A DNA stretch of 54,565 nucleotides, counting the filler, from Jimgerdemannia flammicorona (taxonomy: Eukaryota): NCBI GenBank assembly GCA_003990765.1. It is 2 parts of 2 records of this genome, joined end to end, with 100 filler letters (N's around TTAATTAATTAA, not from the genome) between each part and the next. Parts side by side here need not be neighbours in the genome. Positions count along the whole stretch, not along the records: positions 27,334 to 54,565 come from RBNJ01000649.1; 1 more part is not named here. The stretch is one strand, 5' to 3'. A program made the translations under genes and the position numbers. The number at the start of each line of letters is the position of its first letter. Positions within the stretch are counted from its first letter, which is position 1. Shown one piece after another: positions 1 through 54,565 of the stretch. Below the pieces are notes generated by a model. It was given only the letters and a program-made list of their open reading frames with translations. It was not told where the DNA came from and searched no databases.

Positions 1-279
1 TAAAAATAAATCTTCCATCATCTGAAACAGTTGCTTCAGCCGACCGGAGAAAAAAAGGATACATACTACAGCAAACTCCAGTGCGCACTGGATCATTGCA
101 AATGTTGAGTTCCAACATGTACAGACATCCAATATAAGCTCTTTTGGGGCTAAACTGATTGCCCTACATTGCACAGTGAATTTGTCTCGTCATTGTGGGG
201 ATGATCAGACTGACACAACCAGTTTGCGCAGCTTGGAAATTATACTCAGGGCCCCTCCTCTCTCAGATGTTTTGTCTAT

Positions 280-1430
280 ATGCATAAGATAGTCCTGAAC
301 AGTGAGGTTCAGTACATGGGCCTGGTATCACACATGGCAGCTTTCTGCACTGAAGGCCACATTTTCCTGTTTGAGGCTGGCCGCTAAATCTTGGAAAAAT
401 GTTGAGTTATTTGTGGCATTGTCCGTCATAATGGCCAAAATCTGTACTTGAAATATTTGGATGACAAATTTATGTGAAAATAAGTAACCAATAAAATCTG
501 GTTTAGTTTAGGACCTCCCTCCAAATGCTGACCTGATGGCAAGCCCCCCTTTTTTACCTTGGTGGTGATCCCAAGCTCCCAGATACAACTAATAAAAGCA
601 TCTGCGATGTTGTCTCCAGAATGAGGGCCAGCAAGTTTGACGAAGTCAAGGGTGAGAGATTTAAGCTACCAATCGAGGTCAATCCAATGACTAGTAATGC
701 CCAGAAATGAAATTGCATTGCGGGATGTCTATGTGTCGATCGTAAATGAAATTTTGCCTGCCAAATTCTGTTTATTGAATGTGAGGTTAAATTGGTGAGC
801 TCTTTTGTATAATTCAGCTTACAAAGGTCATGGTGCTGCCCTTATTTTACCTGAAGTGTCTGGCGGAGATTGTCATGCTCCTTCCTATAGGCCTCTGGGA
901 CATCTTTGCAAATAGTATTGGCACTTGGCAAATATAAATCATGCTTGAGGAGGCCAAAGATGCTATGCAATTGATCACTCTCGATGGTTGTGAATGGCTG
1001 GTCTGTGCACACAATCCAGCAAATGAGCTGATTTCGAAATTCTGCCAAAGAGTATGGCTAAAATTTTTGATTAAATGGCATTGTTGGTACAGAAATGGTC
1101 AGGCAATTGGATAAACATACCTACTACAGCTTGGATGTCGATTTTATTTGTCTCTGTGTTCTTTTTGATTTTGTCAGAGTGCTTGTCTTTTTGTGTTGAT
1201 TCATGTTCAAAGTCGTACCCCCAAGTATTTTGAACTTCTGGCTGGTGCAGTTCATGGGAGTGGATGAAACAATATCATATGTATATCAAAACAATATCAT
1301 ATATGTGTCAAAACAAAGTGTCAATAGGTGCATCTTAATTTTTTACCTGCAATAATTACAAACAACATCATCTTTTATCTTAGTACAATGTTGCCAGATT
1401 TCGAAGCATGGATTGCATGGAAGGTGTGGA
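280..1430 (-). pseudogene. hAT transposase remnant, intron-containing (BED finger, DNA-binding region, start of DDE domain)
   Basis: Manual translation: IWQHCTKIKDDVVCNYC (BED-like); FRNQLICWIVCTDQPFTTIES...LPSANTI; GKISFTIDT*TSRNAISFLGITSHWID...LDFVKLAGPHSGDNIA; ILAIMTDNATNN; AHVLNLTVQ. Segments are separated by GT..AG intron-like spacers and contain premature stops. Confidence 0.85.
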
Positions 1431-1589
1431 ACTATCAGGGATGTTTGACTTGAAGCATCATCGGTCCTGTGAACTGTTGAAGACTGATCTATCAACATGT
1501 GTATTTGCATGTTTGCATGTACATGTGTATGCATGTGTGTGTATGCGTGTGTGTGTGTTGTGTTCTAGATGCATCTGGCATATGAGTCA

Positions 1590-1960
1590 TGTGGAGGATT
1601 TGTATTGGAGGATTCGGTTGAAGGATTTGGATGAGGATTTGGATTGAAGGATTCAAATTGGAGGATTCAAATTGGAGGATTCAAATTAGAGGATTCAAAT
1701 TGAGTGATTCAGATTGAGTGATTTGGATTGAGTGATTCGGATTGAGTGATTCGGATTGAGTGGTTCAGATTGGAGTGGTTCGGATGGGTGATTTGGATGG
1801 GTGATTCGGATGGGGCGATTTGAATGGGGTGATTTGGATTGAGTGATTCGGATTGAGTGATTCGGATTGGAGTAGTTCAGATGGATGATTCGGATGGAAC
1901 AATTTAGATGGGGCAATTCAGATTAAATCCGAGTTGATTCGGATGGCTTTGGATTTGAGA
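1590..1960. repeat. Subterminal tandem repeats of the hAT element (GATTCGGATTGAGT / GGATTT-type units)
   Basis: Visible degenerate 10-14 bp units adjacent to the TIR; related GGATTCG units occur inside the MITE ends. Confidence 0.8.
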
Positions 1961-2269
1961 TTTGAATCAAACTGTCATGTGAAGAATCGAATCTGGATTT
2001 GATTCGAATTGACTTGTTCAGAGCACTACTAATTAGTAGCTTAGCTTGGATAAGCTATCATATCATATTGTTGGTCTGATCCTTCTTGAGCTAAGACTAC
2101 TCTAAGACTATCTTTGAAAATATCTATATATATATACATAAGATGATAGTTTTAGTATACCTCTCTCCACAACAATTTAAGTTGTATAAACTTCTGACAA
2201 TACTTTCAATATAGCTTTTAGAACAAAGGTAAAAACTCATGACAACCAATGAGAGATAGAGAAGTATAC

Positions 2270-3040
2270 TAGGCAGAGCAGTCCTAATGCATTCAACTAG
2301 CAGTATGTGGGGAGGAGTTATGGTTTAGGGGGAAGGCTGTTGGACTTACTGACTAAAGGACATAGAAGGAGAGAGAGTAGTGCTGGGAGACAGGAGACTG
2401 GAAGAGTGAGCTTAGCTAATAAGGTCAAGACTGAGTACTTGTCGATATGTTGAAGACCTAGCTATAGGAAGAAGGAGAGAGCTGTAGAGTCTGATAGAGA
2501 GACTCTAAAAAGTAGTAGTAGCAGAGCTATGAGAGTAATAGCTGGGAAAAGTAGGACTGCTAATAGAGAGAGAACTGCTAGTCTAGAATAAAATCCAGAT
2601 ATAATGGCTGATGGTAGGGCTGAACAGGGGTAGAGTACAAGGTCTGGAGATCTGGCTGATGGTATAACAGGTCTGGTAGCAGTACTATTATTCAAAAAAT
2701 CAGTATCTAAATTTACCATCACATTGTGCTTCTAGGGCCTATTGGTTATAACAAGGATGGTTCTGGGGCAGCTGGCCCAGGAGGGGAAAGGAGCTGTCTC
2801 AGTGAAGTTCTTAAAGAGTCTGGAGTGGGTTGAGATGGAGTTTGAGAAGGAGTTGATGTTGGGAGCATTGGAGAAAGGTGTGGTAGTAGGAGAGATAGCA
2901 ATCCCTATAGCTTAATGCTTATACTGGGACTCTTGGATAGTATAGCTAATGGTGGCAAATGTATCTATAGTGAAGAAGGAGAAGACAAGGAGACTGATTA
3001 TCAACATTATCAAGGAGTATAGAGATACTCTAAAATTGAC
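2270..3040 (+). mobile_element. Degenerate 5'/ORF1 fragment of the L1/Tx1-like LINE family
   Basis: ttcaactagcagtatgtggggaggagttatgg resembles 47962-47995, and tcagtgaagttcttaaagagtctggagtgggttgagatgg resembles 48491-48530. Confidence 0.7.
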
Positions 3041-4469
3041 ACATCTAAATTGAAAAGAATAAATATGTTATCATTATGTCATTTTAGATATCATGAGACT
3101 AATTAAGACTATTATATATATTGGTATATATCACTTTTGGGCTTAGCTTGCTTTATTTATATAATAATAAAAAAAAAAAAAATATGTACATTACTAGTAA
3201 CTAACCCAGCTATTTTGAAAGCTTAGTAGTTTACCAATTTATCTAACTTTATACAACTCTATCTATTTATAATCTTTATTATAAATGATGAGCAATAACA
3301 ATAACAACAACAACAACAGCTCTAAGCTCAACAGCAGATATAGGAATAGGCCAAATTTAACTACCAGATCACTACTACTATTACTCAACTCTATATAGTA
3401 TCTAATGAGGATATTATGGCTATGCAATGATACTACAAGCTCCTTGATAAACTCTTCCTTCACAAGCTAGGTAAACCTTCTATCAACTCTAACTGTATGG
3501 AAGAAAACAATGATAGTAATAATATGGATAATAAATTCTCTAATGATGAATTTCTTACTACTATTCAGACTAGAGAAATTAGGCACTACAATTTTCTAGA
3601 GACCTTCTCAGCAATCACCCTCACTCAATATATGAAAACCTATCTCACAGAATAAAGCTTCAAGAAGCTCCTCTGATGTAATCCTAAATCTCAAGATATA
3701 GTCTTCAAAAGTTCTAACATTGATAATATTATTCAGGATAGCTTTTCTAAATCTGTCAAAAAGTCTGACAAGGTCCTTGCTGATGCCCAGTAGACTATCT
3801 ACAATAGCTGACAACTAATTGCCATCCTCCTCCTTATCTTGGAGTCTTGACAAGATGATGACCTCTTCAACCAGTACCTTATCCACCCTAACATTACTAC
3901 TGAAATAGTAGTCAAGCTCCAAAACTCTCTTCAGATTGGTTATCACAAAGCCAAAAAGATACAAATCTGATAATATACAAAACTTACCAAATCTACTGGC
4001 TAGAGCAGAGTTCTCCTCACTATCTGTAAATAAGTCATCTCTGGATCTGACTATAATAGTAACCTTTTTAGTATCGAATTTGCCAAATGCTACTATACTA
4101 AAACCAAATATATTAATAATTTTCTTATCATCAAACAAGCAGATAAACTCTCCCATTCTGGGGTCTAGAACTCTAGTTCTATTAGTAGAGAAAAGTAATA
4201 TAAAGATAAGAGAAAAAGAAGTAAAGGTAATATTAAAGATAGTCCAGCTCCAATTTTTGAAAAAACCTAATTCTCATTAATCCAATAATATAGCTTCTCT
4301 CACAATAGCCCTTAGAACAAAAGAGAACCAATTGAAAATCCAAAGCCAAATATCTGAAGAATAATCTCTTATTAACCTTCTACTCTATTGTTCTAAAGAT
4401 ATGGTTGATATTAGTATAAGTTAGAGTGAAACTGACAGAGATTTCTGAGTCAGTATAGCAGATCTGAGA

Positions 4470-5250
4470 TATCAATGAGTGGGCTATTTATACTTTACAT
4501 AGCCAGATACATATTGGATAATAAGAGAGCCTTACCTACTATAAAAAACTCTGATATTTGTATATGAGAAGGGGATGTCAAAGATGGAACAGACTTTAGC
4601 CAATATGGCAATAGAGGACTTTCTGATCAAGAATGCAATCTACAAAGTAGCTCCAGAAGAAGAACTGTTTTATTTGAACCTCTTTACAGTCATTAAATCT
4701 GATAAGATCTGAGTAATTATTGATATATATACTATAAATAAATTTGTTAAGTATTTATACTTTAAGATAGAGAGAATCCAAATACTTCAATATATAGTGT
4801 ACTCAGGAAATTTCTAATCAAGATTAACATTAAGGATATCTTTCTTCATATCTCTCTATATCTCTCCAATCAGTAATATCTAGTAATATTTTGTTAAAAA
4901 CTGAAACTACAAATTCTGAGCACTACTATTTGACCTCTCCTCAGTATCTTAGATTTTCACCAAGCTGATGATAGCAGTTCTCAAATCTCTTTAAATATGA
5001 GTATTTAACTGATATTTTATATAGATGATCTCTATCTTCTGGCATCATTAAAAAAGGAGGCCATACAATATAGACAGATGGTTCAGGAGTACTTGGAGAC
5101 CTTGGACTTCTCTCTATATCTAACAAAGCTTAATAGTAGTAAATATCTGAAATTTATAGTCAACACAGTGATAATAGAACTCTACTACTAATAAACAGAT
5201 TTTAAAGATATAAAAAGAGACAAAGATAATAACCAAAGCTATATTCTCAG
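4470..5250 (+). pseudogene. DIRS-like (tyrosine-recombinase retrotransposon type) reverse transcriptase relic; the element probably spans ~3200-5950
   Basis: Decayed but ordered motifs: VGYLYFT*P; IEDFLIKNAIYKV; FYLNLFTVIK; INKFVKYLYFKIE; KINIKDIFLHISL; F*ALLFDLSSVS*IFTKLM; LIFYIDDLYLL (YIDD at 5018-5029); LETLDFSL. No recombinase could be recognised. Confidence 0.65.
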
Positions 5251-6341
5251 AGACTATTCTGATTTAACTTTGATAGAACTTTGCAATTCATTATCATATA
5301 TAGACTTTCTAGCCTATTTTCAAATTGGAAGTCTAATCAATGATCTTCAGAGGACTCTTTAAGATGATAACTAAGATAAGATACATAACTAATATATATA
5401 CAAATATAATATGATAAAAAAGGATTTTAATAGTCTAAAATGTATTCTGTATGATTACTTATTCATAAGATCTTTTTCTTAAACATATAGCTCAAACTTC
5501 AGCTGTAAAAGGACTTTTGTAAATAAATCTACTATTCTATACTCTATAGAGATATATTCTAGATATAGACTTCTACACTTTATATATTTATAAATAAAGT
5601 AATATATTATATCAATATACTTCATTCTACTATAATATATCAGATTTATTATAAGTGCTATTATTGATTAATTGTCTTACCTAATTAGATAGAGTTCTAT
5701 TCTTAAGTAAATTTGAGCTCTTTTAATAGTTTATAAAACCATATGATCTCTTTTATTACTTATGATTATGCCTTGTTGCCATGGAACTCTGCTTATATGT
5801 TTGTTATAAAACAATGGACTATTTATCATTTTTGCTAATATTCAAGTCTCTAGTCTAATCAGTATCATATGTATCAGATAGCTAGATTCTGTTGCTTTTG
5901 CATTTACTTCTGCTCAATCTAATATTGCTGCATCCACCCAATATAAGCATATAGATGCTGATCTCTTTAAGTATCTAAATATTTTCTTGATCACTAACTA
6001 ATATAAGTTGTCTTAGTATGAGTAATACTATACTACTTTATTGATAGTATAGGATATGTCAGACCTTATTACAAGTATTAAATACATAAGAGAACTGAGA
6101 GTTTGTCAACAGGGGAAGTTGGTGACAGCATTCTTGATAGGTGTATTGTTGTCTTCCTCAGGTATAGTATCAGGCTTCCTTAACTTTATAAAATTCTCTA
6201 TAAGCCAATATTTCACCCATGAAGAGTTGGAAGAGCACAGCTGAGTATTCCAGCCTGGAAAGAGTGTACATATACATATAATTGTCCCAATCCTCATACC
6301 TCTCCTCACATAGCCACTAATTTCTATAATATAATTATAAT

Positions 6342-6497
6342 ACAACTTTCAAAGACGAATCTCTTGGCTCTCGCATCGATGAAGAATGCAGAGAAATGCG
6401 ATATGTAATGTGAATTGCAGACTTCAGTGAATCGTTGAATCTTCGAACGCATATAGCGCTCTCTGGTATTCTGGAGAGTACACCTGTTGCAGTATCA
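6342..6497 (+). rRNA. 5.8S rRNA, diverged copy (likely pseudogene)
   Basis: acaactttc...tctcttggctctcgcatcgatgaagaatgcagagaaatgcgatatgtaatgtgaattgcag...gtgaatc...ttcgaacgca...cctgttgcagtatca, with substitutions at normally conserved sites. Confidence 0.92.
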
Positions 6498-6691
6498 AAT
6501 ATGGCATCCAGAATTTGGGTTGTTAGTAAGTCTGTGTCGAATTATTGGGATTTGGGCTTTGCCGAATCCTAGTTTAGCTGGCCTTTAATAATTTAGCCAC
6601 ATCATGAGATTTCTTGGTCGATCCCTTCCTCTGAAGCCTGTCTTTTTCTGTAATTTGGCGAAATAATATGGAAGATTGAAAATTCATTGTT
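6498..6691 (+). other. ITS2
   Basis: ~195 bp spacer between the 5.8S end and the LSU start. Confidence 0.8.
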
Positions 6692-7180
6692 TATATCTGA
6701 AATCAGGTGGGACAACCCGCCGAACTTAAGCACATCAATAAGCGGAGGAAATGGAATTAACAAGGATTCTCGGTGAGCGGGAAAAGCTCAGATTTAAAAT
6801 CTGGCAGGTACGCTGTCCGAGTTGTAGTTTCAAGAAGCGTTTTCGGTGCACGTCCGGGTATGGAACAGGGCATCATAGAGGGTGAGAAACCCGTTTATGA
6901 CCCCGAACTGCGTACTATGTGATACGTTTTCCAAAAGTCAGGTTGTTTGGGAATGCAGCCTAAATGGGTTCTCAAACTAAATATTGGCGAGAACAAGTAC
7001 CGTGAGGGAATGATGAAAACAATTTTGAAAAGAGAGTTAAACAGTACGTGAAATTGTTGAAAGGGAAACGTTTGAAATCAGTCGTGCGGGCAGGTAATCC
7101 GCTTGACCTTTGCGTCTTGTGCACTTTCTCGTTTCCCAGGCCAGCGTCGGTTTGTTTGCCCGATTAATGCCAAGGGAATG
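6692..7180 (+). rRNA. 28S/LSU rRNA 5' fragment (D1 to part of D2), truncated pseudogene
   Basis: acccgccgaacttaagcacatcaataagcggaggaaa; gagggtgagaaacccg; gttgtttgggaatgcagc; aacaagtaccgtgaggga; ttgaaaagagagttaaacagtacgtgaaattgttgaaagggaaacg. Several short deletions fall in conserved blocks and homology ends near 7180. Confidence 0.9.
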
Positions 7181-9106
7181 CTGGTTTGGTGCTTGTAGTT
7201 TCTAGTCTTCGAATCTGCCAGTCCACCTTTATTATCATTGACAAACATCCTATGAATACAGTTTTAAATGACTCATACTATAAACCCCATAAAAGCTGTT
7301 TAATAAACCCTTCAGATTGGCCACTACACCTCAGTGGCGACATCATAATTTTCGTTCGTGATGGCAGACACCACTCGATAAATAAAGCCGACAGATGGCA
7401 CTACGGCATGACGCTGGTGGTGGGTGTGCGATTAATTAAATATAAAGAGGCAATTGGTATATTACACTGTAAGTAGAAAAACCAAAGCAGAATCCTATAA
7501 CAGAACTTTCATCAGCAACGCTCGAAACAAGTTTCCAGATAAAACGACATTTACCCGTCGACCACTGTAAATAATCGAACTTTAGTTGCGTGATGTGAAG
7601 TTGTTGAACCTCGTGATAAAACTATCCTAGTGACAGAGTCGATGATCTGCGGTCAATAGGGAAGAAGGATGATAAAGATTAAGACAGACGTTTCAGCAAG
7701 AAGCAATACATTTACTGAGAAGGAGAAGGAAATAATAATACTGTGAATGAAAATGGCCACGGTCCACCTAACCACACAGTTTACACCACCAACTCCCGAC
7801 CAGCCACACAAGTCGGCGAAACCCACCTTGTCCTCCCAGGAGTGTTGGTGGGAGGGATTTTGAGCGCTTCCATCAGATCGATGTCGATGCCGTTGCGGTA
7901 GTCGACATCGTGAATTGTCTTGCATGCGTGACTGAATGGCATTGATGTATAGATAAGAATATAATAGACATGAGGTCGTATTCCGCCATCTCACCCAACA
8001 CAGAGCAAAACCAATATATACAACAACACATACCATCTTAACCATCGGTCTCTCTCTCTCCCTTGCCAGCTGGCTCACGAGGTTCTGGTTCACACAACAC
8101 GTTCTTCAGGGCCTCAAAAAACTTGTCACTCATGTCGCCGAAACCCCTCCTCCCTGTCCCCTCCTGTCCAACTCCTCCAGTTCCAGCGTCATCAACGAAC
8201 GAGAACTTGCGGAGGCGAGGTGGCCGGTGCGCCTGAGGTCGAACGTTCGTACGGTTGAGAAAAGGGTCTGTGTCTGTCAGTCGTCTGGGAGGCGGTCAAG
8301 GTTGCGAACATGGGACAGCCTGTGGTTGCCTTGGCAGGGTGAGGGGGGGTGTGGAAGGAGGAGGGGAGGAAAAGGTCGTCGGGGAGGGAGGGAGGTCATT
8401 GTGGTCAGAATCTTGCGGGGGTGATTGTCTGTCGAGTCGTCTAGGTTGGGATGAGGTCAAGGGAAGTCAAGAACAGGGAACGAAACGGTAAGAGAACGGT
8501 GCCACACGGGGTCTTTAACTATCCTTAGGGAATTTCCACCGATTCCAAGCTAATACGATACCTGTTCGGAAATGAGCAATCTCCGTTCACGGCAATAAAA
8601 TTGGCGATCAGCATTACGATTATGCCTCAAAATAAATGCCTCCAAATCCAGGCTTTCTACGCATTTTGAAACCGCTCAGGGCAGACCGAAAGGCGAATAA
8701 AACGGACTTAAGCGGGGTCCCCATATAAATGTAGTATTTTTAGTGGATTCTTAAGCTTGAAATAAAAAGGCAGTCTGGCAGTCTGAAACCGGGAATAAGC
8801 AGCGTATATTCATTGAAGTGGGTGCATTCGCAAGGATCGGATATCCAAGGAATGCCCTTACGACAGGTGGCTTTTCAGACCCCACTGGTCGTCCCCAGAC
8901 GCATTTCACAGTAAATTCCTTAGTAAATCCGTCCACATAGATCCCTCTACAAACCGCTTGCATCCCCACCTTTTTTATCTACATCTCAACGATCAATTTC
9001 TGTGGAACCGTTACAGCGGTTATGAGACGACAGTGACGGGCAATCCAGCCATTTGCCCTATTCTTTTCACACTATCTCCTATCCCGACGGCGACAGAATG
9101 AACAGC

Positions 9107-10084
9107 TCTTCCTTTTGCCATCACCAACGAGGTGTTGTCTCAGTGTGTTGTGGGCTATATAGGGAGTCAGCTGACCTTGGGCATCAAGTGTCCAGTGTAG
9201 GTTACCTGCTGGTCCTCAGTGTCTGTGATGGGGCCCTCTGGCTTTGGCAAGCTTTCCAGTGAGCATGGTTCTGGTGTAGGTGGCTGCTTTTCAGGTGTTG
9301 TCCGAATGGAAGGGGAGATGGCCATCACAGATAGGAGGAAGGGCAATAACAATGAACCTGTAGGGTGCCAGGCTGGGGGTGGTTGTCAGGGCTGGGGTGG
9401 GTGCTGCTTCAGTGGGGCCTTTTGATTGGTATAGAGGGGTTAGGTGGTAGGTATCACTCTTGGCTTCTTTTGGCAATTCAGCAGGTTGGGCCCCAGTCAT
9501 TGGGGTGGGTCAGGGGGGCCAAGGCTATCCATTTCAGGTGTCTTGGCTGACTCAACTGGAACCAAGAGCTGACATGGCAATGTGATTGAGGCCTGCAGGC
9601 TTGAGTAATGGAGTATTGGGGGTTTCCTCCCACCTTATGTATAAGTCCTTTACTTATCTCAACTGGGAGAACTAGGCCCTACCCACTGTGATATACTTTA
9701 ATGAGAGTTTTTCTTTGCCTGTCATTCTCTTTAGAGTGGTAGGGGCTATTCTATTTGGCTTGGGCATGGCCTTGTACATATGTTGGGGTCTTGGACATAT
9801 GCTTTCAGTTATTGGCATATGGCTGGGTTCCCCCTGGTAGTAGAGAGAGCATGGTGCACAGAATGAGGTATAGGCCAATATAGACCCTGCTGTGCCTAGA
9901 ATAGTAAAGCTGCTGGACAATAGCTAGCCTAGATTAATGGAGGGACAGTGCTTGATAGGTGGTGGGGGAGAGTTTTGGCCTATATTATCTAGGTTCCCTT
10001 CCAATAAAAATCTGCAGAACATTGATTCCATTAACAAAAATAAAATAAAATAAAATAAAATAAAATAAAATAAAATAAAATAAA
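9107..10084 (+). mobile_element. 5'-truncated LINE copy (3' UTR plus A-rich tail)
   Basis: Colinear with ~53695-54565; ends with AATAAA (~10003) and an (AAAAT)n tail at ~10036-10084. Confidence 0.88.
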
Positions 10085-13000
10085 GTTTAGTAGTAGGTAG
10101 CAGGCATTCTTGTCTTGTCTTTTCTTTATGAGGAGAGGGGAATAAGAGTTGTAGGATATTCTTGCCTTAGATATTTATACTTATTCATCTGTCTGGTGTG
10201 ATCTTCTTTTGATCATATTTTTCAGTAGAATGTGCTATAAGCAGAGCATGTGCTTGTCATATGAAAAAATTTAGATTTCAAAGATATTACTACTTACAGT
10301 TATAATTACACAGAATTGACAGATCTTGGTCCTATTTTTTTTTTGTCTAGTTGGTGCATTTGTGAGAACTGGCCATTCTTGTCTATGGTGAGAGCTCATA
10401 TTATTATAGCTAGGAGTTTGAACCTTTTGGAAATAGTAATTTTTATAATCTGAGACAATTCCAAGTAACAATATCTATCATGCAGATAGACTTAGATTGG
10501 TTTCAACATTATTAGATTTCCTAAATTTTATATAAAATATGGGTCATCATCCAGTGGAGATGATACAGATAGTATGAAATAGAGTTATTCAAATACATTT
10601 TGCTATACTATGCTAGATTGTCCTATACCTGAGTATCTTCTTGTTGATTAATTATAGTATTCTTTTTTCTGTAATGTTCAGTATAATATATTTCAGATAA
10701 AAATATGTAGTATACTCCTTATTTACTATGTACTCTAATTTTCAGAGCTGCAGTTCCTTCCTCTGCTGGGGGGTGAGTGTTTTCATATAGTCCTAAAGGG
10801 CTTTACATGTATTCTCCAGAGCTTCTTCCTTTTCTCAGATAGCATCATGAGTGGGGTAACCCTTCCACTTGATGAGGAAAAACTGCTTGACTGTTTTGAG
10901 ATATTTGAAGACCTTGTAGTCAAGTACTTCTTCAATTTCAAATTTCTCATAATCATTGATCCTAATTGGAGATAGTGGTAGAACTATATACTTTCTCATA
11001 GTAGTCCACTAATTGGCTGATATGGAATACTGGGTATACTCAAATATTGTGGGAAAGTTGCAACTTGGAGTTGACTTTGCTGACTTTTTCCACAATCTTG
11101 TATGGTCCAATTCTTCTAGTACAGAGTTTCTTGACTAGTTGTTGTGTCAGGGTGTCTGGGTGGAGGTGGTCTGTTCTAAGCATAACCATGTCACCAATAT
11201 TGTAGGAGACTTCTCTTTACTTCAAGTTTGTATACTTGGTCTAGTAGTCTTATAATTCTATGAGAGCATCTCTTATCATTCAGGTAAGATCAGAAATAGT
11301 CTCTGCCAGATCTTAGGCTACTTGGACTACTGATTATGCAGTAGTGCTTGGGGTCCTTGGGTATTGACTGTGGTTCAAGAAGAATGGAGTCTTCTTTATA
11401 GAGGTTTGCTGGCTATTGTTGTAGGTAAACACAGTATGGGCTAGGTACTTGTCCCAATCATTCTGCTTGTAATAGCAGAAGATGCTAAACATCTGTTTGA
11501 GAGTCCTATTGATTTGCTCAGTTTGACTATCAGTCTGGGGGTAGTAGGCAGTAGAGAACTTCAGCTTAGTTCTATAGAGTAGCCCAATGTTGAATTCTTT
11601 GGCTAGGCTACTTTGTTCAGCAAGACAGATATATGTACCTTTGAGAGCTTGTATTGTAATCTCTGTTTGCACTGTAGCATTGGTACTTGGTAGAATGGTG
11701 AGGTCTTAGTTATTATAGAGGTCATATCCAGTATCATTAGGATAGGAATTAATGGGGATGGTAGCCTTATACCATATTTTCTGCACTTTTATAATATTCT
11801 CAGGGTTCTTCTTTTCTGAATCTTCTCCAATAATAGTAATGTTCTGATTGCTGGGTTTGCCTAATCTGTTTCACTTCTCAGGGCATTTGAATGAGATATG
11901 TTCTGCCTTTCTACAGATGAAGCACAATCCTTTTTCATGAAGCTGCTTCTTTTTGTCCTCAGTGGGAGGTCTGGGTCCTCTGGGGTTTTGCTGATTCCTT
12001 TGATCATTTCTTTGGTCACATCTTTGATCATTTCTCCTTGTGGAATTCCTCCTATCTTGGTTATCCTTCTCGTATTCTGGATTTCATTGGACTTGTGCAG
12101 CAAGGATTTCACAGGCTCTTCTTTATACTTGAGTAAAGCACTATGAGAAGTAGGGACATCCTTTGGGTAGGCCTTGTTTCTTAATCTTCTGAGTGAGCCA
12201 GTCTGGTAGGGTTGCAAAGAGATGGTTGCCTCTAGTACCATTGATGGCCAAATTATTTTCCTGGTAGATAAGTCCAATGGTTTTAAGGTAGTCATCCATT
12301 CTGGTAGTAAAGGTTTCTATATCCTCCTCACTCTTCTTGTGAAACTTTATCTGGGTCAGTTTGTTCCAAGTTTATTATATGTAGGCTGCATTTTAGAATT
12401 TGGTCGGTAGCATGACTTTGAGTCCTGGGCCTGCTTTATAGTCATCCCAACCTAGTCTGTTATGGGCTTGTGCTTAGCCTGCAACTTGGGGTGGTCTTCC
12501 CAGATTACTTGTTGTTCCAAAGTTTGTCAGAATTCAGCTGCTATTCCCAAAAAGAATGTGGCTACTGTTTCCACTTGTACTGCTGATGTGGCAAATAGTG
12601 CTCTGATCAAGTCAATCTGGATGGGATTCGGATGGATTCGAATCCCATCTGGATCAACTCGGATGGGATTCATATCCCATCTGGATGGATTCGAATCAAC
12701 CATTGTTTTGATTTCCAAATTAGACAATTAAATGTTTACATCAACAACTTGATGTATAATCATCCAAATTGGATGATCTTGGTGTCATTTGAAGGCTCTT
12801 AATAAGGCCTTTCTAATGATACCAAGTACATTAAAATCGGATTATGCATTGCTGAGATATTAAGGAAAACGTTCTATTTGACAAAATTTCCAAAATCGGC
12901 AAATCGAAGAATTTCCAAAATTGGCGATTCAGACAGTGTCCTTCATAACTCAGCAATGCATGATCCGATTTCAATGTTCTTGGTATCATTAGATAGGCCT

Positions 13001-13965
13001 TATTAAGAGCTTGCAAATAACACCATGATCATCCAATTTGGATAATTATTCATCAAGTTATTGATGTAAACATTTAATTGTCTAATTTGGAAATCAAAAC
13101 AATGGTTGATTCGAATCCATCTGGATGGGATTCAATCTGAATCAATCTGAATCCAATCCGGATCAAATTGACTTGTTAGGAGCACTAGTGGCAAATAACT
13201 GTTGAAGAGTGTTATTCTGGTTATTGGTGAGTATTCCTGTAGGCACTCAGTTGTTATTCCATTGGTTTGCTCAATAACCTATATCAACTGCATTGTTGAA
13301 GTTTTCAATGTCACTGTTTTTTCCACTGAATATGGGGATTTGCAAAGTCTTCGTTGGTTTGTTCTGTTTAGTAATTTTTCCTACTATCCCTGCTAGTGCA
13401 GCTAGTTGTTTAGTTAGTGATGCAATATTGATATCTACTATTATATTGACTATTGGTAGTGGTTCTATAGAGGTAGATTCTCCTGTAGATTTTTCTGCCT
13501 AATGAGGTTGTAGTTCTGTATGACTTGGGGTTACTTGATTCCCAGATATCAGATCAAAGAGTCCTGTGAGAGAGGATAAACCAAATCTCTGTATAGGTGG
13601 CTGAATTGGTTCTGGAGTCCTATATTCTTGCTCTGTAGTTTCTTGGTAAATTCCTAGGCCTGCTGTTCCTCATTGGCTATCATCTGACTGGTATCCTGTA
13701 GAGTCTTCATCTGACTCTCTTCTCTGATGAGATAGTGTATCCTCAGACTGACTGGGTCCTTCAAAGAGAATATCAGATTCTGGCTGAGTAGATGGACCTG
13801 CTTCTTGTTTAGCAGTAGGAGATGAGTGGCCTGCTTGCTCATTCTCATACCTAGTTATGGCAGAGACATAGTATACAACTAGCCTGTAGTAAAGTGAGGT
13901 CTTGGTGGGAGTGTGATGGTATCTGTCAGAAGTAATCCACTTGGTAGCTGCTTCTCTTATAGCAG
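10085..13965 (-). mobile_element. Internally deleted Ty3/Gypsy chromovirus relic (gag, CCHC, partial dUTPase / integrase end, chromodomain; probable 3' LTR ~10085-10714)
   Basis: CCHC knuckle GLCFICRKAEHISFKCP (~11880-11930); dUTPase start DTGYDLY...TEITIQALKGTYICLAEQSSLAK; integrase FSTAYYPQTDSQTEQINRTL; chromodomain FEIEEVLDYK...FFLIKWKGYPTHDAI*E (~10810-10945). Boundaries are approximate. Confidence 0.8.
12596..13187. mobile_element. hAT-family MITE (592 bp fold-back element) with 8-bp TSD GTGGCAAA
   Basis: TIRs TAGTGCTCTGATCAAGTCAAT / ATTGACTTGTTAGGAGCACTA; identical GTGGCAAA at 12588-12595 and 13188-13195; the two arms are long inverted repeats centred near 12900. Confidence 0.95.
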
Positions 13966-13968
13966 GGA

Positions 13969-14782
13969 GTGTGATATAATCTAGAAAATCCTGGGTGGCT
14001 ATAGCAGTATCTTAATTATAGTGATGAAGATGAAGCCCCCATAGTCCGGAACTTTCTGCTCTAAGTTCTTAGTAATACCAAATTCTATCAACATTCTTTT
14101 TCTGTATAACTATTATTCTTCTGATATTCTGATCTTGTGTAACTCAGAAATTCTTCTGGTATCCTTTGTCTGTGCTATCAAAATTCTACTGACATCCTAA
14201 ACTTATGTAACTATTTATAAAGATACTTGAACTTATACTTATAACTATAGTTTTCTATGTTCCAGTATTTTATTTAGTTATTGGAATATATATTTAGCTT
14301 TATAATTTAGCAACTATTGAATTATATTTTGTATAAATACCCCTCTTATTTCCTTTGAAATAAAGTCAGTCAAGTTCACTTATACTCAATTCTATATAAG
14401 CAATCTAAGAGATAACAAGATAGTTTAAAGATAAGAAGTTTGAGGACTACAAGACCTTGGGAAGATACTCCAATAAGAACTTACTGATAACAAACTTATA
14501 TTTAGTCTAAGAGATACATGTTGAAGAGAATCTGATATATTTGAAGAACTCAATGATAATATATATAATATAGTCTCTACATTCAAGTTCACTTACCCTC
14601 AATTTCTTGCAAGCAATCTAAGAGATAACAAAACAGTTTAAAGATAAGAAGTTTGAGAACTATAAGTTCTTAGGAAGGCACTCCAATAAGAATTTGCTTA
14701 TAACAAACTTATGGTTAGTCTAAGAGATATATCTTGAAGAAAATCTGACATATTTGAAGAACTTAGCAACCACAACATGATA
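13969..14782 (+). mobile_element. Solo/partial LTR related to the 33541-34113 LTR, with an internal ~200-bp tandem duplication
   Basis: Its reverse complement matches 33541-33840 and 34012-34070; TATA-like gtataaataccc (~14331) and AATAAA (~14359); 14370-14560 is repeated at 14582-14780. Confidence 0.75.
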
Positions 14783-15049
14783 ATATATATATGTATCTTC
14801 AGAACTATCTTTCTACTCTTATACTCATCTTATCTTATTGAGGTAGTGTATGATATTGTGACTTATTATTTGGATATATGAGAATATGAATCTGACAAGA
14901 TGATTCATAATATAAACTTACTGATCATTTTTATAAAACATAATATCTTTTATAATATTATATACTTTGGACTAACATATAAATATCAATAGATTGTAGT
15001 CAATAAATTATACTTAAACTTAGTATTTATATTGAAGAGATGACTCTTA

Positions 15050-17235
15050 TGATATATAGTATGAAATTGAAATAAGAAATAGACATTTGATCATAGTATC
15101 TGAATTCAATTTCCTGATTTATTATAGTGTAGAAATTACCTTTAGTGCAGACATTACATCTAAAATATTATCAGTGAAACTGTTGTTACTTTCACAAACT
15201 TTATATAGGATTTTATCTGAGATTCTACCTGAGATATAGATAGAATTCTACTTGGAATTTCACATTAAATAACTTATTACTTAGCCTCATATTTAGTAGC
15301 AGAAGTAGCATATAAATCTGTAGAAATAACTCAGTATTTTAGAGTAAATAAATCTCAGTCAGTTCAGCTTAGTCAAATTTTTTTTCTTTATATATCCTTC
15401 CCTCCCCCTTTATGTAAATTTCAGAATCTACTATACTTCTGATGTTATATATCCACTATATTACAACTTAGTACCTATTGGCTGATAATTCAAGATGAAT
15501 TCTCACTTTTAGGCAAAAAAACAAGAAGACATACAGATTACTGTATAGTCCATCATACATGGTATTTATCTCTATACCATCTGCTGTTAATTGGTTATTC
15601 CAGATGTCCTTCTCATTTCTGTGAACTATCAGTATTGAGCAATAGATACTTTGCAAAGAACTGTATCATTGAGTTAATAGCTAGATTACTTCTTAGTTCA
15701 AGAGATAAAATAAAAGAATTAATTACTGAATATACCAAACAAACTACCATATGAACAGACTACTAAATGGACTACTACTCAAAGAAGATGAACAAACTAC
15801 TATAGGGACCATAACCTGATTTTTGAAGACATTGTTTATCTCTGCACCATCTGCTATTAATTAGTTATTCCAGTTGTCAGTCTCATTTCTATGAACTATC
15901 AGTATTGACAATAGAAACTCTGTAAAGGACTATATCATTGAGTTAATAGTTGGGTAGCTCTTTAGTTTGAGAGACAATATTATAAGAATTAATTGTCAAA
16001 AAATACTAATGAATCACTTGCCAAATGGACTGTTATATGGACTACAATCTAATGAAAACAACATATAGACCACTGTACAGACAATTGTCATCCCATAATA
16101 TATGATTTACTGTTCTGACTTTTGGAAAAAGCTGCTATCCAACTTTTGAAGGTATGACTCATTACCTATACTTGACAAGTCTGAAAGCTATCCCACAATA
16201 TAAGATTTGCTATTCTGTAATATACATTTAACCATTATCTGACTTTTGAAAGAAGCCATCCGATGAAATATAGTTACCTGCACTTAATGAGCCTAGAAGC
16301 TATCCAGCTATATACAATTTGTCATTCTGCAATTTATAATTTGCCACCACTCAACTTTTGAAAGAAGCCACCACTCAACTTTTGAAGATATGATCAATTA
16401 CCCATACTTAATAAGTCTGAAAGCTATTCTGTAACATATGATATGCCACTCCAACTTTTAGAAAAGGCCACCAAATGACTTTTAAAGTTACAAACTATTA
16501 TTGTCTAACTTTTGATAATATATGAACCATTGTCCAATTTTTAAAAATACAATCTTTCCCATAATATATAATTTGCCACCCACTCTAAAGTCTATTAACT
16601 ATACTCAATGAGCCTTATAGCCATCCTATAACATATATACTATTATCTGAATTAATTATTTGAAGACTATATTAGGACCTCCAAAAACATTCTGACAACT
16701 ACTCAGATACCATATTACAAATTAGTCTATATAGGGAGAATAAACATATAAATATTACAATGTAGGAATTTGAATAGGAAATTTTGTTTCAAAAATAACT
16801 TATTCAGAGAGAAGATATAACATATAGTATAAAATAGAAATAGGAAATAGATATTTAATCATGCTACCTGAATCCAATTATCTGATTTATTATAGTATAG
16901 AAATTACCTTTACTACTGACATTACATCTAAAACATTATTAGTGAAACTGTTGTTATTTTTATGAACTTTAGATAGGATTTTATATGAGATTCTATCTGA
17001 GATATAGATGGAATTCTACTTAGAATTTCATATGAAATAACTTGATACTTTATCTCATATTTAGTAGCAGAATTAGTGCACAAATCTATATAAATAACTC
17101 AGTATTTTATAGTGAATAAACCTCTGTCAGTTCAGCTCAGTCAAAAAAATCTTCTTTAAATACCCTTCTCTCTCTCTTCACACAAATCTTAGAATCTACT
17201 GTACTTCTAAGATTATGTGTCCACTATGTTATACT
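15050..17235. repeat. Direct repeat pair (15050-15467 and 16822-17235) flanking shorter tandem duplications
   Basis: Two ~415-bp colinear copies; internal duplications 15560-15770 / 15830-16050 and ~100-bp units at 16090-16640. Very AT-rich and decayed. Confidence 0.75.
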
Positions 17236-18419
17236 ATATATAAAACATTCAAATTATTAGTAAATTGAAGATTCTCTCTCTGCAGCCACAATTACTAGTA
17301 GTATAGCATTATTACTATATATGTTATTTTCAAAATATACTTTATATTTAATAATATTTTTAGGATTAAATACCTTATTTTTATTGATAATTAATAACTA
17401 ATATTTGGATAATAATATTAAGTAAACAAATTTCTCATTAGAGAAAATAAATATGATCAAGATGATAATATCAATTTTATAAGTAAAAATAGAGATGATC
17501 ACCTAAAATTGACAAAATTTTTATATAGGCTTGGTTATTCTTTACATTTCTATTATATTCTCTACTATTAGTATATATTTCTATAATTCTCATATAGCTC
17601 TTATCATTTGTTTGATTCAACTCTATTTGAAACAGTTTCTCTTTATTTGATTTATCTGATATATATTTTGTTTTATTTGTTAGATAGTTGAATGAGATCT
17701 AGTAATTTAAATTGTAATTCCTCATATAGCTCCTTTTCTGTTATTTGATTCAATTCTACTTACAACAGGTCTCTTTCCTTCTGTTGTTTTATTTTATTTG
17801 CTGGGTGGCTGGATGGAATCCAGCAATCTGAATTATGATTTTCAATAATTCTCACATAGTCTCTTATCTGTTATTTGATTCAATTTCACCCCCCCTCTCA
17901 TCTATTATATAATTTATCTCTAGCAGAAACTGTATCTAATATATGTTATTCTATTTTATTTACTAAATGGTTAGATAGGATTCAGCTATCTGAATCCTGC
18001 CTTTCTACAATTCTTATCCATAGTTCAATTTAACTTTACTTAAAACAGCACCTTTTTTTATTATTTAATTTATCTAATATATGTTATTCTATATTATTTA
18101 CTGGATAGTTAGATGAGATCTGGCAATCTGAATTGTACTTTTCTATATCTCACATGTTCCCTTTTATATTGTCTCCTTAGTCAAAATATGATCCAAATGA
18201 GAGAAACTATAAAGAAGTCCATCTTTAGACCAGTGAAGATGAGATTATTGATTGCTAAGGAAGCCAATGTATTGTATAAACTCATATAAATAAGTTTGGC
18301 AAGTAGGTTGGCTATTGTCTCCTTTTTAATTATTCCTTTTATACTTTCTGTTAAATTTAGCTTTATTCTATTTTTCACCCATATCTGGGTTAGTTGTTAT
18401 TTTATTATCTTTTAATAAA

Positions 18420-19510
18420 AGGACCTTCTCCCTTCTTTATATTTACAGATTTTCATTATATCTGACTATTACTCTTGAATGAAGGAATTCCTCTCTCTTT
18501 TAATTATTTATGAGTATTCTATTATGTCTCCATAATAGTTTTTCTCTTCTCTTTCTTCTTCTATCATTAATATGAGATTTTTAATGTTATTGACCTCAAT
18601 GGTAAGATCTCTTTCTCCTACTTTCATTAATGAATTATCCATTATATCTGACTATTGTCCTTGATAATGATTACTCTCTTATCCCTCTCTTTTATTTAAG
18701 TATTCCATTATATCAGGCTATTAGCCACTATAATGGTTACTCTCTTCTCTTTCTTTCTTTCTTTATTTATATATATTCTATTATATCTCTATGATGGTAT
18801 ATAACCTCTCTCTCTTCTCTTTTTATTTATATGAAATTTTCATTATGGCTAACTATTAGTCTCAATAATAAGATCTCTTTCTCCTTCTTTTATTCATAAG
18901 TTAACTATTGTATCTGGCTATTGGTCTTGATGATAGTTACTCTCTTTCTCCCCTCTTCTATTTATAGTATTTCATTATACATATCCGGCTATCAGCCTTA
19001 ATAATGATTACTCTCTTACCTCTCTTTCTTTTTGATTCACTGGTATTTCATTATATCAGATTATCAGTCTTGATGATAGAATCCCTCTCTCCTCCTTTTA
19101 TTTATATATATTTCATTATATCTCTATAATGGTGTCTCTTCTCTCTCTCTTCTTTTATTTATATAAAATATCTATTATATCTGACTATTAGTCTCAATGA
19201 TGGGATCTCTTACTTCTTCTTTCATTTATAAGTAATCTATTATTTCTGGCTATTTTCCTTGATGACAATTATCTTCTTTTCTTCCATTATTTTTTATTTA
19301 TAAGTATTTTATTATATCTATCTATTAGCCTTGATGATGGGATCTCTCTCTCCTTTCTTTATTTATAGGTATTCCATTGGGTCTTTATAATGGATTTCCT
19401 CCACTCTCTCTCTCTTCTTTCATTTAGATATATGAGATTTCTATTATATCTGAATATTAAGCTTAATGATAGTTTTTATTTATGAGTATTTCATTATATC
19501 TAACTATCTC
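18420..19510. repeat. Degenerate ~55-60 bp minisatellite (ctctctcttcttttatttat...ttccattatatctgactattagtc-type unit)
   Basis: A recurring unit is visible many times; a longer-period repeat precedes it at 17570-18160. Confidence 0.7.
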
Positions 19511-20421
19511 AACTCTTTCTATTCTTTTCTATTCTATTTACTAATAAGTCTATTTATATGTATATTCAGACAATGTCTAGTAATATAATTAGAGGTCTTT
19601 TCTTTTTAATTTATTATAAATTTAGTACTATTAGACATATCTATAAAGGATGCAATATTGCTTAGTGATATAATATAATCTATATTAGATATGTCAATAT
19701 TGAGAGACCACTACTCTATGCTTCTGATATAATATAAAATTCTTAGATCTGTCTAATATGTAGTAATATATTAGTTAGTATTATATTAATTATAATATTT
19801 TTTATTGAATCTATTTCGAAATATATATATTTTCATACTAATATGAATCTTAATCTTCAAATTCTTAAATTTAAAAAGATAACTTGAGGTAATATGAAAG
19901 ATACTGAGTAAGCTTTAATTGTAAAATGTAGATATAGTTATTATATATAATTTAAGATGGAGATTCTCTTCAGGAATATACTAATAATATTAATGACAAG
20001 TAGGTAATAAATAAATATTTATTTATTTTATATCAATTATATATTGGGATGGCAACTCAATATATTATTATATAATTATACTATTTTATTAGATTTATGT
20101 TATTTATTAGTAATATATGAAATATGTGACTTCAAAAACTTCAATAAATATATCTCTTTTACTACAAAGGTTATGAGCCTCACTAGTACTAAGTAGTAAT
20201 AGTAATATATATATCTCTTTGAAATATACTATATAGAAATATCTAATAAACAGTCTAGTAATATAAGTATAGAACTGGATATACCAATCATGAGCATTTC
20301 TAGAAGTATAATTACAATAACAACTACAATAGATACAAGAAACACAATCTTGGTTATAAGTGTAAATATTACATCCTGATCTTCAATAAGAAAAATTATA
20401 TTATCTAAGTATTCTATATGA

Positions 20422-20877
20422 TGTAATATAGCAGATGCTAAGATGGGCAAATACATCAGATTTCTTTATCTTGAATTCTTGTCTTCTTGACTCCCAGAGT
20501 CAGTAGTTCCTTGAGGCCAAATGTGTTTAAAGAGGTAATCCCGAAGGTCCTTTTATCAGTATACTTGTTCTTTTTCTAACACTTTCGATCTGAGGTTTAT
20601 TCACTCGAAGATACTGGGTTATTTATACAAGTTTGCTAGCTATGAGATGGCTACTGAGTTACACAGCTAAGTTATGAGTCATTTAGACAATGTCTAGAAA
20701 TTTAGACAATGTTGAAATACTATACTAAATCAGGGTGTTCAATTTGGACAATGTCTAGAAATTTAGACAATGTCGAAATCAATGACTGCTAACTATAAAA
20801 CTATACTATTTTGGAAATGGGTGCGATCAAGTGTCTACTCCCTATTTTCTTCTTCCTAATTCGGCTATACCATCACA
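20422..20877 (-). repeat. 3' LTR of A1 (456 bp, TG...CA), with PPT at 20878-20890
   Basis: tgtaatatagcagatgc...accatcaca, followed by acttcctcctgaa (minus strand TTCAGGAGGAAGT); nearly identical to 26616-26893. Confidence 0.9.
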
Positions 20878-20914
20878 ACTTCCTCCTGAATAGATGGTCT
20901 CATCTCTGAGGCAT

Positions 20915-21376
20915 CTATTCAAACTCTCATGCTTCGACTGTCTGTATGGTTTTGTACTGTTCAATTTGTTGCATGACTGTCTCCCAATGATGTCTCCTTA
21001 TTTTATCAAAGTCAGTAGGGGTTACTCCTCACAGGTGGACTAAGGCTGATTCATCTTCTTGAAATAGCTTGTGGATCCTTTTGGCAATAGTGATCTGTGA
21101 GTAGGAGAGTTGGCACTCTGCAATCCAGTCTTCTTTGGTCTTTGTTGGATCCTGGTTAAGCACCCATCCAAGCTTGAAGTACTCTTAGAACTCTGCCCAA
21201 TGTTGGTAGGTACTAAAATGTGAGATCTGAGAGAGATGAGTCTGCACAATACTCTGAATATCCTCATAGTATGCCTCTATGGTCAGAGGCTTGGTGGTGT
21301 GCCATTGGCTTTCAATAGCCCTTTGTGCAGTACTAGTGATCTTGAGTGCTGCTGCAGTACTCCAGTTATTGGCCAT
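20915..21376 (-). pseudogene. ORF3 accessory protein of A1 (~153 codons, in-frame stops, no frameshift)
   Basis: MANNWSTAAALKITSTAQRAIE...HWAEF*EYFKLGWVLNQDPTKTKEDWIAECQLSYSQITIAKRIHKLFQEDESALVHL*GVTPTDFDKI; homologous to 34018-34782 and 40399-40842. Confidence 0.75.
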
Positions 21377-21399
21377 GGTACTTCTTGAGTCAGTTTCGG

Positions 21400-24300
21400 T
21401 GAATGGTGGTGGGGATTATTATGCCTGAGGGCTTTCATAGTCGGAAAGTGGTCCCTTTTATATCTTGCACCAGGTAAGGTCCTTCTCATTTAGGCTCCAG
21501 TTTTCATGACCAAGAGGCTTCTACCATATTCTGATACACCAGGACTTCATCTCCTATATTGATAATCTCCAGGGGCTTGTGGGTTTTTTCTGCATTGCTC
21601 TGTTATCGTGTCTACGCCTTGATTATGTAATCTTCTGCCTTTTTCCTAATCTGATGAAATCTCCATATCTCTGTATCTATATGCTCCAGATTGCATCATT
21701 ACCTGCTGACAAACTTCACCAGAACCTTCTTCACTGAATAGCATTTCTTATGGTATAAAATGGGTACTTTGTGATCGTATATCCCGCAGAGTGGATAATG
21801 CTATTGGTAGATAGTGGTCCCAGTTTCCATATTCGTTACAGATCTTGGCAATGATATTCTTGAGGGTCTTGTTGGTTCTTTCTGCTTGTCTGTTTCCTTA
21901 TGGGTGATAGGCTGTGATTTTGATGTACTGGATCTTGTACTTCTTATAAAGAACCTCATGGAACTGGTTGACAAATTCTGTTCCTCTGTCTGTAGTAACT
22001 TGCTTTGGGGTCTTGAATCAGCAGATGATTTCTCTATGAAAGAAATCAGAAATTGACTGTGCATTGGCTTCCTTGAGGGGTCTGGCCTCTATCCATTTTG
22101 TATAAAGGTCTACTATCACAATGACATATCAGTTGCCAGTCAATGTCAGGGGTAGAGGGCCAATTACATCCATTGTGATGAGGGCAAATGGTATTGGTTC
22201 GATGTCTGCTGATCCAGGGGCTTGATCTCATTGGTCTTGTTTCTGTTTCTGGCATTTGTCACAGGATCTGACAAATTGTCTGATATCTTATTCCATTCTG
22301 GGCCACCACATGGTTCTACTCACATTGTCATATGTATTTGTTCCTCCTAAATGACCTTGTTCATGTATTTCTTTCATCACTTGATTCTTCTAGTGCTTGG
22401 GGATGACTAATTGTTGTCCTTTCTTGAGTTTTTCTCCATCAGTTTTGAATTGTTTCCATGTCCGATTAATAATTGTTTTGGTCCATTCTTCCAGATGTGG
22501 GGGCACCTTTCACTGCCCCAGGTAGCTGATGATTCCATAATACAGCTCTCTATTCATGGTGATTTTGTAGGGGTGGAGTCCTTCAGGGTATCCGTGAGGG
22601 GGCATCAGCATTGGCATTAGTTTTTCCAGGGCAGTGGGTGATCATAGTATTGTATGCTTGCAGCTTCATGATCCATCGGGCATATATTCCTTTGAACTCA
22701 CTGGTAGTGAGCAACCAGGTGAGTGCCGAATGATCTGTCTGGATGGTGAAGTGTCAGCCAGCCAGATAGTAGTGGAACTTCTCCACAGCCCAGATGACTG
22801 CAAGGCATTCCAACTTGTATGATTCATAGGACTGCTCGGCTACTTGGGTATCTTGGCTGAGATAAGCTACCACATATTCGGCACCATTCTTCTTTTGTGC
22901 AGGGACAGCTCCAAGTCCCATTACACTGGCATCCATCTGCAGAATAAACTCTTGAGTCCAGTCAGGTCTCCTCAGGATTGGGGCCTGGGTCAATCTGGTC
23001 TTGAGCTTGTCAAAAGCTAGTTGCTGCTGCTGAGTCCACTGGAACTTGACCTCTTTTCTGAACAGATCATAGATAGGACTGGTGATGTGGGAGAACCTTC
23101 TAATAAATCTTCTGTAGTAGGATACAAGTCCCATGAAGGCTTGGGCTTCAGTGATACTGATAGGTACTGGGTATGCTGCTACTGCTTTGATCTTTGTAGG
23201 GTCTGTATGTATTCCTTCATGGTTGATGATGTGTCCAAGGTATGTGATTTCTTCTTCTCCAAACTTGCATTTCTTGGGCTTGATGAAGAGGCCATGTTTG
23301 CGAAGTCTACTGAGGATTTCCTCAATATGGTCCAAGTGTTCTTTGGCTGTTCGGCTGAAGATGATCATGTCATCTATGTATACCATCATCCATTTCTCCA
23401 TAACATCTCTGAAGATACTGTTCATCATTCACTGGAAGCTTGCTGGTACATTGCACATTCCAAAGAGCATGCGGAGATAGACATAAGTCCCATCTGGGGT
23501 GATGAAGGCTGACTTTTTGCTGGCTTCAGGTGTAAGGCCAATTTGGTAGAATCCAGAGAACAGATCAAGAGTGGTGTAGAATCGTACTTCATTCCCCAGC
23601 ATGATAAGAATGTCACTGATGTTGGGCAATGGTTGTCTGTCCTTCTCTGTGACCTCGTTGAGTCTTCTATAATCTGTACAGAGTCTTGGTGCAAATTCTC
23701 CTGCTCGGCTTCCTTTCTTTGGTGCAAGAATGATGGGGGAGGACAAAGGGCTGCTGGCTTCTTCAATGATACTGGATTCCTCCATTTCCTTTATCTCTGT
23801 CTTGAGCCATTCTCTGTATGCTGGTGGAATGGGGCAGGCCTTCTGATAGATTGGCTTTGCATCTCCAGTATTGACATCATGATAATACAAGGGTTTCTTG
23901 GTCTTAATGTCCTTGAAATCTGTGGCCAGTACATCCTCGAATATATGCAAGAGGCTCTGCAATTCTTCCCTGAGGGGAAAGTTTCTTCCAATTGTATAGG
24001 CGTGTTTGTCTTGGCTTTCCTCCTTCTTGTGCTATCTTAGTTGCTGCAAGGACTCCTCTTCCTGTAGAGCCGAATCCAGCTCTTCCTCATTGAGTTTATC
24101 TGATGTTTGTGACCTCCTTGATTCTTGGATTAAGGACAGATAGGATGAGCATTTGTACCAGCCAATCCTTCTTCCTTACTTCAAATGGGATTGTTGGGTT
24201 GTGGTTCCTGGCAAGAAGAAGGATTTCTCCAGTATAATCTGAATCGATGACTCCTCCTTCTATAAATATTTCGCTCTTTGCTTAGCTGCTCCTTGTCTTG

Positions 24301-25150
24301 AGGATTCCAATATGGTTTGGCAGGATAGTTACTTTAATTCCTGTTCCTAGAATGGTGGTGGTCTGTGGTTTGAGTATTGTGTGTGTTGTGGTGGATAGGT
24401 CCATTCCTGCTGTATTCTCTGATTTGTATTGTGGCATGACTGCATCAGGGTGGATTCTTCATATCTTGACTGTGATGTCTTCTTCATCATTGCTGTCATC
24501 CAATAGTTCAGGTGGTCCATCTTCTGGTTCCTCCTGGTTCTTCTTTGGCTTGTTGGTGATCTTCTTCATCTCAATAATATAGGAGTAGTAGCAATCCAAG
24601 TGCTGGGCACAGTACATTCTTTCACCATGGGGGCACCTTCCTAGTGGGGCATATCCATCTGCGATTCTTGTATACCATTCTTCCTCTGTCAATTGCTTGC
24701 CTTTTCCTTTCTTTATAGTAACCATATAGGCTTCTTCTTCTTGGTCTTCCTCCATCTCAGGGCAGACTCCTTTGTGGACATTGATGGGAATTCTGATCTT
24801 CTTTCCCCGGTAGATGATCTGCATCTTCTGTGCACTGAGGTCAATCATGGCCTTGGCTTTGTGAAGCCACTGGTTGCCAATGAGGATATTGTAGTTGGTT
24901 GCATTGGTGACAAGGACATCTACAGGGATAGTGGCTTCACCGAACTTGATTGGTACATCCCGGATTTTTCCCAAGGGTGTTGCTCATGTCCCATCAGCTG
25001 TGACAAATACCAGTTTGGTGGCTTCTTCTATCTCCCTGCCTAGGTGGTCTACTGCTTTCGTGATGATGAGACATCCTCCTACTCCCATATCAATAATGGC
25101 TTCGAAGACTCGATCCTCGATCTGGCAGGTAGCATAGGCTGATGTTTTCT
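21400..25150 (-). pseudogene. A1 pol: protease, dUTPase, RT, RNase H, integrase (disrupted)
   Basis: Protease AIIDMGVGG (~25090); RT PRLCTDYRRLN, LDLFSGFYQI, VYIDDMIIF; RNase H FILQMDAS, ECLAVIWAVEKF; integrase region 21400-22400. Confidence 0.92.
24060..24460 (-). pseudogene. dUTPase domain of A1, between protease and RT
   Basis: Motifs AGMDL, TRSS, GGVIDSDYTGEI, GRAGFGSTG. Confidence 0.9.
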
Positions 25151-25714
25151 GATTATCTTTACTCTCTTTATCTGAATCTTCTTGTGCATTATTGGCTTCG
25201 ATTATTTTCCAACCTTGGTCTTTGCTGATGTCTGAGATTCCTGTCCTTATTTATTTTCTGAATGTTGGGATTTCCGCCAGCTGGCCAAAGGTTGCATTGA
25301 CCTTTTGGTCCTTGAGATCCTTGAAGATGTCATACTTGAAGGTCTTGCTCTTGTGCAGTTTCTGCTCCTTCCCTTCACTTGATGGGGTAGTATTTCGGAT
25401 AATATCTTCTACTGCTTGCTCTAGTTCAGCATCTTGTTCCAGCTCCATATCTTGATCAGCTTTGCTCTGCTGGTTCTCTTTTTCAATGACTGTTTCTAGT
25501 TGTCTTGTTTGTGTCTGGGCCTTCTTAGGAGGTCTACCTAGAGATCTTTTGTAGAGACTGGATTGGACATCCTTCTTGCTTGAGGTAGCAGGGTAAGCTT
25601 CCCATTCCTCCCTCTCTTCCTCAGATTCTCCAATCTCCTCAAAGGTTATAGTGTTTGCTTGTTCATGGTCCCTGGTTGCATTGCTTGGATTGGCCTTTTG
25701 CTTGGTTTCTGTCA

Positions 25715-26520
25715 TACATTCGGAGGTATAGTGCTCTTCTTCTCTACAGTTATAGCATGTTATTGATCATCTTGCATTTGTAGCAGCAAACTTCTGTACT
25801 GGTTTTTTCTTGAACTCTTTGACTACATCACTGAGGTGTACAGTTATTTCTGCAAACTGTTTGGCCAGTTCCTCCATTGGGTCGACCCTTCTCTGGTCTT
25901 GTGGTTGCAGTTGTATATTCTGGTTGACTATGGTAGCCAGGATTGTATTGGTGACTCTTGGTACTTGTTCGATTTTTACTCTGGTTATCCTTTCCATTGT
26001 ATGGCCTTGAGGGTGTCTGGCAGTCCAGTATCTTTAGGCATAGGTAACCTTCTGTCCCAGGTCCAGTGGTGTTGGGGTAGATCGAATGGCTAAAGCGATT
26101 TCTTGGTGAATACCTTTCATAAAGGTATTCTCAGCCACTTGGTCTTGAACTGCATCGGGGTAGTCAGCAAGGACTATTTGATATCGGATTCTTGTATAGA
26201 ATGTGTTTGGATCTTCAGACATTCCTTGGCAGATAGTATTCAGTTGATTTTTGAGTGCCTGTTTGATTTTGTCTATATAGTAGATTGCTCAGAGCCAGGT
26301 CTTGAAGGCCAGGATTCTTGCTGGATTGTCAGCTCCTTGTATATTAGCTGCAGTAAATATGATTCTTGCTGGGCCTCGGAGGCTTACAGGGAGTAGGGCT
26401 ACTTGTTGTGCTGCCGATAAGGTTCTTACAGCAGTATACTGCTCGAAATCATCAATGAAAGTGATGATTGATTCATCGGAGGTATATCTATGGAATATGG
26501 TTGATCTCATATCCATTCTG
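25715..26520 (-). pseudogene. A1 gag with CCHC zinc knuckle
   Basis: Capsid-like segments in ORFs 26289-26516 and 26034-26222; knuckle CYNCREEEHYTSEC (~25715-25760). Confidence 0.8.
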
Positions 26521-26615
26521 TCTGATTGTGTTGTGTGGGTTCTGGTTGCAGTTGTTCATTGTTCAGCTTGAAAGTGAGGGATTCATCTTGAATCACCAGC
26601 CAATGGACACCAAGT

Positions 26616-26893
26616 TGGTAATGTAGTGGATGCTAAGATGGGCAAGTACGTCAGATTTCTTTATCTTGAATTCTTGTCTTCTTGACTCCCAGAGTCAGTA
26701 GTTCCTTGAGGCCAAATGTGTTTAAAGAGGTAATCCCAAAGGTCCTTTTATCAGTATACTTGTTCTTTTTCTAACACTTTCGATCTGAGGTTTATTCACT
26801 CGAAGATACTGGGTTAATTATACAAGTTTGCTAGCTATGAGATGGCTACTGAGTTACGCGGCTAAGTTATGAGTCATTTAGACAATGTCTAGA
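26616..26893 (-). repeat. 5' LTR of A1 (truncated); PBS-like TGGTGTCCATTGGCTGG immediately internal
   Basis: Matches 20422-20700 with a few differences, mostly transitions at CpG; interrupted by LINE sequence at ~26894. Confidence 0.88.
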
Positions 26894-27059
26894 ATGGGCT
26901 TTGAGGAGGCGGGCCCACTGGAAGAGGCACTGAGGGCAGGTATGGCAGTTGGAGAGGTGGTGGTCCCCATGGTATGCTGTTTGAGGTAGGACCCCAGGGT
27001 GGTGCAGCTGCTGGTGAAGGGGGTGCCCACAGTGATGAAGGAGGAGATGAGGAGGAGGT
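26894..27059 (+). mobile_element. Short LINE ORF1 fragment
   Basis: Colinear with 48528-48692 (gggcccactgga...ggtggtgcagct...ggggtgccca). Confidence 0.8.
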
Positions 27060-27233
27060 GGGCAGGCAACACGGGCAACACGGGCAACACTGGGGGCAAT
27101 ACGGGCAACATGGGCAACATGGGCAACATGGGTGGGCAAGACGGGCAAGATGGGCAAGACAGGCAAGATGGGCAAGATGGCAAGATGACAAGATAGGTGA
27201 CATGGGCAAGACAGGCAAGATGGGCAAGATGGG
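27060..27233. repeat. 9-bp tandem repeat (GGGCAACAY / GGGCAAGAY) running into the gap
   Basis: Directly visible; no spacers. Confidence 0.9.
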
Positions 27234-27333
27234 NNNNNNNNNNNNNNNNNNNNNNNNNNNNNNNNNNNNNNNNNNNNTTAATTAATTAANNNNNNNNNNN
27301 NNNNNNNNNNNNNNNNNNNNNNNNNNNNNNNNN
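27234..27333. other. Artificial contig spacer N44-TTAATTAATTAA-N44
   Basis: Exactly 100 nt; the 12-mer at 27278-27289 places stops in all six frames. Confidence 0.95.
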
Positions 27334-29596
27334 AAAAAAAAAAGATATTACTCTACACGCACTAAGTTACTAGGTTACTATCTGACATATGGCAATTCGG
27401 TACATTTATATATTGTATGCCAATTTGTCCTCATGATCATATTGGGTTTCGGGATGATTTACTTCGTTTTATATGTTGCTTTATGATTCTGCAACCTCTT
27501 TCTGGTTAGTTTGCATTCATCCATTCTTTACAGCAACAGAGAGGCTCTCTGAGCGGACAATGCCCATCTACTTTGGTGGGCACCAATTACTGAAGGAGGA
27601 AGGTGATGCCAAAATGAACATGGTATAAATTGGGGCCTGGGTACATTGGTAAGTTGGATTTTGAGGGATTCGGTAGAGTTAGGAATTTAAAGGGTTCGAC
27701 AGAAGCAGTATGCAATTAAAATCTTGATCGTCGGGGCTGGTAAAGGACATTAGGGTACATGCGTCATTTTAAAAAATTTTATTCACTCTACCAAATTCTT
27801 ATTCACTCTACCACAAATTGTTATTCAACCCACTGGCAGTGTGGAGGACAACATCGATGATATTAATTCAGTGATGACGGAGATCATATGTACTTGGACA
27901 ACGACGACTCGGATGTTGAGAAAGATCTGTTAGCAGATCCTATCACATGTCGAGAAATCCTGGTCTTCCGGATCCGGTCGTTGAATGATTGTATGGCTGC
28001 TAGAAGGGCTGCCCAGAAGATGGATTATTAGTGGTACGAAAGCGTGGGGAGAGGGATGACGCGAGGAGGAAGTAGTAAGTACGTGTGGGCCAGCGGCAAT
28101 GTGTTGATGTCGAGAGAAGTTGGTGGAAAGGAAGCTAATTGTATACGCTTCGACCAATTATTAGGAAGAATGATGATGACATATATAAAACAGCGATTCT
28201 GTATACACGCTACTGAGAATACAATGCCCAATTAACGAAAATCTCATACACACCTACATTCCCAACGATCTGACTTGGTGACAGCAGATTGAGGTCCATA
28301 TTCTATTGGAATATGCAATTTTTTGATGGGAATGTGCATATGATATTGAGACTGGAACATGTAGTTAGGGTGCCTGGGTCGGTAAAGCAGAATCCATAGT
28401 AGGAATTTTGAGGATAAGTATTTTTCGCCGGAGCATCGAATTGCCTCAAAATATCATACCACCACCGCCACGAACCAAGGCTATGCACACACTTTAAACG
28501 GAGCTTCTCGTATAAGAAAATTAAAGTTGTCCGCAATCAGGCAGCCTTTCGACATCAATACAATATGGAGCTCTGTTCAAGGGGCACGTCAGCTGGCTTA
28601 AAAGCAACCAAGATCGGTGACGTCTGGCCAAAAGACTCGCGAAAAGGCAATAACAAAGAAGTGGGAAAAGAATAACAAATTTTAAAGGGCTTACTTAATT
28701 GAAAAAGGTTCATTGCCAATTAGGCAATAGTGTATTAAAAACCTGAGGCCGCCACCCCAAGCTAGAGGTTCAGCCTTGTATCTCATATTTCAGGCGAATT
28801 ACGCCCAGCCAGCATGTCATGTGGGAGACCAGGAGACAATGAAGTTGCTCCGGTAGTCGACTTCTTGGTAGAAGCACGACCTTTTCTCTCCTCTATGGAA
28901 CGTAGTGTGAATTTGCGAATATAGCATCGTGTGGTTGTTGATATTGATATAATATATTACGCCCGCTAGAGTTCAACCCTCGGAATGGATTGGGGCTATA
29001 TTTTATTTTATTTTATTTATTTGAAAAAAATAATCTCTTTCAAACATTTTTCGCGAGGATTTGCAGGACGTGAAGGAAAATGTCAAAACCACTAGGCAAT
29101 GTAGAGGGGTGGTCCATTTGATTGACCGGCTAGCGAGTGAATATAAAAAATGCCGAACTTTTACACTGCCGTCAAGACTAGGATATATATAAATATATCA
29201 TTTGATCAGTCCACTTTCCGTGATTTCGGTTAGATTTATTTCATTTCATTTCATTTTTTTTTTTTTTTTTTTTTTTTCTCTCTTCTCTTTAGGCTTTGTT
29301 AAGCATGCAATTTACACTTCTAAGTTTAGTCCTTATTTTTTGGATAAAGCGAATCTTTTGCTCACGTATTTGACATTAAGGTTGTCAAATTGAGATATCG
29401 ACAATAAATCGTGTTCTTCTTTTCATCAATTTGCTGCATGATGTACTTTGTATATATTTCCCCAAATTTTATTTCTGATTGTACTATATTATATATGTAT
29501 ATATTAACGTCACGGTGGAATGATTTTGTAAAGACACCTTTTTTTTATGTTACCTTGCATCAGACATAGTGTGTGGTAGATATGAATGAAATGCCA

Positions 29597-29980
29597 TTGC
29601 ACAGAGGGAGCACAATCTATGGACTGATGTAGTGCTCCGAACGAAACGAGACGAACAGGACTTCTCTTGTCTGGTTCTGTCCCGGTCTTGTCGAGACGGC
29701 TCGCGAGACGGATGTCATCAACGACACTTTGTGGTTAATGAAAACGTGGACTGGACGAACTGGACGAGCGGCCGTAGACTGGACAAGCAAACATGGACTG
29801 GGCAAGCATACATGAAGTGGACGAGCAAACACGGACGAACGGCAGCCATTTTAACAGAACGTCTCTAGATATTACCGCTTACAATAAAATTGCAAACGTT
29901 TTAAGGCAGGTAATTGAGAGTGCAATATATATATTGTATCGGGAATATGGAAACACAAATATAAATACAAAATATAACAT
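29597..29980. repeat. Direct repeat copy 1, containing a hAT-like TAGTGCTCC terminus and GGACGA/GGACTG subrepeats
   Basis: Colinear with ~31834-32260 (acagag..acaca...ctgatgtag.gct.cgaac; gaagtggacgagcaa; ggcagccatt.taacagaa). Confidence 0.75.
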
Positions 29981-30090
29981 TGAAGCTTCTTAGAAGACAC
30001 CTGAAAAAAAAAGGAAAAAAAAAAAAAACATACAAATATATATAATACGTATCAACCGAATAAAGACACAAAGGGGAAGAAAGATAAAAA

Positions 30091-31657
30091 TTAAAGACGA
30101 TCTTTTATCCGATACTTGGATTGAGTACACAAAGTCACGGCAGGGTACACTTTCTCCGGAAGGTCGGTCCATGCAATCCCTTGGTTAATGCCATTGATGG
30201 AAAGAGCGCAAGTATGGTTGGCTTTATCCAGTTGAAAAGTCACTACATCGCCACTCCGTAGAATGTTGCCATAGTCGCGAGCCTCTCTCGGCCCAATTAC
30301 CTTTCGATAACCGTTCTTCCAAGACTCGAACCTCCACGTCGATCCCGTGGTTCTCATGTTGGAATCGAAGGCAGTGAACTCCTCACTCACCAATCCAAAT
30401 TACACTGAAGGACTGAAACACGTTTCCCCTATACAATCAAACACATTCGACCACTACGTCCCATTCACATAGTCGGTCCACAGTCGTTGTCCCGGGGACG
30501 GACATCCGCGCCGTCTGCTCCATAAACACCGGTGTCCTAACAGAAAGCTCCACGACCTTACCGTCATCGGAAACAACAGCGCACGAACGGACCTTGGATC
30601 GATCCCACTGGAGATCCTGACTTCCTTGATCTTGACTTGAACGATACCCGGACGGGTATCCTGTTTTGCACACAGTGTTCTTGCATGCATGGTGACAAAA
30701 GGCCGTGTAGTGAGGAGACGAATCCGCAAACCCATCGACCGCCTCCATGAGGGTCTTAAGGCGATACGGGCACACAAGGGTGAGGTCCACATGCCTCATC
30801 ATGTTTAGCAACGAGTCATTTCCTAGAGAATCTTGCCCTCGCATCCCGGAACCATACTGGCAACATCACACAAGACATCATGACGCTCCGCAACATCGGG
30901 TCCCGGCTCTTCGGAATGCGCCCAGACCCAGTCAATAACACACAGAAGCAGGTCGTATTCGGGAGTGACAAAAGTAGTCACCAAAGGTGCAGTAAAGAAT
31001 AGCTCGATAGCTTCCTTGGAGAGGCCTGTCAACTCTCCTACGGCGAGTTTTCGAGTGTAGAAAGGCTTGAGTAGAGATCCTTGCTGGCCTCACTCCATGG
31101 GATGGAGGCGGCGGCTTCGTTGAGGAGAGACGAGGAGACGCCAAAGTCGGAAATATCCTGAGGGCGCTCCAGCGCCATTGCCATGAGCTTTGGGAGAAGG
31201 AAGCTCGCTGCGTGGTAGATGTCCACCGCGATGGTGATGGTGATGTTATCGATTGATTCGGTGTAGATGAAGCCGAGGACGATGGTGAACACAGCAGAGT
31301 TGATGTCGTGAAGGACGACTCGCTGGGAGACGCTCTCTTGCATGTTTCCGTAGAGCATTGCCTTAAATACGGCGCACCTTTTGGACCATATTATGCGAAT
31401 TAATATGATATAGATCTATAAACTCATGAACACACCTTGCAGCCAATACAGCACGGCAAGCGCCAAGCTCGACGCCATCAGCGCAGACGATGGTTACGTC
31501 GTGATAGGTTGTGTCTTTCCATATGGAGGCGATGTCGTCATTGAGGTTAAGACCACTGTTGGGGTTGGCGCAATGACTTGTGACCGTCCTTATGAAATCA
31601 GCAACATAATTACGCCAAAGAGATAAAGATTTACACACCGAAGAGAATTGAATACAT
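30091..31657 (-). pseudogene. BTB/POZ - BACK-like - SPRY/B30.2-like protein gene with frameshifts
   Basis: BTB: YHDVTIVCADGVELGACRAVLAAR|CAVFKAMLYGNMQES...LHDINSAVFTIVLGFIYT (a GT-AG intron at ~31378-31435 restores the motif). BACK-like: EYDLLLCVIDW...MRHVDLTLV. SPRY-like: CEWDVVV...YGNILRSGDVVTFQLD...LSINGINQGIAWTDLPEKVYPAVTL. Frame changes at ~31070, ~30830 and ~30400-30440. The start codon is tentative. Confidence 0.8.
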
Positions 31658-31833
31658 CTCCCACTGGGTCCCGCAGATTATCGTTATTCGTTCGGTATTC
31701 TTATAAAATTATTCTGCATTATGTTCATCGGTCTGCATGCTTATGGCAGTTATTTACCATTGATCTTCGAGCGCCGAAATGCTCCCACAAAATGTGGAAA
31801 AGACCTTAGAATGCATAATAAAGAGCGTACATG

Positions 31834-32262
31834 TTATACAGAGCGAACACAACCTGTGAACTGATGTAGAGCTTCGAACAAAACGGAATGAGACGCCTGG
31901 GCAAGAGAACGTGGACTGGACGAGTGAATGTGGACTAGAAATGACATGCTAGAAATTTTAAAGATTTTTGAAGGACATATAACGCAAAATAAAACCACTG
32001 GACAAGCGAACGTGAACTGGATGTGAACTGGATGAGCGAGCGTAGACTGGACGAACGATCGTGGGCTGGCGAGCATTCATGAAGTGGACGAGCAACAAGC
32101 AAACATGGACGAACGAATGTGGAATGGCAGCCATTCTAACAGAAAGTATTCAGATATTATCAATGACAATTAAATTACAAAAATTTAAAAGCAAGCAATT
32201 AAGAGTTCAATTATATTGTTTTGGAATGACAGAAATATAAATATAAAATAAAATTTTGTAGA
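31834..32262. repeat. Direct repeat copy 2 (pairs with 29597-29980)
   Basis: See copy 1; offset ~2.24 kb; followed immediately by a Gypsy LTR at 32266. Confidence 0.75.
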
Positions 32263-32265
32263 TAT

Positions 32266-33540
32266 TGTAATATAGTGGATGCATAACTGTGTAAGTATGT
32301 CAGATTTGTATATCTTGAAAACTTGATTTTCTTTGACTCTGCAGAGTCCTCAAGATGCAGAAGTGGGTGAGTTTGAAGTGTATCTGCCTGCAGGCTTACT
32401 AGTTACTTTACTTTCTCTTTGCTTTGAACTATTTTGATCTGAGGTTTATTTACTCTAGATACTAGAGATATTTATACAAGTTTGCTAGCTATAAGGTGGC
32501 TAAGTTACATATGAGTCACTTTTTGCAAGTATCAAATCTTTCAACATCTGCTAAATATTTGATGATTGCCAAGATTTTAACATTTGCAAAGAGTTTAACA
32601 TTTGCTAAAACTTTAATATTTGCAAAATGACTGCTATTTGTAAGGCTATACTATATTTGGGAATTGGATTCAGATACTGTGATCAAAAGTCTATTCTCTT
32701 GGTTCATGTTCCTAATTTGAATCAACCATCACAACTTCCTTCTGAATAGGTAATTCATCTCTGAAACATTCTATTCACTTGAACTTCTAAGCTTCCATGA
32801 TTTGTATCTCCTTGTACTATATAATTTGTATTATTACATTATTTTAATAGTATTTCTTGATATATACAAATTTTCCTGGGGCAACTTTACAAAAATTGGC
32901 TAAAGCTGGCTCATCATTTTTAAACAGCTTGTTGACTCATTTAACAATTACAATCTGAGTATAAGAGAGCTAGTACTCTCTAATCTGGTCTTCTTTTCCC
33001 ATCTCTGGCCATGAGTTTAGTAGTTGTCTCAACTTAAAGTATTCTTGAAACTCAGTCCAGTTCTGATAGATCTTGAAGTGCAAAATTTATAATAAGTATA
33101 TCTGAACTATACTCTGGATACTGTCAAAGGATTCTTCTATAATTAGTAGCTTGATGGTATACTATTTTCTTTCTATAACTCATTGTATAGTCATGGTGAT
33201 CTTGAGGGCTATAGTAGTACTCTATTGATTAGCCATAGTACTTTTTAAGTTGATTTCAGTAAATGGTAGTAGGGTTGATTGTGCCTGTGAGTTTTTATAG
33301 CCAAAAGATGGTTTCTTTTATATCTTATACTAGATAAGGTCCTTTCTACTTAGGCTTTAGCTTTTATAACTATAAAGCTTCAACTATATTCTAATATTCT
33401 AGAACTTTGTCTCTTATCTTGATAATATCTAAGGGCTTATAAATCTTCTCTATATTATTTTATTATAGTACCTGCACCTTGGTTATATAATTCTCAGCCT
33501 TCTTTCTGATTTGGTATAGTTTCTGTATTTCTGTATCTAT
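32266..33540 (-). mobile_element. Older A1-family 3' fragment: LTR 32266-32733, PPT, ORF3 relic (~32800-33236), integrase tail
   Basis: Colinear with 20422-21680; the ORF3 relic reads MANQ*STT...EFQEYFKLRQLL...QIVIVK*VNKLFKNDEPALANF. Confidence 0.88.
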
Positions 33541-36500
33541 TGTCATGTAGTGGTCACTGAGTCCTTCAAATATGCCAGATTCTCTTCAAGGTATATCTCT
33601 TAGACTAACTTAAGTTATTATAAGCAAGTTCTTATTGGAGTGTCTTCCCAAGGTCTTATAGTCCTCAAACTTCTTATCTTTAACTGTCTTGTTATCTCTT
33701 AGATTGCTTGCAAGGAAGTGTGTATAAGTGAAACCGGAACTTGACTTTATTTCAGAGGAAATAAGAAGGGTATTTATACAAAATACAATTCAATGGTTGC
33801 TAAGATATAAAGCTAAATATAAATTCCAATAACTAAAACTACTAAGTTCCAGAGTCAGTACTGATGGTTGTACAGGTTCAGGATGCTGACATTACTTAGT
33901 GTCACATCAAAATGCCAGTGCTGAAACAATTTTGCATCACCTCAGAATACCAGTGCTGGCATTATCCAGTGTTACATGAGAATACTGGTGCTGGCATTAT
34001 CTAGTGTAACAAAGAACTTAGAGCAGAAAGTTCAGGATCATAGAGGCTTCATCATCATCATCACTGAAGGAGATGAGATCTACGAATTCGGCATATAGGT
34101 TGCACGTTTCACATACTTCGCGTGCTTCAGGTATATCATGCAAGATGACGTCATCAATGATGTCATCACATTCGGCTGTGGTAGGGAAATCAGGGACAAG
34201 GTCTGGAGCTCTCCAGTCTATGAGGTTCTCTTCCACAAAATAAGGAACAAATGTGGGGTCTTGGGGGGATCTAATCTGGATGCTTAGGCCTTGGAATACT
34301 GAGATCAATCCTTGCAGAAATTGGTCTGGGTTATCCTGAAGGATAGGGTGCCAGAAGTCTTCCACTTCTTCACTGTTGAGGGTGATAGTGGACTGGGCTT
34401 CTGTAGCCACCCTGGCTTCTAGTGCATTGATACAGTAGATTGATAGAACTCTGAAGTCTGAGACTCTAACATACTCCAAGTTGAGGATTGACCATGGTGC
34501 ATATCTGAAGATCTGATAGATCTTCTTAGCTATTCTTGTTTCATGTATATCCATGAGAGTGGCATCTTGTAGCTCTTGGGTGCTGGCTTGTGGGAACTCC
34601 TGGCAGAGGAGGTTTCCTATTTCATACTCCTGCCATATTTGGAGGCATTCGGTAGCAATAGTGATCCTTGTTTCCATTTCACAGTGGTAGAGAATGAAGT
34701 GATAAGGGTCTGCAGTATCCAGGTTGACACTAGGAGTCCTTCTTGAGCAGGTCCTTATGGCTCTTCTGATGTCTTGAAACATTCTTTCCTTGACTGAGAT
34801 ACCTTGGTGATTCCTTGACCTTGAGATTTGGTAGACAGCAGGTATTTCATTTATGGTAAGTCTTTGAGCTATTTTGGGATTGGTGGTTCTTATTGGTTGC
34901 TGCTACTGCAGTTCCTTGATCCTTCTTTTATATTCTTCAGGATGCTTGTGCTGTGGTCACAATGACTCACAATTGGTCATCATTGCTTATCTCATATGCC
35001 GTATGATCTTCTTGTGCTCTGATCTGGTGGCTTACAAGGAAAGGCTGTCTCCTGTGCTGATGTCATCATTCTGGGGTCACTGTTACATCTTCCTCCTGAA
35101 TAAGGATCTTCCTGAGCATCCTTATTCATTGGTCCAGTTCTGAAAAATTTGTTGATCCCATAACCTCTGGCAAGGGGTTGAAAACTGATGTTTATGGGCT
35201 GGTATCTTCTCTTTGTATTTTGGCATCATGGTGAAGGGTCACTCCCTTCATATAGAGCAAGGGCCTGATTCTGATCTTGACCAATTAGTTGACAGTTTGA
35301 ACTCTTCTGACTGTGAAAGTCTTATGGATAAGTAGTTGCCAGTGCCATATCCCTTAGAGAATGGTCCAGACAGATAGCCTGCTGGTCATGGGACATACTG
35401 TTATGATTCATGGACTAGAACCTCATGGGTGGTCATCATGTTTTGCTTCTCTTGTATAGGTTTGTGGTACTTCTTGAGTCTGTTCCTATGTACTGTGGTA
35501 GACAGTATGGTCCCTGAGATTTTTCTAAGCCAGAAGGTAGTTCCCTTGATATCTTGTATGTAGAAGGGTCCTTCCCATTTGAGCTCCAGTTTTCGTGACC
35601 ATGAGACTTCTACCATATTTCGATACAGTAGAACCTTTTCTCCAATTCGGATGGGTTCTAGGGCCTTGTGATTCTTTTCCGCATTCTTCCTTGTCAGCGC
35701 TTGTAACTTAGTGATGTAATCTTCAGCCTTCTTCCTGATTTGGTGTAGTCTCCGGATTTCTGCATCAACCCATCTCCAAGTTAGGTCTAGATTTGTGGCT
35801 GAGGTTCCATCAGAATCTTCTTCTCTGAAGAGCAGCTCTCTTGGGGTAAAATGTGTGCTCTGTGACCATATGTCTCTGAGATCTTCGCTAGGATGTTCTT
35901 GAGGGTCTTGTTGGTTCTCTCTGTCTGTCCATTTCCTTGAGGGTGGTATGCAGTGGTCTTGATGTGCTGGATCTTGTATTTCTGATATATTATCTCGTGG
36001 AATCCATTGACAAATTCTGTATCGCAGTCTGTTGTAATTTGCTTTGGTGTCTTATAGTGACAGATGATTTCTTGGTGTAGGAAGTTGGCTATAGAGAGGG
36101 AGGGCATTGGCTTCTTATAATACTCCTGCCTCTATCCATTTGGTGAAGAGGTCTACAATAACTATAATATAGTAGTTTCCTGATAGTGTTACTGGTAGTG
36201 GTCCAATGATATCCATTGCAATGTGGTGGAAGGAGATAGGCTCAATTCTTGATGATTCAGGTACCTGGTCTTGCTGATCTTATTTCTGTTTTTGGCACTT
36301 GTCACACCCTTTGACAAATGGGCACAGGTCTTCTTCCATCTTGGGCCACCACATGGTTCTTCTTGCCTTGTCATATGTGTTGGTTCCTCCTAAGTGTCTT
36401 TGCTTGTGTACTTCCTTCATTACTTGATACTTCTTGTGTTCAGGTATTACTAGCTTTCCTCCTTTTCTGAGTGTAGTGTTGTCTAATTCAAACTGTTTTC

Positions 36501-39500
36501 AAGTCCAGTTGATGATGGTGATTGTCCAGGGTTCAAGGTGGTTGGGTATCTTCCGCTGCCCAAGATAGCTGATTAATCCATAGTATAGCTCCTTATTCAT
36601 ATTGAGTAGTCTTGATGGGAGTGTTTCAGGGTATCCTTGAGAGTGCATCAGCATTGGTGTTGGTCTTTCCTGAGTGGTGCTTGACAGTACAGTCATACTC
36701 TTGTAGCCTGTAAATCTATCTGGTATATATTTCTTTGGGGTTAGAGTGTGGAATAGCCAGGTAAGAGCAGAATGGTCCGTTTGAATGGTGAAGTGTTTTC
36801 TGGCTAGGTAGTAGTGGAACTTGTCTACTGCCCAAACTACTGCTAAGCATTCAAGCTTGCATGACTCATAGTTCTGTTCCACTCTGTAGGTACCTCAGCT
36901 TGCATAGGAGATGACATATTCATATCCATCTTTCTTCTGAGCTAGGACTGCTCCAAGTCCTATAGCACTTGCGTCTGTCTGCAGAATGAATTCTAGGTTC
37001 CAGTCTGGTCTTCTGAGGATGAGTACTTGGGTCAACCTGGTCTTGAGTTCATTGAAGGTTTCTTAGCACTTCTTGGTCCATTTGAATTTGGTCTCCTTCT
37101 TCAGTAGCTTGTAGATAGGTACTGCAATGTTAGAGTATCCTTTGATGAATCTTCTGTAGTAGCTGGACAGTCCAAGGAAGTCATGGACTTCTATAGTTGT
37201 TCTGGGTCTTGGGTAGGCTGCAACAGCCTCGATCTTCATGGAGTCTGTGTGAATTCCAGTCTGGTTGATGAGGTGTCCTAGGTAGGTGATTTCTTGAGCT
37301 GCAAACTTACATTTCTTGGGCTTGATGTACAGGCCATGCTCTTTGAGCCTCTTGAGGGCTAGCTGTATGTGATTGATATATTCTCATATAGTATTGCTGA
37401 AGATGATCACATCATCAATATAGACAAAGAGCCATTTTCCAATCTCATTGCTGAAGACTCTGTTCATCATTTGCTGAAAACTTGCTGGGGCATTGCACAT
37501 TCCAAATGGCATTCACAGATAGATATAGGTGGCATCAGGTGTGATGAAGGCTGATTTCTCACTGGTATCTTGAGTGAGACCGATCTGATGGAAGCCTGAG
37601 AACAGATCCAAGGTGGTGTAGTATTTGGCTTCACTTCTAAGAGTGGTAAGGATTTTTTGAATATTTGGCAAGGGCTGCCTATCCTTCTTGGTGATGGCAT
37701 TGAGTTTCCTGTAGTCAATGCAGAGTCTTGGTGCAAACTCTCCAGGCTTGCTTCCTTTCTTTTGGGCAAGGACAATGGGTGAGGCCCAGGGGCTGATAGC
37801 TTGCTTGATGATTCCAGCTTCTTCCATTTCCTTGAGTTCAGCTTGCAGCCACTCTCTATAGGCAGGTGGTATGGGTCTGGCTTTCTGATAGATAGGCTTG
37901 GTATCACCAGTATCAACTTCATGGTAGTACTTGGGTTCTTGATTGTGGATATCCCTAAAGTCTGTAGCAAGTACTCCTTTGTTCTGGTACAGAATCTTGA
38001 GAAGTTGTTCCTCTAGGGGAAAGTTTTCTCCAATGGTATATGTGTGCTTGTTCTGGTCCTTATCTTTCTTGTGCTCAAGTTCAGTAATCTTAGTAGCAGC
38101 ATAGGCTCCTCTTTCAGTAGATCCAAAGCCTTGTTCTCCTCTCTTGGTCTTAATAAGTTCAGTGGCTTCTATGATCTTGGGCTTCTTGATTTCGTGGATC
38201 AGCATCTGGCCAATCCTGTCATACTTCTTGACTTCGAAGGGGGTGGTGTGGTTGTGATTTCTGACTATAAGAAAAATCTTGCCAGTATAATCAGAGTCAA
38301 TTACTCCTCCTTCAACTGAGATTTCGCTTTGGCCAGACTACTCCTGGTCTTGATAATTCCAGTATGGTTTTCTGGCAACTTGACTCTAATTCCAGTGCCA
38401 AGTAGGGTGGTGGTCTGTGGTTCGAGGGTAGCATCTTGGATACTGGCAAGGTCCATTCCTATGGCTCCTTTAGTCTTGTATTCTGGGATCTTGGCTTCAG
38501 GGTGAAACTTCTTGACCTTGAGAGTGATGTCTGATTCTTATTTCTCCTCATCATCACTGTCAGCTTGAAGCTCTGGGGGCTGGTCATCTTCTTCAGTTTT
38601 CCTTTTTGCTTCAGCAGCTTCTTGCTCATGTTTCTGTTGATGGATTTTCCTGACTTCACTGATACAGGACCAGCAGTCATTCAGGTGTTCGGAGCAGTAC
38701 ATTCTAGTACCATGGGGGCATCTTCCTTGAGGGACATACCCATTGATGATCTTGTTATACCACTGCTTATCTGTGAGGGTATCTTGTTCTTGTTCTTGTT
38801 CATCAAGTGCATGAAGACCTCTGTGTCTTCTTTATCTCCTTCCTCCATATCTAGCAGGACTCCTTTGTGGACATTGATAGAAACTCATACCTTTCTTTCT
38901 CTGTAGTTGATCTGCATCTTCTGGGCATTGAGGTCAATGATGGCCTTGGCCTTGTGAAGCCATTGGTTGCCAATGAGGATGTCATAGTTGGTGGCACTTA
39001 TAACAATCATGTCTACTGGGATGGTAGCTCCTCCTATCTTGATGGGGACTTCTCGGATTTTGCCAAGGGGGGTAGCTCATATACCATCTGCTGTGATATA
39101 GACCATCTTGGTGGACTCTTCAATGTCCCAACCTAGGCGGTCAATTGCCTTCTTGCTCATGAGGCATCCTCCAGCACCAGTATCAATGATGGCATCAAAG
39201 ATACAGTCTTCAATCTGGCAGGGAGTATAGGCTGATGTCTTGCACTGGTCTTCAGATTCTTCACCTGAGTTCTCAGATTCTTCTTGTGTATTGTGAGCTT
39301 CTATGATCTTGTACTCTTGATTCTTGGCAGTAGTTGTAAGTCCTACTCTTAACTGCTGTCTGAAGGCAGGGACTTCAGCTAGCTGCTCAAAAGTGGCATT
39401 GACCTTCTGTTCCTTGAGGTCCTTGTAGATGTCATACTGGTGGATCTTGGTCTTGTGCAGCTTCTGTTCCTTCTTGCTCTCACTTTCTCCTAAGACTGGA

Positions 39501-40110
39501 GTAGTGCCTTCGATAATTTGGTGGGCAGCTTCATCTAACTCCATGTCTTGATCAATCTCCTCAGGTTGGGTCTTGCTTTGAATAGTGACAGCTGGAGTCT
39601 TCTTTGGTCTTCCAACTGGCTTGCTGTTGCTCCTCTTGTCATAGGGCTTGGACTGGGTTCTGGTATCTTCAGTAGCAGGGTAGAATTCGAGCTTCTTGTA
39701 GTATTCTTCATCATCAGTGTCACCGATCTCCTCAATGACTACTGCATTAGTTTGTTCTCTGGTTCTACTAGCATTGCTTGGTTGGGCTTTGCATCTCATT
39801 TTGGTCATGCAACTCTTTGCATAGTGGCCTTCTTCTCCACATCTGAAGCATATAATATTTCATTCTTCTGTAGCAGCTGCAAATCTCTGCACTGGTCTCC
39901 TGTTAGTGCTTTAGACTTCTCTAACAACATCACTGAGGTGTGCAGTCATCTCGGCGAACTGCTTGGCAAGTTCTTCCACTGGGTCAGCTTTGGCTGTCTT
40001 GGGGGTAGGTGGGGTTGGTTGTCTGTTTACGACTGTGGCAGGTAAGATACTAGTTAGCTTTGATGGCTCCATCTTGATGCCAGTTATTTTCTCCATTGAG
40101 TGTTTGGCAG
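33541..40110 (-). mobile_element. Ty3/Gypsy element 'A2' (sister family of A1): partial gag-PR-dUTPase-RT-RH-INT, ORF3, 3' LTR (~33541-34113); 5' end cut off at 40110
   Basis: Knuckle CFRCGEEGHYAKSC (~39805-39850); AIIDTGAGG; dUTPase GGVIDSDYTG...RGEQGFGST (~38110-38470); RT PRLCIDYRKLN, YIDD; integrase HIKTTAYHPQGNGQTERTN, KWEGPF. Confidence 0.93.
34018..34782 (-). CDS. ORF3 accessory protein of A2 (254 aa, intact, unknown function, acidic C-terminus)
   Basis: Uninterrupted ORF downstream of integrase on the element's sense strand; core WQEYEIGNLL...ETRIAKKIYQIFRYAPWSILNL is shared with the other copies. Confidence 0.75.
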   Translation of the reverse strand: MFQDIRRAIRTCSRRTPSVNLDTADPYHFILYHCEMETRITIATECLQIWQEYEIGNLLCQEFPQASTQELQDATLMDIHETRIAKKIYQIFRYAPWSILNLEYVRVSDFRVLSIYCINALEARVATEAQSTITLNSEEVEDFWHPILQDNPDQFLQGLISVFQGLSIQIRSPQDPTFVPYFVEENLIDWRAPDLVPDFPTTAECDDIIDDVILHDIPEAREVCETCNLYAEFVDLISFSDDDDEASMILNFLL

Positions 40111-42135
40111 TGTAAGTGCACAACCTCCAAGCCACTGAAATTACACATCACCCTCTGAACAAGCTACCGAAATTACACGCGACCTCTGAACAAATCTGGA
40201 AATCACCTGCTTGATCATAAAGCTGAGTCAAACCGAAGTCATAGTACACAAAGCTGAGTCAATACGAAGTTATGGAACACAAGATTTATACAAACAGAAT
40301 CTTACCAATCAGGACTAAATACATATATACTGAGCACCAAGACACGTCGAATCAGAGAACCAAAACAAACAACAACTACAACTCCCAAACACACAAACAT
40401 GACCACTGAGATCTACAACTGTATCCACGCTAACATTTGGAATGCCATTGTCAACTGAGCCACACCCCCTCTGCCCCTCATGAATATCCATAGCCTGGCA
40501 CCCCTCTACTTCATGGAAGCCCGATGGAATGCCCTGAACATACTTAGTGAGACCCACCGAATCGGACAAATCTCAAGCTACTATCAGATTGGCTGCCTCC
40601 TGAAAGACATGATCAAACACCACCATGATACAGATATTACCCAAATGTCTCAACACTAGAAGCTCATCGCCCGCAAACATCGAGAACTCTTCTATGAGTA
40701 CAACACCTTTATTCTCCACCTCCAAGTCACTACCAGTGAAATGGTTGCTACCCTGTCCTATGGCCAAATCGATGACATGATACAAGAACTCAACCACAAG
40801 TACCTTGAATACATGCAGAATAGACAGAACCTTCCCGCACCCTGATGACCATATCCTGCAAATGCCTCAAGTCGGATACGCCATGAAGGATGTCTATGAT
40901 ATAATCCACTTCGATGAAGATGAAGCAGAAGACAATGATCCCTCTGATGCCGACATGACCTCTAGCCAAGGATCTCTGCCAACCCTGATCACACCGCCAA
41001 ACTTGCCGATGAACTTGCAACAGTTCATAACTATATACGAGACTTATTGGGACAATGACCACTGGCATGAATACCAACCTATGTTCACTCCCAACTACTT
41101 CAACTATAATGAAGAGACCAGAGAACACAACCTGTACCTCCAGACAACCCTCGAGATTGAACCAACCACTCCACCACCTGAGTACGAGCGACATGAACCA
41201 CAGCCGCCAGCTTACTACAATCCTGCAACCCATAGTGCTGTAACCTATAGAAGGTATGCAGACAGTGAATCTGACGAAAGCGAAGACAATACACCCATCC
41301 TTCACCCACCAACACCCTATCCAGCCTATGAGACAGACGATGCTATCCTGTGGGATAGAGACGAAGTCCCAATGTATTACTACCTCAGCAAACAAGGAGA
41401 AGTAATCCGCGAACCATTATTCCTAGACAACTACTTCATCAGAGATAATGCAATTGATGGTGATGTCATCGAAGACTACCCAGATAGTGTCTAAACCATA
41501 AATAGCCTAGCAGTCATAGTATAGTTAGATTAGCTTTGTATGACATGACTGTGAACTGACTCAGCAGTCAGATGATCTCTTGACATGTCAGATCACACTT
41601 GTACTACATGACTGCATTCCGACTCAGCAAGGCACTTAGTGCTACATCCATATTCAGCATAGTCCAGATAGCCCCTCACTAGTATAAATACCCCCTCCCC
41701 CAGACCTCAGAATCTCAGACTTGAACAATCCGAACACAACTCCTGAGCACTTCCCCACAATACCCCTTCACACAAATACTCCTAGTATAGCAATATAATG
41801 AATAGCAAATAAACCTATTCCATAACCCATAAACCACTCTTAAGTAAATCCGCTCTCTGTTAGGTCCCACTCCTAACCCTGTCACGAAATTTCCTAATTG
41901 GGTATTGTCTGCAGCGATACACCAATTCAACTAAGCTGGTCTTAGTTTCTTGAACTTCCTGAAATATGGAAAATCCTGGACATCCCGAACTAGTCCAAAA
42001 AGGACTTTGGTTGAGACGTCAACCCGATCTCGAAATCAATAAGCATAGAGGACGTACTCCATATGAAATTGATCTTGACCATAAAGAAAATGGTCTTTCA
42101 GAACATCCAGAATATCCAGAAAATCTTTCCAGAAC
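40111..42135 (+). mobile_element. Third LTR-element fragment 'C': TG start, short tandem duplications, ORF3 homolog, TATA and polyA signals
   Basis: Begins TGTAAG where A2 gag stops; duplicated ~30-bp motifs at 40135-40285; AGTATAAATACCCC (~41681); AATAAA (~41808); possible LTR end at ~41886. Unrelated to the 46437-46900 LTR. Confidence 0.6.
40399..41494 (+). pseudogene. ORF3 homolog of element C (stops at 40456 and 40657; probable frameshift near 40840 into the acidic, Pro-rich 40805-41494 ORF)
   Basis: MTTEIYNCIHANIWNAIVN*...GQISSYYQIGCLLKDMIK...QMSQH*KLIARKHRELFYEYNTFILHLQVTTSEMVATLS. Confidence 0.7.
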
Positions 42136-42139
42136 TACA

Positions 42140-45100
42140 TAATGGTCACCCTAAAAAGTAACCCTCTTACACTGAAGAAATCTGGAGCCTATTTCTTCTG
42201 TTACCAAACAGGACACATTGCAACCAAATGTCCTAGGAAGACTAGCAAACCCTCAAGACCAGTCACTGTATTGTCCAAGAATATACCTGTCAATCCCACT
42301 ATCAGTCAACTTGAGCTCAAGGTCAAGAAGCTTCATCTGAAGGCCTAGGTACCTCAATATTAAACAGAAGAAGCCATTGGTCTTGATCTACACTCAGTCA
42401 AACAAGTCACTATTCTAGCTAAGGGCTGTACTCTAGTGCCTACTGAAATTGCAGTTCAATGCCCTGAAGGATATTATGCTAGAATTGCATCACAATCAGG
42501 ACTCAGTGTCAAATATCATTTGGATATAAGTGCTAGTATCATTGACCTAGACTTTTGAGGACAAGTTCAAGTCTTACTTGTTAACCAGAAGGTTCAAGGC
42601 TATACAGTTAAAGAAGGAGACCAGGTCACACAAATGATCCTGGAAAAAGCCAGTCAACTCAAGATTACAGATATCCAAGAACTCTCTGAAACCAAATGAG
42701 ATCAAAAGGGTTTTGGCAGCACTGATCAAGCAGCAAGTCTTAGTGAAAATCAAGCTCAAGCTGTGCTCATTTTCAAAGACCAAGTCAAAGAAAGAGAAGT
42801 TCAAGTACTCATAGACAGCAGAGCTGTAGGGAACTTCATCAATCAGAATCTCATCAAAAGCCTCAAGATCCTCACCAGGCCTACCTCCAAGAACAATAGT
42901 ATAGTCACTGCAGATGGTACTCTGCACCCCATCAAGTTAATTGCCACCAAACTATCCATCAAGATCCAGAAATATTGGAAACAAGTAGACTTCAAGGTTG
43001 CACTACTAGGAGATCATAACCTAATCTTAGGAAAACTCTGACTTATGAAACACAACTCAGACATTGATTGGTATAAGAATAAAGTCACTCTACTTCAAGA
43101 TGGAGTCAATATTATAATCAAGACAGATAAGACCATAAGCAAGACCCAGATTGCAACACTGTCAGCTATATAGTATAAGAAAGTACTCAAGAAGACAATG
43201 CATATCTTTGTTGTAATGATCTGCCTCAAGAAATAAGACAAGAGACTACCAGTCAATGAAAGCATCAAGCTACTGCTAGAAGAGTTCAAGGATATCTTTC
43301 CAGACAAGCTACCTGATCTACCACTTGTATGAGAAGTTGATCATAAAATCGAACTGACCCCAGAAGCTGTACTACCTAAGAAATACATATACCACATGTC
43401 ACCACTCAAAATTGAAGCAGTCAAGAAGGAACTAGAAGAACTACTTGCATGAAGAGCCATCTAGCCAAGCAAATCTCCTTATGGCTCACTAGTCTTATTC
43501 ATCAAAAAGAAGGATGATACTCTGCGAATATGCATAGACTATTGTGCACTCAACAAACTCACTGTTAAGAACCACTATTCGCTATCCTTGATTGATCAAA
43601 TCTTTGATACTCTTAAGAATACTAAGTACTTCACCAAGTTAGACCTCATGTCAGGATACCACCAGATCTGAATCAAGCCAGAAGACATTCTTAAGACTGC
43701 AATTCATGACTCTCTTTGGACTCTACAAATTCCTGATCTTAGCATTTGGTCTCACCAATATACCTACCATATTCCAGACCCTGATGAACAAGATATTCAA
43801 GGACCAACTATTTATTTTCCTATTGGTATATCTTAATGACATCCTGATCTTTAGTGCAACTAAAGAAGAATATCTCAAATACATTCAAATAGTTCTGGAG
43901 ATTCTGCAAAAACACAAGTTTTACACTAAGCTCAAGAAGTGTAAATTCTTCAAGGAACAAGTTGAATACCTTGGTCACATTGTCTCTGCACAAGGAATTC
44001 AAGTAGACCTACACAAGATAGAAGTAATAGAAGAATGGTTCATTCTGTCAAACCTTATAGAACTCTGATCCTTCCTTGGTCTAGCTAGCTATTACTGCCA
44101 CTTTGTCAGAAACTTCTCTAGCATTACTGAGCTACTGACTAACCTCATAAGAAAGGCCCTGCACTCAGACCACTATGTACCCTATACCTGAGACCTCTTC
44201 TGTTAACAAGCCTTTCAAGAACTCAAGAACTACCTGACCTATACTCCAGTCCTGCATAATACAAATCAAGGCCTAAAATTCATGATCACCACTAATACAT
44301 CAAATTTTGCCATTGGAGCAGTCCTATTACAAGATGATGGCAAAGGACATTGCTCTATTGCTTTTGAGTCCCACAAGCTGGCCCCAGCTGAACAAAAGCT
44401 AGCTACTTACAAGAAGGAACTATTAGTAATAATACATATACTAGACCACTGGTGATACTATCTAGAAGGTATTGAGTTTGATGTTATTACTGATTATCAA
44501 TCCCTCAAGTACATCAACACCCAACCTACTCTGTTATGTCTATAAGCTAAGTGGAGCCTCAAGCTTCAAACCTTCAATCTGACAATCATCTATAAGCCTG
44601 GCAAGACACTTGTAGTATCAGATGCCTTATCAAGATATCCAGACCTTGTTACAATTATGCAAGTTATCTTAGCATCAGAATTCCTAGACCAAATCAGGCA
44701 AGCTTACAAAGAATATATAGTTGCCACTAGAGTTTTCTCAAATGAACTCAAGGATACATATACTGTCAAGAATAACCTGATCTATCATCAAGACCAAGTC
44801 TACCTATCTGAAAACATGAATCTATGCTACAAGGTTTTGCAAGAACATCATGACTCCCCTTACCAGTTACCTGGGAATTGAGAAGACTGTCAAGAACATC
44901 CAATGCCACTACTATTGGTCAAGCATGGTCAAGGAAATCAAGAACTACATTACCAGCTGTGATCTATGTTAGTGCAACAAGTCTATCAATCAAGCACCTA
45001 CCAGTTTGCTATAACCACTGCTAATTTCTATCAAGAAGTTCAAACAAGTCACCATGGACTTTGTAACTCAACTATCATAAACTCAATCTGGTGCTAATGC

Positions 45101-46900
45101 TATCATTGTATTCATTGACTACCTGATCAAGACTATAGTTACTAAACCAACTACTACCAATGCTATTGCACCCAAGATTGCAAGAATCTTCTTCAAGTCC
45201 ATTTTTTGTCACTATGGTCTACTATGAGTAATTGTCAGTGATTGTGACCCTAAGTTTATCAGTCACTTCTGGCAAACCCTCTTCAAGACTCTGGAAACCC
45301 AATTGGCTATGTTTACTATCTTTTACCCACAAACTGATGGACAAACCAAGCACATGAACAGAACTCTAGAACAAATGCTTAGAAACTATATTTCTTATAA
45401 GTATGATAATTGGGACATCTACCTGACTTATGTAGAGTTTGTATACAATAACATCATCCAATCATCTACTGGTCTTTCCCCTTTCTGGTTACTTCATAGT
45501 TAAGATCTCAAGACCCCTACAAGTCTATTCTCTTTTAAGAAAACCAGTCAAATATAAGTCCCAACTGCTAAGAACCTTATAGATAAAATGGACAAACTAC
45601 TCAAGATTGCTACTATGAATCTTCAGAAGGCTCAACAGCATCAAGCCAAGTATACTGATAAGAAACACTGTGATGTCACTTACACTGTTAAAGATCAAGT
45701 CCTACTGTCTACTAAGAACCTCAAGATATAATCTCAAGTCAACTGCCCTTTAAACAAGTTCCAACCTAAGTATATTGGACCTTTTGAGATCACTGAACAA
45801 GTCTCTACATCCTCCTACCATCTCAAGCTACCTGAAACCATAAGAGTACACCCAGTCTTTCATATGTCATATCTCAAGATCTGGAACCAGTCACTACCCT
45901 ACTCTGGTCGAATTTCTAAGCTTTCTATCCCTGTGATCATCAAAGACTATATTAAGTATAAAGCAAAGCTAAGAAAATTCTTGATAAACGAATCTGCTAC
46001 TGCCATCCTGAATACCTAGTTAAGTAGATAGATTATCCTGAATATAATGCTACCTGGGAACTACTGATCAACCTCAAGAACTCTCAAGATCTAGTTTAAG
46101 ACTTCGAGGCAAAATACATTGCTCAATCTCTGTAGTGACTTCCTTAGATTGTCAATGACCTATGGCAATGACCAGTGCCTTATATATCAGAAGTTTACTT
46201 TGGGACCCCAGAACCAGCAGAACATTTAATGAACAGGAAGTCCACCAAAATGAAGCTACTAGCTGGGTTTGAAACCCTCCCAGTTAGTTAGTCTGATAAT
46301 AGGCCCTCTGCTCTATATAAGGATGGCCAATCTCTGCCAATGCACTAATTCAAGTTTGAGAAATTTTGGTTAAGTATATCTAGTCTTGTGTTACCTAAGA
46401 ACTCAATGAGCATGTTGGTTCTTAAGAAGGGAGAGATGTAACAATTTCACAGTCATATTTAGTCTTAGTATATTTTCACATCTTTTAGTTAGTCTTTTCT
46501 CATCATTTCTTGAACATTCTACTATGTTCCATCACCTTTTACTTGCTTAGAAACCTTCTCTTGGCACTCAGACACTACTAAAACATTCTTGTCTTTCCTT
46601 GATACCAAGCATCTTGTCTTAGCTAGTTATAGAATCTTTTGGAATATTGTAGAATAGTATTAGTCAGCTTTGCTGAGAATCTATTTCTTGGCATTTCTCT
46701 TTCTTTCTAAGATTCTTCTGAATCTTTCTTTCAGATTATATATAAATATCCTTATTCTCTGCCTGAATAAAGCTCAGAATATTTTCTCCCAGAATTTCTT
46801 TGAGAACACTTGAACCTTTAAGTATCTCTTCAAGCTACTTTAGGCCAACCAGAACTTCTAGATTTAGCTGCTTTCTCTTAAAGAAACTAGAACTGTTATA
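42140..46900 (+). mobile_element. Ty3/Gypsy chromovirus relic: gag knuckle-dUTPase-PR-RT-RH-INT-chromodomain, PPT, 3' LTR
   Basis: YFFCYQTGHIATKCP; dUTPase ~42320-42725 (AIGLDL, SQSGL, IIDLDF*G, KGFGST); protease VLIDSRA; RT CIDYCALN, LDLMSGYHQI, VYLNDILIF; integrase YPQTDGQT; chromodomain-like EYLVK*IDYPEYNATWE (~46010-46060). Confidence 0.9.
46437..46900 (+). repeat. 3' LTR of the chromovirus (464 bp); PPT AAGAAGGGAGAGA at 46424-46436
   Basis: TGTAACA...TGTTATA termini directly after the PPT; TATA-like tatataaata and AATAAA inside. Confidence 0.85.
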
Positions 46901-47840
46901 GCCAGAGAGACTACCACTGGAGAAGCTAGATCAAAGGTGAGTGTCTGAGCAGGGGAGAAGAAAGTAATATCAAAGGGGACTCTAGGAGGGGGGGAAGGTG
47001 TAGGGCTGAGTATTATTGTGGAGGATGCTAAGATGGCAGAGAGGGAGTGCCTTCAGGATGAAGTGCCAGATAAGGCTAGAGATGGTGATGAATGGTCATA
47101 CCCCTTTCTCCACTATCTTACCAGTTATATTGATTTAGTAGGTGACCTTCTGAGTTCTCTTTCCACAACTATTACTCTCTCTACCTCAGGTTGGTTTGCT
47201 GTACCTATTACAGGATAGTGGGGGGGAAGGTAATGGTGATGAGTTGCCCTTTTATTGGTATCTGATTAGTGTTTTCTCCACTTTTTCATAGATTCTGGTA
47301 CCTTTGGCTGTATCTGGAGTACATCTGTTTTGGTGCAGCATCTTCTTTCTTTTGCTATCACCAACAAGATATTGTCTCAGTATATTACAAGTTATATAGG
47401 AAGTTGGCTGACCTTGGGCATCAAGTGCCCAGTATAGGTTACCTGCAGGTTCTTGGTGTCTATAGTGGAGCCCTCTGGCTTTGGTAAGCTTCTTAGTGAG
47501 CATAGTTCTGGTATAGGTGACTGTTTTTTGGGTGTTGTCAGGATGGAAGGGGAGATGGCCATCACAGATAAGAGGAAGAGTGATTATGGTAAACCAGTAG
47601 AGTGTCAGGCTGGGGGTAGTTATCAGGACTGAGGCAGGTACTGCTTCAGTGGGGCCTTTTGATTAATGCAGAGCAGTTAGGTGGTAGGTATTATTCTTAA
47701 CTTCTTTTGGCAATTTGGCAGGTTGGGTCCTAGTTATTAGAGGAGGTTGGGGGGCCTAAGGCTACCCATTTCAGACATCTTGGCTGTACTTAACTGGAAC
47801 TGAGAGCTGATACAGTAATATGATTGAGGCCTACAGGCTT
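46901..47840 (+). mobile_element. Older LINE 3' fragment (ORF2 end plus part of the 3' UTR)
   Basis: Colinear with ~53260-54192 but with many C>T/G>A changes; stops at ...acaggctt (47840). Confidence 0.85.
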
Positions 47841-47908
47841 CACAATTTATGTTATACACACTTTACAACACACTTTCGAGTCGTTTATTGGAGAAAGTTA
47901 TTAAGGAA

Positions 47909-49942
47909 ATGTTAACCAGCAAGTAAGCCAACACGTATACTAGGTCAGACAGACCTGGAGCCTTCAACTGGCAGCATGTTGGGAGAGGGTATGGACTGGG
48001 GATGGGGTCTTTTGGTGGCTCAGATGGGCAGGACAGCTTGGGGAGTAGAAGTGGCACTGGAGGGGGGGCTGGAAGGCAGCAGGGAAGGAGCTTTGCAGAT
48101 ACACTGAGGACTGGGGGTTGGCCAACAGGATCCTGTGGTGGTCAGGTAGGAGGGAAGGGGAAGCAGAAGGATGGGGCTGCCGTGGGAGCTGGGTCTTCAC
48201 CAGGGGGAGGTGGTGGAAGTGGAGCTGCCACTGGGGGTAGTGGTGGGACTGCTGATGGTGGTGTGACGGTGAATCAGGAGAAAAAAAGAGATGTGATGGC
48301 TGATGGCCAGGGGGGGCAGGGGTTCCCAATGCAGAAGGGGGACCTGGCGGATGGTGTAACAGGGCTGGCAGTGGCCCTATTGCTCAAGAAGTCGATTTTG
48401 GAGTTCGTGGTCACCTTGTACTTCTGAGGCTTGGCAGTGATAGTGAGGATGGTTCTGGGGCTGATTTCAAAGCAGGTGGAAGGGGCAGCCTCAGTGAAGT
48501 TCTTGAAGGACTTGGAGGGGGTTGAGGTGGGTTTTGAGGAAGTGGGCCCACTGGATGAGGCCCTGAAGACTGGAGTCGTGGTTGGAGAGGTGGTGGTACC
48601 CATGGTGCGGTGCTTGAGGTGGGACCTCAGGGTGGTGCAGCTTCTAGTGAGGGGGGTGCCCATGGTGACTAAGGAGGAGACTAGGAAGAGGGTGGAGGAG
48701 GTGATAGTGGAGTATGGAGATGTGGTGGACATAGGCTTTCAGGTGTGGGAGGGGACCACAATCAGGACAGGTGATGTCAATGTCAGAATTTGGCTGGTGG
48801 GCAAGGAGGCCACAGGGAAGATGAGTGACTGGCCTTTGGTACTGATGTGGGGGGCTGTCGTCTGCAAGGTGTCAAGGGTGAAAGGGAGTGAAGAGGAGGA
48901 GGAGAACTTGTTGGAGGCACTGGAGGAGTTGGGTGGTGCTGTGGAGAGGAGGGCGAAGGCCTGGAAACTGTATGAGGAGTTGATGCATCTGAAGGTTGTG
49001 GGCAGGAAGCATATCCATATGGACAGGAAGCAGTGGGAGCAGGCTCAGGGATGCCAGAGGCAGAGGGAGCTGTTGGCCAGTATGTTAGGAGGGGTGGAAA
49101 AAAAGGCAGTTGGAGCTGGGGAGTCTGGAGGCATAAAGACCAGTGTCTGGGCAGGTAAAGGAGGAGAGGAGGTGGAGGTGAAGGAGGCAGAGGCTGGGAA
49201 GGTGCTGGACAAGGACCCATTTGCTGATAGAACCTTCGAAGTATGGGAGCCAGAGTTGGATACCACCCCCCCCCCACTTATCAGGAGGGGCCCGGTGGGG
49301 AAGAGAGGAATGATGGAGGATACATGGATGCAGGGGGCCCAGCAGGTATGCTTTGGGGTCCCTGATGTGGCACAAGGGGGTCAGGTGGTGGCAGTGGGTG
49401 AGGAGGAGCTGGTGGATGTCCCTGAGGAGGAGTGGGATGAGGCTGCCAGTATAGGAGCAGACACCACAATGTTGGATGCAGGGCAGCCAGGGACTCCAGG
49501 AGGGAAAGAGGTGGGGAACTTATTGTGGATGCGCAAGGTGATGGATAATCTTGCAGTGGAGGCTTTGGGGGAAGTGGACCTGTGGGCGATGCCTGAGGAG
49601 CATTGGGCACAAATTCTGCATAGTGATGGAATGGTAGAGGCACTGAAGGTGGAAATTCTGGCTATTTTCCTAGAGGAGGAGGGATATGAGGTTGATGAGG
49701 TGAGGAAGATAGAGTTGGGGGTAGTTGCTGGTGAACAGGTGACATACTGTTGGGTGGAGTGTCATGGTCTGAGGCTCTGGCAGGAGGTCTGTCTGGAGTA
49801 TCGGGAGGACTTTGAGAAGCATGAAGATGGGGCAATGGTGGAACTTCTTGAAGAGTTGGCTGCACAGGAAGCTGGGGAGAGGGAACTAGCTGCTGAATGT
49901 GACTTAGACTTAGTGCAGGAGGAGCGGAATGCAGACTTGTAG
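47909..49942 (+). pseudogene. LINE ORF1 (Gly-rich N-terminus, acidic/coiled C-terminus), two premature stops
   Basis: One frame from ATG 47909 through ORFs 48002-48427 and 48431-49942; stops at 47924 (TAA) and 48425 (TGA). Confidence 0.75.
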
Positions 49943-49973
49943 AGGATGGGAATATATTATATCAGTATTCTTA

Positions 49974-52900
49974 ATGAACAGTACAACCAACATTTTCTCC
50001 TTGAATGTGAATGGATTAAGGGGCTCTGGGCAGCGTAAGAACATTTTTACTTGGCTCAAGAGATTGGAGGCTGATCTCTTCTTACTACAGGATGTTTGGT
50101 GTGAGGATGAGGACGAGTAGGTAGAGTGGACTAGAGAATGGGGTGGGGCTGCTACTTGGTTTGGGAAGGTAGTGATTCTGGTGAGGAGGGGCAGAGGAGA
50201 CTTGGGGGGTATCAGGAGCTGGGGCAATCGCTTGGTCTGGGGAGATTGGCATTGACCAGAGTGAGAATCGGTGAAGGTGGGCTCTTGCTACTGCTCTGCA
50301 GTTAGGGGTGAGAGGACTGCATGGATTAGGGGGCTGCTGGAGGAGGGTATTCTCTTGGAGGAAGGGGTCGATGTTCTCGGTGGGGACTTCAATATGGTTC
50401 GGGATCAGCATCTGGACAGAACTGATGGAGGGAGGGGTGCAGAGGGTTGAAGTGGAGGTCTGGATGTATGGGAGGAGGTGGAGACATTAAGTTCCTTAAG
50501 GGATATGAGCTGAATGAGGTGGGGTGATAACAGGGTCTACACACATTGGGTGAATGGCTTGGGCATGAGGATTGACTGGATTCTGATGGCAGAGTGCTGG
50601 GGTTCAGATGTTTGGAAGGCATTGGGAGTGGAGTGGTGCCCATGGTCTGATTACTGAGGACTGTTGGGGCAGGGGCAGTTTGGGGGGAGTGGAGATGGAC
50701 CCAGACATTGGCGCCTTAACTCCTCCCTGCTGGCTGAGAAGGGGTTGTGGGAATTGTGGGTGGAGGACATTCAAGCAAAAGTTTTCATCTGGCAGTATGA
50801 AGGTCTGTCTGTGGCTGTCTGCTAGATGAGATTGAAAGAGGCTGTGAGGGTTTATTGGGGAGGGGCTGGTAGTGAGGCTGAGAGGCAGAGGAGGAGGCGC
50901 ACAAGGGGTGCTACCAGTAGGCTGAGGAGACTATAAATGGAGTGGGCGGATTTGCTCACTATTGTTGGGGTGGAGGATTGGAGGATAGAGAGGGCGAAAT
51001 TGGAGATAGTGGAACTACAACAGGTGTTGAGGGAAGAGGAGGAGACTCATATGTGGAGTATGGCTGCCAGGCTACATTGGCAGGGGCTTGAGGAGAGGGA
51101 GTGGCCTACTAGGTACCTTTCAAGACTTCTCAAAGCCAGGAGGGTACAACATCAGTGGGATGGGGTTCTGGATGATGGTGGGGACATGGTACATGGCGCA
51201 CAACAAATCTTAGGGGTTCTGAAGGAGAATTGGCAGGGTTTGTAGAGTGAGAGAGAAGGGGGTGCTGATGAGGCCAAGATTGTGGATACACTAGAAGAGT
51301 GGGAGCCATTGCAAGTAGCTGGTCTGGGAGACTTGATCTTGCTGGTGCAGGGAGAGGAGATCCAGAGTATCCTGGCAGTGACTAAACTTGGGACAGCATC
51401 TGGGGAGGAGGGAAGACTGGAAGAACTGGAGGCCGATCATGCTTCTGGATATAGACAGGAAGATGGTGACTAAGGTAATTGTCACAAGGCTGCAGAAAGT
51501 TGCCCAACAGGTGCTGGGAGAGGAGCAGTGGGGCTTTGTTGGAGGAAGACTTATTAGAGATGGGACTGCATGGGTTCATGGTGTCATTGAAGGGGCTCGG
51601 GCCTATGGACTGGATGGAAGGTTGGTCTTTTTGGATCAGGAGAAGGCCTATGACCGAGTATAATGGGTGTGGCTGGGCAAGGTACTGGGCCGAATTGGTG
51701 TTCCCCCATCATTTAGGGTCTCTATGTTGAGTCTGCTGGAAAGTAGTCAGGTAGCTCTGATGTGTAATAGTCACCATGGGAGGGCATTTCCCTTGGGAAG
51801 AGGAGTACCTCAGGGGGACCCTCTATCTCCGATTCTCTATGCCCTTTCACTGGAGCTGTTGATGGATAGGATTCACAGGAAGGTAGCAGGGCTCTCTATA
51901 TATGGTATAGTGTGGAAGGTGGGGGCCTTTGCTGATGATATGGTGGTTGGACTTGGGTCTGTGGCAGATATGGAGGCACTTCAGGAGACTGTGGAATGGT
52001 ATGAGGCTCACTCAGGGGTGAAACTCAACTGGCATAAGTGTGAGATGATGGTGCTAGAGAATGGGCTAGTGGGTGGGGACATCATTGGAACAATTGTCCC
52101 TACTGGTGAGGTGGTGTGGTATCTGGGCATCTTCCTCTCTGTATATGGTTCTGTCTTACCATGAGTGTGGTGGGAGAGTAGGGTGAATAGTTGGGGGGAG
52201 GCCCTTCGAGGTTGGGGAGGCTGCTATATCTCTCTAGCAGGATGGGTGTCAATCCTGAATGTATATTGGTTCCCAAAGCTGTGGTATGTGGCATATCATC
52301 TCGACTTCCCGGCATGAGTGGTGAAGAAGCTAATGAAGGTGGCTAGGGACTGGATTTGGGCAGGGAGGAGGTCCCAGGTCAGTTGGGATACTCTTGTGAG
52401 ACCAGTAGTCAGGGGAGGTCTTGGCCTGGTGGATTTCCCTAAGAGGCTACACTGCTTGAGAGCCTGGTGGTTGAAGAGAGCTGTGGAATTGCAGGGCAGA
52501 GATTGGGTGCCTCTGCTGCAGAAGGTGTGGGAGATGCGAATGTCCCCTCAAGGGTCTTCTGGAGATCTGCTCTCTTTGGTAGGGCTGAATGGAATTCGGA
52601 GGCTGCGGTTCAAGGGCTTTTGGTAGAGAGTGGCAGATGGAGCACACCGAATTGGTCTGTGCTGGCAAGGTAATGAGGGGGAGGCAGTATGGGGGCCTAA
52701 TATATGGCATTGGGATAGACTGCTCCTGGGGGGTACTCCACTGGCTGCATTCAATATTAGGGAGGGAGTGGAGTGTTAGCAGGGGCTTGGCCAGGATCTT
52801 TGGCCAAGTGGCTGGCAGGCAGTTGGAATTGGAGAGGAGTGGGACTGGGCAGGCATCTGGTCTTGGAGTGCAGAGGTATGGAGGTGGCTTCCTCCCAAGT

Positions 52901-53547
52901 TCTGGGTGGTATGGTGGAGAATGTTGTGGAGGAATGTCATGCTGAATTTTCACTCTGGGCATTTAGTAGAGGGTGGACAATTTGACTGTGAGGAGCATTA
53001 CAATGTTGGGCAAGCTGGGGGTCATGTATAGATGCCAGAACATTGGCTGGGAGAGTGTGAGGTCTTGGGGGAATTTTGGGCTGAAATAGGGGATAGACTG
53101 GGTATGGAGTGTCGGCTGGTGGGGGAGGGGGGTCACTGGGAGAACTTAAGATCTCAGCTTGTGGGTGGGGTGGGGGATAGTTGGCTCACTATAGGGTGGG
53201 TGTTAGCAGTATGGGTGGGATTGGCGGGATATTGGCTTTTTGTATTTGAGGAGGGGTAGTGGTTGGGGCTGCGAGAGAAGGTATTAAGGTGGGAGGAGCT
53301 GGTGGGGGATCTGCTAACTGGATAGTGGGTGGGTTGGAGTCCTCAGGGGAGATGGTGTTGCAGTTTGGTGGTAAAGATCTGTGAGCAGAGTGGTGGGAGG
53401 GTGGGGATAGTGTTCGACAAAGTGGTCTTTCGCAGGGAAGGGGTAGGGGGGCAGCTCCTTTCTCCACTACCTTACTGGTCACAAGGTTTGGTAGGCAACC
53501 TTTCAAGTCTCCTTTTCCCTATTATTACCCCCTCTACCTCAGGTTGA
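49974..53547 (+). pseudogene. LINE ORF2: APE endonuclease plus reverse transcriptase (disrupted)
   Basis: IFSLNVNGLR...DLFLLQD; VGDFN; NWRPIMLLDIDRK; FLDQEKAYDRV; RGVPQGDPLSPILY; AFADD; YLGI; RGGLGL. Many stops and frameshifts, and an apparent deletion near 51405. The end is approximate. Confidence 0.92.
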
Positions 53548-54565
53548 TTTGCTGTGCCTGCAGGGGCATGGTGGGAGGAGGGCAATGGTGATGAGTTGCC
53601 CCTTTATCGGTATCGGATCGGTGCTTCCTCCACTTTTTCATGGATTCTGATACCTTCAGCTGCATCTGGAGTGTACCTGTTTTGGTGTAGTGCCTTCTTC
53701 CTTTTACCATCGCCAACAAGGTGTTGTCTCAGTGTGTCTTGGGCTACATAGGGAGTTGGCCGACCTTGGGCATCAAGTGCTCAGTGTAGGTTACCTGCAG
53801 GTCCTCGGTGCCTATGGTGGGGCCCTCTGGCTTTGGCGAGCTTCCCGGCGAGTGTGGTTCTGGTGTAGGTGACTGCTTTTCGGGTGTTGTCGGGATGGGA
53901 GGAGAGGTGGCCGTCACAGATAGATGGAAGGGTAATTACAGTGAACCAGTAGGATGCCAGGCTGGGGGCGGTCATCGGGGCTGGGACAGGTGCTGCTTTG
54001 GTGGGGCCTTTTGATTGGTACAGCATGGTTAGGTGGTAGGTATCACTATCGGCTTCTTTTGGCGGTCAGCAGGGTTGGGCCCCAGTCGTCAGGGGGGGTC
54101 AGGAGGCCTGAGGCTACCCATTTTAGGCATCTTGGCTGCACTCAACTGGAACTGGGAGCTGACATGGCAATGTGATCGAGGCCCACAGGCTTGAGTAGTG
54201 GAGTATTGGGGGTTTCCTCCCGCCTCATGTGTAAGTCCTTTACTCACCTCAACTGGGAGAACCAGGTCCTACCCACCATGTTGTACTTTGATGAGGGTTT
54301 TTATTTGCCTGTCATTCTCTTTGGGGTGGCAGGGACTATTCTATTTGGCTCGGGTGTGGCCTTGTACATACGTTGGGTTCTCAGGTATGCACTTTCGGTC
54401 GTTGGTGTATGGTTGGGTTTCCCCTGGTAGTAGGGAGAGCATGGTGTGCAGAATGAGATGCGGGCCTATCAGCTCTGCTGCGCCTGGCATGGTCGAGCTG
54501 CTGGACAATAGCTAGCCTAGGTTAATGGGGGGGCAGTGCTTGGTGGGTGGTGGGGGAGGGTTTTG

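Follow-up and report, generated by a model that had tools for sequence, protein, structure and literature searches.

The window analysed here, a stretch of 54,565 nucleotides (filler included) from Jimgerdemannia flammicorona, contains LTR retrotransposons of which two, named A1 and A2, carry an additional open reading frame, ORF3, in sense orientation in the interval between integrase and the 3′ LTR (Table 1). A third ORF, named E, likewise lies in sense orientation ahead of an LTR-like tail, which is the only part of such a setting visible for it. In both A1 and A2, ORF3 lies on the gag-pol strand.

The A2 copy belongs to a Ty3/Gypsy element with a dUTPase and is flanked by the integrase, with pol about 560 nt away, on one side and by an LTR-like tail on the other. 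An earlier, sequence-only reading of this DNA had claimed an intact frame of 254 amino acids here, and such a frame is found on the minus strand, with no stop across the 254 codons. In A2-type relatives the frame starts 21 codons further upstream (to 34845), and the window copy has Ile at the position of the start Met. A stop in the ORF3 frame about 20 codons ahead of the A2 start recurs in the metagenome relative L001, so ORF3 would be expressed as a cistron of its own; on account of this conserved stop, the idea that A2 ORF3 merely extends pol by read-through was rejected.

The A1 element is complete, and its LTR pair encloses ORF3, which lies between the end of integrase and the 3′ LTR and has an ATG in ACCATGG context that is in the +1 frame and overlaps the final codons of pol. 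An older, decayed A1-type copy shares 64% identity with A1 across 701 nt; the differences are mostly G>A and C>T (126 of 251), showing that repeats of this genome decay with a transition bias. Within the window, blastn searches (word size 7) found no LTR pair for A2, E or the chromovirus that neighbours E.

Table 1. Positions of the retrotransposon features in the window
Feature	Position	Strand	Remarks
A1 3′ LTR	20423..20699	-	97% identical to 26618-26894
A1 direct repeats	20681-20779		38-nt repeats
A1 ORF3	20915..21376	-	153-codon family; 2 in-frame stops ahead of the terminal stop in the window copy
A1 5′ LTR	26618..26894	-	97% identity to 3′ LTR
Older A1-type ORF3 copy	32775..33236	-	decayed; 10 stops in 172 codons read
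A2 LTR-like tail	33650..34017	-	truncated; three 35-nt direct repeats at 33884-33988
A2 tail signals	33771-33778; 33746-33751	-	TATAAATA; AATAAA
A2 ORF3	34018..34782	-	intact, 254 aa
Spacer, A2 integrase stop to ORF3	34846..35403	-	9 stops in the ORF3 frame
A2 gag-pol	35404..40111	-	zinc knuckle, protease, dUTPase, RT, RNase H, integrase; 5′ end truncated at about 40111
E ORF	40399..41494	+	about 366 codons
LTR-like tail behind E ORF	41495..41950	+	43-nt direct repeats at 41524-41629; right end approximate
E tail signals	41683-41690; 41808-41813	+	TATAAATA; AATAAA
Neighbouring chromovirus	42190..46135	+	zinc knuckle, dUTPase, protease, RT, RNase H, integrase, chromodomain

The peptides quoted in the sequence-only reading were recovered in place in A1 ORF3, in its older copy and in the E ORF, which that reading had assigned to an element 'C' and had listed along with ORFs that follow an integrase. 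In the window, however, what comes after the ORF is the plus-strand chromovirus on its right, with zinc knuckle, dUTPase, protease and RT, and the ORF does not belong to this neighbour: since E precedes the chromovirus zinc knuckle and has an LTR-like tail of its own, it probably represents a 3′ fragment from a third element, whose pol is absent from the window. A chromovirus gag was considered for E and rejected, with only about 80 codons left between the LTR-like tail and the knuckle; the typical gag of the group has about 250 residues ahead of the zinc knuckle (as in A1), and the post-integrase tail of the chromovirus has nothing in common with the E tail, which also argues against E as its gag. 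The window copy of E is broken by stops at 40456-40458 and 40657-40659 and by a 2-base shortfall near 40819, and the ORF is read in one frame in the relative P0018 and in most soil contigs.

Part of the stretch is contained in 17 of the 19 sequencing runs listed (shares of at most 0.28), mostly soil or rhizosphere metagenomes, with three runs from a single organism and no RNA run among those containing it. Contig depth summed over four runs is higher in ORF3 and tail than in pol and drops about tenfold to the right of about 42380; summed depth of this kind cannot rank the parts and serves only as a hint, here that the chromovirus and the interval 40111-42380 are separate units.

Kinship of the ORF3 proteins

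Because the gag-pol regions of A1 and A2 share 69% nucleotide identity over about 4.1 kb, the two elements form, by this alignment, one clade and not independent lineages. The description of the ORF3 carriers as three divergent LTR elements is thereby replaced by two sister subfamilies and a third ORF whose parent is not visible in the window. Between A1 and A2, identity falls from 63% (RT-RNase H) through 56% (integrase) and 47% (nucleocapsid region) to about 25% (ORF3); judged by these values, the ORF3 core changes much faster than pol.

Profile searches connect the three proteins. An HMM of the A2 family, made from the window copy and 10 database relatives and run against 1086 overlapping six-frame chunks of the window, matched A1 ORF3 (E=8e-4) and the E ORF (E=8.2e-4); these were its only significant matches in the six-frame window, and the next chunk, an unrelated one, stood at E=1.7. 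In the comparison with shuffled sequences that the sequence-only reading had proposed as a check, the real scores were reached by 0 of 2000 shuffles for A1 and by 0 of 2000 and 0 of 3000 for E. Comparison of the A1 family with the A2 family by hhalign gave P=7.3e-6 with a probability of 84% over 102 columns, and plain tblastn of A2 against A1 gave only E=5.8.

The proposed relationship among the ORF3 proteins thus stands for A1 and A2 and is weaker for E, for which hhalign returned P=0.004 (probability 8%) against the A2 family and P=0.087 (probability 0.7%) against the A1 family. We infer, with moderate support from these profile comparisons, that E is akin to the other two. At the level of single motifs, the distance from the conserved Gly to the shared 19-mer had been put at 25-28 residues; counts on the translations gave 26 and 27, as claimed, and 24 in the remaining case. 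The pairing of AQRAI with IRRAI was not reproduced, as MAFFT and hhalign both set A2 'FQDIRRAI' against A1 'YEDIQSIV'.

The subfamilies differ in length (A1 153 aa, A2 about 275 aa, E about 366 aa), and A1, A2 and E have in common only a core of about 110 residues that is predicted to be all-helical. The variable parts are the N-terminus, which is basic in A2, and the C-terminal tail, which is absent in A1 and, as the sequence-only reading had noted, acidic in A2 and E. A likeness seen by eye between the C-terminal halves of E and A2 ('QQF...P.F.P.YF..EE') was unsupported by hhalign (P=0.37).

The E ORF could alternatively be unrelated to A1 and A2 ORF3, with a likeness that arose by chance from helical, similarly composed sequence. 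This would agree with the low hhalign probabilities against both families, with the 6.3 bits that the A1-family HMM assigns to E (equalled by 9 of 3000 shuffles) and with C-terminal halves that are without similarity. The A2-family HMM, however, gives E 15.7 bits, and none of 3000 shuffles reached even 9.1; the match keeps its E value of 8e-4 window-wide and aligns colinearly for about 105 residues, with the register seen in A1, and E shares the position just ahead of an LTR-like tail. Chance likeness is a reading that we consider unlikely, though well worth keeping in mind. Each of the A1, A2 and E ORFs has 2-3 direct repeats, 35-43 nt long, within about 30-140 nt downstream; next come (G)TATAAATA(C/A)CC and, after it, AATAAA.

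Relatives, selection and protein features

ORF3 relatives make up 6 of 357 candidates at E<=0.01, and 5 proteins were retrieved at E<=1e-3 among 1.84 billion representatives, every one of them in this family. A1 ORF3 has 5 relatives, one of which is an intact protein of 153 aa, and the E ORF has 1. Counts of intact relatives are biased, as gene callers list open frames only. A metagenome scan for the A2 family yielded a single locus, L001 (1345 nt), and that for the E ORF yielded 58 pattern matches and 0 relatives; viral-contig scans for the A2 and A1 families found 0 relatives each.

Between A2 ORF3 and L001, dN is 0.26-0.38 and dS 1.8-2.0, which corresponds to an omega of about 0.13-0.21 for a single pair with saturated dS. 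Identity by codon position is 64/74/50%, with the third position the least conserved, and open ORF3 relatives in public metagenome data reach down to 28% identity with conservation that is patchy and motif-like. These observations bear out the earlier proposal of a maintained protein-coding gene, and on such comparisons the ORF3 core is under purifying selection. That ORF3 is a non-functional frame, free of stops only by chance in the untranslated 3′ region of the element, is very improbable: in-frame stops in two of the four window copies and stops plus a frameshift in a third would suit it, but the low omega, the weakly conserved third positions, the motif-like conservation down to 28% identity and the contrast between 0 stops in 254 codons and 9 in the adjacent same-frame spacer of 186 codons all speak against it.

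ORF3 is not an env, in agreement with the sequence-only reading, because it has no hydrophobic segment. No 19-residue window has a mean hydrophobicity above 1.0 in any of the proteins (maximum Kyte-Doolittle means of 0.19-0.97 in 6 proteins), as expected from the claimed lack of a transmembrane segment, and Pfam env families are unmatched. Intact A2-type proteins combine a basic N-terminal quarter (+7, +4) with strongly acidic C-terminal halves. Among the 9 A2-family rows extending to the C-terminus, 7 keep a C-terminal hydrophobic motif (LNFLL). The secondary structure predicted by AlphaFold2 is all-helical, consistent with the suggestion of a probably helical protein, in models of low confidence (mean pLDDT 46 for the A2 family with 11 rows and 53 for the A1 and A2 families with 16 rows).

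From database searches the protein family appears to be undescribed, as had been suspected. The window ORFs have no match in Pfam, and 16 family members reach a best E of 0.026 there, with four families at E<=1, none retroviral. The Pfam Chromo domain is not matched in the ORF3 proteins, whereas the same search finds it in the neighbouring element (E=3.8e-6). A profile search of PDB sequences gave 0 matches at E<=10, and the ESM Atlas held no usable match for A2, with scores of at most 0.88 for the relative P0011. Foldseek against the PDB returned 0 matches at E<=1e-3 and local matches with probabilities of 0.35-0.54 at E>4, and the VIA wide structure comparison found 0 chains at Z above 5.0, which places all fold matches below the noise bar of the tool.

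The core alone (residues about 58-115) gave 12 rows with trimming on, of which 8 are titled transcription regulators or DNA-binding factors, with Z below that bar. Its predicted three-helix part (residues about 61-105 of P0013) resembles the HTH domains of TrpR, the Lrp/AsnC N-domain and Mu transposase I-beta/gamma, but the Z scores of 4.3-4.8 come from a low-confidence model (pLDDT 53), among them the Z of 4.8 with Mu transposase residues 88-165. Pfam HTH_Tnp_Mu_2 is matched in 2 of the 16 members, and its best E of 0.031 is not significant.

Possible roles of ORF3

Our main reading, to which we give a probability of about 0.6, is that a single non-chromoviral, dUTPase-carrying Ty3/Gypsy clade in a soil eukaryote has in ORF3 a genuine accessory gene, encoded separately. 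Extra ORFs in LTR elements are of a known kind, and plant Ty3/gypsy elements are among those that have them. Such genes are the raw material of retroviral accessory and envelope genes, and few of the non-env ones have a known role. ORF3 would add to them a compact orphan family under selection, with three subfamilies in which one core is joined to differing tails, and with corresponding subfamily-specific promoter repeats; it is testable since intact relatives exist in public data.

As far as the available part of their description goes, the bdelloid Vesta and Juno elements have a dUTPase between protease and RT and ORF3s that are env-like or belong to the GDSL esterases or DEDDy exonucleases (PMC5408684). 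On that partial account they share with A1 and A2 both the dUTPase and a lineage-specific sense ORF in the interval from integrase to the 3′ LTR. Unlike the bdelloid proteins so described, ORF3 here matches no env-like, GDSL esterase, DEDDy exonuclease or other Pfam family. Fungal LTR elements are credited, in an excerpt, with an 'add. ORF with unknown function' (PMC2864245), and the likeness to ORF3 is one of that brief description, not of sequence. The gene brtn of Botrytis cinerea, an extra gene with no known function in Boty-like Gypsy elements that is cited in PMC8365987, is likewise compared by description; both are extra genes in Gypsy elements, but brtn is antisense, going by the title of the paper cited there, and ORF3 is sense.

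As to function, the weak fold leads and the charge layout point tentatively to a small regulator that binds nucleic acid and combines a weakly HTH-like core with an acidic tail, the likeliest mechanism here, though doubtful when taken by itself. The HTH-like core would bind the lineage-specific direct repeats of its own element, which are located downstream of the ORF3 stop and ahead of the LTR TATA box, and the acidic tail would activate transcription, as with the 3′-encoded transactivators of complex retroviruses, foamy virus Tas/Bel-1 and HTLV Tax. The likeness to these lies in a small non-structural protein just upstream of the 3′ LTR, in the acidic C-terminal part of A2 and E and, by analogy, in U3 repeats as the proposed targets. 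The differences are that ORF3 has no sequence similarity to them, matches no retroviral Pfam family at E<=1 and has no acidic tail in A1. Because the A1 family is without this tail, an activation domain would not be a feature shared by all subfamilies.

A more specific version, which we think unlikely, is that the clade encodes its own sequence-specific transactivator, co-evolving with the U3 direct repeats, and that every subfamily thereby acts on no promoter but its own. Such co-evolution would account for the divergence of ORF3 and U3, neither of which can still be aligned as DNA, next to a pol that has kept 69% identity. If true, ORF3 would be a retrotransposon counterpart of Tas/Tax that arose outside retroviruses, and a self-encoded regulator would indicate how related subfamilies keep expression control separate in one genome. 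Otherwise, ORF3 would serve as an annotation marker for the clade in soil eukaryote assemblies, where its label is now 'hypothetical protein'.

ORF3 may instead act after transcription or against host silencing, as a helper of RNA export or packaging or as a suppressor of RNAi or repeat silencing. On this view RNA binding would fall to the Arg-rich N-terminus and export or protein contact to the Leu-rich C-terminal end (LNFLL), and ORF3 would change quickly because it is caught in an arms race with the host. The basic N-terminal quarter of intact A2-type proteins, the retention of the C-terminal motif in most A2-family rows, the very fast divergence of ORF3 relative to pol and the transition-biased decay of repeats are all compatible with such a role. 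The A1 family, however, has neither the Arg-rich N-terminus nor the C-terminal motif, so that these features are not shared, and Pfam gives no match to a known RNA-binding or suppressor family; we judge this account improbable, yet one to be taken seriously.

Less credible still is a role in support of integration or particle assembly, in targeting or as a structural aid, for example as a tether that replaces the chromodomain or as a gag-like chaperone. The A lineage has no chromodomain after integrase, and the neighbouring chromovirus has a chromodomain and no ORF3 behind it; moreover, the A1 ORF3 start that overlaps the pol stop would couple its synthesis to that of pol. Against this, the A2 ORF stands well apart from pol, six-frame HMM searches matched no gag or pol region better than E=2.4, Pfam gave nothing, and the proteins are without similarity to gag, integrase or chromatin readers.

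Two further observations concern A2 itself. Soil contigs include repeat-number variants at 33851-33953, in the LTR-like tail. At the other end of the element, four contigs of one run have loose ends at 40111 (86% agreement), and the contigs suggest that other copies continue leftward of this point with different sequence.

ORF3 in the A1 and A2 elements and, probably, in E

One Ty3/Gypsy clade encodes at its 3′ end a separate protein that is under selection, with a helical core common to subfamilies whose tails differ. As shown in the table, this accessory ORF (ORF3), situated between integrase and the 3′ LTR, is found in the elements A1 and A2 and in an older A1-type copy; the ORF designated C is a likely further member.

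Coordinates of the ORF3 copies and the A1 LTRs in the window
Feature	Position	Strand	Remarks
A1 LTRs	20423-20699 and 26618-26894		97% identical to each other
A1 ORF3	21376 to 20915	-	inside A1
Older A1-type ORF3 copy	32775-33236		layout as in A1
A2 ORF3	34018-34782	-	intact, 254 codons
C (E) ORF	40399-41494	+	

The A2 ORF3, whose open frame is as the sequence-only reading described it, is preceded on its own strand by a Ty3/Gypsy gag-pol with the domain order zinc knuckle, protease, dUTPase, RT, RNase H, integrase zinc-binding domain and integrase core. The integrase frame terminates at 35404, leaving a spacer of ~560 nt that holds nine stops in the ORF3 frame. In P0002, an A2-type database relative, and at the metagenome locus L001, the ORF begins with 'MPA...', 21 codons upstream of the A2 Met in the window, where the window copy has Ile at the start codon position. 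A stop ~20 codons ahead of this upstream start is common to the window A2 and L001, so A2 ORF3 is its own cistron and an extension of pol is ruled out. Given this spacer, A2 ORF3 may be expressed from an RNA that is spliced or that starts internally. Contigs from two runs omit 32, 77 or 101 nt of the 35-nt repeats in the A2 tail (33851-33953), and the repeat number therefore differs among copies.

A1 is a complete element. Its ORF3 start (ATG context ACCATGG) overlaps the final pol codons by 11 nt in the +1 frame, an arrangement that points to re-initiation or to a subgenomic RNA. The window copy is interrupted by in-frame stops; the A1-type relative P0013 is intact (153 aa, 77% identity). Across 701 ungapped nt the older copy keeps 64% identity to A1, and G>A plus C>T make up 126 of the 251 differences. 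Between 32760-33460 and 20900-21600, we counted 63 G>A and 63 C>T against 26 A>G and 17 T>C in the older copy, a strong one-directional transition bias compatible with cytosine deamination or RIP-like repeat mutation. The A1 5′ LTR is apparently ~135 nt short at its outer end relative to a 3′ LTR beginning behind the polypurine tract at ~20836-20855, and N runs of 44 each (27234-27277 and 27290-27333) lie immediately outside it.

The gag-pol regions of A1 and A2 share 69% nucleotide identity over ~4.1 kb; amino acid identity is 63% for RT-RNase H, 56% for integrase, 47% for the nucleocapsid region and ~25% for ORF3. A1 and A2 are sister subfamilies, and not two of three divergent elements as had been supposed, with ORF3 the fastest-changing part between them.

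The C ORF does not belong to the plus-strand chromovirus to its right. That chromovirus (+) proceeds from a zinc knuckle at ~42190 through dUTPase, protease, RT, RNase H, integrase and chromodomain (Pfam Chromo, E = 3.8e-6) to an end near 46135. It has its own tail bearing TATA and poly(A) signals after the chromodomain, lacks an ORF3 at its 3′ end, and its tail shows no similarity to what follows the C ORF. From the C ORF tail to the chromovirus knuckle there are ~80 codons, as against ~250 in a normal gag of the group, judged from A1, and the chromovirus 5′ end is therefore truncated. The C ORF is backed by an LTR-like piece of the same build as those behind the A1 and A2 ORF3s: 2-3 direct repeats of 35-43 nt, beginning ~30-140 nt past the ORF3 stop, are followed by TATAAATA and, ~100 nt on, by AATAAA. 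The A2 gag is broken off at ~40111, leftward of which contigs of a soil-associated run carry different, mutually similar sequence. Because the C ORF lies outside the chromovirus and has this LTR-like tail, and because the A2 gag is cut and the contigs diverge at 40111, the interval from 40111 to ~41950 reads as the 3′ fragment (ORF3 and LTR) of a third element, E, whose pol is absent from the window. The E ORF has two stops in the window copy and, near 40819, two bases fewer than most contigs (66 of 82 depth units in the sequencing run X1); in the E-type relative P0018 both halves share a single frame. In the chromovirus (42172-43038, +) the dUTPase follows the knuckle and precedes the protease; in the A lineage (38100-39223, -) it comes after the protease and before RT. 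The two are 41% identical in amino acids over the best segment.

Kinship and selection among ORF3 proteins

Plain tblastn of A2 against A1 ORF3 left their similarity undetected (E = 5.8). A word-indexed search gave six relatives of the A2 family, and among 1.84 billion representatives five matches were obtained at E<=1e-3, three of which are more remote (identities of 36-42% and 28%). Every relative is of metagenome origin and is titled 'hypothetical protein' at most. Runs containing parts of the window sequence are likewise mostly soil or rhizosphere metagenomes. A fungal host would be in keeping with the chromovirus, the Gypsy elements that bear a dUTPase and the transition bias in repeat decay. 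An A2-family HMM of 11 sequences, searched against the window translated in all six frames, stops being read as X, matched beyond itself only the A1 ORF3 and the C ORF (E = 8e-4 and 8.2e-4 over 1086 overlapping 200-residue chunks, the best unrelated chunk having E = 1.7). As expected under the family that the sequence-only reading proposed, no shuffled sequence equalled the real score of A1 (16.0 bits; shuffle maximum 10.0, n = 2000) or of C (15.7 bits; maxima 12.1, n = 2000, and 9.0, n = 3000).

Profile comparison with hhalign aligned the A1 and A2 families over 102 columns (P = 7.3e-6, probability 84%); C was matched more weakly to the A2 family (P = 0.004) and the A1 family (P = 0.087). We regard the A1-A2 kinship as well supported and that of the C ORF as likely. 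Among the motif pairings first put forward, the EYFKLG/EYEIG/YYQIG block and the 19-mer reappear in the program-chosen register; the AQRAI/IRRAI pairing does not, as MAFFT and hhalign both set A2 'FQDIRRAI' against A1 'YEDIQSIV'.

Selection was estimated from a single pair, the A2 ORF3 and the L001 ORF (52% amino acid identity, 274 codons). NG86 gave dN 0.38 and dS 1.77 over the full length, and 0.26 and 1.97 over the conserved 215 codons; omega for this one pair is ~0.13-0.21, with dS saturated, rather than the ~1 that had been named as the value to look for against a maintained protein. Identity at codon positions 1, 2 and 3 is 64%, 74% and 50%. Conserved residues fall in motif-like patches (W, P, DN, F.G, YF, I.W) that persist down to 28% identity. 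The count of intact relatives is biased upward because gene callers report open frames only.

Protein features and candidate roles

ORF3 proteins contain no hydrophobic segment and their product is therefore not an env, in agreement with the sequence-only reading, whose acidic tails are likewise recovered as strongly acidic C-terminal halves in A2- and E-type proteins. Intact A2-type proteins have a basic first quarter. The helical character predicted at the outset recurs in both AlphaFold models, each of low confidence (pLDDT 46 and 53); the best-predicted stretch comprises three helices in P0013 residues 61-105 (pLDDT 62-74). Foldseek returned nothing for the ORF3 model at E<=1e-3, and the VIA structure search no chain above Z 5.0. 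When low-confidence parts were trimmed, 8 of 12 VIA rows were titled transcription regulators or DNA-binding factors, and Mu transposase residues 88-165 reached Z 4.8; as the VIA Z values are within noise by the tool's calibration, a helix-turn-helix (HTH) counts as no more than a lead.

Pfam held no family at E<=1 for the window ORF3s and none at E<=0.1 for three relatives scanned, and the best matches across 16 family members were insignificant (NpmA in 1/16, E = 0.026; HTH_Tnp_Mu_2 in 2/16, E = 0.031). PDB sequences gave no match at E<=10, and an Atlas search none that was usable. The suspicion that the family may be undescribed accords with these searches and with the literature and family libraries, in which we found no description, although paper supplements could include related sequences. 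Extra ORFs in LTR retrotransposons are already well documented. Among bdelloid rotifer LTR elements, ORF3s are varied (env-like, GDSL esterase, DEDDy exonuclease or small ORFs), and a dUTPase lies between protease and RT (PMC5408684), as it does in the A lineage; Boty-like elements carry an antisense gene, brtn (cited in PMC8365987). A term search of the survey 'LTR Retrotransposons in Fungi' (PMC3248453) found none of 'dUTPase', 'additional ORF' and 'third ORF'. The ORF3 family is of moderate interest as an orphan that is under selection and directly testable.

We infer that the ORF3 product binds nucleic acid and regulates its element. Our leading but tentative reading (probability about 0.25-0.3) is that the element would encode its own transcription activator in ORF3, with the subfamily-specific repeats lying upstream of the LTR TATA box as its target. 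This activator is favoured because ORF3 stands directly before the LTR, because of the acidic tails and weak HTH leads, and because, between subfamilies with pol still 69% identical, ORF3 and U3 lose alignability in parallel. An RNA-directed or anti-silencing role is somewhat less likely, and a helper in targeting or assembly is doubtful. That ORF3 is a non-functional frame is very improbable.

Other features of the window

Pieces of a host-like gene, distributed among several frames and bearing a BTB domain (E = 1.8e-8) and a SPRY domain (E = 1.8e-6), lie at 30094-31677 (-), between retrotransposon copies. A dUTPase-like stretch at 11580-11942 (-), 32-37% identical to the chromovirus dUTPase by tblastx, points to another decayed minus-strand Gypsy element. 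A G+C-rich (52-56%) LTR element occupies 47103-54000 (+); its 504-codon open frame (48428-49939) has no Pfam match, and its LTR-like repeats (~47103-47650 and 53457-53995) are 77-85% identical, with an additional copy of the repeat at 9107-9977. A G/T-rich tandem array with a 14-nt period and ~10 or more units is present at 1645-1922.
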